This document shows, piece by piece, positions 1-64,000 of a stretch of 64,000 nt of DNA. Positions within the stretch are counted from its first letter, which is position 1, and every line of letters begins with the position of its first letter. Below the pieces are notes generated by a model. The model ran no database searches. It saw only the letters and a program-made list of their open reading frames with translations, and was not told the origin of the DNA. Origin of the DNA: Vicinamibacterales bacterium (GTDB lineage Bacteria > Acidobacteriota > Vicinamibacteria > Vicinamibacterales > UBA8438); NCBI GenBank assembly GCA_965116825.1, contig OZ220736.1, forward strand, positions 258,452-322,451, in the 5' to 3' direction. The translations under genes were made by a program, and so were the position numbers.

Positions 1-1349
1 CGTCGCTTCGACCGGCTCCCCCAGGCCCAGCGACGCGAGCGACGGCCCGACCTCCGGCGGTCCGACCACCACCACGCGGAGGGCGTCGGGATCGAGGCGG
101 CGTCTGGCCGCTTCCGCCGCGGCGCCGGCGTCGACCGCCGCCACCCGTGCGACGAAGGTCGTGTACTCGTCGTCGGGCAGCTCGTACAGCGCGAGCCGCA
201 GCGCGGCGTGCGCCACCTGCCCGGCGGTCTCGAAATTGCGCGCGAAGCCGCTGGTGAGCACCGGCCTTGCCGCCGCGAGCTCTGCCCCGGTCACCGGCCG
301 GGCGGCGCGGATGTCCCGGATCTCCCGCAGCGCCTCGCGGATCGCGTCGCCGGTCACCGCGGCATCGACCGCCGTCTGCAGCGCGAACGGCCCCGGACGC
401 CGGCGGCCGTCGAATCCCGTCCGCACCCCGTAGGTGTATCCCCTCGCCTCGCGGAGATTCAGATTGAGCCGGCTGACGAACTGCCCGCCGAGCACCATGT
501 TCATGACCATGACGGCGGGGTAGTCCGGGGCGCGCCGCACGATGCCCGCATGCCCGATCCGCAACTCGGACTGGACCGCGCCGGCGCGCGGCACGAAGGC
601 GAGCCGGCCCGCCGGGGGGGCGCCCGGCGCGCCGGGCGCCTCGGCGGGCGCGGGGTCCGCGGCAAGCGCCGCGTGCGGAATGCTCGCCACGAGAGACGCC
701 AGCTCCGCGCCCGGCGCGCACCCTCGACCGCCCGCCCGGATCAGGGTCCAGCGCGCCGGGGCGTAGTGGGCGGCATGGAACGCCCGCACGTCGTCGAGCG
801 TCGTGCGCGCAAGCGCCGTCTCGGTGCCGGCCGGCGTGTGGCCGTAGGGGTGCGTGCCATAGACCGACCGCAGGAACGCCCGTTCGGCGACCGCCGCCGC
901 CGCGTGGCGCATCTGCGCCAGGCGGCTGATCCGCAGCGTCCGGATCCGTTCGACCTCTTGCGGGTCGAAGCGCGGCTCGGTCGCCAGCTCGATCAACAGC
1001 CCCAGGGCCTCCCGGGCGTGGCGCGCGAGCGCCGTGATGGACAGTACGGTGGCGTCGCTCGTGACGTCGGTTCCGAGGCGGCCCCCGATCCGGCCGAGCG
1101 CTTCGTACAGCTCGATGCCCGACCGCCGGCGCGTGCCGTCGTCCAGCAGGTCCGCCGTAAAGGCGGCGAGTCCCTCGCGCCCCGGCGGATCCGCCGCCGA
1201 GCCGGACGGAACGAGCAGCACGAAGCCGATCAGGTCCGTCTCGTGGTGATCGACGCTCCACAGCCGGACGCCGTTCGACAAGGTCTCGCGCTCGATGGCG
1301 GGAAACCGCAGCGGCACCGCCGCGCCGACGGGCGGCAGCCCGCTCCTGT
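1..1349 (-). CDS. M16 (pitrilysin) family peptidase, non-catalytic-type subunit; C-terminus cut by window edge
   Basis: Own translation of the minus strand (absent from the ORF track because no stop lies inside the window). GTG at 1349, then VPVDRSGLPP..ERETLSNGVRLWSVDHHETDLIGFVLLVPSGSAADPPGREGLAAFTADLL..VRAFHAAHYAP..ARGYTYGVRTGF. M16-like sequence without an HxxEH motif. It starts 9 nt after the stop of the catalytic M16 gene, the usual paired layout. Confidence 0.75.
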
Positions 1350-1358
1350 CGACCGGCA

Positions 1359-2648
1359 CTACCGCGACTCCACCGGCGTCGAGCCGGCCAGCGCGGCGGC
1401 GCCGCGGCCGGCGGGGACGACGCTGAGGGCGATCCGCGAGTCCGCCCCGAGCTCGGCCGAGACGGCGGCGGCCACGCTCTCGGGCGTGGCCTGCAGGTAG
1501 CGGTCGAAGTCCGCCGGCGCGTAGGCGGGCGTGCCGGTATAGACGTTGTACGTGTTCAGCAGGTCGGACCTGCCGCCGAAGCCGCCGACGGACTGCCGCT
1601 GCCACGCGTGGTCCGCCTCCGCCAGGTTGCGGGCGCGCTCGAGCTCCGCGCCGGTCGGGCCGTCCGCCGCGAGCCGGTCGATCTCCGCGCGGATGACGGC
1701 CTCGATCTCGTCCAGCCCGCGGCCCGGGGCCGCGGTCGCGACCACGCCGAAGTGGCCGGAGATCTCGAGGGAGGACTGGTGCGCGGTCACGTCGGTGGCG
1801 AGCCGCCGATCCTGGAGCAGAGCCCGATTCAGCCGCGAGGACTTGCCGCCGGCGAGCACCATCGCGGCCAGATCCAGCTCGGCGTCCCGCGGCCCGAAGA
1901 GCCGCGGCGTGACCCAGCCGAGGTACAGCCGGGGCGCCCCGACGCGATCCTCCAGCAGCAGGGCGCGGTGCGGGTCGCAGGCCGCCGGCGGGGGCAAGGT
2001 GACCGGCGGCGGCGCCGGTCCCGGGGGGATCTCCTCGAAGTACGCGCGGGCGGCCCGGATCGCGTCGTCGGTGCGCACGTCGCCGGCGATCGCCAGCGAC
2101 GCGTTGGCCGGGTGGTAGTACGTCGCGAAGAAATCGCGAACGTCGTCGAGGGTGGCCGCGCGCACGTCCTCGGGCCAGCCGATGACGGGCCAGTGGTACG
2201 GATGCTCCGGCGGCAGGTGGGCCGCCGTCAGCGTCATCGACGCGAGCCCGTAGGGCCGGTTCTCGTAGCTCTGCCGCCGCTCGTTCAGCACGACCTCGCG
2301 CTGCGTGTCCAGCTTCTCGGGCGTCAGCGCGGGCAGCAGGTACCCCATCCGGTCCGACTCCATCCACAGCGCACGCTCGAATGCGCCGCGCGGCACGACC
2401 TCCCAGTAGTTGGTACGGTCCGCGCTGGTCGATCCGTTCAGCGTCCCGCCCGCCTCCTGCAGCGGCCGGAAGTACCCGCTGTCGTGGTGCTCGGAGCCCT
2501 CGAACATCAGGTGCTCGAAGAGATGCGCGAAGCCGGTCCGGCCCGGCCGCTCGTTCTTGGAGCCGACGTGGTACCAGACGTTGACGGCGACGATCGGGCA
2601 GTGGCGATCCTCGTGCACGATCACGTCGAGCCCGTTGTCGAGCGTCAC
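1359..2648 (-). CDS. M16 family zinc metallopeptidase (insulinase/pitrilysin-like), catalytic-type
   Basis: 429-aa ORF. Inverted zinc motif HxxEH present (GFAHLFEHLMFEGSEH), followed by the typical NGSTSADRTNYW segment. Confidence 0.9.
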   Translation of the reverse strand: MTLDNGLDVIVHEDRHCPIVAVNVWYHVGSKNERPGRTGFAHLFEHLMFEGSEHHDSGYFRPLQEAGGTLNGSTSADRTNYWEVVPRGAFERALWMESDRMGYLLPALTPEKLDTQREVVLNERRQSYENRPYGLASMTLTAAHLPPEHPYHWPVIGWPEDVRAATLDDVRDFFATYYHPANASLAIAGDVRTDDAIRAARAYFEEIPPGPAPPPVTLPPPAACDPHRALLLEDRVGAPRLYLGWVTPRLFGPRDAELDLAAMVLAGGKSSRLNRALLQDRRLATDVTAHQSSLEISGHFGVVATAAPGRGLDEIEAVIRAEIDRLAADGPTGAELERARNLAEADHAWQRQSVGGFGGRSDLLNTYNVYTGTPAYAPADFDRYLQATPESVAAAVSAELGADSRIALSVVPAGRGAAALAGSTPVESR

Positions 2649-2685
2649 CTTGACGTGCGGGATGTCGGCAGGCAGCGTGCTCCCC

Positions 2686-3102
2686 CTATTCCCCGAGGAT
2701 CTGGACGACCACCTGGCGCGTCCGCGGGCGCGTATCGAGCTCGGCGAGCACGATCTGCTGCCAGGTGCCGAGGCACACGCGCCGGTCCTGGAACGGCAGG
2801 GTCAGCGACGGCCCGAGCAGCGCGGCGCGCGCGTGGCTCGACCCGTTGTCGTCGCCCCAGCGCTCGTGGTGCCGGTACGCGCCGCTACGCGGGGCCAGGC
2901 GTTCGAACATCGCGTCGAAGTCGGCCACCGCGCCCGGCTCGAACTCGATGGTCGTGACGCCGGCGGTCGATCCGACGACGGCGACGGTCACGATGCCGGC
3001 CGCCAACCCGGAGGCGGACACCGCCGCGGCCACCGGCCCGGTGATGTCGCGCAGGTCGCCCTGACCCGACGTCCGCTCCTCGTGGGTAGCCGTGTGCACC
3101 AT
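2686..3102 (-). CDS. YjbQ/UPF0047 family protein (secondary thiamine-phosphate synthase-like)
   Basis: 138-aa ORF. Family-typical segments ITGPV..SGLAAGIVTVAVVGSTAGVTTIEFEPG, RHHERWGDDNGSSHARAALLGPSLTLP and LGTWQQIVLAELD. Confidence 0.8.
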   Translation of the reverse strand: MVHTATHEERTSGQGDLRDITGPVAAAVSASGLAAGIVTVAVVGSTAGVTTIEFEPGAVADFDAMFERLAPRSGAYRHHERWGDDNGSSHARAALLGPSLTLPFQDRRVCLGTWQQIVLAELDTRPRTRQVVVQILGE

Positions 3103-3184
3103 GATCCTGGTTCGGAACCGTTCATCTTAGCAGCCTGTAAGCGCCCGCACCGGCGGGATAGAATCCAGGGGCGAAGAGGGCCCC

Positions 3185-3745
3185 ATGATGACCATCCCGA
3201 GACGAATATTCGCCGCGCTCCCGATTGCGCCGGCCGTCTGCCTCGCCGTTCTGCTGATTGCGACCGGGAAGGCGCAGGAGCCGGCGCTGACCTTCGATCC
3301 GCCGGCGGCATGGATCGCCGTGCCGGCCTCGTCGCCGATGCGCGTGGCCCAGTTCGTCCTGCCGAAGGCCGCCGGCGACGCCGAGGACGCCGAGCTCGCC
3401 GTCTTCTACTTCGGCGGGGCCGGCGGCACGGTGGAGGCCAACCTGGAACGGTGGACCGGCCAGATGCTGCAGCCGGACGGACGCCGCTCGGCCGACGTCG
3501 CAACGACCACCACCTTCATGACCGGGGACCTGGCGGTGACCACGCTCGACGTGCCGGGCATCTACGCGGCCGAGGTACGCCCCGGCTCGGGGATGCGCTT
3601 CCACAAGCCGGAGTTCCGGCTCCGGGCGGCGGTGGTCGAGACTCCCGCCGGGCCGTACTTCTTCCGGCTCACCGGCCCCGCGGGGACCGTCGAGGCGTGG
3701 GACGACGGCTTCGTGTCGCTGCTCGAGTCCGTCCGCTTCGAGTAG
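3185..3745 (+). CDS. Secreted hypothetical protein
   Basis: 186-aa ORF. N-terminal signal-peptide-like segment ([28 protein letters not shown]). Non-repetitive composition, unlike the overlapping Arg/Pro-rich ORFs. No family recognised. Confidence 0.6.
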
Positions 3746-3784
3746 GGTCGCGCGCGAGACGGCGCGTCTCCCGGCGTGCGCGCC

Positions 3785-5359
3785 TCAAACCCCCTCCCGA
3801 TTCGCCGGCGGCACGGCTTCCGAAGCTGGTGGCGGTATGGGAACCGGCGGCGCGGGAACCGGCGGCGCGGGAAGGCCCGCGCCCGGGGCCGGCGGCGCGG
3901 GAAGGCCCGGGGCCGGCGCCGACGGCGAGAACCGGTTCAGGATGAAGGCGCCGAGCCCCGCCGTCCACGCCGCGTACTCCAGCGCCAGGCCGAACAGCGC
4001 CAGCAGCACACCCAGCCCCCGGAAGAGCCCGCCGAAGACCCCCAGAGCCTCTCCCGCCAAGGTCGGCAGGAGGATCAGCGCCACGCCGGCCCAGACGCTC
4101 GCGTAGACGGCCGCGTTCGAGACGCCCAGCCGGCTCCGTACCAGCTCGCCGGCGCCCAGCACGGCGCCGCTGAACCCCACCAGCATGACGAGTCCGGCGG
4201 CCAGGACGACGAAGGGCAGCAGCAGCAGCAACGGTATGCCCACGATGGAGATCACCGCGATCAGTATCCCGGACACCAGCAACGGCAGCGCCAGCACCTG
4301 GGCGACGACGCCGACCACGCCGGCCTTGAGGGGTTCGGCGCGCGCGCGCCCGGCGGTGCGTTCGACGGGGCCGCGGGCCACGAGCAGGACGCCGGACGCG
4401 AGCAGGGCCAGCAGGAGCAGCCGCATGGCCGTCCCGAACAGATCCCCGCGCCCCGGCCAGCCGCCGGGCCAACCGATCTGCCACCAGCGGCCGGCATCCA
4501 TGCCGCGGATGCCGCTCACGCCGACCTGCGTCACCGCGCCCCGCAGCTCGGCGGCCGGCGCGCGCTGCAACGTCCCGACGACCACCGTGACGTCGCCGCG
4601 CACCACCGCCTCGGGACCGAGGCGCAGCGGCCCGGCAATCACCACGACGTCGCCCGTCACCTCCCCGTCGACGAAGAGCGGGCCCATGATCACCGTCGCG
4701 TCTCCCCGGACCCGCTCGTCGCGCTCGATCGTGACCGGTCCACCGAGGCGGAACACGTCGCGGCGGGTGATTGTCCGGCGCACCGGCGCAGCGTCCGCTT
4801 CACCGGCGGACTCCGCTGCGTTCCGCCCGGCGGCGGCAGAAGCTGCGGCCGCCGGGGCCGTGGCGGCGGATTGCTCCGTACCGGCCGCTTCGCCGGCAGT
4901 CGGCGCCTCGGGCTGCGCCTCCTGCTCCATCGCCGCGGCCGGGTCTGCGGGGTCGCCTTCATCGCCGCCGAACAGCGCCTGCCGGGCCGCGTCGCCGAGA
5001 TACGTGACCCGCAGCACCAGGTCGGCGTCGTCGCCGAACGCGCGCCGCAGTTCCAGCCCGGACACCGGCACGCCGTCCACGGCGACCACGCCGTCGCCGA
5101 GCGTGATCACGCGCGCCGCACCGTCGGCCGCGGTGGACGTCAACGCCAGACCGTCGGGCCGCAGGTCCACCTGGAATCGCTCGCGGACAGCGCCGGCCAG
5201 CGACTCCTCCTGAGCGGTGGGCTCCGCCTGGCCGGCGACGGCGCCGGTCGGCGCCGTCGAGAGCACGAGCAGTCCGATCCAGTACGCGGCGACGGCGGCT
5301 CCGGTGCGGCGGCGATTGGCATGACTGACCACTGTTCCCTCCCCTGCTGCGACCCTCAT
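3785..5359 (-). CDS. Membrane protein with beta-helix (bactofilin/polymer-forming-like) repeat region, multi-TM block and Pro-rich C-terminal tail
   Basis: Part of the 536-aa ORF. Repeats such as RVRGDATVIMGPLFVDGEVTGDVVVIAGPLRLGPEAVVRGDVTVVVGTL. These are followed by about 5 hydrophobic helices and a PAPPAPGAGLPAPPVPAPPVPIPPP tail. Start uncertain: ATG 5359, or GTG 5332 preceded by GGAGGG. The ORF-track start at 5395 would overlap the upstream gene. Confidence 0.6.
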   Translation of the reverse strand: MRVAAGEGTVVSHANRRRTGAAVAAYWIGLLVLSTAPTGAVAGQAEPTAQEESLAGAVRERFQVDLRPDGLALTSTAADGAARVITLGDGVVAVDGVPVSGLELRRAFGDDADLVLRVTYLGDAARQALFGGDEGDPADPAAAMEQEAQPEAPTAGEAAGTEQSAATAPAAAASAAAGRNAAESAGEADAAPVRRTITRRDVFRLGGPVTIERDERVRGDATVIMGPLFVDGEVTGDVVVIAGPLRLGPEAVVRGDVTVVVGTLQRAPAAELRGAVTQVGVSGIRGMDAGRWWQIGWPGGWPGRGDLFGTAMRLLLLALLASGVLLVARGPVERTAGRARAEPLKAGVVGVVAQVLALPLLVSGILIAVISIVGIPLLLLLPFVVLAAGLVMLVGFSGAVLGAGELVRSRLGVSNAAVYASVWAGVALILLPTLAGEALGVFGGLFRGLGVLLALFGLALEYAAWTAGLGAFILNRFSPSAPAPGLPAPPAPGAGLPAPPVPAPPVPIPPPASEAVPPANREGV

Positions 5360-5366
5360 CAAGTGT

Positions 5367-6617
5367 CTACGCAGGCGGGGAGCCGCCGGTTTCAACGCTC
5401 GACCTGGCGAGGCTGGCGGGCTGGCGGCCCCGGAGGCCGAGGGCGTGCTCGGCGATGACCCTGCGGTGCAGCTCGCTCGTGCCTTCGCCCACCTCCAGCG
5501 TCTTGGCCTCGAGCAGCAGCCGGCCGACCTCGTACTCCGCCGAGAAGCCGTAGCCGCCGTGGATCTGGATGGCGTCGAGCGCGTTGGCGGTGGCCGCCTC
5601 GCTCGCGGTCAGCTTCGCCATCGACGCCTCCACGGAGCAGCGCTCGACGCCGGCGTCCTTCATGCGGCCGAGGCGGTAGACGAGCGCGCGCGCCGACTCC
5701 GTCCGGCAGATCATGTCGGCGATCTTCTGCTGGATCATCTGGAACTCGCCGATCCGCCGGCCGAACGCCTCCCGCCCGGCGGCGTACGGCACGCTCAGGT
5801 CGATGGCCCGCTGCGCCTGCCCCACGCAGCGCGCGGCCACCGAGAAGCGCCCCATGTCCAGCGCAGCCCCGAGGATCGGGAACCCGCGCCCCACCTCTCC
5901 GAGCACGGCGTCGTCGCCCACGGCGACCCGATCGAAGTGGATGGTGGCCAGGTTGTCGCGTTTCAGGGTGCGCATCGGCAGGTCGCCGATCTCGACGCCC
6001 GCGGCGCGCGGGTCGACCAGGAAGACGGTGACGCCCCGGTGGCGCGCGGCGGGATCGACCGTCGCCGCCACCAGCAGCAGGCCGGCGTGCGCGGCGTGCG
6101 AGATGAACACCTTCGAGCCGCTGAGCGACCAGCCGCCGGCGGTCCGCTCCGCCCGGGTGCGCACCGCGGCCAGGTCGCTGCCCCCTCCCGGCTCGGTGAG
6201 GGCCGCCGCGGTCAACACCGACCCGTCGCAGATTCCCGGCAGCCAGCGGTCGCGTTGGGCGTCCGTTCCGAAACGCACGATCGAGCCGGCGACGAGCGAG
6301 TTGGTGACCGAGACCACCGACGCGACGACCCAGTCGATGCGCGCCAGCTCCTCGCAGATCACGCCGTAGGTGACGACGTCGCAGCCGCCGCCGCCGTACT
6401 CCTCCGGCAGCAGCGGGGCCAGGTACCCGAGCGGCACCAGCTTGCGGATCGGCTCCGCCGGGTACCGCTCCGCGCGCTCGTGCTCCTCGACGAACGGCAG
6501 GATCTCGCGTTCGGCGAACTCCCGGACGGCGGCCCGCACCTGGCGCTGCTCCGGCGTGAGATCGAAATCGGCGGTACGGCTCGGGGCGCTCGCGGCCGCG
6601 GCGGTCGTGACCGGCAT
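5367..6617 (-). CDS. Acyl-CoA dehydrogenase
   Basis: C-terminal 416 aa of the 717-aa track ORF. MPVTTAAA..FDLTPEQRQVRAAVREFAEREILPFVEEHERAERYP.., LTEPGGGSD, IHGGYGFSAEYEVGRLLLEAKTLEVGEGTSE. ATG at 6617 preceded by GGAGGAAC. The upstream 300 aa of the track ORF are Arg-rich nonsense. Confidence 0.9.
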   Translation of the reverse strand: MPVTTAAAASAPSRTADFDLTPEQRQVRAAVREFAEREILPFVEEHERAERYPAEPIRKLVPLGYLAPLLPEEYGGGGCDVVTYGVICEELARIDWVVASVVSVTNSLVAGSIVRFGTDAQRDRWLPGICDGSVLTAAALTEPGGGSDLAAVRTRAERTAGGWSLSGSKVFISHAAHAGLLLVAATVDPAARHRGVTVFLVDPRAAGVEIGDLPMRTLKRDNLATIHFDRVAVGDDAVLGEVGRGFPILGAALDMGRFSVAARCVGQAQRAIDLSVPYAAGREAFGRRIGEFQMIQQKIADMICRTESARALVYRLGRMKDAGVERCSVEASMAKLTASEAATANALDAIQIHGGYGFSAEYEVGRLLLEAKTLEVGEGTSELHRRVIAEHALGLRGRQPASLARSSVETGGSPPA

Positions 6618-7195
6618 CAGGTTCCTCCGTTGCGCCGGCCCGCCGCCCAGCGCAGCGCCGCGGCCAGATCGACCGCGGCCCGCGCGAGCTGCCGTATGCG
6701 GCCGGCGAGATCCGCCGATGCCGCGTGCCCCGCCGTGAAGTCGTCCTTGGTGGCGTAGACGTAGCGCGGAACGATGTGGCAGCGGAAATCGAACATCAGG
6801 CTGTTGGCGAGCCCGATCGGCGACATGTAGCTCCGGTGCCCGCCGGCGGCGCACAGAAACCCGACCGGCTTCTCCCCCCAGGCCTGTCCGGTCAGCTCGA
6901 CGAAGTTCTTCGCGGCGGCGTTCAGGTCGTAGTTGTAGACCGGCGACGCAATCAGGATGGCGCCGGCGCCGGCGACCTTCTCCGTCACCGGCCGGATCGC
7001 AGGGTGCTCGTAGCAGGCCTTGCCGTCGCAGATCGGCAGGTCCCACTCGCGCAGATCGAGCACCTCGTGCGGCGCGCCGATCGCCTGCAGCGCTTCTGCG
7101 GCACCAAGGGCCAGCGCGTGCGAGCGGCTGGCGGGGTTGAGCGAGCAGGACACAACAAGCACGGGATCGGCGGCTTCGTCGACCAGGGGATTCAT
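6617..7195 (-). CDS. NAD(P)H-dependent FMN reductase family oxidoreductase
   Basis: Last 192 aa of the 560-aa track ORF. MNPLVDEAADPVLVVSCSLNPASRSHALA..ILIASPVYNYDLNAAAKNFVELT. Its TGA (6617-6619) shares one nucleotide with the ATG of the downstream acyl-CoA dehydrogenase, suggesting translational coupling. Confidence 0.8.
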   Translation of the reverse strand: MNPLVDEAADPVLVVSCSLNPASRSHALALGAAEALQAIGAPHEVLDLREWDLPICDGKACYEHPAIRPVTEKVAGAGAILIASPVYNYDLNAAAKNFVELTGQAWGEKPVGFLCAAGGHRSYMSPIGLANSLMFDFRCHIVPRYVYATKDDFTAGHAASADLAGRIRQLARAAVDLAAALRWAAGRRNGGT

Positions 7196-7248
7196 CGCGG
7201 GAGAGTATAGTGGCCGGCCCGCCGCGGTGGGACGAGTGAGGCCCCCGT

Positions 7249-8433
7249 TCAGACGACGCCGCGTTCGCGCAGCGCCGCGACCGCCGGGCGCGAGTAGCCG
7301 AGGTCGGCCAGGATGGCCGCGGTGTGCTCGCCGAGCGACGGCGCGCGCCCGCGGATGCCGGCCGGCGCCGCCGACAGCGAAAACGGCGTCTGTGCCACCG
7401 GCGCCTGCGCCTCGGATCCCGGGGCGGCCACCGAGCGCAGCAACCCGATGGCCTGCACGTGCGCGTCGTCGAGCACCTGTTGCGGCGAGAGCACCGGCCC
7501 GGCCGGGATGCGCGCCGCATCGAGAGCGGCCAGCGCCTCGTCCGTGGTCCGTTCGCCGCACCATGCGGCCATCCGTTCGCTGATGGCCGCCCCGTTGTCG
7601 CCGCGGGACCGGTCGTCGGCGAAACGCGGGTCGTCGAGCCAGTGCGGCTCTCCGACGAGCGCCGTCCAGCGCCGGAAGAGCGGCTGGCCGATGCACTGCA
7701 CCAGCACCCAGCCGTCGCGCGTGCGAAAGGCGTCCGACGGCGCCTGCGTCTGGCTGCGGTTGCCGGTGGCCACCCGGTCCGGCCGGATCATCGCCTGCTC
7801 CATCAGCATGCCGTTGGCGATGGTGAGCGCCGAGGCGAGCAGCGACGCCCGCACCTGCTGCCCCTGCCCGGTCTCCCGCCGCACCAGCAGCGCCGCCAGC
7901 GTGCCCACCGTGGCGACCAGTGCGGTCGTGAAGTCGACGTACGGGCAGTAGGCCCGGGTGGGCTCGCCGGGGCGGCCCGACAGGTACATGATGCCGGACA
8001 TCGCCTGGCCGATGCCGTCGAACCCGAGCCGGTGGGACGACGGCCCGCCGCTGCCGAACGCCGAGACGCTGGTCAGGATTACGTCCGGCCTGATCGCCGC
8101 GAGCGCGTCGTAGTCCAACCCGAGCGCCTCGAGCGCCGCATCCGGCAGGTTCGCCACGACCACGTCGGTCTGCGCCACCAGCCGCTGCAGCACGTGCCGC
8201 CCCTCGGGCGTGCGCGGGTCGAGGGTCATCCCCCGCTTGCCGCGATTCACCTGCAGGTAGAAGGCGCCGTCGCCGGCCTCGGTGACCGGCACGAGCCAAC
8301 GATCTTCCCCGCCGCGCACCTTCTCCACGCGGATCACGTCGGCGCCGAGATCGGCGAGCAGCGCCGCGCAGAACGGGCCGGCGATGAAGCGGCCGAAGTC
8401 GAGGACGCGGAGGCCGTGCAAGGGGTCGGGCAT
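7249..8433 (-). CDS. Family III CoA-transferase (CaiB/BaiF-like)
   Basis: Last 394 aa of the 727-aa track ORF. MPDPLHGLRVLDFGRFIAGPFCAALLADLGADVIRVE.., FYLQVNRGKRGMTLD, VVVANLPDAALEALGLDYDAL. Confidence 0.88.
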   Translation of the reverse strand: MPDPLHGLRVLDFGRFIAGPFCAALLADLGADVIRVEKVRGGEDRWLVPVTEAGDGAFYLQVNRGKRGMTLDPRTPEGRHVLQRLVAQTDVVVANLPDAALEALGLDYDALAAIRPDVILTSVSAFGSGGPSSHRLGFDGIGQAMSGIMYLSGRPGEPTRAYCPYVDFTTALVATVGTLAALLVRRETGQGQQVRASLLASALTIANGMLMEQAMIRPDRVATGNRSQTQAPSDAFRTRDGWVLVQCIGQPLFRRWTALVGEPHWLDDPRFADDRSRGDNGAAISERMAAWCGERTTDEALAALDAARIPAGPVLSPQQVLDDAHVQAIGLLRSVAAPGSEAQAPVAQTPFSLSAAPAGIRGRAPSLGEHTAAILADLGYSRPAVAALRERGVV

Positions 8434-8634
8434 GATTCGGGAAGAATCTACACCGGCCGGGTCGCCCGGCGTCTCCGGAGACGGCACGCGCCCGGTTGCG
8501 CCCCGCGAACCGAACGATCTAGAGTCCACTGCACTTCGGCTCCCGCGCTCCGGGTGCACCGCATACCTGCAGTTGACGAAGACCATGCCCGGCTCGGGGC
8601 CGCGGGGCCGACGACGGGCAGCCAGGAGGAGAGC

Positions 8635-9060
8635 ATGGACAGCAAGGCATCGGCCGTCTGGAAGGGCGACCTGAAGGGCGGCAACGGCACGATCTCGGCC
8701 AACAGCGGCGTCCTGTCCGGCGCCGCGTTCACGTTCGCGACACGGTTCGAGGGCAGCCCGGGGACGAATCCGGAGGAGCTCGTCGCGGCGGCGCACGCCG
8801 GCTGCTTCTCGATGGCGCTGTCGAACGAGCTCGCCAAGGGCGGCAACACGCCGGATCACGTCAGCACCACCGCCACGGTGACCCTCGAGCCGGTCGAGGG
8901 CGGGGTCGCGGTCACGAAGATCCACCTCGAGTGCTCGGCCAAGGTGCCCGGCATCAGCCAGGCCGCGTTCGACGAGACGGCGAACGGCGCGAAGACCGGC
9001 TGTCCGATCTCGAAGCTGATGAACGCCGAGATCTCGCTGAACGCCGTCCTCGAGGCCTAG
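8635..9060 (+). CDS. OsmC family peroxiredoxin
   Basis: Last 141 aa of the 578-aa track ORF. MDSKASAVWKGDLKGGNGTIS.., both family cysteines present (AAHAGCFSMAL and KTGCPISK). ATG preceded by AGGAGGAGAGC. Confidence 0.88.
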   Translation: MDSKASAVWKGDLKGGNGTISANSGVLSGAAFTFATRFEGSPGTNPEELVAAAHAGCFSMALSNELAKGGNTPDHVSTTATVTLEPVEGGVAVTKIHLECSAKVPGISQAAFDETANGAKTGCPISKLMNAEISLNAVLEA

Positions 9061-9215
9061 CGCGACTTGGCGGTCGCGTTGGAGCTTGCTGGCGCGACAC
9101 TTCTGCGGCGCAAACTTCCGGCCCGTCAATCGCCGCGGGTCTCGGAACGCGGCCGGTCCGGTCCCCGCAGCACGCTGCGGCGGCGCCCGGGTCCGGCCGC
9201 GTATACTCTCTGGTG

Positions 9216-9671
9216 ATGCATACGCGTCGCGCGGTTGCCTGGATCGTTGCCGGCGGCCTGGGGCCGATTCTCGCGATTGCCGGCGCACCGGCGGGGGCCG
9301 CCGCTTCCGCTGCTCTCGGCGCCCAGCCGGCCGCGGCGGCCCTGTACCGTTGCGTAGCCGCGACGACGGTGGCGGTGGCGAGCCTGGGCATCGACCTGTG
9401 CGACGCGGAGCCGACGCCGCTGCTGGCCGCACGCGCCGAGCCGGACAATCTGCAGACCCGGGCCGGCGCGCTGGTCGCCGCGGTCGACGACGGCGGCATC
9501 GCGGCCGTGGCCGGCGTGCAGCCGGGCGACATGATCTACCGCGTCGCGGGCGTCGACGTGGCCGCGGCCGACGAAGGCGTGCCGGGCCTGACGCGCGTCG
9601 GGACCGACAGCGACACGCAGATCAACTTCCTGCGGCGGGGCCGGCCCTACCGCATCAAGCTGCGCCGCTGA
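9216..9671 (+). CDS. Small secreted PDZ-domain-like protein
   Basis: In-frame ATG inside the 246-aa ORF. Signal-like N-terminus (AWIVAGGLGPILAIAGAPAGAAASA). PDZ-like core GALVAAVDDGGIAAVAGVQPGDMIYRVAGVDV. Confidence 0.5.
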   Translation: MHTRRAVAWIVAGGLGPILAIAGAPAGAAASAALGAQPAAAALYRCVAATTVAVASLGIDLCDAEPTPLLAARAEPDNLQTRAGALVAAVDDGGIAAVAGVQPGDMIYRVAGVDVAAADEGVPGLTRVGTDSDTQINFLRRGRPYRIKLRR

Positions 9672-9746
9672 CCGCGTCCCGCTTCCGACACGGCCAGTTG
9701 CCAGCGCCCCGCAACGCCGCGCGGGCCCGGTGTTCTAGAATGGGGC

Positions 9747-11165
9747 ATGCCTGCCGGTTCGCCCCGCCTTGATCGCCGGGCCTTCCTGTCGCTCACCGGC
9801 GCCGCGCTGAGCGCCGCGCCGTTTCACGCGCTCGCCGGGCGCGCCGCCGCGGCGGCGCGCGGTCAGGAGCCGGCCGGCGCACGGATCCGGGGCGAGGTCG
9901 GCTACGGCCCGCTGCAACCCGTCCGGGACGAGACGACGGGCCTGCCGCTGCTGCACCTCCCCGCGGGCTTCCGCTACCTGACGTTCGGTTGGACCGGGGA
10001 CCCGCTGGCCGACGGGCGGCCGACGCCCGGACTGCACGACGGCATGGCCGCGTTCGCCGCAACCGGCAGCCGCATACGCCTCGTCCGCAACCACGAGATT
10101 CGGACCGGCGGGGCGTTCGCCGACCGTCCGCTGTACGACGCCGGCGGCGGGGGCGGCACGACGACGGTCGAGTTCGATACCGCGGCCGGGGCGGCGCACG
10201 ATGCCTGGACCAGCCTCGCCGGCACGGCCGTCAACTGCGCCGGCGGCCCCACCCCGTGGGGCTCGTGGCTCACCTGCGAGGAGACCGTGCTCGGCCCGGG
10301 CGCCGACCCTTCGTTCCTGGAATCGGCGCGCCGGCGGTTCGCGACCCCCGACTACGAGCGGCCGCACGGGTACGTCTTCGAGGTCCCGGCCGACGGCGCC
10401 GCGTCGGCGGAGCCGTACCGGGCGATGGGCCGGTTCGTCCACGAGGCGGTGTCCATCGATCCCGCGACCGGCATCGTGTACGAGACCGAGGACCAGGCAA
10501 CCTCCGGGTTCTACCGGTTCCTGCCGCACGAGGCCGGCGTGCTCTCGGCCGGCGGGCGCCTCGAGATGCTCGGCATCGCGGATACGCCCCGCGCCGATCT
10601 TCGCAGCGGCCAGTCGGCGGCGGCCTGGCGGCCGGTGTCCTGGACCCCGATCGACGATCCGGACCCGGCCGCGGTCGACGAGGGCAGCGTGTTCAGGCAG
10701 GGCGTCGCCGGGGACGGTGCGACGTTCGCGCGGCTCGAAGGCACGTGGTACGGCGGCGGCCGAATCTACATCGTGTCGACCACCGGCGGCGAGGCCCAGG
10801 CGGGCCAGGTCTGGGAGTACGATCCGCGGGGCGAGCGGTTGCGGCTGATCTTCGAGTCGCCGGGAAAGAACGTGCTCGACATGCCCGACAACCTCTGCGT
10901 GAGCCCGCGCGGCGGCCTCGTGCTCTGCGAGGACGGCGCTACGGACAACTTCGTTCGCGGCCTCACCCTCGACGGCAGGATCTTCTCGTTCGCGAAGAAC
11001 AGCATCGTCCTCGACGGCGAGAGGAACGGCCTGGCCGGCGACTTCCGCGCCCGCGAGTTCGCCGGCGCCGACTACAGCCCCGACGGCCGCTGGCTCTTCT
11101 TCAACGCGCAGTCGCCGGGAATCACCTTCGCGGTGACGGGTCCGTGGGCCGACGGGCCGCTCTGA
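9747..11165 (+). CDS. PhoX/DUF839 family protein (putative secreted alkaline phosphatase), Tat signal
   Basis: 472-aa ORF. Twin-arginine leader (RLDRRAFLSLTGAAL). Family segments RLVRNHEI, NCAGGPTPWGSWLTCEE, HGYVFEVPA, RAMGRFVHEAVSIDP, DNLCVSPRGGLVLCEDG, EFAGADYSPDGRWLFFNAQSPGITFAVTGPW. Confidence 0.85.
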   Translation: MPAGSPRLDRRAFLSLTGAALSAAPFHALAGRAAAAARGQEPAGARIRGEVGYGPLQPVRDETTGLPLLHLPAGFRYLTFGWTGDPLADGRPTPGLHDGMAAFAATGSRIRLVRNHEIRTGGAFADRPLYDAGGGGGTTTVEFDTAAGAAHDAWTSLAGTAVNCAGGPTPWGSWLTCEETVLGPGADPSFLESARRRFATPDYERPHGYVFEVPADGAASAEPYRAMGRFVHEAVSIDPATGIVYETEDQATSGFYRFLPHEAGVLSAGGRLEMLGIADTPRADLRSGQSAAAWRPVSWTPIDDPDPAAVDEGSVFRQGVAGDGATFARLEGTWYGGGRIYIVSTTGGEAQAGQVWEYDPRGERLRLIFESPGKNVLDMPDNLCVSPRGGLVLCEDGATDNFVRGLTLDGRIFSFAKNSIVLDGERNGLAGDFRAREFAGADYSPDGRWLFFNAQSPGITFAVTGPWADGPL

Positions 11166-11169
11166 TCCC

Positions 11170-12306
11170 GTGCGCCGCATGCGACCCCCGATCGCCCCGG
11201 CCGCCCTGCTCGCGAGCATCCTGCTGCTGACCGGGGCCACGGGGGCGCCCGCCCATCCGCTGACCTTCACGGAAGTGACGCTCGCGTTGCGCGGCGGCGA
11301 CGCGTTCGAGGCGGACCTGATCTACGACCTCGACGCCCTCGCGCTCGGCGCTCCCCTCGCCACCGACGACGCGGAGCTGGCGGCGGCCCTCGCAGGGCTC
11401 TCGCCGGACGAGCTCGCAACGCGCCTCGGCCGCCTGCGCCGGCTGTTCGAGCGGCGGGTGCGAATCCGCTTCGACGGCGACCCCGTCCCGTTCGACGTCT
11501 CCTTTCCCGACCACGGCACCGTCCGGGCGACCGCAGCCGAGATCCCCACCGTGCTCGGGCTGACGGCACGGCTCAGCGGCGCGATTCCCGAGGGCGCGGC
11601 CACCGTCGGGTTCTTCGCCTCGCGCGCGTTCGGCGAGGTGCACCTGACGATCCTCGACCCGGCGCGCGGCATCGAAGCGCGCTCGGTGCTCGAGGCCGGC
11701 GCCCGCAGCGACCCGCTCGAGCTGAGCGTTCCGGCCGCGCCGCCGGGCCGCGCCGCGGTGGCGGCGAGCTACCTGCGCCTCGGGTTCCTCCACATCGTGC
11801 CCGAGGGACTCGACCACATCCTGTTCGTGCTGGGGCTGTTCCTGCTGAGCGCGCGGCTCCGGCCGCTGGTCTGGCAGGTGACGGCGTTCACCGTGGCCCA
11901 CGCGGTGACGCTGACCCTCGCGGCGCTCGAGGTCGTGTCGCTGTCGGCACGGCTCGTCGAGCCCCTGATCGCCTTGTCCATCGTCTACGTGGCGATCGAG
12001 AACGTGTTGACGGATCGGATGACCCGCTGGCGGCCGCCCGTCGTCTTCGGGTTCGGCCTGCTGCACGGGCTCGGCTTCGCCGGGGTGCTCGGCGAGCTGG
12101 GACTCCCCGAGCAGGAGCGCCTGCTCGCGCTGGTCAGCTTCAACGCCGGCATCGAGCTGGGCCAGCTCGCGGTGATCGGGGGCGCCGTGCTGGCGTGCGG
12201 CTGGTTCCGGTCGGCGCCCTGGTACCGGTCGCGGCTCGTGGTGCCGGCGTCGGCCGGCATCGCGCTGATCGGTCTCGTGTGGGCCGTCGAGCGCGTGCTC
12301 TCGTGA
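11170..12306 (+). CDS. HupE/UreJ family membrane protein
   Basis: 378-aa ORF starting 4 nt after the PhoX stop. Signal peptide, then an extracytoplasmic domain. HupE-type TM core HIVPEGLDHILFVLGLFLL..AFTVAHAVTLTLA..GFGLLHGLGFAGVL..FNAGIELGQL. Confidence 0.8.
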   Translation: MRRMRPPIAPAALLASILLLTGATGAPAHPLTFTEVTLALRGGDAFEADLIYDLDALALGAPLATDDAELAAALAGLSPDELATRLGRLRRLFERRVRIRFDGDPVPFDVSFPDHGTVRATAAEIPTVLGLTARLSGAIPEGAATVGFFASRAFGEVHLTILDPARGIEARSVLEAGARSDPLELSVPAAPPGRAAVAASYLRLGFLHIVPEGLDHILFVLGLFLLSARLRPLVWQVTAFTVAHAVTLTLAALEVVSLSARLVEPLIALSIVYVAIENVLTDRMTRWRPPVVFGFGLLHGLGFAGVLGELGLPEQERLLALVSFNAGIELGQLAVIGGAVLACGWFRSAPWYRSRLVVPASAGIALIGLVWAVERVLS

Positions 12307-12345
12307 GCGGCTGCCGCCGCTTCGCGAGGCGCCCGCCGCAGCCGA

Positions 12346-12654
12346 TCAGCCGGACGCGCTGGCCGGCCGGCGGCTGATCAGGCGGCCCACCGCCTTCATC
12401 TTGCTCCAGAAGAAGTCGAACTGGCCGAGGAGCGTCCCGTAGCCGAGCAGCAGCACCTGGTAGACGGGGAGCATCACGACGAGATACACCGCCCACTGCA
12501 CCCAGCCGGGCGCGGTCACGGGCATGATGAACGCCATCACCGGGCCCTTCAACCGCAGCGTGGTCATACCGGCGAGCGAGAAAGCCAGCAGGATGGCGAC
12601 CATGCCCCAGAAACCGACGCCCCAACGGGCCTTCATGCGATCGAAGACGCTCAC
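12346..12654 (-). CDS. Small 3-TM membrane protein (DUF6787-like)
   Basis: 102-aa ORF. MSVFDRMKARWGVGFWGMVAILLAFSLAG.. and ..LPVYQVLLLGYGTLLGQFDFFWSKMKAVGRL resemble, from memory, the small membrane family often mislabelled as diacylglyceryl transferase. Confidence 0.55.
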   Translation of the reverse strand: MSVFDRMKARWGVGFWGMVAILLAFSLAGMTTLRLKGPVMAFIMPVTAPGWVQWAVYLVVMLPVYQVLLLGYGTLLGQFDFFWSKMKAVGRLISRRPASASG

Positions 12655-12877
12655 CGGCCCGGTCCCCCGGAATCCGGCGTCCGCGGCGCCCGGTAAAAAT
12701 CAATCGTCCGTAACACTGCGTGCAAGGCGTGCAACCTCTCTCGTGGCCGAGTAGCGTCCGATCCCGCGTCGGAACTGCACGATCTTACGGTACGGACGCT
12801 TGCGGCACGAACGGAACCGCGCCGCGGCCGATGGAGCGCCGCCAAAACGCGGTCCGCCCGGCGCGGGCGAGGCGGCG

Positions 12878-12886
12878 TGATAAAAT
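12878..12886 (+). promoter_or_regulatory. Extended -10-like element (TGATAAAAT) upstream of the PQQ-propeller gene
   Basis: The only strongly AT-rich patch (gtgataaaattttc) in the 256-bp intergenic region, about 25 nt before the ATG at 12911. It sits in the loop of a GGCGG/CCGCC inverted repeat. No convincing -35 element seen. Confidence 0.2.
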
Positions 12887-12910
12887 TTTCCGCCGCAGAT
12901 CGAACACTCC

Positions 12911-15138
12911 ATGTCAATGAAGGATTGCTGGATGACCAAGACTGCTCACGGCGCGCTGCGCGTGGCCGTCATCGTTCCGTGCCTCGTGCTCCTCGCGTCG
13001 GCCGCCGCGGTGGCCCAGGACTGGCCGAGCTGGCGGGGCCGGCTGCAGACGGGCGTATCGGATCAGACCGGACTCGTCTCGAACTGGTCGGTCGACGGCG
13101 AGAACCTGATCTGGTTCCAGGAGTACACAGCCCGCTCCACCCCCGCCGTCTTCGACGGGCGCGTCTGCGCCAACGGGCGCATCGGCGACGGGGTCGAGAA
13201 GAAGGAAATCGTCACCTGCTGGAACGCCGAGAACGGCTCGAAGCTGTGGGAGCACACCTTCAGCGTTCTGAACACCACCGTCCCCTTCAACCGGGTCGGC
13301 TGGGGCAGCGTGACCGGGGATCCGGAGACCGGGCACCTCTACGCGCTGAACGTCGACGGGCACCTGCACTGCTTCGACCGCGACGGCGACGTCGTGTGGA
13401 GCTGGCGCCTGTCGGAGGATCTCGGGCGCGCGTCAGGTTACGGCGGGCGGACCTCGTCGCCGATCATCGACGAGGACCGGCTGATTCTGGGCGTGATCGG
13501 CTCGGCCTGGGGCAGCCTCGGCGGTCCCCCGCGGCACCGCTACGCGGCGTTCGACAAGCTGACCGGCCGCGTCCGCTGGGTCTCGACGCCGGGCGGGCAG
13601 CCAGCCGACCTGAACACGCAGTCGGTTCCCATCGTCGCCGTCGTCGACGGCCGGCGGCTGATCATCGACGGCAACGCCGACGGGCACATCTACGCCATGC
13701 AGGCGCGCACCGGCGTCAAGGTCTGGGGGTTCCGCCTGAGCCAGCGCGGCATCAACGTGTCGCCGGTCATCGACGGCACGACCGTCTACGTCGCGCACAG
13801 CGAGGAGAACATCGACCAGGGCACGATGGGCCGGGTGGTGGCGATCGACGCGACGGGCAGCGGCGACATCACCTCCACCGGCGAGCTGTGGCGGGTCGAT
13901 GACCTGGCCGTCGGGTTCTCGTCGCCGCTGATTCACGACGGGACGCTGTACGTCATCGACAACTCGCGAACCTGGTCGCCCTCGACGCCGCCAGCGGGGC
14001 CGTCCAGTGGGAGTACAGCATCGGCAACGTCGGCAAGTCCTCGCCGGTCTGGGCGGACGGAAAGCTCTACCTGACCGAGACCAACGGCAACGTGCACATC
14101 CTGCGGGTGGGCCCGGACGGTCCAACGGCTCTCGATCACGACGAGCTCGAAGTGTCCGACGGCCGCTACGCGGAGATCTACGGCTCGTTCGCACCGGCCT
14201 ACGGCCGGCTCTACGTCACCGCCGAGTCGGGCATCTACTGCATCGGCGATCCGGACGCGGCGTTCTCCGCGACACCGGCCGCCAGTCCCGATCTCGGCGC
14301 CGAGGCCGCGTCGACGGGCACGGTCGCGAACCTGCAGGTGGTGCCGGCGGAAGTCATCGCCGCCGCCGGCGAGACCATCAACTTCCGCCTGCTGGCGTTC
14401 GACGACAACGGGCAGCCGGTGGACACGCCGTCGGCCACCTGGGCGCTCGACGGGCTGACCGGCTCGCGGCTGCGCGTCAACGGCGAGTTCCAGTCGAGCC
14501 CGCAATCGACCAACCAGGCGGGGCAGGTGGTCGCGACGGCCGGCGGCGTCTCCGCCGCGGCGCGCGTGCGGATATTCTCTCCGCTGCCCTGGACCGAGAA
14601 CTTCGAAAACGGCCGCCCGCCCCACTGGATCGGCGGCGGCGGCAGCCTGGCCGCGGTCGAGCTCGACGGCGACCAGGTGTTCCGCAAGGGCGCGTCGCGC
14701 ACCGGCATCCACCGGCACGCCATCTACGTCGGCCCGTCCTACCTGTCGAACTACACGGTGCAGGTGGACGCGATGTCGACCCAGCGGGGGCGCCGCCGGC
14801 CGGACATCGGGCTGATCAACAGCGGCTACACCATGGACATGCAGGGCAACCACCAGCGGATCGAGGTCCGTTCGTGGGCGGCCGAGCTGCGCATGGCCGA
14901 GCGCTTCCCGTTCGCGTGGGAGCCGAACGTCTGGTACACCCTGAAGCTGCGCGTCGACACCGACGACGAGCGGGCGCTGGTCCGCGGGAAGGTCTGGCCG
15001 CGCGGCGAGGCCGAGCCCGACGACTGGACCGTGACCGTGGAGGACCCCGAACCGGTGCGCGCGGGAAGCCCCGGTCTCATCGGCTACTCGCCGATCGACA
15101 TCTACTTCGACAACGTCCGCGTGATGGAGAACCCATGA
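12911..15138 (+). pseudogene. Secreted PQQ-like beta-propeller protein with Ig-like and jelly-roll-like C-terminal regions; frame broken near 13964-13969
   Basis: Track ORFs 12911..14074 and 14092..15138 are two halves of one protein. Frame 2 reads sensibly to ..HDGTLYVIDNS, then becomes Ser/Pro junk. Frame 1 resumes immediately with ANLVALDAASGAVQWEYSIGNVGKSSPVWADGKLYLTETNGNVHILRV, a canonical PQQ-propeller blade that continues into the 348-aa ORF. Total span is 2228 nt, one nucleotide short of a multiple of 3. Confidence 0.8.
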
Positions 15139-16580
15139 CTCGACAGGCCCTGATTCTCGCCACCGCCTTCCTGCTCGCCGTCACCGCCGCCGCCTCGGCG
15201 CAGGACGTCGCGATGTTCGGCAACACTCCGTCCCGGAACATGGTGTCGGACGACACCGGCATCCTGAGCGAATGGGACGTCGACACCGGCATGAACGTGC
15301 TCTGGTCGCAGCCGGTCGGCTCGCAGGCCTACGGCGGCCCGGTCGTCGCCAACGGCCGCGTCTACGTCGGCACCAACAACGAGGGGCGCCGCGATCCGTC
15401 GATCGAGGGCGACAAGGGCGTCGTGATGGCGTTCGACGCCGCGAGCGGCGACTTCATCTGGCAGATGGTCCATCCCAAGCTGTCGTCCGGTCGCGTGAAC
15501 GACTGGCCGCTGCAGGGCGTCTGCTCGACCGCCTTCATGGAGGGCGACCGCATCTACTACATCTCGAACGAGGCGCACATCGTCTGCCTCGACGCGAAGG
15601 GACTGGCCGACGGCAACGACGGGCCGTTCATGGACGAGATCGAGACCGGGCCCATGGCGGGCGACATCATCTGGTCCTACGACATGATCAACGAGCTCGA
15701 CGTCTTCCCGCACAACCTCGCCACGGGCTCGCCGCTCATCATCGGCGACGTCCTCTACACGGTGACCAGCAACGGCGTCGACGAGGGGCACGTCAACATC
15801 CCGTCGCCCTTCTCGCCCGACTTCATCGCGCTGGACAAGAACACCGGCGAGCTGCTGTGGGAGAGCAACCCGGTCGGCGAGAACGTCCTGCACGGCGCCT
15901 GGACGAACCCCGCCTACGCGGAGATCGACGGCCGCGGGCAGGTCATCTTCCCGGGCGGCAACGGCGTGCTCTACAGCCTCGACGCCGAGACCGGCGAGCT
16001 GATCTGGGAGTTCGATTGCAATCCCGAGGATTCGGAGTGGATCCTCGGCGGGCGCGGCACGCGCAACAACATCCTCGCGACGCCGGTGGTCTACGACGAC
16101 AAGGTCTACATCGGGGTCGGGCAGGACCCGGAGCACGGCGAGGCGCCCGGCCACTTCTACGCGATCGACGCCACCGGGACGGGCGACGTGACCGATACGC
16201 ACGTGGTCTGGCACCGCGGCGGCGAGGACTTCTACCGCACCATGTCGACCGCGGCCATCGCCGACGGCGTGCTCTACATCTCCAGCCTCTCGGGCTTCCT
16301 GCATGCTCTGGACCCGCAGACCGGCGAGCACTTCTGGACCTACGACACCTTCGCCGCCGTCTGGGGCTCGCCCTACGTGGTCGACGGCAAGGTCTTCCTC
16401 GGCGACGAGGACGGCGACGTGGTGGTCCTGCGGGCCGGACGGGAGATGGAGTTGCTCGGGGAGTACAACCTCGGCGCCGCCGTCTACTGCACGCCGGTCA
16501 CCAGCGACGGGGTGCTGTACATCCTGACCCGCAACCGCATCTGGGCGTTCCAGGAAGGCGCGCAGTCGGAGCCGTTCTGA
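15135..16580 (+). CDS. Secreted PQQ-like beta-propeller repeat protein
   Basis: Last 481 aa of the 857-aa track ORF. MTRQALILATAFLLAVTAAASAQ signal, then repeated blades (ANGRVYVGTNN.., VMAFDAASGDFIWQ, YSLDAETGELIWEF, LHALDPQTGEHFWTY, VDGKVFLGDEDGDV). ATGA overlap with the previous gene at 15135-15138. Confidence 0.88.
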   Translation: MTRQALILATAFLLAVTAAASAQDVAMFGNTPSRNMVSDDTGILSEWDVDTGMNVLWSQPVGSQAYGGPVVANGRVYVGTNNEGRRDPSIEGDKGVVMAFDAASGDFIWQMVHPKLSSGRVNDWPLQGVCSTAFMEGDRIYYISNEAHIVCLDAKGLADGNDGPFMDEIETGPMAGDIIWSYDMINELDVFPHNLATGSPLIIGDVLYTVTSNGVDEGHVNIPSPFSPDFIALDKNTGELLWESNPVGENVLHGAWTNPAYAEIDGRGQVIFPGGNGVLYSLDAETGELIWEFDCNPEDSEWILGGRGTRNNILATPVVYDDKVYIGVGQDPEHGEAPGHFYAIDATGTGDVTDTHVVWHRGGEDFYRTMSTAAIADGVLYISSLSGFLHALDPQTGEHFWTYDTFAAVWGSPYVVDGKVFLGDEDGDVVVLRAGREMELLGEYNLGAAVYCTPVTSDGVLYILTRNRIWAFQEGAQSEPF

Positions 16581-16584
16581 GCCG

Positions 16585-17163
16585 ATGGTGCTGACGCCGT
16601 CGACGATGCTCGAGCTCGGGACGCGGGCGCCCGACTTCACGCTGCCCGACGCCAGCGGGAACCCGGTGGCACTGGCGGAGTTCGCCGGCGCGCCGGCCAC
16701 CGTGGCCGTCTTCATGTGCAACCACTGCCCGTACGTGAAGCACCTGAAGACGGCGCTGGCGGAGTTCGCGCACGAGTACGCGACCCGCGAGGTCGCCGTC
16801 ATCGGCATCAACGCGAACGACGCCGAGGCGCACCCCGCGGACGGCCCCGAAGCGATGATCGCCGACATCGCCGCGTTCGGCTACGTCTTCCCCTACCTGA
16901 TCGACGCCGCGCAGGAGGTCGCCAAGGCGTACCGCGCGGCGTGCACGCCGGACTTCTACGTCTTCGACGCGGACCTGCGCCTGGTCTACCGGGGGCGATT
17001 CGACGAGAGCCGGCCCGAGAGCGACGTTCCGGTGACCGGCAGAGACCTGCGCGCGGCGGTCGACACCGTCCTCGCCGGCCAAGCCCCCGCCGGCGAGCAG
17101 AAGCCGAGCATCGGCTGCAACATCAAGTGGAAGCCGGGCAACGAGCCCGACTACTTCGGATAG
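16585..17163 (+). CDS. Thioredoxin-fold thiol-disulfide oxidoreductase (redoxin/TlpA-like)
   Basis: 192-aa ORF, 4 nt after the propeller gene. CxxC motif in VFMCNHCPYVKH. INANDAEAHPADGPEAM and CTPDFYVFD segments typical of this family. Confidence 0.8.
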   Translation: MVLTPSTMLELGTRAPDFTLPDASGNPVALAEFAGAPATVAVFMCNHCPYVKHLKTALAEFAHEYATREVAVIGINANDAEAHPADGPEAMIADIAAFGYVFPYLIDAAQEVAKAYRAACTPDFYVFDADLRLVYRGRFDESRPESDVPVTGRDLRAAVDTVLAGQAPAGEQKPSIGCNIKWKPGNEPDYFG

Positions 17164-19026
17164 TCAGTCCCGCACCCTCGGGATCATTTCGGTGGTCATT
17201 CGCTCGCCGGCGCGCAGGAAGACCACCTCGGCCGGCTCGTCCACCTTCAGCAGGTCGAGCGCGTACATGTAGTCGTAGATGTTCGTGACGCTCTGCCCGG
17301 CGAGACCGACGATGACGTCCCCGCCCTGCAGGCCGGCCGCCTCGGCCGGGCCGCCGCCGATGACGCCCGAGAGCGACAGCCCCTCGACCTCCTGCGTGTA
17401 GTCGGGAATGGTGCCGGTGAAGATGCGCATCGTCGCGCCGCCGCCCCGCTGCTGCACCCGCTCCACCCGGATGAAGTCGGGCGCGTCCGGCCGGTTCGCG
17501 AGATTCGCGGTCACGGCCGTCGCGAGGTCGACGACGCGGTCGAGACCCGCGTAGTCGAGCGTGTCGGCGTCGTCGGTCGGCCGGTGGTAGTCCTCGTGGC
17601 TGCCGGTGAAGAAGTTCAGGCTGGGCACGTTGGCGGCGTTGAGGCTCCCGACGTCGGTCGGCAGGTAGGGATCGGCGACGAACGTGAGGTCGAGCCCGAC
17701 CGGCGCGTTCAGCTCCTCGGCCAGATCGGTCCAGATGGAGCTGCTGCCGACCGCCTGCAGATTGAGCGGGTCGTCCTCCAGCCGGCCAACCATGTCGAAG
17801 TTCAGATACGCGGCGATCCCGTCCAGCGGCACCGGCGCCTGCGCGACGAAGTCCGCGGACCCCAGCAGCCCCAGCTCCTCCCCGGACCAGAACGCGAGGG
17901 CTACCCCCCGGCCGCGCTCGGCGGCGGCCAGCCGGGCGCCCACCGACAGCACGGCGGCCACGCCGGAGGCGTTGTCGTCGGCGCCGTTGTGGATCTGCCC
18001 CGCCTCGTCGCCGCGGGCCAGCGAGTCGCCCGCGCGCCCCCGGCCGAGGTGGTCGTAGTGGGCGCCGAGCAGCACGTACGGCTCGTCCAGCGCCTCGGTT
18101 CCGGTCGGCGGCAGGTAGCCGATGACGTTGTATCCGGTAGCATCCTGCTTGTCGAGCCGCACGTCGAGGGAACCCTCGAGCGGGAGGTCGAAGCCCGTGA
18201 CGTGCGGGTTGGCGGTATCGAGCGAGGCCTGCACCTCCTCGATGGAATCCCCGGCGCTCTCGATGATCGCCGCCCCGATCTCGCCGTCCACCGTGGCGGC
18301 GACGATGCCCGAGTCGCTGACCGCGGTGTCGAAGGTCAGCGGGACCAGCGCCCCGGCGTTGGGCGACCGCGGCCCGGTGACGACGATGAGCCCCGCGGCG
18401 CCCCGCTCGCGGGCCGCGAGCGCCTTGTAGCGGAGCCCCGCGTAGCGCGCCAGCGTCGCGCGCAACTCTCCCTCGGTGTCCTCCGGGAAGTAGCGGAACA
18501 CGACAACAATCTTGTCGGTGACGTCCAGCGTCGCGTAGCTGTCGTAGCCGAAGTCGTCCGTCTCGGGCACCGAAAGGCCGTAGCCGGCGAAGATGAACTC
18601 TCCCTCCGCCCTGCCCGTGTCCGAGAACGACAGCGCTCTGATGGACGGCGCTCCGGAGTCCCCGTTCGACGATCCCGTGGAGCTGGACGACACGGTAATG
18701 CTGGTCGTCGCTCCGCCGTCGGCGCCCTCGACATGGAGAGTCGTACCGCTGTCGGTCACGCCCGCCGTATAGGAGAACGCCTGCCGGAAACCGCCCACGC
18801 CCGGCAGCGGCTCCGCCCCGATGGCCTCGAGCCGCTCGATGATGTAGTCGGCCGCCATGCGGATGCCCGGCGAGCCCGTGAGCCGCCCTTCGAGCTCGTC
18901 GTCGGCCAGGTACTCGACGATCGCCCGCGTGTCGAACGACGCCGGCTCCTGCCCGGCGGCAAGCCCCGGGGCGCCGAGCGATACGAGCAGCAGCAACAGG
19001 AAAGGGTGCGTCTTGGTCGATGGCAT
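17164..19026 (-). CDS. M28 family aminopeptidase with PA and C-terminal PDZ domains
   Basis: Last 620 aa of the 795-aa track ORF. Signal MPSTKTHPFLLLLLVSLGAPGLAAGQ. Metal-ligand segments GADDNASGVAAVL, WSGEELGLLGS, NFDMVG, GSHEDYHRPTDD. C-terminal PDZ GPAEAAGLQGGDVIVGLAGQSV. Confidence 0.88.
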   Translation of the reverse strand: MPSTKTHPFLLLLLVSLGAPGLAAGQEPASFDTRAIVEYLADDELEGRLTGSPGIRMAADYIIERLEAIGAEPLPGVGGFRQAFSYTAGVTDSGTTLHVEGADGGATTSITVSSSSTGSSNGDSGAPSIRALSFSDTGRAEGEFIFAGYGLSVPETDDFGYDSYATLDVTDKIVVVFRYFPEDTEGELRATLARYAGLRYKALAARERGAAGLIVVTGPRSPNAGALVPLTFDTAVSDSGIVAATVDGEIGAAIIESAGDSIEEVQASLDTANPHVTGFDLPLEGSLDVRLDKQDATGYNVIGYLPPTGTEALDEPYVLLGAHYDHLGRGRAGDSLARGDEAGQIHNGADDNASGVAAVLSVGARLAAAERGRGVALAFWSGEELGLLGSADFVAQAPVPLDGIAAYLNFDMVGRLEDDPLNLQAVGSSSIWTDLAEELNAPVGLDLTFVADPYLPTDVGSLNAANVPSLNFFTGSHEDYHRPTDDADTLDYAGLDRVVDLATAVTANLANRPDAPDFIRVERVQQRGGGATMRIFTGTIPDYTQEVEGLSLSGVIGGGPAEAAGLQGGDVIVGLAGQSVTNIYDYMYALDLLKVDEPAEVVFLRAGERMTTEMIPRVRD

Positions 19027-19064
19027 CTGTGTTCCTCGCCGCCGGCTGCCGGCGGCCCAACGGC

Positions 19065-19730
19065 TCATGGGAGCCGCACCACGCGTGATCCGAAGCGCAG
19101 GGAGCGCGAGTCGGCTTCCCACGCGAACGCATCGGTCTCCAGGTCGGACAGGTAACGCCGCACGCCGGTGCGCGCGTCGACCGCCTCCACCCACGTCGTC
19201 CGGTCGTTCGAGACGACGAACGCCAGGGCCGAAGCATCCGGCGACCACGCGGGTCCGCTCAGCGTGCGGTGCTCGAAGCCGTTCGGCGATCCGTCGAGGT
19301 GCCGCAGGTCGACCAGATGCGTCGTCCGCCGGAGGTCGGCCGACAACACCCAGAGACCGTCCCGCGCGACCACGGCCAATCTGCCCCCGTCCGGCGACCA
19401 GGCCGGGTCGCAGGCTCCCGGACCGAGCGCCGCCTGCCGCGTGGTCGACCCGTCCCGTACCCAGACGTGCGTGGGCGGAATCGAACGTCCCGCCCGCTCG
19501 ATGGCCAGACCCGGCACCTCGGCGCAGATGGCCACGCGTCCCTTGTGCCACGCGGCCGTGACGACCCGCAACGCGCCCGGCGGCACGGCCGGCGTGCGGG
19601 GCGAGCCGTCCGGCAGCCCCCCGCGGTGAGCCGGGGGCTGCACGGACCGCGCCGGGACCGGCGCCGTCGCGATCAGCAGCAGGAGCGCGGCCACTACCGA
19701 GCGAGCCGCGGTCGGAACGAGCGGACGCAT
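19065..19730 (-). CDS. TolB-like/WD40-like beta-propeller fragment protein, secreted
   Basis: 236-aa ORF. The likely start is the internal ATG (MRPLVPTAARSVVAALLLLIATAP signal). Repeated WSPDGGRLAVVARDG / WSPDASALAFVV motifs. Confidence 0.55.
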   Translation of the reverse strand: MRPLVPTAARSVVAALLLLIATAPVPARSVQPPAHRGGLPDGSPRTPAVPPGALRVVTAAWHKGRVAICAEVPGLAIERAGRSIPPTHVWVRDGSTTRQAALGPGACDPAWSPDGGRLAVVARDGLWVLSADLRRTTHLVDLRHLDGSPNGFEHRTLSGPAWSPDASALAFVVSNDRTTWVEAVDARTGVRRYLSDLETDAFAWEADSRSLRFGSRVVRLP

Positions 19731-19779
19731 GCTGCCCACTCTACCCGATGCGCTCCCGCCTTGCCGTCCCGGCAACGCA

Positions 19780-24150
<4,371 letters not shown>

Positions 24151-24395
24151 CGACCATCAGATAGTACCCCGCAACGGCCGGGACCCTCGACACCGGCCAG
24201 TCGAGGCGGACCCGCCCGCTGGTTGCACGACGTCGTTGTGAGATGAGCGTCCGGCGAGCGCTAGGCGGCGCCAGGCAGCACTTGCGGCTCCGTCGCTCCC
24301 GCGCAGCACCGAGCGCGGCGAGGCGCCCGCGTGGCAAGGCGCGACGAGGCGCGGCCCACGCAAGTCCTCATTTTCCTGTCGTGCACCCCGCCCAC

Positions 24396-25793
24396 TCATC
24401 GCACCGCGACGTAGCGCCGCCGGGGATCGTGCGGTCCCGTGCCCAGTTCGCGGACCATTCCGCGCGCGGCGAGGCGGGCGAGGCGCATGCGGGTGGCGCG
24501 CGGCGAAAGCCCGATCGCCGCGGCGATGTCACGCGTGCCGCACCCGACAGCGTGCCCCCCGACGGGTGGCGGCCCCTTCGCCCGGTCCGCCGTCCCCGGC
24601 TCCAGCAGGTCGAGGATGGCCTGGTCGGTCGGATCGACGGTCGCCGTTCCCACCCGGTCGGTACGGATCGTCACCCGCAGGCGGAAGCCGAGCTCCTCCC
24701 AGGTCGGCGGGGCCAGACCCGCCTCTCGGCAGGCAGCCATCATGCGCTGGACGCCGCTGCCCCATTGCTCGACCAGTCCGAGCTCGTGGAAGACCCGGCC
24801 GATGGCCCGGTTGCGCAGTTTCGAGACGCCGAGCGGCAGGTCGGCCAGCGTGAGACCAAATGGCAGCAACCCCGGATTCTCCACCTCCAGCCGGTCGTCG
24901 AAGATCGCGACGCGGATGGGCGCGCCCCGCTGGGAGTAGTCCGCGTGCGCTACCGCGTTGACGACCGCCTCGCGGACCGCGACCGGCGGCAGGTTCCAGC
25001 TTTCCCGACGCCGTAGCCGACCGATCGCCACGCCATGCAGCGCGTGCTTCTCCACGAACGCCACGGCCTGGTCGACGGCTCCGACCAGCGGCGCCTTGAT
25101 GTCCGCGTGGTCCAGGATGACCGCCTTGTCGGTTCCCCCGAAGCGGCCCGCCTGAATCCAGGCGTCGGGGAAGTGCGCGAGACGGTCGCGGCCGAAGAGC
25201 AGCACACCACCCACCGTCGGCACCAGCCGCCCCTGGTGGAGCGTCAGGAGTCTGAGCGTTTCCAGATTCGGCCGCGTCAGTGTCCGCACTGCTGCGAAAC
25301 ACTCGGCCGCGAGCTGGTTGTCCACCGCTTCCGGGCCGAGGGCCGGTAGAGGTCCTTCGTCGAAGGACTCGCCCCCCGCGAAGCGCCGCATTTCGGCGAG
25401 GAGCGCCGCATCCGCCCGCCGGTTGGTGGATCCGACGCGCACGTAGGCGCCGGCTTCGAGTCCCGCCCGGGCGATGAAGTGCGGGCGCGCCGGACTTGGA
25501 TAGACCTGCACGGCGAGCACCTGCGTCTGCCGGTACTTCAGGATCTCCACGTCCGGGAGCAGGCGGGGCCTGATCGTGTCGCTGATCAGATTCGCCACCC
25601 GTTCTTCCAGGGGCAACGGATCGGTGACGCCGAGAACGCGCCCGGAGCGGTCTTCGACCCCGATGAGGATGACGCCGCCGGAGGTGTTGGCGAAGGCGAC
25701 GACGGTGCGCAGGAACCGGTCCGGCGAGGACAGGTCCCGCTTGAACTCCAAGGTCTTGCCCTCCGGGCTGCGCAGCGTGTCGGCAAGATCCAT
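24396..25793 (-). CDS. AlbA_2 (Schlafen-like DNA-binding) + HATPase_c_4 + C-terminal wHTH protein, often annotated RecG-like transcriptional regulator
   Basis: Last 465 aa of the 844-aa track ORF. MDLADTLRSPEGKTLEFKRDLSSPDRFLRTVVAFANTSGGVILIGVED.. (AlbA_2). REAVVNAVAHADYSQRGAPIRVAIFDDRLEVENPG.. (HATPase_c_4). ..RDIAAAIGLSPRATRMRLARLAARGMV (wHTH). Confidence 0.82.
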   Translation of the reverse strand: MDLADTLRSPEGKTLEFKRDLSSPDRFLRTVVAFANTSGGVILIGVEDRSGRVLGVTDPLPLEERVANLISDTIRPRLLPDVEILKYRQTQVLAVQVYPSPARPHFIARAGLEAGAYVRVGSTNRRADAALLAEMRRFAGGESFDEGPLPALGPEAVDNQLAAECFAAVRTLTRPNLETLRLLTLHQGRLVPTVGGVLLFGRDRLAHFPDAWIQAGRFGGTDKAVILDHADIKAPLVGAVDQAVAFVEKHALHGVAIGRLRRRESWNLPPVAVREAVVNAVAHADYSQRGAPIRVAIFDDRLEVENPGLLPFGLTLADLPLGVSKLRNRAIGRVFHELGLVEQWGSGVQRMMAACREAGLAPPTWEELGFRLRVTIRTDRVGTATVDPTDQAILDLLEPGTADRAKGPPPVGGHAVGCGTRDIAAAIGLSPRATRMRLARLAARGMVRELGTGPHDPRRRYVAVR

Positions 25794-26000
25794 TACTCGG
25801 AAGTGTAACTCTGAAGCAGCCCGGCGCGCCGGGCTTCCGAGCTCGTTTCCGGGCCGATCCCGCGGTAGGCGTCGCGCACGACACCCGTCGCCTCCGCTCG
25901 GACGCGGCGTCGCCGCGCGATCCAGACACCGAAATGCCCCGACGACGCACCGTCCCCGCGGTCGGGTTGACGTAACGAGCCGGCGTGCTACGCTGCACGT

Positions 26001-27080
26001 ATGGCCGGCCGCACGCCGCCCGAGGCTATCTGGCGCCCGATCGAGGATCTGCCGCCCGAGGCGGAACGGTGGGGCTCCGCCCACTACCGCGAGTGCGCCA
26101 ACCGCTGGCGTGACCTCCGCGACCGCCTTCAGGATCCTTCCGTCGACCGCACCCTGCTCGACATCTGGCTGCACGAGCGCAACCGCGCGTTCGCCATCGA
26201 GACCGGCCAGATCGAGGGCCTCTACACCCTCCGGCGCGGCGTCACCGAGCAACTGATCGCGGAGGGGTTCGCCGGCGTGCGCGCCGTTAACGCGGTCGAG
26301 CCCGGCCTGTCGGACGAGACGCTGAGGGGATTGCTGCAGGACCAGCATGGTGCCGTCGAGCTGGTCTTCGAGGCGGCGAGCGGTCGCCGGCCCCTGTCTC
26401 ACCATGCGCTGAAGAGTTGGCACCAGCTTCTGACCCGGCACCAGCAGTACGCCCCCGCCGTGCGCGAGGGCCTGCGGGTGGGCGTCCCGTTGTTGCGCGG
26501 GGACTACAAGATGCGCCCCAACAACCCGCACCGGCGCGACGGCGTGGTCCACGAGTACTGCCCACCCGTGCAGACCGGCAGCGAAATGGACCGCCTTCTG
26601 GAAATGCACCGCGCCCACCGCGACCGGGCCCTCCCGACCGAGGTGGAAGCCGCGTGGCTGCATCATCGATTCGTCCGGATCCACCCGTTCCAGGACGGCA
26701 ACGGCCGCGCAGCGCGGCTGCTGGTGGCCTACGTGTTCGCGCGCGCCGGCGAGTGTCCCCCGGTCATCTCCCTGGAGCGGCGCCGGCACTACCTCCGGAG
26801 CCTGGAGGCGGCGGACCGCGGCGACCTGCGTCCTTTCATCGAGTTCCTGGCCGTTCTCGCGGCAGCGAACACCCTCGAAGCCATCGGCACGGCGGACGAC
26901 GTGTTGCAGCAGTGGCCCCGCAGACGCCACGGCAACGGCGGCATAACGGCACGGGACCGGGACGGAACGTGGCGCTATCGCCCCCCCGACACTACGCCGC
27001 GGGAGCTGCTGATCCTCGAAGGCCGCGCAGTCCCCGCCCCGGGTGAAGATCGACCCGCTTGGGCAGGGGACGTCACATGA
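26001..27080 (+). CDS. Fic family protein (AMPylase-type), class II with N-terminal inhibitory motif
   Basis: 359-aa ORF. Complete Fic motif HPFQDGNGRAAR. An (S/T)xxxE(G/N) inhibitory motif lies upstream of the core (AIETGQIEGLY). Confidence 0.88.
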   Translation: MAGRTPPEAIWRPIEDLPPEAERWGSAHYRECANRWRDLRDRLQDPSVDRTLLDIWLHERNRAFAIETGQIEGLYTLRRGVTEQLIAEGFAGVRAVNAVEPGLSDETLRGLLQDQHGAVELVFEAASGRRPLSHHALKSWHQLLTRHQQYAPAVREGLRVGVPLLRGDYKMRPNNPHRRDGVVHEYCPPVQTGSEMDRLLEMHRAHRDRALPTEVEAAWLHHRFVRIHPFQDGNGRAARLLVAYVFARAGECPPVISLERRRHYLRSLEAADRGDLRPFIEFLAVLAAANTLEAIGTADDVLQQWPRRRHGNGGITARDRDGTWRYRPPDTTPRELLILEGRAVPAPGEDRPAWAGDVT

Positions 27081-29140
27081 GCCAGGAAGAGCACTACCTC
27101 AAGAAAGAGCTCTACGAGCTGGTCCGCAGCGATCCGGCGATCTTCGAGTTCCTCCAGGCCGGCTCGCTCGACGGCATCTGGTACTGGGATGTCGAGAGGC
27201 AGGATCAGGAGTGGATGAGCCCCCGCTTCAAGGAGCTCTTCGGCTACCGCGACGACGAGATCCCCAACACGTCCGAGTGGTGGCAGGCCAACATCTTTCC
27301 CGAGGACCGCGACGTCGCGCTCGACAACTTCGCCAAGCACCTGGCCGACCCCAACCATCCGTACGACCAGATCGTGCGCTACCGCCACCGCGACGGCAGC
27401 AGCGTGTGGGTCCGCTGCCGCGGCCTCGCGGTCAGGAACGAGCGCGGCGAGCCGATCCGGCTGCTGGGATGCCACACCGACGTCACGGCGCTCAAGCGCG
27501 CGGAGGAGGACCTGCGGCATCAGGCGGCCGAGCTGCGCGACGCCCGGGACGCCGCCGAGCGGGCCAACCAGGCCAAGAGCATCTTCCTGGCCAACGTCAG
27601 CCACGAGATCCGCACGCCCCTCAACGCGGTGATCGGCACGACGGAGCTGCTCGGCGACACGGACCTGACGCCGATGCAGCGCGACCATCTGGACGCCGTA
27701 CGGGAATCGGCCGAGGCGCTGCTCGACATCATCAACGACATTCTCGACTTCTCGAAGATCGAGGCGGGCAAGCTGACGAGCGAGCAGCGCCCGTTCCATC
27801 TGCGCGACCGCCTCGACACGCTGCTGAAGTCGCTGGCGCCCCGCCTGCACGGGAAACCGGTCGTCATGACGAGCGACATCGCCCCGGACGTCCCCGACGT
27901 GCTCGTCGGCGACGCCCGCCTGCTGCGGCAGGTGCTGGCCAACCTGCTGTCGAACGCGATGAAGTTCACCGCGCAAGGCGACATCGCGCTGCGCGTGCGC
28001 GGGCGGGAGCTGACCGGCGACACGGTCACGCTGGCGTTCGAGGTCGCCGACACCGGCATCGGCATCCCACCGGACAAGCAACAGGTGATCTTCGAGGAGT
28101 TCGTCCAGGCGGACGTCTCGACGACGCGCGAATACGGAGGGACGGGGTTGGGGCTGGCAATCGCGTCCCGGCTGGTGAGCGCGCTCGGAGGCGGCATCGG
28201 CCTGCACAGCGAGCCGGGACAGGGCAGCACGTTCCACTTCACGGCCCGGTTCGGTCGCGGCACGGCCGGCGAGGCGCCGCGCGAGCGCGCGCCGGTCGTC
28301 GAGCTCCCGCCGCTCCGCGTGCTGCTGGTCGAGGACAGCGTCGCCAACCAGCGGGTGGCCGCCGGCGTGCTCGAGAAGGCGCAGCATACCGTCAGCATCG
28401 TGTCCAACGGTGCGGCGGCAGTGGAGGCCTGCGCCGCCGAGCGCTTCGACGTCGTGCTCATGGACCTCCAGATGCCCGGAATGGACGGCTACGAGGCGAC
28501 CCGCGCCATCCGGCGGTACGAGCGCGAGCTGGGCGCCCGCGGCACGCCGATCGTGGCCCTTACCGCGCGGGCGTCGATGGGCAACGAGGCGCACTGCCTG
28601 TCGGTGGGTTTCGACGGCTATCTGTCCAAGCCGTACCGTTCGCGCGAGCTGCTCGACGCGATCGCCGCCGTCGCCGGGGAAACGAACCCGGCCGGAGCGC
28701 CCGAAGAGCCCGCGGAAGCAGGCGAAGCGCAGGACGCGGAAGCAGGCGAAGCGCAGGACGCGGAAGCAGGCGAAGCGCAGGACGCCCCGCCGCCGGATGC
28801 GCGCCTCGACTGGAACGCCGCGCTCGACGCCGTCGACGGCGACCGCGAGTTGCTCGACAAGGTGATAGAGGGGTTTCTGGGCCAGCAACCGGCCCTGCTC
28901 GCCGAGCTGCGCGACGCGCTCCCGGCAGGCGACCTGCAGGTGGTGAAGCGGGTGGCGCACACCATCGGCGGGTCGCTGCGCCTGTTCGACGGCGCCCGGG
29001 TCGTCGCCCTTGCGAACGAGCTCGAGGATCGCTGTCAGTCGGGATCGTCCGGCGCAGTGGAGGCCGCTTGGCGCACGCTCGATCCGGAGCTCGCGGCGTG
29101 CGTGACCGAGCTCCGGAGCTGGCTCGGAAGCCGGACGTAG
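27077..29140 (+). CDS. Hybrid sensor histidine kinase: PAS - HisKA - HATPase - REC - HPt
   Basis: PAS (DGIWYWDVERQDQEWMSPRF..). H-box FLANVSHEIRTPLNAVIG. G-boxes DTGIGIP / GGTGLGLAI. REC with FDVVLMDLQMPGMDG. HPt-like VKRVAHTIGGSLRLF. Preferred start is ATG 27077, which forms an ATGA overlap with the Fic stop codon; the track start is 27059. Confidence 0.88.
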   Translation: MSQEEHYLKKELYELVRSDPAIFEFLQAGSLDGIWYWDVERQDQEWMSPRFKELFGYRDDEIPNTSEWWQANIFPEDRDVALDNFAKHLADPNHPYDQIVRYRHRDGSSVWVRCRGLAVRNERGEPIRLLGCHTDVTALKRAEEDLRHQAAELRDARDAAERANQAKSIFLANVSHEIRTPLNAVIGTTELLGDTDLTPMQRDHLDAVRESAEALLDIINDILDFSKIEAGKLTSEQRPFHLRDRLDTLLKSLAPRLHGKPVVMTSDIAPDVPDVLVGDARLLRQVLANLLSNAMKFTAQGDIALRVRGRELTGDTVTLAFEVADTGIGIPPDKQQVIFEEFVQADVSTTREYGGTGLGLAIASRLVSALGGGIGLHSEPGQGSTFHFTARFGRGTAGEAPRERAPVVELPPLRVLLVEDSVANQRVAAGVLEKAQHTVSIVSNGAAAVEACAAERFDVVLMDLQMPGMDGYEATRAIRRYERELGARGTPIVALTARASMGNEAHCLSVGFDGYLSKPYRSRELLDAIAAVAGETNPAGAPEEPAEAGEAQDAEAGEAQDAEAGEAQDAPPPDARLDWNAALDAVDGDRELLDKVIEGFLGQQPALLAELRDALPAGDLQVVKRVAHTIGGSLRLFDGARVVALANELEDRCQSGSSGAVEAAWRTLDPELAACVTELRSWLGSRT
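28712..28783. repeat. Perfect 3 x 24-bp tandem repeat in the REC-HPt linker of the histidine kinase
   Basis: gcggaagcaggcgaagcgcaggac at 28712-28735, 28736-28759 and 28760-28783. In frame; encodes (AEAGEAQD)x3. Confidence 0.95.
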
Positions 29141-29160
29141 TCGCGAACAGCGGAAGCGTG

Positions 29161-30048
29161 ATGCGTATCCTCGTCGTGGACGACTCGGCGGCCGATCGCG
29201 AGCAGGCGGGGCACCTGCTGGCGAAGAACTCGTGGAGCGTGATCTACGCGGAGGATGGCCGGCAGGCGCTGGCCCTGATGCAGGAGCACGACGTGGACCT
29301 GGTGCTCACGGATCTCGTCATGCCCAATCTCGACGGGCTGGCCTTCGTCGAGCAGGCGAAGATCGACCACCCGCTCGTGCCGGTGGTCCTGATGACCGCC
29401 CGCGGCAGCGAAGAGATCGCGGTGCGGGCGCTGGAGGCCGGCGCCTCGAGCTACGTCCCCAAGAAAGGGCTGGTGAGAAACCTCGTCGAGGTCGTCCACC
29501 GCATCCTGGACGCCTCCAGGGAGCACAAGAGCTACACGCGCCTGCTCCGGCGGCTGCAGGCCGCGTCGTTCACGCTGGAGAACGACCTGGAGCTGATCTC
29601 GTCGCTCGTCAGCTACCTGACGCAGGTGCTGCGGGATTCAGGCATGTTCGGCGAATCCGACTGCCACGGAATCAGCACCGCCCTCGACGAGGCGCTGACG
29701 AACGCCTGCTACCACGGCAACCTGGAGGTGCGCTCGGAGGTCCGCGAGCACGACACGCGAGCCTACCGCGCGCTGGCCGAGCAGCGCCGGCGCACCGCCC
29801 CGTACCGCGATCGCCGGATTCGCGTCAACGCGAACCTCACATCCGACGAGGTGCGCTTCGTCATCGCGGACGAGGGACGCGGTTTCGAGGTCGGCGCCGT
29901 TCCCGATCCGACCGCGCCGGAGAACCTGGCGCGGCCGAGCGGGCGCGGCATCTTCCTGATGAAGACCTTCCTCGACGAGGTGCGCTACAACGACGCCGGC
30001 AACGAGGTGACGCTGCTGAAACGGCGCCCGGAGAAAGCCGGAAACTGA
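29161..30048 (+). CDS. Response-regulator receiver fused to RsbW/SpoIIAB-like serine kinase (HATPase_c_2) domain
   Basis: Last 295 aa of the 1001-aa track ORF. MRILVVDDSAADRE..DLVLTDLVMPNLDG (REC with acceptor Asp). Then ALDEALTNACYHGNLEV (N-box), ADEGRGF and GRGIFLMKTFLDEV (G-boxes). Confidence 0.82.
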   Translation: MRILVVDDSAADREQAGHLLAKNSWSVIYAEDGRQALALMQEHDVDLVLTDLVMPNLDGLAFVEQAKIDHPLVPVVLMTARGSEEIAVRALEAGASSYVPKKGLVRNLVEVVHRILDASREHKSYTRLLRRLQAASFTLENDLELISSLVSYLTQVLRDSGMFGESDCHGISTALDEALTNACYHGNLEVRSEVREHDTRAYRALAEQRRRTAPYRDRRIRVNANLTSDEVRFVIADEGRGFEVGAVPDPTAPENLARPSGRGIFLMKTFLDEVRYNDAGNEVTLLKRRPEKAGN

Positions 30049-30063
30049 TCGCCCTGTCCGAGC

Positions 30064-31206
30064 TCAGCACGCACGGACGACGACGACCGTCTTGTCGTCA
30101 CCGGGGTCGGGGCTCCCGCGCTCGAACTCCTCGGCGGCGTGGCAGAGATCGCGCGCCAGCTCGACGGCCGGACGGTCCGGGCATTCGGTCATCACCGCGC
30201 GGACGCCCTCCAGATCGAAGAACCGCTCGGCGGCGTCCTGGGCCTCGGTGACCCCATCGCTGTAGATGACGAGCCGCGCCCCGGCGCGCAGCGTCACCGT
30301 CTTCTCTTCCCAGGCGGCGTCGGCGAAGAGCCGGACGGGCGGTCCGGTCGACACCAGCGCCGATTCGGTCGCGCCATCCAGCAGCAGGGCCCGGGGATGC
30401 CCGGCGTTCACGAACGTGAACCGGCCGGTCGGAAAGGCCAGCACGCCATAGAAGAGCGTGACGAACCGATCCTGGTCCTGATCGTGCAGCAGGGCCCGGT
30501 TGAGCGTACGCACGAGCTCGAGGGGCGTGGCGCACGACGCGGCTTCCGCCCGCAGGACGCCCTGCGTCTCCGCCATGAGGATGGCGCCGGGAATCCCCTT
30601 GCCGGAGGCGTCGCCCAGCGCGATCGCCACGCGGTCCGGCGGCAGATCGATGAAGTCGTAGAAGTCGCCGCCCACCTGGCCGCTGCTGTGCAGATGCGCG
30701 CCGATGTCGTGCCCGGGAACCTCCGGCACCCGCCCGGGCAGGAAGGACTGCTGGACGAACGCGGCGATCTTCAACTCGTGCTCGAGCCGCCGGTTCTGCT
30801 CCGCGAGCAGGCGATGCCGCTCGCGCGCGTACCGGATGCTCCGAACCAGCAGGTCTACCGTCAAGCGATCCTTGACGAGGTAGTCCTGCGCGCCGCGCTG
30901 CACCGCCTTGACGGCGATGTCCTCGTCGTCCAGGCGGCTGAGCACGATGACGGGCGCGGTCTTTCCCAGCCGTCGGATCGCCTCGAAGCCGTCACCGTCC
31001 CCGATCTCCGCGCGCGCCAGCCCCAGCAGGACCAAGTCGTACGAACGCGCGCCGAGCTCCGTCGCCGCGGCTCGCACTTCGGGCACCGCCCTGACCGTGA
31101 ACGACGAGGCGGCCTGCTCCAGCACGCCGTTGACGCGCGCAAGGTCGTTCGCTTCGTCCTCGACGAGCAACACGCGCACCGGCCGCGATTCGATTCGAGT
31201 CGGCAA
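30064..31206 (-). CDS. Receiver-like domain fused to PP2C/SpoIIE-type serine phosphatase (RsbU-like)
   Basis: 380-aa ORF. VRVLLVEDEAND.. receiver fold, then PP2C motifs GGDFYDF, GDASGKGIPGA, YSDGVTEA. The position of the phospho-acceptor Asp reads DLVLLGL. Confidence 0.85.
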   Translation of the reverse strand: MPTRIESRPVRVLLVEDEANDLARVNGVLEQAASSFTVRAVPEVRAAATELGARSYDLVLLGLARAEIGDGDGFEAIRRLGKTAPVIVLSRLDDEDIAVKAVQRGAQDYLVKDRLTVDLLVRSIRYARERHRLLAEQNRRLEHELKIAAFVQQSFLPGRVPEVPGHDIGAHLHSSGQVGGDFYDFIDLPPDRVAIALGDASGKGIPGAILMAETQGVLRAEAASCATPLELVRTLNRALLHDQDQDRFVTLFYGVLAFPTGRFTFVNAGHPRALLLDGATESALVSTGPPVRLFADAAWEEKTVTLRAGARLVIYSDGVTEAQDAAERFFDLEGVRAVMTECPDRPAVELARDLCHAAEEFERGSPDPGDDKTVVVVRAC

Positions 31207-31229
31207 CGGTTCCCAACCTTACCCGCCGC

Positions 31230-31577
31230 TCAACGCGACGCGAAACCCTCCAGAGCGTCCGCCTCCGAGCTGAACGTCTCGAACACCAGCTCGAGCTTGG
31301 TCGTCACCATCAGGTCCCAGACCCGCTCGGTCAGATTGAGGAGCCTGAGCTGGCCTCCCGCGTTCATGACCGCCGCCCGCTTGGACAGCAGCGTGCCCAG
31401 GGCCGCGCTGTCGATGAACGCCACGCCACGGAGATTCAGAATCAGACTGGTGCGTCCGGTGTCGATGAGATCGTCGATGCGATCCGCGAGCGTGTCGCCC
31501 GCCTCGCCGGCCAGCTTTCCGGTGAGATCGAGAATCGTGACGGGACCCACGTCCCGCAGGCCGATCCGCAGCGCCAT
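31230..31577 (-). CDS. STAS-domain anti-sigma-factor antagonist (RsbV/SpoIIAA-like)
   Basis: Last 115 aa of the 439-aa track ORF. MALRIGLRDVGPVTILDLTGKL.., conserved phosphorylatable Ser context LRGVAFIDSAALGTLL. 23 nt upstream of the PP2C gene on the same strand. Confidence 0.82.
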   Translation of the reverse strand: MALRIGLRDVGPVTILDLTGKLAGEAGDTLADRIDDLIDTGRTSLILNLRGVAFIDSAALGTLLSKRAAVMNAGGQLRLLNLTERVWDLMVTTKLELVFETFSSEADALEGFASR

Positions 31578-31723
31578 CGACAACCCCCCGCTGCATGCTG
31601 ACCGAAACCGCGCTGGAACGCAACCGGCGGGATTCGTCCGTCCGCGGAACAGGACGCCCGCGGGACTTGCGTCGTGTCCCGGTCGAGCGCCCCGCCATCG
31701 AAGGTTACGTCGTCGTGGCGCGG

Positions 31724-34700
31724 TCAGGCGGGATTCTCGCGAAAGACCCGGTCGCAGGCGCGCTGGAACCGCGCCTGCAGCGCATCCGCCTCGGAGCCGG
31801 TCAACGTGCCGAGCCGGCGGCGCTCCACCTGCAGCCGCTTGACGTCCTCGCGGGCGGCCCGACGCTTCGCCTCCTCGTCGACGCGCGCCCCCATCGTGTT
31901 GGCGGCCAACTGCGCACGCCACTTCCGGGCCAGCAGCTCCGCGGGCGACACGCCGGCCGCGCCGCTCGGCGCGGTGGCAACGAGCGCCTCGGCCCGCTTG
32001 CACAGCCGCTCGAACCGCTTGAGACGCTGCGCGGGATCGTAGTCGGTACCGCGAAACTGCTCCGCGTGCCTCTCGACGACGCGCTCCATGGCGCGGCCGA
32101 AACGGGCCGCGAGCTTCCGCTTGACGTCGGGCGGCACCTCGGGTGCGCGCCGCCACTTGTCCTGAAGCTCGCGAACGGTCTTGACCACGTCTTCGGGAGC
32201 GGCAGGACGAGGCGCGGCTTCCGCGCCCGGCGCAACTGCCGTCTCGGCGACCGCCCCTGCGGCAGGCGCGTCGCCGGCCGTGTCGGCAGGTGCGTCGCCG
32301 GCCGTGTCGGCAGGTGCGTCGCCGGCCGTGTCGGCAGGTGCGTCGCCGGTCGCGCTGCTCCCGGCCTCGGCCGGCGCCGGTGCGAGGGCCTCGAGCTCGG
32401 CGCAGAGCGCCTCGCGTGCCGCGATACGGTCTGCCACGGCACGGCGCGCGCCCTCGTTGAGTCGATCGAACACGCCGTCGCACGCCTGACGAAACCGATG
32501 CCAGATCGCGTCCGACCGATTCCGCCGCACCGGACCGATGTTCTTCCACTCGCGCTGGACCTGTTTGACCTCTTCAATCGCCGCCTTCAGATCCTCGGCC
32601 TCGAGCAACGCCTCGACGCGCACGCACAGCGCCTCCTTCTTCTCGTAATTGGCGGACCACTCCTGCTTGCGTCCGGCGAGGTCGGCCTTCCGGCGCGTGA
32701 AGAAACGGCTGCATGCCTGCCGGAGGCGCCCCCACAACGCCTGCTGATCCCTGCGCGGCGCCGGCCCGAGCGTCTTCCACTCCGCCTGCAGGGCGGTCAG
32801 ACGCTGCGCCGTCTTCAGCCAGTCGGTCGATTCGCTGAGCCGCTCCGCCTCCTCCACCAGCGCCGCGCGACGGGTCAGGCTCTGCTCCCGCTCCTGACGC
32901 TGCGCCGCGAAGAACGGCTCGCAACGCGGATAGACGACGTCGTGCGCCTTCTTGAAGCGCTCCCACAGCGCCTGTCCCTTCTCCTGCGGGACGTCGGCGG
33001 CCTGACGCCAGCGCCGCATGAGATCGGTGAACGTGCGGAAGACGTCCTCGTCGGTGGACTCCGGCGCCCCCTCCGGCGGAGAAGCCAGCGCCTCCATCGC
33101 CTGGCAGAGCTCCTCCTGAACCCCGAGATTCGCCCAGCGTTGCCAGTCGGCGAAGTCCCGCAGCTCGCGCACCCTGCCGAGCAGCGTGCCGGCGCCCTCC
33201 TTGAGCCGCCGCGTCAGTTGGTCGTGATCCCGCCGCGAGGGCAGCGGCGGCGATTTCTCCAGCGTCTGACGCACGACCCGCAGTTGCTTCTCGGCCTCGG
33301 CGAGCGTCAGCTTCTCGTTCGCGATGGACGCCTCGACGCCGTCCGCCAGCTTGCCGACGCGGGCGAGGTTCTTCTGGCGCTCCTTGTCGCGCGAGGCCTT
33401 CAGACCGAGTTCGAGATCGCGATTCCGGCCGTCGGCGGCCGCCTTGCGCTGGGTGAGCGCGGCCAGCGCCACGGTCGTATCGGGGTCCGGTGGTGCGCCA
33501 TCGCCGGTCACCGCCGAAATCTCGCGCCGCCACGCCGCATCCAGCGCCCGCCACCGCCCGCGCCGTTCCGGTTGGTCCTCTCCGGCGACGATCTGTTCGA
33601 TCTCGGTCGCCAGGGCCTCGAGCTGGTGCAGCCTGCCGTGCCGCCGCTCCAGCGCGGCGTGGCGAGCCTCGCACGCCGCCGCGGCCCGCTCGAACCGAGC
33701 ACCGAGCGCCTCGATCACCGCCCGCGCCTCCTCGCTCGCGTCGGGATCGACGGCCAGCGCCTCCCATTCCGCCCGCGCCTGCCGCAACCCGTCGAGTGCG
33801 GCGGCTCCCTCCAGCCCTTCGACCCGCTCGCACAGGGCGGCCCGCGACGACTCCGCCGCGGTCCGCTCGGCGGCAGCGCGCTGCGCCTCGACCGCCGTGG
33901 CGTCGAGAGCGAGCAGCCGGTCCTCGAGCGCCCGGCGGGCGGCAGTGAACCGCTCGGCCACCGCCGGATCGATCGGTCCGTCGACGGCGGCCCAGCGCTG
34001 CACCGCGTCGTCGAGCGCCTTGCGGCCCTCTTCCAACGAAGCGACCTTCGCCGCCCTTGCCTCGAGAGCGGCGCACAGGTCGACGCCCGGGTCCGCCGCC
34101 ACTTCGGATGCGCGGTCCTCGGAGCGCGCCGCCAGCGCCGCACGCGCCCGCCGCGCCACGCCTTTGTGGCGGGCCTGCCGGGACATCGTCTCGAGCGCGG
34201 CGGCGTCGAGGTCGCCGCCGGCCACCAGCCGCTCGCAGGCTGCGAGGGCCGCCGCCTTGTCGTCCGCCTTGACGGCCACCGAGAGCAGCTCGTCCTGCTC
34301 GGTCACGCGCTCGACGGCCTCCAGGGCGATTGCGCCGCACCCGGCCCGCCGCGCGACCGCTCCCAGCATCTTGTCGCTCGACAGCCGCTCCAGCGCGGCG
34401 CGGGCCACCGCCTCGAGCTCCGCCGCGCGGGCCACGGCAGCCAGATCGCGCTCGTCGGCTAGCACCTCCAGCGCACCGACGGCGGCCGCCGCGTCGGCCG
34501 CCTCGATGAGGGTGTCGCGCACGGCGGCGACCGCCTCGACGCGCGCGGCGTCCTGGTCGCCGCCGGCCTCGCCGGCGTCCTGGAGAAAGGCGACCAGGGT
34601 TGCCAGATCCGGCATCCGCTCGACCGCCGCGCGGCGCACCCCGGCATCGGGGTCGCCTCTGGCGATCTCCAACAACACGTCGCGCGCGTCCTCGGGAAGG

Positions 34701-34780
34701 TCACGCACGGCGCCGACCCGCACCGCCGGGTCTTCGCTCTGCCAAGCCGGTTGAGCACGCAGTCGTTCGAGCAGTTTCAT
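31724..34780 (-). CDS. DUF349 repeat protein with N-terminal HEAT-like region
   Basis: 1018-aa ORF. Multiple DUF349-type units (e.g. ALWERFKKAHDVVYPRCEPFF..LVEEAERL..DWLKTAQRLTALQAEWKTLGPAPRRDQQALWGRLRQACSRFF, and EEVKQVQREWKNIGPVRRNRSDAIWHRFRQACDGVF). Confidence 0.85.
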   Translation of the reverse strand: MKLLERLRAQPAWQSEDPAVRVGAVRDLPEDARDVLLEIARGDPDAGVRRAAVERMPDLATLVAFLQDAGEAGGDQDAARVEAVAAVRDTLIEAADAAAAVGALEVLADERDLAAVARAAELEAVARAALERLSSDKMLGAVARRAGCGAIALEAVERVTEQDELLSVAVKADDKAAALAACERLVAGGDLDAAALETMSRQARHKGVARRARAALAARSEDRASEVAADPGVDLCAALEARAAKVASLEEGRKALDDAVQRWAAVDGPIDPAVAERFTAARRALEDRLLALDATAVEAQRAAAERTAAESSRAALCERVEGLEGAAALDGLRQARAEWEALAVDPDASEEARAVIEALGARFERAAAACEARHAALERRHGRLHQLEALATEIEQIVAGEDQPERRGRWRALDAAWRREISAVTGDGAPPDPDTTVALAALTQRKAAADGRNRDLELGLKASRDKERQKNLARVGKLADGVEASIANEKLTLAEAEKQLRVVRQTLEKSPPLPSRRDHDQLTRRLKEGAGTLLGRVRELRDFADWQRWANLGVQEELCQAMEALASPPEGAPESTDEDVFRTFTDLMRRWRQAADVPQEKGQALWERFKKAHDVVYPRCEPFFAAQRQEREQSLTRRAALVEEAERLSESTDWLKTAQRLTALQAEWKTLGPAPRRDQQALWGRLRQACSRFFTRRKADLAGRKQEWSANYEKKEALCVRVEALLEAEDLKAAIEEVKQVQREWKNIGPVRRNRSDAIWHRFRQACDGVFDRLNEGARRAVADRIAAREALCAELEALAPAPAEAGSSATGDAPADTAGDAPADTAGDAPADTAGDAPAAGAVAETAVAPGAEAAPRPAAPEDVVKTVRELQDKWRRAPEVPPDVKRKLAARFGRAMERVVERHAEQFRGTDYDPAQRLKRFERLCKRAEALVATAPSGAAGVSPAELLARKWRAQLAANTMGARVDEEAKRRAAREDVKRLQVERRRLGTLTGSEADALQARFQRACDRVFRENPA
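32261..32350. repeat. 3.75 x 24-bp tandem repeat inside the DUF349 gene
   Basis: ggcagg(c/t)gcgtcgccggccgtgtc at 32261, 32285 and 32309, plus an 18-nt partial copy from 32333. In frame; encodes (GDAPADTA)n on the minus strand. Confidence 0.95.
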
Positions 34781-34911
34781 GACTCGGATGGGTGGACAGG
34801 CTTTTGTGGATTATGCATACTCGGGACCGGAATCGTTGCAGCGAGCCGGATCCCGGAAAATACCCGCATTCAGCCGCTCAGCGCTACGCTTCGTCACAGC
34901 GAGCACCGGTC

Positions 34912-34949
34912 TGGATCCCGATTGTTGGATCCAGAATCCCAGATCCTGG
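34912..34949. promoter_or_regulatory. Cluster of TGGATCC direct repeats and an imperfect palindrome in the DUF349/cyclophilin divergent intergenic region
   Basis: TGGATCC at 34912-34918 and 34926-34932 (14-bp phasing). A third GGATCC at 34848-34853. TCCAGAATCCCAGATCCTGGA (34930-34950) is an imperfect inverted repeat. Candidate operator; no protein partner assigned. Confidence 0.2.
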
Positions 34950-34991
34950 AAACCACTGCGCGGTCGGGAGCGATCGCAAGGAGCAAGGGCG

Positions 34992-35573
34992 ATGTCCTTT
35001 CGCATGCTGGCCGGCATTCTTGGAATGGTAGGAATCATGACGCCAGGCACACTCGGCGCGTCGGCGCAGGATAACCCGGTCGTGGTCATGGAGACCACCC
35101 AGGGGAACATCACGATCGAGCTGCTGCAGGATGCGGCCCCGATCACGGTGGAGAACTTCCTCCAGTACGCGAACGACGGGTTCTTCGCGGGAACCGTCTT
35201 CCACCGCGTAATCCCGGGGTTCATGATCCAGGGCGGCGGCCTGACGGCGAACCTCTCGGAGAAGGCCACCCGCCCACCGATCCGGAACGAGGCCGACAAC
35301 GGGGTGACCAACGCGCGGGGCACGCTCTCGATGGCGCGGACGAGCGTCGTCGACAGCGCCACCGCCCAGTTCTTCATCAACACCGTGGACAACGCGCGCA
35401 GCCTCGACCACCGGGGCACGTCGCCCCGCGACTACGGCTACGCCGTCTTCGGCCGCGTGACCGCCGGGATGGACGTGGTCGACGCGATCTCCGGGGTTTC
35501 GACCACCCGCCAGGGACCGCACCAGAACGTGCCGGTCGAGCCGGTCGTCATCAACGCCGTGACGGTCCAGTAG
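34992..35573 (+). CDS. Cyclophilin-type peptidyl-prolyl cis-trans isomerase, secreted
   Basis: Last 193 aa of the 264-aa track ORF. Signal-like MSFRMLAGILGMVGIMTPGTLGASAQ. NFLQYANDGFFAGTVFHRVIPGFMIQGGG, GTLSMAR, SATAQFFIN, YAVFGRV. Confidence 0.9.
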   Translation: MSFRMLAGILGMVGIMTPGTLGASAQDNPVVVMETTQGNITIELLQDAAPITVENFLQYANDGFFAGTVFHRVIPGFMIQGGGLTANLSEKATRPPIRNEADNGVTNARGTLSMARTSVVDSATAQFFINTVDNARSLDHRGTSPRDYGYAVFGRVTAGMDVVDAISGVSTTRQGPHQNVPVEPVVINAVTVQ

Positions 35574-35586
35574 AGCAGGAGACGCC

Positions 35587-36180
35587 ATGCTGCGATCATT
35601 CGTCGCCGCCGGAGCCGTCGTCGCCCTGCTGGCCGCGCCCGGCGCGGTCCATGCACAGGATCCACCACCCAATCCCCACGCCGTCATCGAGACGTCGATG
35701 GGCGACATCACGGTCGAGTTGTTCCGCTCGCGGGCGACGGTCTCGGTCGTCAACTTCCTGACCTACGCCCAGGCCGGATTCTACGACGGCACTATCTTCC
35801 ACCGGGTGATCCGCAACCTGATCATCCAGGGGGGCGGGCTCGAGGAGAACCACACCCCGCGCTTCGAGGGACTCCGCGGCCCCATCCTGAACGAGGCGAC
35901 CAACCGCCTGCAGAACCGGCGCGGCACCATCGCCATGGCGCGTCTCGGCGAGCCGAACACCGCGCGGGCGCAGTTCTTCATCAACGTCGGCCACAACGAC
36001 ATGTTCAACCACCGCAACACGACGCCGCAGGGCTACGGCTACGCCGTCTTCGGCCGGGTCGTGGACGGCATGGACGTGGTCGACGACATCTCGCGCGTCC
36101 GCACCACGCGGGTGGACCGCATGAACGACGTGCCGCGCGAGAACGTCGTCATCCGTACGATTCGCCGCGCCGATCCGTAG
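35587..36180 (+). CDS. Cyclophilin-type peptidyl-prolyl cis-trans isomerase, secreted (paralogue)
   Basis: 197-aa ORF. Signal peptide, NFLTYAQAGFYDGTIFHRVIRNLIIQGGG, GTIAMAR, TARAQFFIN, YAVFGRV. Confidence 0.9.
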   Translation: MLRSFVAAGAVVALLAAPGAVHAQDPPPNPHAVIETSMGDITVELFRSRATVSVVNFLTYAQAGFYDGTIFHRVIRNLIIQGGGLEENHTPRFEGLRGPILNEATNRLQNRRGTIAMARLGEPNTARAQFFINVGHNDMFNHRNTTPQGYGYAVFGRVVDGMDVVDDISRVRTTRVDRMNDVPRENVVIRTIRRADP

Positions 36181-36264
36181 CGCTCTTCCTTGCGGCGTCC
36201 GGCAGCGGAGCCTTCGCCGCGGTCTGCTCGGGCCGCCGGACGATCCGGGCGACAATAGGGGGCG

Positions 36265-39054
36265 ATGCCGCATCCGCCCCCCCCGCCGCCCCCCGGCGCG
36301 AGCGTCGAGCAGCAGGTGCTCGACGTCGTCGCCGAGCTCGTGACCGAGCTGCGGGGCGGCGTCCCGGCGGCGGTGGCGCGCGGCGACTCGCTCGAGGCGG
36401 ACCTCGGCATCAGCAGCCTGGAACGCGTCGAGCTGCTCATCCGTCTCGAACGCGCGTTCGCGGTCAGGCTGGGGGATGCGGCCATGTCGGGCGCGGAGAC
36501 CCCGGCGGACCTCGCCGCGGCGATCGCCGAAGCCGACGCCGCCCCGGAGGAGCGGCGCCCGGAACGACGCGCCGCCGGCGGGGCCGGAATCGCGTCCGCG
36601 GCGAACGCGCGAACGGTCGTCGAAGCGCTGGCCTGGCACGCCGAACGCACGCCCGAACGCATCCACATCCACCTGCGCGAGGACGACGGGAACGAGACGC
36701 CGCTCACCTACGGCTGGCTGTGGCGCGAGGCGCAGGCCGTCGCGGGGGGCCTCGCCGAACGGGGGCTCGGCCGCGGCGACACCGTCGCCATCATGCTGCG
36801 GACCGAGGAGCGGTTCTTCCCGACCTTCGCCGGCACGCTGATGGCCGGCTGCGTGCCGGTCCCCCTGTATCCGCCGTTCCGCCCCGACCGCATCGAGGAG
36901 TACGTGGGCCGCCAGGTGGCCATCCTGCGCAACGCGGGCGCGCGCGTGCTCGTGACGTTCCGCGAGGTGGCCCGCGTCGCCGGCCTGCTCGTGCGGCAGG
37001 TGCCGTCGCTCGAGGCCGTGGTGGCGGCCGAGGACGCGATCGGCGAGCCGCGCCGTCCCGTGCCGGCCACCGCGGGCGACCCGGCCCTCATCCAGTACAC
37101 CTCCGGCAGCACCGGGCAGCCGAAGGGGGTCCTGCTCTCGCACGACAATCTGCTCGCCAATATCCGGGCGCTGGAGCGGCGGTTCGCCATCACCGCCCAA
37201 GACGTCGGGGTGAGCTGGCTGCCGCTCTACCACGACATGGGGCTCATCGGCGCCTGGCTCGGGCCGCTCTACTTCGGCGCCCCGCTGGCCCTGATGTCGC
37301 CGCTCGCGTTTCTGGCCCGACCGGTCCGCTGGCTGCAGGCGCTCGACGCGCACCGCGGCACGTTGTCGCCGGCGCCCAACTTCGCGTTCGACCTGTGCAC
37401 GACCCGCATCGCGGACGAAGAGCTCGACGGGCTCGACCTGAGCGCCGCCCGCGTGCTGCTGAACGGCTCCGAGCCGGTGTCTCCCGAGACCCTTCGCCGC
37501 TTTCTCGATCGCTTCGCTCCCTGCGGCCTCGATCCCGGCGCGGTCTACCCGGTCTACGGGCTGGCGGAGTGCTCGCTGGGACTCTCGACGCCGGCCCTGG
37601 GAAGCGCCATCAGAATCGACCGCGTGCGTCGCTCGACGTTCCAGGCGTCGGGCCGGGCCGAGCCCGCCGCCGACGACGATCCCGGGGCGTTGCGGTTCGT
37701 CTCGTGCGGGCGGGCGCTGCCCGATCACGAGCTGGCGGTGTTCGGTCCCGACGGAAACCCGGCGCCCGACCGCGTCCAGGGACGCGTCCGCTTCCGCGGT
37801 CCCTCGACGACGCGCGGCTACTACCGCAACGCCGAGGCCACCCGCGGCCTCGTCGGCGCGGACGGCTGGCTGGACAGCGGCGACCTGGGCTATCTCGCCG
37901 GCGGCGACCTCTTCCTCACCGGCCGCGCCAAGGACCTGATCATCAAGGCGGGCCGCAACTTCTACCCGCACGAGGCCGAGGCCCTCGCGGGCGGCGTCGC
38001 GGGCATCCGCACCGGCTGCGTGGCGGCGTTCGGGGCGGCCGACGCCGAGCGCGGCACCGAACAGTTCGTCATCGTGGCGGAGACGCGGACGGCGAACGAC
38101 GCGGCGCGCGGCGCCCTGGTCCAGGCCGTCACCCGCGAGGTCGGCCTGGCCCTCGGGGTGGCGCCCGATCGGGTGGTGCTGGCGCCGCCCGGGTCGGTCG
38201 CCAAGACCTCGAGCGGCAAGATCCGGCGCGGCGCTACCCGCGACGCCTGGCTCGCGGGGCGCATCGGACGCACGCGGGCCGGCGTGGCCGCGCAGTGGCT
38301 GCGGCTCGGCGCGGCAGCGGCCGCCGCGACGGCGGCGGCGTGGACGTCGCGCGCCGCGCGGGCGCTCTTCACCGGCTACGTGCTGGCCGCCGTGCTCGCG
38401 ACCGCGCCGATCGGCTGGGGACTGCTCCTTCTGGTTCCCCGCGGCCGAGGCGCCGACCGTATCGTCGGGGGCTGGAACCGGCTGGTGATGCGGCTCTCCG
38501 GCTGCCCGCTCGAAATCGTCGGTCGAGAGTCGGTGCCGACCGGCGGCCCGGTCGTCTTCGTCGCCAACCACGCAAGCTTCATCGACTCGCCGGTGATGAT
38601 GAGCGCGCTGCCGGTCGCCGTCCGTTTCGCCGTCAAGGCGCGCCTGGGCGCCTACCCGCTCATCGGCCTGGCCATCCGCAAGGGGAACCACATCCGGCTC
38701 GGAAAGCGCGACCAGTCCGAGCGGGTGGAGAACGCCGCCACCATCCGGGCGCCGCTCGACGCCGGCACCCCGCTGTTCGTCTTCCCGGAGGGAACCTTCG
38801 AGGCGGCGCCCCGGCTGCTCCCCTTCCGGCTCGGCGCCTTCCGGGCGGCGGTGGACGCCGGCTGCCCCGTGGTGCCGGTGGCGATCCGCGGCACCCGGCA
38901 CATCTGGCCCGCCGAGACGTGGCTTCTGCGCCGGGGCCGCGTGAGAGTGACCTTCGGGGCGCCCCTGCGCGCCGCGGGTTCCGACTGGTCGGAGATCGTC
39001 CGCCTGCGCGACGCGGCGCGGGCGTTCATTGCGGAGCACTGCGGCGAGTCGTAG
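36265..39054 (+). CDS. Tri-domain lipid enzyme: acyl carrier (PP-binding) - fatty acyl-AMP ligase-type adenylation domain - TM linker - PlsC/LPLAT acyltransferase
   Basis: 929-aa ORF. Carrier motif EADLGISSLERVELLIRLE. FAAL-like segments CVPVPLYPPFRP, IQYTSGSTGQPKGVLLSHDNLLANI, SWLPLYHDMGLIG. Hydrophobic linker FTGYVLAAVLATAPIGWGLLLLV. Acyltransferase HX4D (FVANHASFIDSPV) and FPEGT motifs. Confidence 0.88.
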   Translation: MPHPPPPPPPGASVEQQVLDVVAELVTELRGGVPAAVARGDSLEADLGISSLERVELLIRLERAFAVRLGDAAMSGAETPADLAAAIAEADAAPEERRPERRAAGGAGIASAANARTVVEALAWHAERTPERIHIHLREDDGNETPLTYGWLWREAQAVAGGLAERGLGRGDTVAIMLRTEERFFPTFAGTLMAGCVPVPLYPPFRPDRIEEYVGRQVAILRNAGARVLVTFREVARVAGLLVRQVPSLEAVVAAEDAIGEPRRPVPATAGDPALIQYTSGSTGQPKGVLLSHDNLLANIRALERRFAITAQDVGVSWLPLYHDMGLIGAWLGPLYFGAPLALMSPLAFLARPVRWLQALDAHRGTLSPAPNFAFDLCTTRIADEELDGLDLSAARVLLNGSEPVSPETLRRFLDRFAPCGLDPGAVYPVYGLAECSLGLSTPALGSAIRIDRVRRSTFQASGRAEPAADDDPGALRFVSCGRALPDHELAVFGPDGNPAPDRVQGRVRFRGPSTTRGYYRNAEATRGLVGADGWLDSGDLGYLAGGDLFLTGRAKDLIIKAGRNFYPHEAEALAGGVAGIRTGCVAAFGAADAERGTEQFVIVAETRTANDAARGALVQAVTREVGLALGVAPDRVVLAPPGSVAKTSSGKIRRGATRDAWLAGRIGRTRAGVAAQWLRLGAAAAAATAAAWTSRAARALFTGYVLAAVLATAPIGWGLLLLVPRGRGADRIVGGWNRLVMRLSGCPLEIVGRESVPTGGPVVFVANHASFIDSPVMMSALPVAVRFAVKARLGAYPLIGLAIRKGNHIRLGKRDQSERVENAATIRAPLDAGTPLFVFPEGTFEAAPRLLPFRLGAFRAAVDAGCPVVPVAIRGTRHIWPAETWLLRRGRVRVTFGAPLRAAGSDWSEIVRLRDAARAFIAEHCGES

Positions 39055-39141
39055 CGGGTAGCGCCAGGGCGCTGCCGGGTAGCACCGAGCCCGAGCGGCA
39101 GCGCGGCTACCGCCCGGACGCGCGCTGCCGGCGGAACGAGC

Positions 39142-40191
39142 TCAGGTCCGGAGGACCACGCGGCCGATCACCCGGCCCGCTCGCAGGTCGTCGAGCGCCG
39201 CCTGCGCCGCGGAGAGCGGGCGTTCGTCGATCGGCAGGTCGGGAATCGATCCGGCTCGGCCCAGCGCCAGCAGCTCCCCCATCTCCGCCGGGCTGCCGAC
39301 GTAGGAGCCGCGGATCGTCAAGTGCTTGAGCGGCAGCAGCGGCAACGAGACCCGCAGGGCGCCGCCGAACAGTCCCACCACGATGAGCGTGCCGCCCGGC
39401 GCGAGCGTCCCGAGGGCGAAGGCGGCGGACCGCTCCGATCCCACGAAATCGATGGCCGCCGCCACGCCGCCGCCGGTCCGGCGCCGAACCTGCCGGGCGG
39501 CATCGGGCGCGGCCGCGTCGACGGTCTCGGCCGCACCCCGCGTGCGGGCAACCTCCAGCCGCGCCGCGTCGACGTCGGCGCAGAGCACTCTCCCCTCCGC
39601 CACCGCGGAAGCGAGCCCCACCGCGGCCATCCCTACCCCGCCGAGTCCGACGATCAGCCGCTCTCCGGACGCGGCGCCGGCGGCCGCCTTGCGCAGCGCG
39701 CCGTACGCCGTGAGGCCCGAGCAGGCGTACGTCGCCGCGACCGCCTCGCCCAGCGGCGCGTACTCGAACAGGCAGCGCGGATGGGGCAGCAGGACGTGGT
39801 CCGCGAAGCCCCCGGCGCGCCCGACGCCCACCGGCTGGCCGGCCGCACAGAGATGCTCGTCGCCGGCCGCGCACCGCGGGCAGTCGCCGCACCCGAGCCA
39901 CGGGTAGACGACGCGCCGGTCGCCCTCGGCGACGCCGGCCGCCTCGGGACCGGCCGCCACCACCTGACCGGCAATCTCGTGACCGAGGGTGTGCGGCAGA
40001 TCCCGGCCCTGCGTCAGATCGAGCCGCTTGCCGTCGCCGAGATCGAACGCCCCCTCCCACAGGTGGATGTCGCTGTGGCAGACGCCGCACGCGCCGACCC
40101 GCAGCAGCACCTCCTCGCCCCGCGGCTCCGGCAGCGCCGCTTCCGTCCGCTCCAGCCGCCGGCCGTACTCCGCCACCTGGTAGCTCAGCAT
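39142..40191 (-). CDS. Zinc-dependent alcohol dehydrogenase / MDR family oxidoreductase
   Basis: Last 349 aa of the 708-aa track ORF. MLSYQVAEYG.., catalytic and structural Zn motifs GACGVCHSDIHLWEG, GHEIAG, GCGDCPRCAAGDEHLC. Rossmann GLGGVGMAAV. Confidence 0.88.
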   Translation of the reverse strand: MLSYQVAEYGRRLERTEAALPEPRGEEVLLRVGACGVCHSDIHLWEGAFDLGDGKRLDLTQGRDLPHTLGHEIAGQVVAAGPEAAGVAEGDRRVVYPWLGCGDCPRCAAGDEHLCAAGQPVGVGRAGGFADHVLLPHPRCLFEYAPLGEAVAATYACSGLTAYGALRKAAAGAASGERLIVGLGGVGMAAVGLASAVAEGRVLCADVDAARLEVARTRGAAETVDAAAPDAARQVRRRTGGGVAAAIDFVGSERSAAFALGTLAPGGTLIVVGLFGGALRVSLPLLPLKHLTIRGSYVGSPAEMGELLALGRAGSIPDLPIDERPLSAAQAALDDLRAGRVIGRVVLRT

Positions 40192-40943
40192 GGCTGCCGT
40201 CCCACCGGCGCGGCCTCCGCCGTCGAGTCGGCGCGCATCGCGAGACCGTGCAGAAAGAAGTTCCGGGTGCCGTGCACGATCACGCGCCAGCCCAGCGTGC
40301 GCAACTGCGCCTCCAGCTCGTCCGGCCGGTGGAAGATCTTCACGATCTCGAACTCGCGGCCATCCCGCAGGCGGCGGCGGCTGCGGGCCGGCGGCGCGGC
40401 GGGCGCCCGGGCGTCGAAGCCCCCTTCGCGGGCGGCCGGATGATTGCGGCTGTCGACGAAGAAGACCCGCCCGCCGGGGGCCAGCGCCCGCGCCACCAGG
40501 TTCCAGAACGGGATGAACGCTCCCGCCGGCACGTGCGACAGCCAGAAGCCGAAGAAGACGAAGTCGTACCGCCGGGCCGGCTCCCACGCGAACAGATCGG
40601 CGCAGACGTAGTCCACGTGCTGCGCGTCCACCCGCGCCCGGTTGCGGGCGATGACCTCCGGCGAGGCGTCGACGCAGGTCAGCGCCGCCGCGTACGGCGC
40701 GAGCCGCTCGGTCCACAGCCCCGTGCCGCAGGCCAGCTCCAGCACCCGGCCGGACGGCTGCGCCGCGTCGAGGGCCCGCCGCACGACGGCGACCTCTTCG
40801 CGCCAGCGCCGATTCCAGTCCGGGCCGTGATCGTAGTCCCCGCGGCGAAAGAACCAGTCGTCGTACTCCGGCGCCCGCGCCCGGTAGTAGGCGACCTGCT
40901 CGGCGATGACCCGTTGCTCCTCGCCGGCGTCCGGCGCACTCAC
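40185..40943 (-). CDS. Class I SAM-dependent methyltransferase
   Basis: In-frame GTG (40943) inside the 302-aa ORF, forming a GTGA overlap with the GNAT stop. Motif I VLELACGTGLWT. DASPEVIA, DFVFFGFWLSHVP. The 3' end overlaps the ADH start by 7 nt. Confidence 0.8.
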   Translation of the reverse strand: MSAPDAGEEQRVIAEQVAYYRARAPEYDDWFFRRGDYDHGPDWNRRWREEVAVVRRALDAAQPSGRVLELACGTGLWTERLAPYAAALTCVDASPEVIARNRARVDAQHVDYVCADLFAWEPARRYDFVFFGFWLSHVPAGAFIPFWNLVARALAPGGRVFFVDSRNHPAAREGGFDARAPAAPPARSRRRLRDGREFEIVKIFHRPDELEAQLRTLGWRVIVHGTRNFFLHGLAMRADSTAEAAPVGRQPC

Positions 40944-41446
40944 GGCGCGCCCGCCTCCGCCGCCAGCGCCCGCAACGGCTCCCCGGCCAGGCGGTACACC
41001 GTCCACTCGTCCATCGGCACGGCGCCGGCGCGCCGGTACGACGCGATCGCGAGCTCGTTCCAGTCGAGCACCGACCACTCGAAGCGCCCGCAACGCCGCT
41101 CGACCGCCACGCGCGCCAGGTGCGCGAGCAGGCGCCGCCCGATGCCGCGCCCGCGGTGCGCCGGCCGCACGTACAGATCCTCCAGGTAGAGGCCCGGACG
41201 CCCGACGAAGGTGGAGAAGCTCTGGAAGAACAGGGCGAAACCGACCGCTTCGTCACCGGCCCGCGCAATCACCGCCTCGGCGCAGGGGCGCTCCCCGAAC
41301 AGCGCCCGCTCGACGTCCGCCTCGGTGGCGACCACCTGGTCGGCCATCCGCTCGTAGTCGGCCAGCTCCCGGATCAGCGCCAGGACGAGCGGCACGTCGG
41401 CGGGCTTTGCGGCGGCGATCCGCGGGGGATTGGGCGCAGTCGTCAT
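40940..41446 (-). CDS. GNAT family N-acetyltransferase
   Basis: Last 168 aa of the 215-aa ORF. MTTAPNPPRIAAAKPADVPLVLALIRELADYE.., acetyl-CoA motif LYVRPAHRGRGIGRRLLAHL. Confidence 0.85.
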   Translation of the reverse strand: MTTAPNPPRIAAAKPADVPLVLALIRELADYERMADQVVATEADVERALFGERPCAEAVIARAGDEAVGFALFFQSFSTFVGRPGLYLEDLYVRPAHRGRGIGRRLLAHLARVAVERRCGRFEWSVLDWNELAIASYRRAGAVPMDEWTVYRLAGEPLRALAAEAGAP

Positions 41447-41612
41447 CGTTCGGTACAGGGTACCGCATGGCCAGTCGGAGTGCCGGAAAACGAGAGCTTG
41501 CCGCACGGCTTGCCAAGTGGCCTCGCGCCCTCCGAATGGGCAATACTGCCACTGCGGCTGCGAGGCAGGGCTCTCCCTGGAGCGCACTGCAAGTCCGCTA
41601 CGCTCGCGTGCA

Positions 41613-42911
41613 ATGACGATGGACGTTCAAGCTCTCCTGTCCTCCATTCGGGCCGGTGAAGACACGGAGCTGGAGTTGAAGGAGGTGGTTTTCCGGGGAG
41701 ACCGGATCGCGTTCGGATCCGAGACCGGCCGCGCGGCGGCGAAGCTCGCCGAGGTCTTCGTCAGCATGGCGAATACCCGCGGCGGGACCCTCGTCATGGG
41801 GGTCCGCGACACCGACCGGGTCGTGGTCGGCGTCGATCCTCGAAAACGCGATCTCCTGGAGCAGTTCGTGGTCAACGTGGCGGCCACCAACTGCAATCCC
41901 CTCATCGTCCCCGCGCTGAACTGGGAGTACCTGCCGGGAGAGGGCGACGAACCGAAGCTGTGCCTGATCATCGACGTCCCGGCGTCGCGATTCGACGTCC
42001 ACCAGACCGGCGACGGGCGATTCCTGCAACGCATCGGCAGCCACCGCCACCTGATTCCCGCCGAACGACTCGCGCGGATGTTCAGCGCACGGCGGATGAC
42101 CAGCCCTGTGGAGGAAAGACCCGTGTCCGGCGGCAGTCTGGATGCGCTGGACCCGATCCTCCTGAAGCAGTATTTTCGCTCGCGCTTCAAGGACTGGTCT
42201 CCGCCGGATGACTGGGCGTCCATGCTCGTGGCCCACAAGCTCGCCGCCGTCACCGATTCCGGTGTGGCGCCCACGTACCTCGGGATACTTCTCTTCGCCG
42301 AGCGACCGGAGCGGTACGTTCGCGGGGCCTATATCGACGTCGCTGCCTACAAGCAGGACATGCTCGACGGCGCCGCGGCGGACAGGCAACAGATCATCGG
42401 GCCGTTGCCGTCGCAGATCGTGCAGGCGTTGACGTACGTTCAGGTCTCTCCCCTGAATCCCACCGCCTCGCGCAAGGACGGATGGGGTCGCCACGACTAT
42501 CCGAGTTACGTCGATCGGGCGCTCCAGGAAGCCATCGTGAACGCCGTCGTCCACCGGGACTACGAAGTGCAGGGATCGCAGATCATCATCCGGCTGTTCC
42601 CGGACCGCATCGAGTTCCAGAACCCGGGAGCGCTCTACAACAGCCTGACCGTGGAGAACCTGTATGCCGGCTGCCAGCCCTTCCGTCGCAACCAGCTCCT
42701 CGCCGGTTTCATGCGCGGCTACAAGAGCACCGTGACCGGCGGCCACTTCATGGAAGCGATGGGCGAGGGATTTCTGAATCTCGTCAAGGACAGCGAGCAG
42801 CTTTCCGGCCGGCGCCCCGAGCTGGAACAGATCGGACAGGCGACGAAGTTGACGATCTACGCCGCGACGTACGAGGACGACCACGGCGCGGATGACGGGA
42901 GCGCCCCATGA
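41613..42911 (+). CDS. AlbA_2 (Schlafen-like) + HATPase_c_4 protein, second paralogue, no C-terminal HTH recognised
   Basis: Last 432 aa of the 493-aa ORF. MTMDVQALLSSIRAGEDTELELKEV..AEVFVSMANTRGGTLVMGVRD (AlbA_2). LQEAIVNAVVHRDYEVQGSQIIIRLFPDRIEFQNPG (HATPase_c_4). Confidence 0.8.
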   Translation: MTMDVQALLSSIRAGEDTELELKEVVFRGDRIAFGSETGRAAAKLAEVFVSMANTRGGTLVMGVRDTDRVVVGVDPRKRDLLEQFVVNVAATNCNPLIVPALNWEYLPGEGDEPKLCLIIDVPASRFDVHQTGDGRFLQRIGSHRHLIPAERLARMFSARRMTSPVEERPVSGGSLDALDPILLKQYFRSRFKDWSPPDDWASMLVAHKLAAVTDSGVAPTYLGILLFAERPERYVRGAYIDVAAYKQDMLDGAAADRQQIIGPLPSQIVQALTYVQVSPLNPTASRKDGWGRHDYPSYVDRALQEAIVNAVVHRDYEVQGSQIIIRLFPDRIEFQNPGALYNSLTVENLYAGCQPFRRNQLLAGFMRGYKSTVTGGHFMEAMGEGFLNLVKDSEQLSGRRPELEQIGQATKLTIYAATYEDDHGADDGSAP

Positions 42912-43005
42912 TGGCCTGCACAGGGAGCAAGTTTCCCTGGACTCGTCGATCCTCCTCCGCCGCCCGTGCCTCCTGTCAACTGGGCGCTACTCGAGGGCTC
43001 CCAGA

Positions 43006-44196
43006 TCAGGAGTTCGCCGTCCGCTCCCCGCCCCGCGGCACAACCGCGTCGAGCGCCTGCCGCAGGTCGGCGATGAGGTCGCCGGCATCCTCGATCCCGA
43101 TGGACAGGCGGACCAGGTCGTCGGGCACCGGCGAGCCCGGCCCCTCCTCCAGGCCGCGGGCTTCCGCCAGACTCTCGACCCCGCCGAGCGACGTCGCGTC
43201 GTGGAACAGGCGCAGCGCCCGGACCACCTGCCGCGCCGCGCCGGCCCCACCCTTCAGCCGGAGCGACACGACCGCCCCGAAGCCGCCGTCCATCTGCCGG
43301 CGCGCGACCTCGTGACCGGGATACCGCGGGAGTCCCGGGTAGAGGACGACGGATACGGCGGGATGCCCGTCGAGCGCCTCGGCGATTCGTTGCGCGTTGC
43401 GCGCGGAGGCGGCGACCCGCAGGCAGACGGTGCGCATGCCGCGCAGCAGCAGCCAGCTCTCGAACGGTCCGAGCACGGCGCCGCGGAACGCGCGCGCGCG
43501 GCGGCAGCGCTTCCAGAGGTCGTCCTCGCGGGCCGTGACCAGCGCGCCGGCCAGCACGTCCGAGTGCCCGTTGAGCTGCTTGGTCGCCGAGTGCATGACC
43601 AGGTCGGCGCCATGCTCCAGGGGCCGGCAGAGCACGGGCGTCGGCACGGTGTTGTCGACGACGAGGCGGGCGCCCGCCTCGTGGGCGGCGGCGGCCGTGG
43701 CGGCGAGGTCGGTGATCGCCCCGCCCGGGTTGGCCGGCGTCTCGACCCAGACGATTTTCGTCGCGCCGGGCCGGAGCGCCGCGCGCAGCGCCGCCGTGTC
43801 GCCGTTCGGCACCAGATCGAGGGCGATCCTGCCCCGCCCCGCTTCGTCCTGCAGCCAACGGCGGAGCATCCAGTACATCTGCTCGGGCGCGACGACGTGA
43901 TCGCCGACGTCGAGGGTCTCGAACACGGTGGTGGCCGCCGCCATCCCCGCGCTGAACAGCATCGCCGCCCGCCCGCCCTCCAGGGACGCGAGCAGCGCCT
44001 CGGCCTGCTCGTAGGTCGGATTCTGGTCGCGCGTGTAGACGCGCCCGCCGGTCGGGGCGCCCTCGGCCGTGCGCTCGTACTGCACCGCAGGGTGCACGGG
44101 CGGCACGAGGGCGCCGGTCGCCGGATCGACCCAGCCGAGCGCCTGCGCGGCGCGGGTGGACGGTTTCTGATCGAGCGGGAAGCGGGACATGGACAA
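43006..44196 (-). CDS. Cys/Met-metabolism PLP-dependent enzyme (cystathionine gamma-synthase/beta-lyase family)
   Basis: 396-aa ORF. FSAGMAAATTV, VWVETPANP, PLP-lysine context HSATKQLNGHSDVLAGA, ESLAE. Confidence 0.88.
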   Translation of the reverse strand: MSMSRFPLDQKPSTRAAQALGWVDPATGALVPPVHPAVQYERTAEGAPTGGRVYTRDQNPTYEQAEALLASLEGGRAAMLFSAGMAAATTVFETLDVGDHVVAPEQMYWMLRRWLQDEAGRGRIALDLVPNGDTAALRAALRPGATKIVWVETPANPGGAITDLAATAAAAHEAGARLVVDNTVPTPVLCRPLEHGADLVMHSATKQLNGHSDVLAGALVTAREDDLWKRCRRARAFRGAVLGPFESWLLLRGMRTVCLRVAASARNAQRIAEALDGHPAVSVVLYPGLPRYPGHEVARRQMDGGFGAVVSLRLKGGAGAARQVVRALRLFHDATSLGGVESLAEARGLEEGPGSPVPDDLVRLSIGIEDAGDLIADLRQALDAVVPRGGERTANS

Positions 44197-44250
44197 CCTC
44201 CGGGGCGCGACGACTGTCTGCAGATTATGCGGCGCTCGGGTGCGGGGATG

Positions 44251-45665
44251 TCAGGCGCGCGCCGGGCCGATGTCGACCGCAATGTGGCGCCACTTGCCCT
44301 GGCGAAAGCGCATCACGCTGAGGCTGGCGCGGGCGACGTGGCCGAGCACGATGGCCAGCCAGATGTCGGGCGCCTCGAGCCCCCGGGTCATCTGCAGGTA
44401 GCTGCACAGGCCGATGGGAATGACGACCTGCGAGATTATCGAGATGTAGAGCGGGCTCCGGGTGTCTCCGGTCCCCTGCAGGCCGCCCGTGTAGACCAGG
44501 GCCACGGTGACGAACAACCCGGACACGGCCAGATAGGCGAGCAGTTGCCGCCCCAGCTCGAACTGGATCCCGTCGCCCATGCCGAAGACCCCGAGCAGGG
44601 CCCGCGGCACGGTGACGAACGCCAGGCCGATGACGCAGGCCACGCCGACGCCGATCGCCGCCGCCACCAGCGCGGCGCGCCGGCACCGCTCGGGCCGGCC
44701 GGCGCCCAGATTCTGACCGGCGACCGCGGCGGTGGCGCCCATCAGGCCGACCGACGTCCAGGTGATCAGCGCGAACAGCTCGGAATAGCCCACCGCGTAG
44801 GCGGCCTGCGCCTCGGCGCTCTGCTCCAGCGATCCGACGAACCGCAGCAGGAACACGCCGGCCAGATTCATCACGATGCCCTGAAAGCCGGTCGGCAGCC
44901 CGAAGCGGAACAGCTCGCGGATGATCCCCAGTCGGGGGCGAAGGACATGCCCCACGAGAGCCGGACGACCAACCGTCCGGAGAAGAGCAGCCAGAGGAAC
45001 GCGGCGGCGGTCAGCCCGCTGGCGATCGCCGTGCCCATCGCCGCGCCGACCGTGCCGAAGGCCGGGATCGGCCCCAGCCCGCGGATCAGGATGACGTTCA
45101 GCACCACGTTCAGCACCGTCATCGCGATGCCGAGCCGCAACGGGGTCGTGGCGTCGCCGGCCGCCCGCAGCGCCCCGCTCATCATGAAGAAGATCAGCAT
45201 GCCGATGCTGAAGACGAACATGACGCGGAGGTAGGCCAGCGCCTCGCCCTGCACTTCCGGCGCCGCGTTGATCATGTCCAGCAGCGTCGGGGCGAACACG
45301 TAGCCGAGCGGCGCCAGGATGCCGAGGGACATGAATACCGCGGTCAGGAACGCCTGGTAGACCGTCCGGTTGACCTTGTCCGGGTCGTTCGCCCCGGCGA
45401 AGCGCGCCACGAGCACGCCCATGCCGCTGAAGACGGAAACGACGAAGACGATGACCAGGATGAAGATCTGGACGCTGACGCCGATCGCCGCGTTGCCGAT
45501 GTGGCCGACGTAGTTGCCGACCATCGCCTGGTCGACGATGCCCTGGATGCCGCCGAAGACGTTCTGCAGCATCGTCGGCCACGCGAGCTTCCACACCGCG
45601 CGGCCGAGCGGCCCGTCGACGATCGCGCGATCAAACGTCTTGACGGGGCGGTCCTTGGCGCTCAT
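44251..45665 (-). pseudogene. MATE family efflux transporter with frame break in a C/G homopolymer region (44926-44938)
   Basis: The N-terminal half is ORF 44871..45665 (..WKLAWPTMLQNVFGGIQGIVDQAMVG..). The C-terminal half is the tail of ORF 44251..45594 (..IIRELFRFGLPTGFQGIVMNLAG.. to the end). The two frames swap at ..SFAPDWG / IIRELF, within gcccccgactgggga on the coding strand. Span is 1415 nt, one short of a multiple of 3. Confidence 0.8.
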
Positions 45666-45712
45666 GGAAAGGGGAGCTCGGCGCGGACCGCAGTAAGATC
45701 GAAGGCCTTACG

Positions 45713-46366
45713 GTGCCGGTCGAATCTCCGAGACTCTATCAGATTGAAGCCAGGCTCCGGTCGGCGTGCCGGGCGCCGCTGCCCGGCGCGGACGCGCACC
45801 GGCTGCTCGCGCCGCAGCCGCGCCCCGGCTGGCGGCCCGGCGTGGTACCGGAACACGCCACCCCCGCCGCCGCCCTCGTGCTCATCTACCCTCTAGACGA
45901 CGCGCCGCACGTTCTGTTGACCGTGCGGGCCGGACGGCTGGGTAAACACGCCGGCCAGGTGTCGTTCCCCGGCGGCCTGATCGACGCCGGCGAGTCGGTC
46001 CGCGAGGCGGCGCTGCGCGAGGCTTTCGAGGAGGTCGGACTCGATCCGGCGGCGGTGCGGGTGGCCGGAACCCTGTCGCCCCTCTACATCACCGTCAGCA
46101 ACTTCGCGATCCACCCGGTCGCCGGCGTCGCGGACGCGCCGGCGCCGCTGCGGCCGTCGGCCGCCGAGGTGGCGCGCCTGCTGCCGGTACCGCTGGACGC
46201 GCTGGCGGATCCCGGAAACCTGCGGCGCGGGACACGCTGGCGCGGCGCCCTCCACTGCGACGTGCCGTACTTCGAGGTGCGCAACGAGCGCGTGTGGGGC
46301 GCAACGGCGATGGTGCTGGCCGAGCTGCTCACGATGCTCGGACGCGGCCCCCGCGACCCGTGGTAA
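45713..46366 (+). CDS. Nudix hydrolase, CoA pyrophosphatase-like
   Basis: 217-aa ORF. Nudix box GGLIDAGESVREAALREAFEEVGL, preceded by LGKHAGQVSFPGG, which is typical of the CoA pyrophosphatase subgroup. Confidence 0.8.
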   Translation: MPVESPRLYQIEARLRSACRAPLPGADAHRLLAPQPRPGWRPGVVPEHATPAAALVLIYPLDDAPHVLLTVRAGRLGKHAGQVSFPGGLIDAGESVREAALREAFEEVGLDPAAVRVAGTLSPLYITVSNFAIHPVAGVADAPAPLRPSAAEVARLLPVPLDALADPGNLRRGTRWRGALHCDVPYFEVRNERVWGATAMVLAELLTMLGRGPRDPW

Positions 46367-46474
46367 ATTGACGGCGGCCCTGCGCGGCCCCCGCCACCAC
46401 GCATCCCGCCATCGGCGGCGCGCTCCCGGACGCCGCCCCGCAGCAACGCGTCGTTCACGAGGAGAGCGGATCCG

Positions 46475-48889
46475 ATGGCGAAACGGACCACCAGGCGCAC
46501 CGGGAAGGAAAAACGCGGGATGCGCGACGCGCCGCTGCTCGACGCCGCGGGCGACGACCTCGACGTGCTGGCGCGGCGCGGTGACGGGGACGCGGTCGTC
46601 GGGCTGCACGAGGCGGCCCAGGCCCGCTATCTCAACTACGCGCTGTCGGTCATCACGTCGCGGGCGCTGCCCGACGTGCGCGACGGCCTGAAGCCGGTGC
46701 AGCGGCGCATCCTCTACACGATGTGGCAGCAGCGGCTGCGCGCCGACGCCAAGCCGCGCAAGTGCGCGAAGGTGGTCGGCGACGTCATGGGCAGCTACCA
46801 CCCGCACGGCGACGCGGCCATCTACGACACGCTCGTGCGCATGGCGCAGCCCTTCACACTCCGGGCGCCGCTCGTCGACGGGTCCGGCAACTTCGGCTCC
46901 CTCGACGGCGACGGCGCCGCGGCGATGCGCTATACCGAGTGCCGGCTGGCGGCGATCAGCGCCGAGCTGCTGCGCGAGATCGACGAGGAGACCGTCGCCT
47001 TCCAGCCGAACTACGACGGCACGCGCCAGGAGCCGGTGGTGCTGCCGGCCCGCATGCCGAACCTGCTCGTCAACGGCGCCACGGGGATCGCGGTGGGCAT
47101 GGCGACCAACATCCCGCCCCACAACCTGGGCGAGGTCGCCACGGCGCTCGTCAACCTGCTCGACGACCCGGATCTGAACAGCGCCCGGCTGGCCCGCGAC
47201 GTCCGCGGCCCGGATTTCCCGACCGGCGGGCAGTTGGTGAACACCGCCGAGGAGCTGACGCAGATCTACACCACCGGAAGCGGCACGGTGCGCGTCCGGG
47301 CCACGTGGGAGGGCGGCGACACGCGGCGGACATCGAAGACCGTCCACGTCACCAGCGTCCCCTACGGGGTGAACAAGGCGCAGCTCGTCGAACGCATCGC
47401 CGAGGTCGTCATCGGGCGCAAGCTGCCGCCGCTGCTCGACGTCAAGGACGTCTCGACCGACGACGTCCGCATCGAGCTGGAGCTGAAGGCCGACGCCGAC
47501 GAGCGGATGGTGATGGCCTACCTGTTCAAGCACACCCCGCTGCAGACGACCTTCCCGGTCAACCTCACCTGCCTGGTGCCGACCGATCAGCCGGGCGTCG
47601 GGCGTCCGGAGCGCCTCGACCTGCAGCAGGTCCTGCGGCACTTCCTGCTCTTCCGCCTCGACGTCGTCACCCGGCGCCTGGAGCACGAGCGCGCCGCCCT
47701 CGGCAAGCGGATCCATATCCTGGAGGGGTTCGAGAAGGTCTTCGACGCGCTCGACGCCATCATCGCGCTGATTCGGCAGTCGGACGGCAAGGCCGACGCG
47801 GCCGCGAAGATCATGCAGATCTTCGGGCTCGACGCCGAGCAGACGGACGCGATTCTCGAGCTGAAGATCTACCGGCTGGCGCGGCTCGAGATCCTGATCA
47901 TCCGCAAGGAGCTGAAGGAGAAGCGCGAGCGGGCCCGGCAGATCGACACCGAGCTCGGCGACGAGGACCGGCGTTGGCAGATCGTGCGCGACGAGATCCT
48001 CGCGGTGCGGGAGACCTACGGCGAGCCGCGGCGAACGGCCATCGACGGGCCCGCCGACGACGAGCTGGTGTTCAGCGCAGACGACTTCATCGTCGACGAG
48101 GACGCCGTGGTGCTGGTCTCCCGGGACGGCTGGATCAAGCGGCAGCGGGAAGTGCGCGACCCGGCCGCGACGAGGCTGCGCGAAGGCGACGCCCTGCTCG
48201 CCGCGGTGGCCGGCAGCACCCGCGCGGCCGTGGCGTTCTTCACCAACTTCGGCGTCGCCTACAGTTGCCGGCTTATCGACGTCCCCGCCACGACCGGCTA
48301 CGGCGAGCCGATCCAGCGGCTGTTCAAGCTGAAGGACGGCGAACGGGTGGTAGCCGTTCTCAGTCTCGACCCGCGCGTCACGGGCGATATCGCGGCCACG
48401 CCGTCGCGGCCGGAGCCGCCGGTCCACGCGGTGGCGGTGTCGAACGACGGCTACAGCCTGCGGTTCGGCCTCGAGGCGTTCAACGAGCCGAGCACGCGCG
48501 CCGGCCGCCGGTTCGCACGGCCGGCCAGGGGCGCGGAGATCGTCGGCGTGGCCGCAATCTCCGGCGACGAGACGCTAATCGCGGCGACCCGCGCGGCGCG
48601 CGCCATGCTCTGCCCGGCGCGGGAGGTCAACTTCCTGTCCGGCCCCGGCAAGGGCGTGCTGCTCATCAAGCTGGCGAAGGACCGCGACCACGTCATCGGC
48701 TTCATCGCCTCGCGCGGCGACCGCGACCTGCTGACGGTGGAAACGAGCCGCGGCGCCGAGCAGAACATCAGCACGGCGAAGTACGATCCGGTAGGCCGCG
48801 GCGGCAAGGGCCGCGAGCTGCTGCAGCGCGGTCAGCTCACTCGCATCGTCCCGAAGCCGATCGCGACGCCCGAGATCGAAGGGCGCTGA
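46475..48889 (+). CDS. Type IIA DNA topoisomerase subunit A (GyrA/ParC family)
   Basis: 804-aa [54 protein letters not shown], catalytic Tyr in [10 protein letters not shown]. No QRRGGKG-type GyrA box where the C-terminal domain begins (..[12 protein letters not shown]..); only a GRGGKG near the extreme C-terminus. Confidence 0.9.
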
Positions 48890-48902
48890 ACCCGGGGCGG
48901 CG

Positions 48903-50351
48903 GTGCCGGGAACCTCGGAGGACGCCTGCCTCATGGGCATCGACCAACTGATCGACCGGATCATGCGCCCGGTGGCCGACGCCGTGTCCGGCTTCGTCTT
49001 CTTCCCCATCCCGCTCTTCGGGGCCGAGATGCCGCTCATCGTGCTGTGGCTGGTGGCCGGCGGTCTCTTCTTTACGTGCTACCTGAACTTCATCAACGTG
49101 CGGGGTTTCGCACAGGCGCTGCGCATCGTCTCGGGGCGCTACGCGCGCGAGGGCGACCCGGGCGAGATCTCGCAGTTCAGCGCGCTGACCACCGCGGTCT
49201 CCGGCACCGTCGGCATCGGGAACATGGCCGGCGTGGCCGTCGCCATCTCCACCGGCGGGCCCGGCGCCACGTTCTGGCTGCTGGCCGCCGGGCTGCTCGG
49301 CATGTCGTCCAAGTTCGCCGAGTGCACGCTCGGAGTGCTGTACCGGCGGCGCAATCCCGACGGCTCGGTCTCCGGCGGGCCGATGCACTACCTCGAGCGC
49401 GGGCTCGGCGAGCGCGGCTGGCCGGCGCTCGGCCGGCGTCTCGGACTGTTCTACGCCGCCGCCATGGTATTCGGCTGCCTCGGCATCGGAAACATGTTCC
49501 AGTCGAATCAGGCCGCCGCCATCTTCATCGACATCACCGGCGCCGACGCCAGCGTCTTCGCGGGCCGGGGCTGGCTGTTCGGGCTGCTGCTCGCCGCGAT
49601 CGTCGCGCTGGTGATCATCGGCGGCATCCAGTCCATCGCCCGCACGACGGTCCGGCTGGTGCCGGCGATGGCGCTGCTCTACGTGTCGCTGGCCCTGCTG
49701 ACCATCGCCCTCAACGCGGACCGGCTGCCGGGGGCCGTTGCGGCCATCTGGCACGGCGCGTTCACCTCGGAGGGGATGGCCGGCGGCGGCCTGGGCGCGC
49801 TGGTCATCGGTTTCCGGCGCGCCGTCTTCTCCAACGAGGCGGGGCTGGGCAGCGCCGCCATCGCGCACGCCACGGCGCGCACGCCACAACCGGCGAGCGA
49901 GGGCTTCGTCGCCCTCCTCGAGCCGTTCATCGACACCGTGGTGATCTGCACGTTGTCGGCTCTCGTCATCACCACCACGGTCTACGATCCGGCGCTCGCC
50001 ACGGGCGACATCACCGGCATCGAGCTGACGACCCGGGCGTTCGCCTCGACCCTGCCCTGGTCTCCGGTCCCGCTGGCCGTCGCGGCCATCCTGTTCGCCT
50101 TCTCGACGATGATCGCCTGGGCCTACTACGGCCTGAAGGCCTTCACCTATCTGGCCGGGGAAGGCCGCCCGCAGCAACTCGGCTTCAACGCCTTCTTCTG
50201 CGCGTTCGTCGTCGTGGGGGCGAGCATCAATCTCGAAGCGCTCATAGACCTGTCCGACGCCCTGGTCTTCGTGATCGCCATCCCGAACCTGATCGGGCTC
50301 TACCTGATGGCGCCGGTGGTCCGGCGCGAGCTCGCCCGCTACCGGTGGTGA
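48903..50351 (+). CDS. Alanine/glycine:cation symporter (AGCS) family transporter
   Basis: 482-aa ORF. SQFSALTTAVSGTVGIGNMAGVAVAISTGGPGATFWL, FSNEAGLGSAAIAHA. The start may be the internal MGIDQL (48933). Confidence 0.88.
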   Translation: MPGTSEDACLMGIDQLIDRIMRPVADAVSGFVFFPIPLFGAEMPLIVLWLVAGGLFFTCYLNFINVRGFAQALRIVSGRYAREGDPGEISQFSALTTAVSGTVGIGNMAGVAVAISTGGPGATFWLLAAGLLGMSSKFAECTLGVLYRRRNPDGSVSGGPMHYLERGLGERGWPALGRRLGLFYAAAMVFGCLGIGNMFQSNQAAAIFIDITGADASVFAGRGWLFGLLLAAIVALVIIGGIQSIARTTVRLVPAMALLYVSLALLTIALNADRLPGAVAAIWHGAFTSEGMAGGGLGALVIGFRRAVFSNEAGLGSAAIAHATARTPQPASEGFVALLEPFIDTVVICTLSALVITTTVYDPALATGDITGIELTTRAFASTLPWSPVPLAVAAILFAFSTMIAWAYYGLKAFTYLAGEGRPQQLGFNAFFCAFVVVGASINLEALIDLSDALVFVIAIPNLIGLYLMAPVVRRELARYRW

Positions 50352-50361
50352 GATGCGGGGC

Positions 50362-50640
50362 CTATTTCGTCCGGAAGCCTGCTGCCTCGAGCGCCGTGCG
50401 CGCTTCGTCGAGGAGCGCCGCCACCTCGCGCGGCGCGGCCGGGTCCAGGCGCGTCAACTGGCGCGTGAGGCCGTACATCCGGAAGCGGATCGCCTCCATG
50501 TGGAACGCCTGCACGGCGCTCAGCAGGTGCCCGCACTCCTCGACGAGCGGTTCGAGATCCGCCGCGTTCGGCTGCGCGCCCAGCAGGCGGCGCAAGGCCA
50601 GGATCCGGTCGATTGCCGTCGTGCGTTGCTCTGCTGACAC
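50362..50640 (-). CDS. Small hypothetical helical protein
   Basis: In-frame GTG at 50640 preceded by GGAGAC. Reads VSAEQRTTAIDRILALRRLLGAQPNAADLEPLVEECGHLL..EAIRFRMYGLTRQL. No family recognised. The longer 121-aa version has an implausible N-terminus. Confidence 0.4.
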   Translation of the reverse strand: MSAEQRTTAIDRILALRRLLGAQPNAADLEPLVEECGHLLSAVQAFHMEAIRFRMYGLTRQLTRLDPAAPREVAALLDEARTALEAAGFRTK

Positions 50641-50797
50641 GTGCTGTCTCCCCGCGGCGCGCACCCCGGCCGGCGGCCCGTGGCCCATGCTACACTGAGG
50701 CTTCCTCCCCTGTGAGGCTCGCTGCAACCGCCGTCACCGCGGTGCGCGGCGGGTCGTACGCCGGCCTGGAGCCCAGCCGGGTCGCCCGGAAGACGCC

Positions 50798-52714
50798 ATG
50801 GCGAGTTCATATTCGGCAAAGGACATCACCGTCCTCGAGGGCCTGGAGCCGGTGCGCAAGCGTCCCGGCATGTACATCGGGGGCGTCGGCTCGGCCGGCC
50901 TGCATCACCTCGTCTGGGAGATCCTCGACAACGCGGTCGACGAGGCCATGAACGGCCATGCCGCGAACGTTCAGGTGACGCTCCACGGCGACGGATCGAC
51001 GGTAACCGTCGTGGACGACGGCCGCGGCATGCCGGTCGACCGGCACCCGAAGACCGGCCGGAACGCGCTGGAGGTGATATTCACCACGTTGCATGCGGGT
51101 GGAAAATTCGAGAATCGGACCTACCGCACGGCCGGCGGGCTGCACGGCGTCGGCGCCAGCGTGGTCAACGCCCTGTCGCAGGAGCTGGTCGCCACGTCGA
51201 AGCGGGACGGCTTCCTCTGGCAGCAGACCTTCCGGCGCGGGAAGCCGGTGGCCGCACTTCAGAAGCTGAAGCCGGCGCGCGGCACCGGCACCACCATCCG
51301 CTTCCACCCTGATCCGCGAATCTTCCCCAGGACCACGTTCGATGCCGGGCTCATTCGGCAGCGGCTCGAAATCGCCAGCTACGTCCACGGCGGGGTGCGG
51401 TTCGTGTTCACGGACGAGGCCCAGGACGCCAGGGAGGAGTTCCGCCACGAGCACGGCCTGCCGGACTACCTCGCCCGGCTGGTGAAGGAACGCGGCGCCG
51501 ACCCGGTGCACGACGCGCCGTTCCTTCTCGCGCGGGAGCACGCGGACTCGGGCTCGCGGATCGAGGTCGTGCTGCAGTGGACGGAGGCTACCGACGAGCA
51601 CCTGCGCAGCTACGTCAACGGCATCCCGACCGCGTCCGGCGGCACGCACGAGAACGGTGTGCGGGCCGGCCTCGGCAAGGCCGTCCGCAACTTCATCGAG
51701 ACGCACAACCTCACCCCGAAGGGGGTCTCGCTTACCGCGGACGACATACGGGAGGGACTTGCCGGCGTCATTTCGCTCTTCGTCCCGAACCCGCAGTTCC
51801 AGGGACAGACCAAGGACCGGCTGAACAATCCCGAGCTCGCACCGGTCCTCGACGGCGCGGTGCGGCCCGCCCTCGAACACTGGCTGAACCACAACATCAG
51901 CGTGGCCGAGGCGATCGTCGCGCGGATCATACTGGCCGCCCGTGCGCGCGAGGCGAGCCGTGCCGCACAACAGGCGGTATCGCGCAAGAGCGCGACGTCG
52001 AACCGGCTGAATCTGCCCGGCAAGCTGAGCGACTGCACCGGCAATGCCCGCGGCGACAGCGAGCTCTTCATCGTGGAGGGCGATTCTGCGGGCGGCTCCG
52101 CCAAGCAGGGACGCGACCGGACCCGGCAGGCAATCCTCCCGCTGCGCGGCAAGGTGCTCAACGTCGAGAGCGCCCCGACATCGAAGGTGCTGGCCAACAA
52201 GGAGCTGTCCGACGTCGTGACCGCGCTCGGCTGCGGCCTCGGAAAGAACTTCGACATCACGAAGCTGCGCTATGACCGGATCATCATCCTCGCCGATGCG
52301 GATTCGGACGGCAACCACATCGCCACGCTGCTGCTGACCTTCTTCTACCGTTTCCTGCCGAAGCTGATCGCCCACGGGAAGGTCTTTCTGGCGCAGCCGC
52401 CGCTCTATCGCATCGACGTCGGCAAGGAAACCTTCTGGGCGCTCGACGACGGCCACCGCGACACCATCGTCAAGGCGCACACCAACGGTCGCGGCGCTCC
52501 CGAGATCACACGCTTCAAGGGCCTTGGGGAAATGATGCCGAAGGTGCTGTGGGAGACCACTCTGAATCCCCTCACGCGGCGCCTGCTGCGGGTGGCGGTC
52601 AGCGATCAGCTCCTGACCGACAGAGTCATCACGGACCTGATGGGCAAGGACGCCTCGGCGCGGTTCCGTTTCATCATGGAGCGGGCCGACGAAGCTCTGG
52701 ATCTGGACGTGTAG
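50798..52714 (+). CDS. Type IIA DNA topoisomerase subunit B (GyrB/ParE family)
   Basis: 638-aa ORF. LEGLEPVRKRPGMYIGG, LHHLVWEILDNAVDEA, GGLHGVGASVVNALS, Toprim EGDSAGGSAKQGRDR and ILADADSDGNHI, KGLGEM. Confidence 0.92.
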   Translation: MASSYSAKDITVLEGLEPVRKRPGMYIGGVGSAGLHHLVWEILDNAVDEAMNGHAANVQVTLHGDGSTVTVVDDGRGMPVDRHPKTGRNALEVIFTTLHAGGKFENRTYRTAGGLHGVGASVVNALSQELVATSKRDGFLWQQTFRRGKPVAALQKLKPARGTGTTIRFHPDPRIFPRTTFDAGLIRQRLEIASYVHGGVRFVFTDEAQDAREEFRHEHGLPDYLARLVKERGADPVHDAPFLLAREHADSGSRIEVVLQWTEATDEHLRSYVNGIPTASGGTHENGVRAGLGKAVRNFIETHNLTPKGVSLTADDIREGLAGVISLFVPNPQFQGQTKDRLNNPELAPVLDGAVRPALEHWLNHNISVAEAIVARIILAARAREASRAAQQAVSRKSATSNRLNLPGKLSDCTGNARGDSELFIVEGDSAGGSAKQGRDRTRQAILPLRGKVLNVESAPTSKVLANKELSDVVTALGCGLGKNFDITKLRYDRIIILADADSDGNHIATLLLTFFYRFLPKLIAHGKVFLAQPPLYRIDVGKETFWALDDGHRDTIVKAHTNGRGAPEITRFKGLGEMMPKVLWETTLNPLTRRLLRVAVSDQLLTDRVITDLMGKDASARFRFIMERADEALDLDV

Positions 52715-53214
52715 GAACCCGGAGGCAGTTTCTTGTTCTTACTCGCCGGCGACGACTGTGACGACACGCCGGCCAATCGCGCGGCTTCGGTGTCTGTGCG
52801 GAAACGAAAGTCCCGCGGCGCCACTCGATAGCAGAAATTGCCTACCCGGGGAGCGACGATTCGGCATGCACATTACGTGCGACCACGCTATCGGGCAACC
52901 ACAAGACCCTCTACATCCAAGCGCGGAGGCAGTAGACCTGCCGCGCACTCTCGACTTGACATTCCGCCGGACACGGCGCATTGTAGTGACGCGCTGCGCT
53001 CCAGAAAAACGGTCGGGACGTCCGACGTGTGTTTCTGCTCGCCCAGCGGACCCTGCATCGATCGGAATGACGGAAGTATCCGTGACGCAATCGACTCGCG
53101 CTCCTAGCGGTCCGTACGGGCCGCGCGAAGATTCGTTCGCCCAACCCGCAGCCCGGCCCGGCAGGAAGGCCGTCACCTCCACGAACCCATCGCGAGAAAC
53201 ACCAGGATCTGACA

Positions 53215-54306
53215 GTGCATTGGTATCCAAGCTACGTACCTGTCGATGAGCAGCGGGCACGAACCGTATCGGAGATGCTCGAGCTGCGAGCACGCGGCGT
53301 GCGGGTGCAGCCGATCGAGATCAGGGGACGCACCATCGCGCAGGGCTTCTGGGGCCGCCGTTGGTGCGAACACCTGGAATCGTTTTCGGAACATGCGGCC
53401 CGTCTCGCGCACGGGCGCGCCTACGTGCGCAACGGCTCCGTCTGTCATCTGGCGATAGACGCCGGCGGCATCGACGCGATGGTGGTCGGATCGACGCTCT
53501 ACCACGTCGCCATTCGCATACGGCAACTCGATAGAGCGACCTGGACCGCCATCTCGAGCGCGTGCGCCGGAGAGATCGGCTCGGTAGACGAGTTGCGCGA
53601 GGGCCGATTGCCCGATCGAGTCGTCGAAGTCCTCACCGATCGCGACGCCGGCCTGTTCCCGGGTCCTGGCGAGATCGTGCCGGAATGCGAGTGCTCCGAC
53701 CGGGCGACCATGTGCAAGCATGCAGCCGCCGCGCTGGCCGGCGTCGGCAGCCGGCTCGACGACCACCCGGAGCTGCTCTTCCTGCTGCGCGGTATCGACG
53801 AGACGGAGCTGACTGGAACGGTCGCGTCGCCGCCACACGGGAACACGGAAATCGAACCGTTGGCCAACGGCAATCCCGGAACGTTCTTCGACGTCGGTCT
53901 CGCCGCCGGCGGCGCAGCGGCGCCAGAGTCCACAGCGACACTGAACCTCGCGGGACCGGAAACGCCGGGCGCGCCCGCCTTCAGAGACTCCATCCCGACC
54001 CCGGCGGCGCCTCGCAAGGTCAAGAAGACGCTCACGTATCGACCTCCGACCTCGATCACCCACCGCGCGGCACTCCCGCAGACGGGCGGAAACGATGCAA
54101 CCGATGGATTCCAGCCTACGGGCGAGCTGGTCGCGAGCCTGCGCGAGCGCTGCGGCTGCTCGGTCGTCGAGTTCGCGGATCTGATTCAGGTCACCGCGAC
54201 GACGGTGCGCCGCTGGGAAACCACGTCCGGACGGCTCAACCTGCACGCCCGCCCGTGGGAGGCCCTGCTGGCGCTGCACCTGGAAATCGAGAAACACGAG
54301 GCCTGA
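53215..54306 (+). CDS. SWIM zinc-finger protein with C-terminal XRE-like HTH
   Basis: 363-aa ORF (GTG start). SWIM CxCxnCxH signature in PECECSDRATMCKHAAAAL, preceded by the family-typical GFWGRRWCEHLESF and RGRAYVRNGSV. The C-terminal ..CSVVEFADLIQVTATTVRRWETTSGR looks like an HTH. Confidence 0.75.
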   Translation: MHWYPSYVPVDEQRARTVSEMLELRARGVRVQPIEIRGRTIAQGFWGRRWCEHLESFSEHAARLAHGRAYVRNGSVCHLAIDAGGIDAMVVGSTLYHVAIRIRQLDRATWTAISSACAGEIGSVDELREGRLPDRVVEVLTDRDAGLFPGPGEIVPECECSDRATMCKHAAAALAGVGSRLDDHPELLFLLRGIDETELTGTVASPPHGNTEIEPLANGNPGTFFDVGLAAGGAAAPESTATLNLAGPETPGAPAFRDSIPTPAAPRKVKKTLTYRPPTSITHRAALPQTGGNDATDGFQPTGELVASLRERCGCSVVEFADLIQVTATTVRRWETTSGRLNLHARPWEALLALHLEIEKHEA

Positions 54307-54323
54307 TGTACAGGAGGCACCTG

Positions 54324-55313
54324 ATGACGCAGCGGTCCGCAGCTCCCCTCGGCGTCATGGTCCTGGTCTTCGCAATCCTCGCGTTCTTGCCGGCCGCGGC
54401 GGCAGGCCAGGACGGCGCCCTCTGGACGCCGGACGGGCAGCCCGACCTGCAGGGCGTCTGGAACTTCTCTACCGCCACGCCGCTGGAACGGCCCCCGGAA
54501 CTGGCCGACAAGGCGACGCTCACGGCCGAGGAAGCGGCCGAGTGGGAGACGCAGGTCGCCGAGCAGCGAGCCAGCTTCGAATCCGAGCTCGAGGACGCCC
54601 CGCTGGAGGCGCGCCTCGGCTACAGCGTGCGCGTCTGGTTCGAGTGGAGCGATGCGCTCGAAGCGCGTCGGACGTCGCTCGTGATCGATCCGCCGAACGG
54701 ACGCATCCCGGCCGTGCGGCCTGAGGTCGAGGTGCGGCGCGAGATCGGGCGGATCCTGCGCGGCCGGCATGCGCACGGCCCCGAGGACCGGGGCATCTCC
54801 GAGCGTTGCCTGCTCGGTTTCAACTCCGGGCCGCCGATGACGCCGAGCGCCTACAACAACAACATGCAGTTGTTCCAGACCGCCGACCACGTGGTCATCC
54901 TCAACGAGATGGTCCACAACGCCCGCGTCGTTCCGCTCGACGGGCGCCGCCACCTGCCGGCCGGCCTGCGCCAGTGGGTCGGCGACTCGCGGGCGAGCTG
55001 GGACGACGACACGCTGGTGGTCGAGACGCGCAACTTCCTGCGCGAGACATCCCTCGGCGGGTCGAGCGCCGGCATGCGCCTGGTCGAGCGCTTCACCCGC
55101 CTGGACGCCGACACCCTGCGCTACGAGTTCACGGTCAGCGACCCGACCACCTGGACGGGGCCCTGGACGGCGCAAGTGCGGATGACGCGCACCGACGAGC
55201 CGCTCTACGAGTACGCCTGCCACGAGGGCAACTACTCCATGCCCAGCTCGCTCTCGGGCGCCCGCGCGATGGAGGCGAGGGAAGCGGCGGCGGGCGCTGA
55301 CCAGCAGCCGTAG
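54324..55313 (+). CDS. Secreted hypothetical protein
   Basis: Last 329 aa of the 583-aa track ORF. ATG preceded by AGGAGG (54312-54317). Signal MTQRSAAPLGVMVLVFAILAFLPAAAAGQ. Ordinary amino-acid composition, ends ..YEYACHEGNYSM... No family recognised. Confidence 0.65.
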   Translation: MTQRSAAPLGVMVLVFAILAFLPAAAAGQDGALWTPDGQPDLQGVWNFSTATPLERPPELADKATLTAEEAAEWETQVAEQRASFESELEDAPLEARLGYSVRVWFEWSDALEARRTSLVIDPPNGRIPAVRPEVEVRREIGRILRGRHAHGPEDRGISERCLLGFNSGPPMTPSAYNNNMQLFQTADHVVILNEMVHNARVVPLDGRRHLPAGLRQWVGDSRASWDDDTLVVETRNFLRETSLGGSSAGMRLVERFTRLDADTLRYEFTVSDPTTWTGPWTAQVRMTRTDEPLYEYACHEGNYSMPSSLSGARAMEAREAAAGADQQP

Positions 55314-55367
55314 GGTCAAGGGAAACACCGAGCGGCTTCGCGTCTACGTAGACCGGACCTCCCTCCC

Positions 55368-55985
55368 ATGGCCGCGCTCGACTGGATCACCATAGAGGGG
55401 TTCAAGAGCATCAAGCGCATCGAGCGCTTGCACCTGAACCCCATCAATGTCCTGATCGGGTCCAACGGCTCCGGAAAGTCGAACTTCATCGGCTTGTTCT
55501 CGTTCCTTCGCGAGATCCGCGCCGGGCGGCTGCAGGAGTACGTGAGGCGGTCCGGCGGCGCGGACAAGGTCCTGCATTTCGGGACCCGAAACACGTCGCG
55601 GTTGGACGTCCATGCATCGTTGGGCGACGAGGTGAACCAATACGTACTCACACTGGCCTCGAATGCAGAGGACAGTCTCTTTCCGCTACGGGAAGAGTGT
55701 CACGGACGTGGACAAAGACACATCCTCTCGACATCGGGACCGGAAACCTGGATCAGCGAACGCGACCTGCACATTTGCGATCGCGATGCGGCGATCCAGG
55801 ACGTCCGCATGCACCTCGATAGTTGGCGTGTCTACCACCTGCACGACCGTGGACGGCGGAACGCAGCTCATCAGGCTGTTGCTGCGGAACTCGAAGAATG
55901 GCTGCAAGACGACAGCCTCGGCCAGTTGTGGGAAAAGAACCAGTTCGGCGGCCGGCCCGGCCGTATCGGTGCCGAGCGGCAGTAG
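55368..55985 (+). pseudogene. Remnant of an AAA_21/AAA_15-type (ABC/SMC-like) ATPase, internally deleted
   Basis: 205-aa ORF. N-terminus intact (IEGFKSIKRIERLHLNPINVLIGSNGSGKSNFIGLFSFL..GGADKVLHFG..WRVYHLHD). It then jumps to a short C-terminal tail (..LGQLWEKNQFGGRP). No Walker B/DEPE, signature or H-loop region. About half the length I expect for this family. Confidence 0.6.
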
Positions 55986-55990
55986 AAACG

Positions 55991-56196
55991 ATGTCCCGGC
56001 TGCTGGTTCACGTCGAGGGCCAGACCGAAGAGCGATTGTGGGGCAGCGGGTGGAACGCCTCGTCCGTGGAGACCAGAAACCCCTGCTGGGCACGCTTGCC
56101 GCATTGGAGATCGGGCTCGGAACCATGCGGCTTGAATGCCCTCACTTCGGGGGCTGGCCGAATCGCCTGGAGGAGTTGCCGCAAATCCAGGCCTGA
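55991..56196 (+). pseudogene. Remnant of a DUF4276 family gene (partner of the AAA ATPase)
   Basis: ATG at 55991 gives MSRLLVHVEGQTEE, the characteristic DUF4276 N-terminus. It then degenerates. A different frame ending at 56196 carries a C-terminal-like ..LECPHFGGWPNRLEELPQ. The middle of the gene is missing. Confidence 0.5.
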
Positions 56197-56230
56197 GCCG
56201 AGGAGTGCGAGGGCCACTGGATTCGGGCGT

Positions 56231-56257
56231 CGGTGAGCGCGGACGAGAGGCTCACCG
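56231..56257. terminator. 8-bp stem hairpin between the convergent DUF4276 remnant and the LplA-like gene
   Basis: CGGTGAGC (56231-56238), 11-nt loop, GCTCACCG (56250-56257). 21 nt past the LplA-like stop. No U-tract, so function as an intrinsic terminator is uncertain. Confidence 0.25.
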
Positions 56258-56278
56258 TCACGAACGACCGCAACGGCT

Positions 56279-56998
56279 TCAGCCGGACGTACACCGCGCG
56301 CTGAGCGCGGGGAGCCGCCCGAGACGGCGCACGATTTCGTCGCGCGGCAGCGGCGCGTTGGTCAGGAACTCGCGGTGGGTCCGCCGCCCGCGCCAGGCCG
56401 GGCGGCGCGGCGGCTCCGGCAGCAGCGCGTCGATCAGGGCGAGATCGAAGTCGTAGAGCAGCACCCCGTGGTGGAGGAGGGCGCCGCGCACCCGCCGCTG
56501 AGCGTGCCCGGCGAACTTCCGCTCGCGAACGGCGAGGTCGGTCGACCGGGTCGCGACGCCGTCGACGGCCAGGACGCCGGCCAGCCCGCTGAGCACCCAC
56601 GCGTAGCTGCGTTCGACGTCGGCCAGCCAGGGGCGCGTGCCGAGCGACAGCACCAGCGCGACGTTCAGGCAGCCGGGACCGACGACGACCGCGCCGCCGC
56701 CCGATTCCCGGTGCAGCAGCGGAATGCCCCGCGCGGCGCAGGCCGGCCGGTGCGCCCACGCCTCGGGATCGCCGCGCCGGGGCAATATCACGGCAGTCCG
56801 GGTGGACTCCCAGATGAGCAGCCGCTCGCCCGCATCCGCCGGGGCGGCCGTGCCGACCCGCGGGACCGGCGCCCGCCCGGGGGCATCCGCACGCAGAGCC
56901 GTCCGCCGTGCCACGGCCTGTTCCAGGCGCCGCAACGCCTCGATTTCGAGCGCGAGCCCGCGCCCCGGCGGCAGCGGCCCGTGATCTTCGAGGTGCAT
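56279..56998 (-). CDS. Lipoate/octanoate-protein ligase-like protein (BPL_LplA_LipB family)
   Basis: In-frame ATG (56998) of the 277-aa ORF. LLIWESTRTAVILPRRGD, LLHRESGGGAVVVGPGCLNVALVL (cf. the RxSGGGAV motif of LplA), and catalytic-lysine context DLAVRERKFAGHAQRR. Confidence 0.78.
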   Translation of the reverse strand: MHLEDHGPLPPGRGLALEIEALRRLEQAVARRTALRADAPGRAPVPRVGTAAPADAGERLLIWESTRTAVILPRRGDPEAWAHRPACAARGIPLLHRESGGGAVVVGPGCLNVALVLSLGTRPWLADVERSYAWVLSGLAGVLAVDGVATRSTDLAVRERKFAGHAQRRVRGALLHHGVLLYDFDLALIDALLPEPPRRPAWRGRRTHREFLTNAPLPRDEIVRRLGRLPALSARCTSG

Positions 56999-57124
56999 GG
57001 AATGGCGCGGCTCCCGCGACGGCGCCCGGACGTCGACACGCGGTCGCATCGCCGAAACGGGCGCGCCCCGGCGGCCGTACCGCGGCAGCGTGCGCCAGCG
57101 TTCCAGGTACAATCCAGATCCACC

Positions 57125-58300
57125 GTGCCATCACCTGAGCGCTCCGGGCCAGTGTATCTGGATTGCGCGGCCACCTGTCCCATCGACCCGCGCGTGCAAG
57201 CCGAGCTGCGGCGCTTCAGCGAAGTGGACTTCGGCAACGCCGGTAGCCGCACGCACGCCCACGGGCGGGTCGCGCGGCAGGCGGTGGAACGCGCGCGCGC
57301 ACACGTCGCGCGGGTGGCGGGCGTGCGCCGCAACGAGGTGGTCTTCACGAGCGGCGCCACCGAGTCGAACAACCTGGCCCTGCTCGGCCTCGAGACCTTC
57401 GGGCGCGCCGAGGGCCGCACGCACCTCGTCGGCACGACGATCGAGCACCACGCGGTGCTGGAGCCGTTGCGCGTGCTCGCCGCGCGCGGCTTCGAGCTGA
57501 CCCTGGTGGATCCGGAGCCCGGCGGCCGGGTCGACGCGGACCGCGTGGCCGCCGCGGTGCGGTCCGACACGCTGCTCGTCTCGGTGATGCAGGTCAACAA
57601 CGAGACCGGCGTCCAGCAACCGATCGCCGGGATTGCGGACCGGCTTTCCGGATCGGAAGCCTTCCTGCACGTCGACGCGGCGCAGGGATTCGGGAAGGCG
57701 CTCGCGGCGCTGCGGCATCCCCGCGTCGATCTGATCAGCGTCAGCGGCCACAAGATCTGCGGCCCGAAGGGCATCGGGGCCCTGCTCGCCCGGCATCGGG
57801 CCGGCGCGCGCCCCCCGCTGGCGCCTTTGCTCCACGGCGGCGGACAGGAGCTGGGACTGCGCCCCGGCACGCTCCCGGTCGCGCCGATCGCGGCGTTCGG
57901 CAGGGCGGCCGAGCTGGCTCTCGACGAGCACGGCGCCCGCCGCGCGGCGGCGGCCGCGTTCGAGCAGCGCCTGCTCGCGGGACTGGCGCCCCTCGGGCCG
58001 CGAGTGCACGGCGACCCCGACCATCGGCTGCCGTACATCCTCAATCTCTCGATTCCGGGCTGGGACAAGGAGGCGCTCATCGAGGCCTGGGCCGATCTGG
58101 CCGCCATCTCCGACGGTGCCGCCTGCACCTCGCAGTCCTATACCTGCAGCCATGTGCTGGCCGCGATGGGACTGTCGGCGGCCGAGGAAGCCGGCGCCGT
58201 GCGGCTCTCGTGGTGTCATCTGTCCGAGCTGCCGGACCTCGCGGCGATGACCGGCGCGCTGCTCGCCGGCGCCGTCTCAGGAGCGCCGCGGTCATCATGA
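57125..58300 (+). CDS. Class V aminotransferase / cysteine desulfurase (NifS/IscS-like)
   Basis: GTG at 57125 inside the 641-aa track ORF. VYLDCAATCPIDPRV.., FTSGATESNNLAL, PLP lysine in SVSGHKICGPKGIGAL, active-site Cys loop ISDGAACTSQS. Confidence 0.85.
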   Translation: MPSPERSGPVYLDCAATCPIDPRVQAELRRFSEVDFGNAGSRTHAHGRVARQAVERARAHVARVAGVRRNEVVFTSGATESNNLALLGLETFGRAEGRTHLVGTTIEHHAVLEPLRVLAARGFELTLVDPEPGGRVDADRVAAAVRSDTLLVSVMQVNNETGVQQPIAGIADRLSGSEAFLHVDAAQGFGKALAALRHPRVDLISVSGHKICGPKGIGALLARHRAGARPPLAPLLHGGGQELGLRPGTLPVAPIAAFGRAAELALDEHGARRAAAAAFEQRLLAGLAPLGPRVHGDPDHRLPYILNLSIPGWDKEALIEAWADLAAISDGAACTSQSYTCSHVLAAMGLSAAEEAGAVRLSWCHLSELPDLAAMTGALLAGAVSGAPRSS

Positions 58301-58773
58301 CGACGCCCTCCGCGAGCTTCATCCGCTACAAGCGCTCCCGGTTCGCGACGCGCCTGCCGGCCGGCCACCGCTACACCCGGTCGCACTACTGGCTGGATCG
58401 GGACGCTTCCGGAGGCTGGCGGATCGGATTGACGACATTCGCCACCCGGATGCTGGGCGACCTAGTAGAATGCACGTTTGCGGTAGGGCCGGGCGACACG
58501 GTGGAGGTGGGCCAGCCGATCGGCTCGATAGAGGGGTTCAAGGCAATCTCCGACATCTACGCGGTGGCGTCGGGCCGCTTCGTCGGGGCGAACGCAGCCC
58601 TCGACAGCGACATCACGCTGGTCGAATCGGCGCCGTACGGCGACGGCTGGCTCTACGTCGTGGACGGGACCGCGGATCCGGAGAACCTCGGCGTCGGCGA
58701 GTACGTGCACGTGCTCGACGCGACGGTCGACAGGATGCTGGCAAGCCGCCGCGAAGGTGACAAGGATGTCTGA
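58297..58773 (+). CDS. GcvH-like lipoyl-carrier protein (glycine cleavage H family)
   Basis: ATG 58297 forms an ATGA overlap with the desulfurase stop. YTRSHYWLD..WRIGLTTFATRMLGDLVEC (H-protein N-terminal signature). Lipoyl-lysine context GSIEGFKAISDIYAVASG. PYGDGWLYVV. Confidence 0.8.
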   Translation: MTTPSASFIRYKRSRFATRLPAGHRYTRSHYWLDRDASGGWRIGLTTFATRMLGDLVECTFAVGPGDTVEVGQPIGSIEGFKAISDIYAVASGRFVGANAALDSDITLVESAPYGDGWLYVVDGTADPENLGVGEYVHVLDATVDRMLASRREGDKDV

Positions 58774-59908
58774 CCTCGAACCGGGACCGAAGACGACGGC
58801 GGATGCCCGGGCCCGCTATGTCATGGTCGGCGGCTTCCTCGGCGCCGGCAAGACGACGGCGATCCTCCGGCTCGCGCGGTTTCTGACCGGGCAGGGACAG
58901 CGGGTCGGGTTGATCACCAACGATCAGAGCGTCGGCCTCGTCGACACGACGCTCGCCCGCGCGCAGGGATTCCCGGTGGAGGAGATCACCGGCGGCTGCT
59001 TCTGCTGCCGGTTCAACACGTTGATGGACGCGGCCGACCGGCTGAACGCCGAGGCCCGGCCCGACGTCTTCATCGCCGAGCCGGTGGGAAGCTGCACGGA
59101 CCTGCGGGCCGCGGTCAGCTATCCGTTGCGGCGGATGTACGGCGACGCGTTCGAGATCGCGCCGCTGAGCGTGCTCGTCGATCCGCTTCGCGCGCTGCGG
59201 GTGCTCGGGCTGGAAGCGGGCCGCTCGTTCTCCAGGAAGGTGCTGTACGTCTACGACCGGCAGCTCGCCGAGGCGGACGCCATCGTGGTGAACAAGGTCG
59301 ACCTGCTCGACGAGGCGCGGCTGGAACGGCTGCGCAACGCGCTGGCGGCGCGCTATCCGCGGGCAGACGTGCTCGCCATGTCGGCGCGCGAGGGAGACGG
59401 GGCGGCCTCCTGGTTCGAGCGGGTGACGCGCGGTGCTATGGGTCTCGGGACGTCACCGGACGTAGACTACGAGGTGTACGCCGAGGGCGAGGCGCTGCTC
59501 GGCTGGCTGAACGCGACGGCGCGCGTCTCCTGCGACACGCCGTTCGACGGCAATGCGCTGCTGCGCGGCCTCGCCGGACACATGGCGGAGGCCATCGGCA
59601 CGGCGGAGATCGCGCACCTGAAGATGACGCTGACCGCGGAGGAGCTGCCGTCGGACATCGCCGTGCTGAATCTGGTGGCGGGCGACCGCGGCGCCGAGCT
59701 GGCCCACACGCTGAAGGCGCCGGTCGACGCGGGCGAGCTGATCGTCAACCTGCGGGCCGAGGATGACCCGGAGCGCCTGCACGACGCGGCGCTGGCGGCC
59801 ATCGCGGCATGGGAGGCGGCCGGCGCCGGACGCCGGGCCGCCATCGAGCACATCGAGCACTTCCGGCCGGCCAAGCCGACTCCGACCTGGCGCATGGCGA
59901 CGGCGTGA
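58757..59908 (+). CDS. G3E-family P-loop GTPase (CobW/HypB/UreG/COG0523-like metallochaperone)
   Basis: 383-aa ORF. Walker A GGFLGAGKTT, CxCC-like metal motif GGCFCC, FIAEPVGS, NKVDL. Overlaps the GcvH-like 3' end (GTG 58757 or ATG 58766). The C-terminal about 150 aa are unassigned. Confidence 0.8.
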   Translation: MTRMSDLEPGPKTTADARARYVMVGGFLGAGKTTAILRLARFLTGQGQRVGLITNDQSVGLVDTTLARAQGFPVEEITGGCFCCRFNTLMDAADRLNAEARPDVFIAEPVGSCTDLRAAVSYPLRRMYGDAFEIAPLSVLVDPLRALRVLGLEAGRSFSRKVLYVYDRQLAEADAIVVNKVDLLDEARLERLRNALAARYPRADVLAMSAREGDGAASWFERVTRGAMGLGTSPDVDYEVYAEGEALLGWLNATARVSCDTPFDGNALLRGLAGHMAEAIGTAEIAHLKMTLTAEELPSDIAVLNLVAGDRGAELAHTLKAPVDAGELIVNLRAEDDPERLHDAALAAIAAWEAAGAGRRAAIEHIEHFRPAKPTPTWRMATA

Positions 59909-60285
59909 TGAGCGAGAACGAGGCATCGACGACGACGGCGGCCCCCAACCTGGTCTACTGCCGCTGCACCTACGCCCGGGTGGTGCCGCGCAAGGTGAAG
60001 GACGGCGTCCTCGAGGCGCTGTCGGCCTCCGGCGTAGACTTCGACGCGGTGCCCGACCTGTGCGAGATGTCGGCGCGCCGGGATCCGCGGCTGGCGGAGA
60101 TCGCCGGCGGCAAGGCGGTGACCATCGCCGCCTGCTATCCGCGGGCCGTGCGCTGGCTGTTCTCCTCTGCCGGCTCGCCGCTGGACAAGGAACGGGTCGA
60201 GATTCTCAACATGCGCGAGGAGACGGCCGAGGCCGTGGCTGCCTCGATGCTCACGCCGAACGGCGACGACGGAGGCGACCGATGA
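59908..60285 (+). CDS. Small Cys-containing protein of unknown function
   Basis: 125 aa. MSENEASTTTAAPNLVYCRCTYARVVPRKVKDGVLEAL..VPDLCEMSARRD..VTIAACYPRAVRWLF. The start shares one nucleotide with the upstream stop (TGATG). Its stop forms an ATGA overlap with the next gene. No family recognised. Confidence 0.6.
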   Translation: MSENEASTTTAAPNLVYCRCTYARVVPRKVKDGVLEALSASGVDFDAVPDLCEMSARRDPRLAEIAGGKAVTIAACYPRAVRWLFSSAGSPLDKERVEILNMREETAEAVAASMLTPNGDDGGDR

Positions 60286-61169
60286 GCCGCACCAGCACCC
60301 TCTCGCTACCCGTGCTGCGGGTGGCGCTGTACGAAGGCCGCGGCGCGAAGCCGCTGGACGGCGAGCGCCGCTTCGCCCTGATGCAGACGCTGCTCGACAA
60401 GGGCTATCGCGTGACGCGGGTCGGGTCGGGCGCCGCGACCGCCGCCGCGGCCCGCGCCGACGACGGCAACGCGCTGGCCGTGCTCGGCCGCTTCACAGAG
60501 CGCCAGCCGGCCGAGGCGGTCGGGGCCGAGTCCGGGGGCCGGGTCTGGTTCCGCGACATCGGCGACGAGACGCCCGACGGCGTGGCGGCGCTGGTCGAGG
60601 CCATCCGCGCCGAAGGCGAGGTCCACGAGCCGGGCAAGTGGAAGCCGTGGTTTCCGGTCATCGACTTCGATCGCTGCACGAACTGCATGCAGTGCCTGAG
60701 CTTCTGCCTCTTCGACGTCTACGGCGTCTCGAAGGCCGGCCAGATCCAGGTCCAGAACCACGACAACTGCAAGACCGACTGCCCCGCGTGCTCGCGGGTC
60801 TGCCCCGAGGTCGCCATCCTGTTCCCGAAGTACCGCCACGGGCCGATCCACGGCGGCGAGATCCAGGCCGACGACGTGCGCCGCGAGGCGATGAAGGTCG
60901 ACATCTCGGCCCTGCTCGGCGGCGACATCTACGCCGCGCTGCGCGACCGGAGCGCGAAGGCGAAGTCGCGTTTCTCGAAGGAACGCGACGAGGAACGGGC
61001 GCTCAAGGAGCGCCAGAAATGCCTGGTCAAGCTGCAGCAGAATCTCGACATACCGGCCGAGGTGCTGGCGAGCCTGCCTACGCTCGACGAGATCCAGGCC
61101 AAGGCCGAGACCGCCAAGGTCCGGGCGCAGGCCGCCATCGACGCCGCCGCGGCGCGGCAGGAGGGCTGA
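60282..61169 (+). CDS. 2x[4Fe-4S] ferredoxin-domain protein with unassigned N-terminal domain and coiled-coil tail
   Basis: Last 295 aa of the 468-aa track ORF. Cluster motifs CTNCMQCLSFC and CKTDCPACSRVCP. C-terminal charged helical tail KERDEERALKERQKCLVKLQQ..AKAETAKVRAQAAIDAAAARQ. Confidence 0.8.
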   Translation: MSRTSTLSLPVLRVALYEGRGAKPLDGERRFALMQTLLDKGYRVTRVGSGAATAAAARADDGNALAVLGRFTERQPAEAVGAESGGRVWFRDIGDETPDGVAALVEAIRAEGEVHEPGKWKPWFPVIDFDRCTNCMQCLSFCLFDVYGVSKAGQIQVQNHDNCKTDCPACSRVCPEVAILFPKYRHGPIHGGEIQADDVRREAMKVDISALLGGDIYAALRDRSAKAKSRFSKERDEERALKERQKCLVKLQQNLDIPAEVLASLPTLDEIQAKAETAKVRAQAAIDAAAARQEG

Positions 61170-61173
61170 CAAC

Positions 61174-62367
61174 GTGGTGCTGGGATTGGCCAAACGGATG
61201 CTCACCGAGCCGGACCCGCGCGCATTGCGGAAGCTGGTCTGGAACATGGGCGTCAAGGGCGTCCGCTCGGTCCAACGCTACAAGCAGCGGCTGAAGCGGG
61301 GCGAGCACTTCCCGCCGTTCCTGTTCATCTCGGTGATCTCGGGCTGCCAGTTGCGCTGCCAGGGGTGCTGGGTCGACGTCGAGGCGCCGAGCCGGAAGAT
61401 CGAGATCGACGAGCTGAGCCGCATCGTCGGGGACGCCAAGCGGCACGGCAACAGCTACTTCGGCATCCTGGGGGGCGAACCGCTGCTGCACCCGGATCTG
61501 TTCGAGCTGTTCGCCGAGCACCAGGACTGCTACTTCCAGCTCTTCACCAACGGGCATCTGATCGACGACGCGCGGGCGGCCGAGCTGCGCCGGCTCGGGA
61601 ACGTGACGCCGCTGGTCAGCATCGAGGGCACGTCGGTGGTGAGCGACGAGCGCCGCGGCCGGAGCGACGTCCTCGACAAGTCCCTGGCCGGACTCGAAGC
61701 CTGCACCCGGAACCGGCTCGTCACCGGGGTGGCCACCAGCGTCTGCAAGACCAACATCGACGATCTGGTCCAGGAATCGTGGCTGCGCCGGCTCATCGAG
61801 ATGGGCGTGCACTATGCTTGGTTCCACACCTACCGGGTCATCGGACCGAAGCCGGCGGAAGAGATCGCCCTGACGCCGGAGGAGGTGCTTCGCGTGCGCC
61901 GGTTCATCGTCCGCATGCGGGCGCGGTTGCCGATCGCCATCGTCGACGCCTACTGGGACGACGAGGGGCAGGCGCTGTGCCCGATGGCGACCGGGGCGAG
62001 CCACCACATCAGTCCGTACGGCGACATCGAGCCGTGCCCGATCATCCAGTTCGCGACCGAAACGGTCTATGATCGGCCGAGCGTCTACGAGACCATGACG
62101 AATTCGTCGTTCCTCAAGGACTTCCGCGAGACTGCGGCACGGACCACGCGCGGCTGCATCGTGCTGGAACGGCCCGATCTGGTGCGCGAGCTCGTGGAGC
62201 GGCACGGGGCGCGGGACACGACGCAGCGGCAGACGGCGTCCGCGGAGCTGGCGCAGCTCACCGGCCGCAGCAGCCAGCACAACCCCGGAAACGAGATCCC
62301 GGAGGAGCACTGGGCCTACGCCTTCGCGAAGAAGCACTGGTTCTTCGGGTTCGGCGCGTACAGCTAG
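61174..62367 (+). CDS. Radical SAM enzyme, subfamily unassigned
   Basis: 397-aa ORF, 4 nt after the ferredoxin gene. CX3CX2C in ISVISGCQLRCQGCWV. GGEPLLHPD glycine-rich SAM motif. Additional C-terminal cysteines (QALCPMATG..DIEPCPIIQF..RGCIV). Confidence 0.85.
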   Translation: MVLGLAKRMLTEPDPRALRKLVWNMGVKGVRSVQRYKQRLKRGEHFPPFLFISVISGCQLRCQGCWVDVEAPSRKIEIDELSRIVGDAKRHGNSYFGILGGEPLLHPDLFELFAEHQDCYFQLFTNGHLIDDARAAELRRLGNVTPLVSIEGTSVVSDERRGRSDVLDKSLAGLEACTRNRLVTGVATSVCKTNIDDLVQESWLRRLIEMGVHYAWFHTYRVIGPKPAEEIALTPEEVLRVRRFIVRMRARLPIAIVDAYWDDEGQALCPMATGASHHISPYGDIEPCPIIQFATETVYDRPSVYETMTNSSFLKDFRETAARTTRGCIVLERPDLVRELVERHGARDTTQRQTASAELAQLTGRSSQHNPGNEIPEEHWAYAFAKKHWFFGFGAYS

Positions 62368-62415
62368 GAGCCTGCGCCGCGGAACCGGCCTCCGATCGAG
62401 CGAGTCGCCAAGCAA

Positions 62416-62441
62416 GAACGCTGGATCTCACAAACGCTGGA
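62416..62441. repeat. Direct repeat AACGCTGGAT x2 (16-bp phasing) in the only sizeable gap of the operon
   Basis: aacgctggat at 62416-62425 and 62432-62441, within the comparatively AT-rich 92-nt spacer between the radical SAM gene and the DUF116-polyprenyl synthase gene. Confidence 0.6.
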
Positions 62442-62459
62442 TATCAACGGAAGACGCCT

Positions 62460-64000
62460 GTGAGTTATCAACTACCGGTCGTTTCGCTCCCGCGCGCGGT
62501 GCCGCCGACGGTCATGCGGCCGCCGCAGGAGAACATTCCGCAGACCCGCGCGGAGCGCGAGGTGATGCTGCGGCAGGTCCAGGACTACGTCGCGGCGCGC
62601 CGCAGCGAGATCACGCCGCCGCTGGTCATGGGCGAGTTGCAGGCGCGGTCCGACGAGCTCCTGCGCGGCCACGGCATCGACAGCAGGTATCGCGACTACG
62701 TGGGCGTGATCCTCGGCAACGAGGTGTGGCGCGAGCACCTGGCCGCCGTCCCGTACGACAAGCGCCTGCTGCTGCTGCCCAAGTGCCTGCGGGTCGAGGA
62801 CCGTTGCCCCGCCCCGTTCGACGAGTTCGGCCTGCTTTGCAAGCAGTGCGGCCTGTGCACGATCCAGGACCTGCAGGAAGAAGCGGAGAAGCTCGGCTAC
62901 GCGGTGCTCGTCGCCGAGGGCTCGGCCCTCGTGATGGCGCTGATCCAGACCGGCAAGATCGAGGCGATCGTCGGCGTGAGCTGCCTCTCCGTTCTCGAAC
63001 GGGCCTTCCCGTACATGGAGGCGGCGGCGATCCCCGGCGTGGCGATCCCCCTGCTGCAGGACGACTGCAAGGACACCGGGGTCGACGTCGAGTGGGTCTG
63101 GGATTTCATTCACGCGACCAGCGACGACCGCACCCGGCGGCTGGACCTCGACGCGCTGCGGCAGGACGTCGAGAGCTGGTTCACGCCCGACGCACTCGAC
63201 GGCGTGTTCGGCGGGCCGCCGGCCGGCGAGACGGAAACGCTCGCGCGCGCCGAGCTGACCCGGGCGGGCAAGCGCTGGCGGCCGTTCCTCAGCGTATGCG
63301 TCTACCAGGCGCTGCAGGACGACCCGCACGCGGCGCCCCCGGACGCGCTGCGCAAGGTCGCGGTGGCGGTGGAGTGCTTCCACAAGGCGTCGCTGGTCCA
63401 CGACGACATCGAGGACGGCGACGCCCGCCGCTACGGCGAGCCGACGCTGCACGCCTCGCACGGCATTCCGGCGGCGCTGAACGCCGGCGACTACCTGATC
63501 GGCGAGGGTTACCGGCTGCTCGCGGAGAGCGACTTCGCACCCGAGATCCGGGCGCAGATGACGGCCATCGCAGCGCGCGGCCATCGGACGCTCTGCCTCG
63601 GCCAGGGCGAGGAGCTGGCCTGGGCGCGCAACCCGCGGCCGCTCACTTCGCAGCAGGTGCTGCAGATCTTCCGGCAGAAGACCGCGCCCGCGTTCGGCGT
63701 GGCGCTCGAGTTGGGGGCGGCCTGCGCCCGCGCCGACACGGAGGTCTTCGAGAAGCTGCGGGCGTACAGCGACGCACTGGGCATCGCGTACCAGATCCGG
63801 GACGACGTCGACGACTTCGAGCCTTCCGCGGATGCGCCGGACGACGTGACGGCGCTCCGCCCGTCGCTGCCGCTCGCCGTCGGCTACGAGCAGGCCAAGT
63901 CCGAGGCCGACGCCCGGTCCACCCTCGAGGCGGCGTGGCGCCGCGAGCGGGCCGTCGACGGCCGGTCGGGCGAGGTGCGCGAGCTGCTCGGCCGATTCGA
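62460..64000 (+). CDS. DUF116 (Cys-rich) domain fused to trans-polyprenyl diphosphate synthase; C-terminus beyond window
   Basis: Own translation (not in the track because no stop lies inside the window). N-terminal half ..DKRLLLLPKCLRVEDRCPAPFDEFGLLCKQCGLCTIQDL..AVLVAEGSALVMALIQTGKIEAIVGVSCLSVLERAF.. matches my memory of DUF116. C-terminal half has FARM (SLVHDDIEDGDARRYG) and SARM (AYQIRDDVDD) motifs. Start uncertain: TTG 62460 with GGAAG upstream, GTG 62499 or ATG 62514. Confidence 0.8.
   Translation, partial: MSYQLPVVSLPRAVPPTVMRPPQENIPQTRAEREVMLRQVQDYVAARRSEITPPLVMGELQARSDELLRGHGIDSRYRDYVGVILGNEVWREHLAAVPYDKRLLLLPKCLRVEDRCPAPFDEFGLLCKQCGLCTIQDLQEEAEKLGYAVLVAEGSALVMALIQTGKIEAIVGVSCLSVLERAFPYMEAAAIPGVAIPLLQDDCKDTGVDVEWVWDFIHATSDDRTRRLDLDALRQDVESWFTPDALDGVFGGPPAGETETLARAELTRAGKRWRPFLSVCVYQALQDDPHAAPPDALRKVAVAVECFHKASLVHDDIEDGDARRYGEPTLHASHGIPAALNAGDYLIGEGYRLLAESDFAPEIRAQMTAIAARGHRTLCLGQGEELAWARNPRPLTSQQVLQIFRQKTAPAFGVALELGAACARADTEVFEKLRAYSDALGIAYQIRDDVDDFEPSADAPDDVTALRPSLPLAVGYEQAKSEADARSTLEAAWRRERAVDGRSGEVRELLGRF

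Follow-up and report, generated by a model that had tools for sequence, protein, structure and literature searches.

C35 sesquarterpenes are made in Bacillus by a long-chain prenyl synthase followed by cyclisation by the SHC homologue SqhC, and G3E GTPases are known as metal chaperones (Ni, Co, Zn) rather than as sulfur or Fe-S factors. In sHdr sulfur oxidation, protein-bound sulfur is probably handled by the lipoyl arm of LbpA (PMC10332631, PMC11094781). One study predicted that DUF116 is a flavodoxin-like domain that binds metal and transfers electrons, and also recorded its fusion to a synthase, in Pirellula staleyi Psta_0175 (PMC5898192). Here we analyze an operon encoding homologues of several of these proteins at the end of a 64,000-nt stretch of Vicinamibacterales DNA (the window). 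A literature search found no description of this gene cluster, and none of its ten proteins reaches the cutoff of a curated family model.

Organization of the operon

All eight reading frames of the original prediction were recovered (Table 1), and Pfam agrees with every assigned identity, the 125-aa protein (cys125) belonging to no family; the EGFKA and GGCFCC motifs quoted for the carrier and the GTPase are also present. The ligase reading frame stays open up to TTG 57112, but ATG 56998, which gives the 239-aa protein encoded on a sister contig, is the more likely start and leaves a divergent intergenic region of 126 nt before the desulfurase gene.

Table 1 Genes of the operon and their diagnostic features, numbered by position in the window
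Feature	Position	Strand	Family match and motifs
LplA-like lipoate-protein ligase, catalytic domain only	56279..56998	-	Pfam LplA-B_cat 9e-27; RKFAGHAQ with conserved Lys (56498-56521)
Class I (IscS/NifS/DndA-like) cysteine desulfurase	57125..58300	+	Aminotran_5 9e-58; PLP-Lys motif SGHK (57743-57754), catalytic-Cys motif GAACTS (58115-58132)
GcvH-like lipoyl carrier, N-terminal extension of ~18 aa	58297..58773	+	GCV_H 8e-22; lipoyl-Lys codon (58540-58542) in EGFKA
G3E (COG0523/CobW-type) GTPase	58757..59908	+	cobW 5.5e-24; conserved Walker A GAGKTT, GGCFCC (58991-59008), EPVGSC, NKVD
cys125, small 125-aa protein	59908..60285	+	four conserved Cys (C18, C20, C52, C76)
2x[4Fe-4S] ferredoxin-domain protein, 295 aa	60282..61169	+	several Fer4 families (Pfam); CTNCMQCLSFC (60675-60707) and CKTDCPACSRVCP (60768-60806)
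Radical SAM enzyme, aromatic C-terminal tail	61174..62367	+	Radical_SAM 9e-17 (Pfam); CxxxCxxC = CQLRCQGC (61345-61368)
DUF116 fused to trans-polyprenyl diphosphate synthase, cut by window edge	62460..64000	+	DUF116 1e-34, polyprenyl_synt 7e-42; invariant Asp-rich motifs DDIED (first, 63402-63416) and DDVDD (second, 63801-63815)
Prenyltransferase-like alpha/alpha-toroid protein, 285 aa	just past window, on L084		same operon
SHC-like beta-gamma class II cyclase, 605 aa	past toroid gene, on L084		DxDD invariant

The plus-strand genes form the single tightly coupled unit that had been proposed. The desulfurase and GcvH-like genes meet in ATGA (58297-58300), the GcvH-like and G3E genes overlap by 8 nt with an ATG start at 58766 or by 17 nt with a GTG start at 58757, and the G3E/cys125 and cys125/ferredoxin junctions are TGATG (59906-59910) and ATGA (60282-60285), respectively. 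Ferredoxin and radical SAM genes are 4 nt apart (61170-61173), and a search of the last junction, a 92-nt gap (62368-62459) ahead of the GTG start of the DUF116::synthase gene that the original prediction did not list, found no terminator-like site.

Three-quarters of a conserved operon of nine to ten genes, counted from its 5' end, lie in the window; the operon extends ~2.9 kb beyond the window edge as judged on the same-species contig L084 (99.1% nucleotide identity to window 56243-64000). There, the DUF116::polyprenyl synthase gene (581 aa at full length) is followed by the genes for the toroid protein and then the SHC-like enzyme. Client genes thus do lie downstream, as had been suspected, and the earlier view that the operon has no recognizable client pathway no longer holds: because the continuation encodes a class II terpene cyclase and, before it, a prenyltransferase-like toroid protein, the context of the operon is terpenoid biosynthesis.

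Conservation and an older core

Flanking DNA was sufficient in 64 species-level genomes, and 56 of these carry the nine plus-strand genes in collinear order with the same overlaps, an arrangement that is therefore far beyond chance. The complete loci belong to Acidobacteriota, Planctomycetota and Armatimonadota; the operon thus varies little among soil and water bacteria from three or more phyla, with 68-97% identity between phyla for the radical SAM enzyme. Median junctions across the nine genes in order are -4, -8, -1, -4, +4, +25, -41 and about 0 nt, the 41-nt overlap being that of the synthase and toroid genes. No further conserved neighbours were found around the operon in related loci, and 80 related loci, covered to 10 kb on either side, share no conserved glycine-cleavage, 2-oxoacid dehydrogenase or Hdr genes, in agreement with the original prediction; no known lipoate-dependent complex lies next door. 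The ligase gene is upstream and divergent in 36 of the 56 complete loci, all of them from Acidobacteriota; operons from Planctomycetota and Armatimonadota lack it.

Where the radical SAM enzyme is only distantly related (37-53% identity), it is accompanied by cys125, ferredoxin, DUF116::synthase and toroid protein genes, and five loci (L087, L088, L090, L093 and L094) have this set without the GcvH set. Desulfurase, GcvH and G3E genes are found near none of these relatives, and none of the three distant loci that reach beyond the toroid gene has a cyclase. The five-part set is an older core, able to occur independently of the remaining genes. To its 5' end the dominant clade added desulfurase, GcvH and G3E genes, and to its 3' end the cyclase gene; the divergent ligase is a further gain in Acidobacteriota.

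Properties of the encoded proteins

For the ligase, the best NCBIfam match is lipoate-protein ligase (55 bits; cutoff 280). The desulfurase, which starts at 57125 or else at 57155, scores 442.6 bits with the DndA model (cutoff 480) and 313 bits with IscS; both of its active-site motifs are kept in 67 orthologues, and in some Pirellulales its gene has moved directly 3' of the cyclase gene, still within the operon. The GcvH-like protein scores 81-84 bits with GcvH equivalog models (cutoffs ~116-117), its closest solved relatives are true H proteins (2e-19), and 98% or more of 73 orthologues keep the Lys of its E-G-F-K-A motif. The G3E GTPase, which has a C-terminal domain of ~150 aa with no assigned family, reaches no NCBIfam equivalog, and the sole solved relative found is YjiA (7e-8).

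For cys125, searches of Pfam, NCBIfam and PDB sequences gave no real match even at E = 10, and none of its 2344 homologues carries a functional name. The ferredoxin protein, encoded in 82 of 83 loci, has an N-terminal domain that varies and a charged C-terminal tail that is conserved. The two proteins probably serve as the radical SAM enzyme's own electron chain, and fusions occur in some genomes: P0363/L087 has cys125, ferredoxin and radical SAM enzyme in one chain, and cys125 is joined to the ferredoxin alone in L074 and L088.

The radical SAM enzyme belongs to an uncharacterized SPASM/twitch-type family. All 43 of its NCBIfam matches fall far under cutoff (best, 60 versus 525), so that it matches no characterized family. 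Apart from the CxxxCxxC motif, only C269, C288 and C328 are universal, forming one auxiliary cluster site. Foldseek with a low-confidence model (pLDDT 63) retrieves SkfB, SuiB, viperin, BlsE, NifB and MoaA at TM ~0.4-0.5, and neither profile scores nor structure matches reveal a resemblance to LipA, BioB, LipS or MiaB. Since the distant relatives travel with DUF116::synthase and the toroid protein, with no desulfurase, GcvH or G3E gene nearby and no cyclase, the enzyme is unlikely to be a lipoyl synthase.

In the synthase, the residues at -5 and -4 before the first Asp-rich motif are invariantly Ala and Ser, the Pyrococcus C20 enzyme having Tyr at -5; these two residues suggest a product chain longer than C20. 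The DUF116 domain is Cys-rich, and its AlphaFold model (pLDDT 82) retrieved no solved structural neighbour. The cyclase has invariant VPDADDT and QW motifs and is related to SHC at 2.6e-20.

Proposed pathway and alternative explanations

We tentatively propose, as a plausible but uncertain reading of sequence and gene context, that the product of the operon is a polyprenoid lipid of medium or long chain length, tailored and probably cyclised, and that the desulfurase, lipoyl-GcvH and G3E GTPase are an added sulfur or metal-centre supply. This comes close to the earlier hypothesis of a carrier-protein-dependent modification of an isoprenoid. The synthase would extend its polyprenyl product beyond C20 for folding and cyclisation by the toroid protein and cyclase. 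With its aromatic C-terminal tail as membrane anchor, the radical SAM enzyme would carry out radical tailoring of the lipid, a reaction that need not involve sulfur because the core works without a dedicated sulfur supply. The GcvH-like protein would be lipoylated in the ordinary way, since the absence of the ligase outside Acidobacteriota argues for attachment of ordinary lipoate or octanoate by housekeeping enzymes. Lipoyl-GcvH, desulfurase and GTPase might then act as a swinging-arm system delivering sulfur and/or metal-sulfur to the Fe-S-rich machinery; in the version we favour, cysteine-derived sulfane sulfur would ride the lipoyl arm to the product or to a sacrificial cluster. Such a role for GcvH is suggested by analogy with LbpA of sHdr systems (PMC10332631, PMC11094781). 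Against this reading speak the known role of G3E GTPases in metal handling and the lack of resemblance of the radical SAM enzyme to LipA, BioB or MiaB.

The same three proteins could instead be a private line for assembling and repairing the Fe-S and metal centres of cys125, ferredoxin, radical SAM enzyme and DUF116, with no sulfur entering the terpenoid; such a supply-only line would be required because most of the hosts live aerobically. The presence in the operon of four proteins predicted to hold metal or Fe-S centres and of a desulfurase of the NifS/IscS class, a typical feeder of cluster assembly, is consistent with this, as are core clades that manage without the add-on, presumably by housekeeping systems, and archaeal DUF116, which adjoins another SIMIBI-class NTPase (PMC5898192). 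We nevertheless consider it unlikely: no IscU, NifU, SufBCD, Nfu or A-type scaffold or carrier protein is found in or near the operon in 80 loci, and the restriction of the add-on to the cyclase-bearing clade is left unexplained. GcvH, to our knowledge, has no role in cluster assembly.

A variant hopanoid-type pathway, in which the cyclase would act on squalene made elsewhere and an HpnH-like radical SAM enzyme would add a 5'-deoxyadenosyl or similar group, seems improbable. The cyclase does fall in the SHC/OSC superfamily and carries DxDD, the radical SAM enzyme matches HpnH weakly (9e-9), and in a Bipolaricaulota isolate a DUF116 gene lies beside ispH, SHC, HpnH and polyprenyl synthase genes; however, scores are far under cutoff for both hopene cyclase (101 versus 431 bits) and HpnH (35 versus 225), squalene synthase and hpn genes are absent from 80 loci, a head-to-tail prenyl synthase whose residues are of long-chain type is encoded in the operon itself, and the radical SAM core occurs without any cyclase.

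It is also quite doubtful that lipoyl-GcvH is an electron input, passing electrons from dihydrolipoamide dehydrogenase through dihydrolipoyl-GcvH to DUF116 or cys125 and the ferredoxin, and on to the radical SAM cluster in aerobes without low-potential donors. Three dedicated electron-transfer modules in a row and the limitation of the add-on to a clade of aerobic soil and water lineages would fit, but, judged by redox potentials, reducing a ferredoxin or radical SAM cluster with lipoamide runs thermodynamically uphill, and the desulfurase and GTPase would have no role.

The self-contained lipoyl-carrier assembly line of the original prediction, a maturation cassette whose ligase octanoylates the GcvH-like protein and whose radical SAM enzyme, fed by desulfurase, ferredoxin and GTPase, inserts two sulfurs, accounts for the translational coupling of desulfurase, lipoyl-Lys carrier, ferredoxin and radical SAM genes beside a ligase but is highly improbable and largely refuted by gene context, as cys125, ferredoxin and radical SAM enzyme are tied to DUF116::synthase and the toroid protein in GcvH-less clades and fused to one another rather than to lipoate genes, the one radical SAM gene (not two) is of SPASM/twitch type rather than BioB/LipS- or LipA-like, two phyla lack the ligase, and the terpenoid genes are left unexplained.

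Comparison with known systems

As in hopanoid biosynthesis, the operon combines a DxDD/QW beta-gamma class II cyclase with a putatively lipid-acting radical SAM enzyme of the MoaA/NifB/PqqE/SkfB group. Unlike that pathway, it has a cyclase and a radical SAM enzyme far under the family cutoffs and no squalene synthase or hpn genes, and it encodes a DUF116-fused regular prenyl synthase, an extra toroid protein and a lipoyl-carrier/desulfurase/GTPase module. With the Bacillus C35 pathway it would share a regular head-to-tail polyprenyl longer than C20 as substrate of an SHC-family class II cyclase, but it lacks a YtpB-type class I enzyme, and its radical SAM, Fe-S and lipoyl modules have no counterpart in the Bacillus pathway. 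Tes/GDGT-MAS likewise places an auxiliary-cluster radical SAM enzyme next to isoprenoid genes with a dedicated ferredoxin; the Tes model gives no match to the window enzyme and 38 bits (cutoff 450) with a distant relative, and the architecture and the bacterial hosts of the present operon differ.

The sHdr-LbpA and sLpl(AB)-LipS1/LipS2 system shares with it a GcvH-like lipoate-binding protein outside glycine cleavage (PMC10332631, PMC11094781), as well as an own LplA-type ligase and Fe-S-rich proteins encoded alongside sulfur-mobilizing enzymes. The fit is nonetheless poor, as originally judged: Hdr-like, DsrE, TusA and rhodanese genes are missing from the present operon, one SPASM/twitch-type radical SAM enzyme stands in place of two BioB-like LipS proteins, and the ligase is missing in two phyla, whereas the present operon has a G3E GTPase and a cysteine desulfurase, and its lipoyl-carrier unit sits inside a terpenoid operon.

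The operon continues into terpenoid genes

ORF listing and translation confirmed all eight genes named in the original prediction, with Pfam backing every label except that of cys125, and the close junctions taken there as signs of translational coupling proved exact when the ORFs were re-read. One further junction, a 92-nt gap before the fusion gene, holds no terminator-like site in a terminator scan, and promoter and terminator scanning together gave nothing above chance. G+C content is ~70-75% across the window, and the cluster has the same composition as the rest. None of the eight window proteins reaches a curated NCBIfam cutoff, the closest approach being that of the desulfurase to a DndA-type model (442.6 versus 480 bits).

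The original prediction had also held that the operon has no recognisable client pathway. An exact database look-up of the window radical SAM protein gave no match, and a 99%-identical cys125 match led to contig L084 of the same species (99.1% DNA identity to window 56243-64000), which extends past the window edge. On L084 the DUF116::synthase fusion is full-length at 581 aa and is followed by genes for a toroid protein and a cyclase-like protein, beyond which lie unrelated genes (HicB, Fe-ADH); a second relative, L001, shows the same gene order. The context of the operon is therefore terpenoid biosynthesis, and the claim of a missing client pathway fails.

Genes of the operon and of the divergent ligase, with window positions or, for the last two, their place on sister contig L084
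Feature	Position	Strand	Basis
LplA-like ligase	56279-56998, ORF open to 57112	-	ORF listing, translation, Pfam
Cysteine desulfurase	57125-58300	+	ORF listing, translation, Pfam
GcvH-like protein	58297-58773	+	ORF listing, translation, Pfam
G3E GTPase	58757-59908	+	ORF listing, translation, Pfam
cys125 (125 aa, four Cys)	59908-60285	+	ORF listing, translation; no Pfam match
2x[4Fe-4S] protein (ferredoxin)	60282-61169	+	ORF listing, translation, Pfam
Radical SAM enzyme	61174-62367	+	ORF listing, translation, Pfam
DUF116::polyprenyl synthase fusion	from 62460, off window edge	+	ORF listing, translation, Pfam
Toroid protein (285 aa)	41-nt overlap with fusion gene (L084)	+	Prenyltransferase alpha/alpha-toroid domain
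Cyclase-like protein (605 aa)	after toroid gene (L084)	+	Both squalene-hopene-cyclase domains

The two contigs differ upstream of the operon. L084 carries an intact candidate defence pair at 3979-6119, HEC-01A (AAA_21 ATPase, 1e-134) and HEC-01B (DUF4276, 5e-70), together with a PhdYeFM antitoxin gene; the window retains just a 205-aa remnant of the HEC-01A ATPase (55368-56243), and the HEC-01B partner is gone, a ~1.5-kb deletion between strains otherwise 99% identical. Farther upstream in the window lie genes for a 363-aa protein and a 638-aa GyrB/ParE-type topoisomerase subunit (53215-54306 and 50798-52714). The 363-aa protein bears a SWIM-like CxC...CxH motif (CECSDRATMCKH), and its near-identical L084 counterpart has no recorded Pfam match.

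Conservation across phyla

More than 7900 database proteins are close relatives of the radical SAM protein; the best 120 are 73-94% identical to it, and identity between phyla is about 70%. Relatives were found in 417 genomes in a scan of one genome per species. The operon itself is present in at least 417 genomes counted by species, and thousands of metagenomic sequences contain it as well. The best 80 loci all belong to metagenome-assembled genomes labelled Vicinamibacterales, Bryobacterales/Solibacteraceae, several Planctomycetota orders or Armatimonadota; among the hosts are groups abundant in soil and fresh water, namely Vicinamibacterales, Bryobacterales, Pirellulales, Phycisphaerae and Abditibacteriaceae, and DUF116 fragments with Verrucomicrobiota labels were also seen.

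Searches by tblastn with all cluster proteins returned the same order and strand nearly everywhere. The adjacency is kept: the nine plus-strand genes, desulfurase through cyclase, are collinear in 56 of the 64 loci with enough flanking DNA, with median junctions of -4, -8, -1, -4, +4, +25, -41 and about 0 nt. Two Pirellulales loci show a single change, relocation of the desulfurase to directly after the cyclase. All-against-all clustering of flank ORFs yielded no further conserved neighbour, the sampled flanks being unrelated.

Some loci depart from this pattern. A Bryobacterales lineage (L002, L003 and L031, positions about 1200-9200) has the operon locally without desulfurase, GcvH and G3E; its LplA-like gene adjoins the ferredoxin gene, two DDE transposase genes lie near, and the layout looks like an IS-mediated rearrangement. 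Two carriers of the operon or of its DUF116 fragment, locus L057 (titled uncultured Bifidobacteriaceae) and protein P0269 (labelled Bacillota), have labels at odds with all others. As these proteins are 72-84% identical to Acidobacteriota and Planctomycetota versions, mis-binning is more likely than true presence.

An older core around the radical SAM enzyme

An exhaustive profile search recovered full-length proteins related to the radical SAM enzyme at 37-53% identity; these are rare, and none belongs to a named family. The locus of the closest (L088, 53%) consists of a cys125-ferredoxin fusion, radical SAM, DUF116::synthase and toroid genes with no other related gene, and that of the most distant (L090, 37%) has radical SAM, ferredoxin, DUF116::synthase and toroid genes. 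L087 (48%) encodes a single 675-aa cys125-ferredoxin-radical SAM fusion, followed by DUF116, synthase and a frameshifted toroid gene. L093 and L094 carry none of the desulfurase, GcvH and G3E genes upstream. We conclude from these contexts that cys125 and the ferredoxin form the radical SAM enzyme's own electron chain, that this unit is tied to the synthase and toroid protein, and that the trio of desulfurase, GcvH and G3E genes joined later and is limited to the clade that dominates in the environment. The cyclase likewise appears to be a later addition limited to that clade: the three distant loci whose sequence runs beyond the toroid gene lack it. The original prediction of a self-contained assembly line for a lipoyl carrier is disfavoured by the same comparison, since in distant clades the core genes travel with synthase and toroid protein and without GcvH.

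Beyond CxxxCxxC, the only universal cysteines of the whole radical SAM family are C269, C288 and C328 in the C-terminal region, a pattern that would fit one auxiliary cluster, possibly with an open site; an aromatic C-terminal tail, YRxxKKxxFFGFGAYG, is a hallmark of the family. Profile-HMM searches of the enzyme reached no NCBIfam equivalog, with the adenosyl-hopene transferase HpnH model (TIGR03470) at 34.7 bits against a cutoff of 225. The AlphaFold model is mediocre (pLDDT 63), and its top fold neighbours are SkfB, SuiB, viperin, BlsE, NifB and MoaA. The auxiliary cysteine pattern, sequence and fold all speak against a sulfur-inserting enzyme: LipA, BioB and MiaB/RimO are missing from the NCBIfam and PDB sequence matches shown for it, and biotin synthase ranks 44th by fold (TM 0.37), the best matches being SPASM/twitch enzymes.

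SPASM proteins of 481-503 aa at ~30% identity were set apart as a different family because of their unrelated gene contexts, one of them directly after men genes. In that case (L092:1805-9512) a 503-aa protein 30% identical to the window enzyme directly follows menF, menD, menB, menC and menE-type genes, and several hundred contigs carry its cluster representative, a hint of an uncharacterised radical SAM family linked to menaquinone. Another relative, P0364 (L089:10001-11257; 45% identical), has lost CxxxCxxC (GGSLARQSTGV) and kept the three C-terminal cysteines. Judged by these residues it may be a non-catalytic derivative; its gene adjoins those for a polyprenyl synthase, an FAD enzyme and a HemN-like radical SAM protein.

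The cysteine spacing of cys125 raised an MvhD/FlpD-like identity, for which Pfam and PDB searches gave no signal even at E = 10, and the idea that the ferredoxin N-terminal domain is a degenerate cys125 copy was dropped at an hhalign probability of 0.2. DUF116 is confidently modelled (pLDDT 82), a flavodoxin-like alpha/beta domain being accompanied by three helices. Among solved structures it has no significant neighbour; a lenient Pfam scan added nothing, and a likeness to cobalamin-binding/Rossmann-like domains (E = 0.012, TM 0.23) was not counted as evidence. Makarova and co-workers predicted the same flavodoxin-like fold for DUF116, with a CxxCxxC metal site and an electron-transfer role (PMC5898192).

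Prenyl synthase, toroid protein and cyclase

With both Asp-rich motifs (DDIED and DDVDD) invariant and a PF00348 score of 143.8 bits against a cutoff of 27, the synthase is a trans-isoprenyl diphosphate synthase, though it reaches no chain-length-specific equivalog. Positions -5/-4 before the first Asp-rich motif are Ala-Ser, the Pyrococcus C20 enzyme having Tyr at -5. Small residues here are typical of longer-chain prenyl synthases, and from them we infer a product longer than C20.

The toroid protein scores 42.8 bits against PF00432 (cutoff 26.5), and its sequence neighbours are RabGGTase beta (2e-10) followed by drimenyl diphosphate synthases and farnesyltransferase beta. It is not a protein prenyltransferase beta subunit, as the Zn site (Asp, Cys, His) is not kept (the candidate Cys is C/T/V/A and the His H/C/W/S across clades) and a gene for an alpha partner is absent. 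The same lack of conserved ligands rejects a Zn-dependent S-prenyltransferase, a role that would have explained the presence of the G3E GTPase. The out-of-frame overlap of synthase and toroid genes (L084:14255-14295) has a median of 41 nt and recurs in 54 of 56 loci from three phyla; conservation of both the C-terminal GWCSEFE... of the synthase and the N-terminal MLQVARL of the toroid protein puts about 13 codons under dual coding constraint.

The cyclase is a class II (protonation-dependent) terpene cyclase: its DxDD general-acid motif (VPDADDT) is invariant in 55 orthologues, it has several QW motifs (Q..DGGWG) and a beta-gamma double toroid, and the SQHop_cyclase_N and _C domains both exceed Pfam cutoffs. 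The Alicyclobacillus enzyme is a relative (2.6e-20), and the scores stay far below the cutoff of the hopene cyclase model (TIGR01507, 100.7/431.1 bits) and below that of the squalene cyclase model (TIGR01787, 137.8/322.7).

Desulfurase, GcvH-like carrier and G3E GTPase

The desulfurase retains the PLP lysine and the catalytic cysteine. It is not DndA, the DNA phosphorothioation desulfurase: the model cutoff is missed, and no dnd genes, such as the dndBCDE expected beside it, occur in the window tail or related loci.

The GcvH-like protein is genuinely homologous to H proteins (2e-19 to solved ones; GCV_H, 77.9 bits against a cutoff of 22.2) and misses both GcvH equivalog cutoffs (TIGR00527, 80.9/115.85 bits; NF002270, 84.3/117). 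Its lipoyl-Lys hairpin motif EGFKA lies at aa 79-83, with the lysine present in at least 98% of 73 orthologues. The lack of glycine-cleavage P, T and L genes pointed out by the original prediction holds more widely: in 80 loci none is conserved up to 10 kb on either side of the operon. The LplA-like gene, which encodes a catalytic domain with the conserved lysine and no visible accessory LplB-type domain, is limited to Acidobacteriota versions of the operon. Because this ligase is dispensable in two phyla, we infer that the carrier bears ordinary lipoate from housekeeping enzymes and that the lipoyl arm is its working part.

Conserved GAGKTT (Walker A), GGCFCC (CxCC) and NKVD (NKxD) motifs and a PF02492 score of 85.2 bits against a cutoff of 20.7 place the GTPase among COG0523/G3E metallochaperones. 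YjiA, a distant one, is the sole solved relative found, and no named subfamily (CobW, ZigA, HypB, MeaB) is reached. Weak NCBIfam matches to 'CobW-related selenoprotein', 'GcvH-related protein' and TrsS were considered as a parallel system and dropped, the literature checked giving no support.

Possible function and significance

That the desulfurase stays in the operon even when moved, and is translationally coupled to the carrier, points to sulfur handling. For the trio we favour, with moderate to low confidence, a part in sulfur or metal-sulfur delivery for the Fe-S-rich core and the cyclase; the main rival is pure cluster supply. A bolder version of the sulfur-delivery reading, which we consider rather unlikely, would make the lipoylated H-protein paralogue a swinging-arm carrier loaded with sulfane sulfur by its dedicated cysteine desulfurase. 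The G3E GTPase would gate or metallate the hand-over, and the carrier would pass the sulfur on to prenyl synthase, cyclase and radical SAM enzyme assembled at the membrane. From a regular C25-C40 chain these would make a polycyclic polyprenoid that contains sulfur or has been tailored by radical chemistry in another way. If true, this would give lipoate a new role and add a new class to the bacterial lipids, and it could supply a biological origin for orphan biomarkers of the cyclic polyprenoid type, tricyclic terpanes among them. To our knowledge, tricyclohexaprenol, the proposed precursor of tricyclic terpanes, has no known producer.

The ten operon proteins are unusually conserved, yet all lie outside characterised families. 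Solving the operon would give a product and a function to DUF116/COG1852, a large radical SAM family and the cys125 family, would test a biosynthetic role for lipoyl carriers outside central metabolism and sulfur oxidation, and might reveal a new cyclic isoprenoid lipid that would interest membrane biologists and organic geochemists.

Comparison with known systems

No functional description of the operon was found in the literature searched, which covered DUF116/COG1852, the module combinations, Psta locus tags and tricyclic terpanes. Related mentions are limited to a DUF116-polyprenyl synthetase fusion in Pirellula staleyi, Psta_0175 (PMC5898192), and a Bipolaricaulota terpenoid cluster with a DUF116 gene; as P. 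staleyi is cultured, the question is experimentally approachable.

Among described ideas, the carrier comes nearest to LbpA, the lipoate-binding protein of sHdr sulfur oxidisers (PMC10332631, PMC11094781). Apart from a possible counterpart in the LplA-like gene of Acidobacteriota, the other defining parts of that system are absent from the present operon: neither sHdr, DsrE, TusA or rhodanese genes nor any further gene family are conserved in the flanks of the related loci, and the sampled flank genes have unrelated domains. The LbpA/sLpl(AB) system relies on a pair of BioB-like lipoyl synthases of the radical SAM type, LipS1 and LipS2, whereas the operon has a single radical SAM gene of the SPASM/twitch type, which bears out the doubt already voiced about this fit. 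The operon joins a terpene-type gene cluster, a known kind, to a set of modules that no pathway has been described to contain, and the chance of new chemistry is real.
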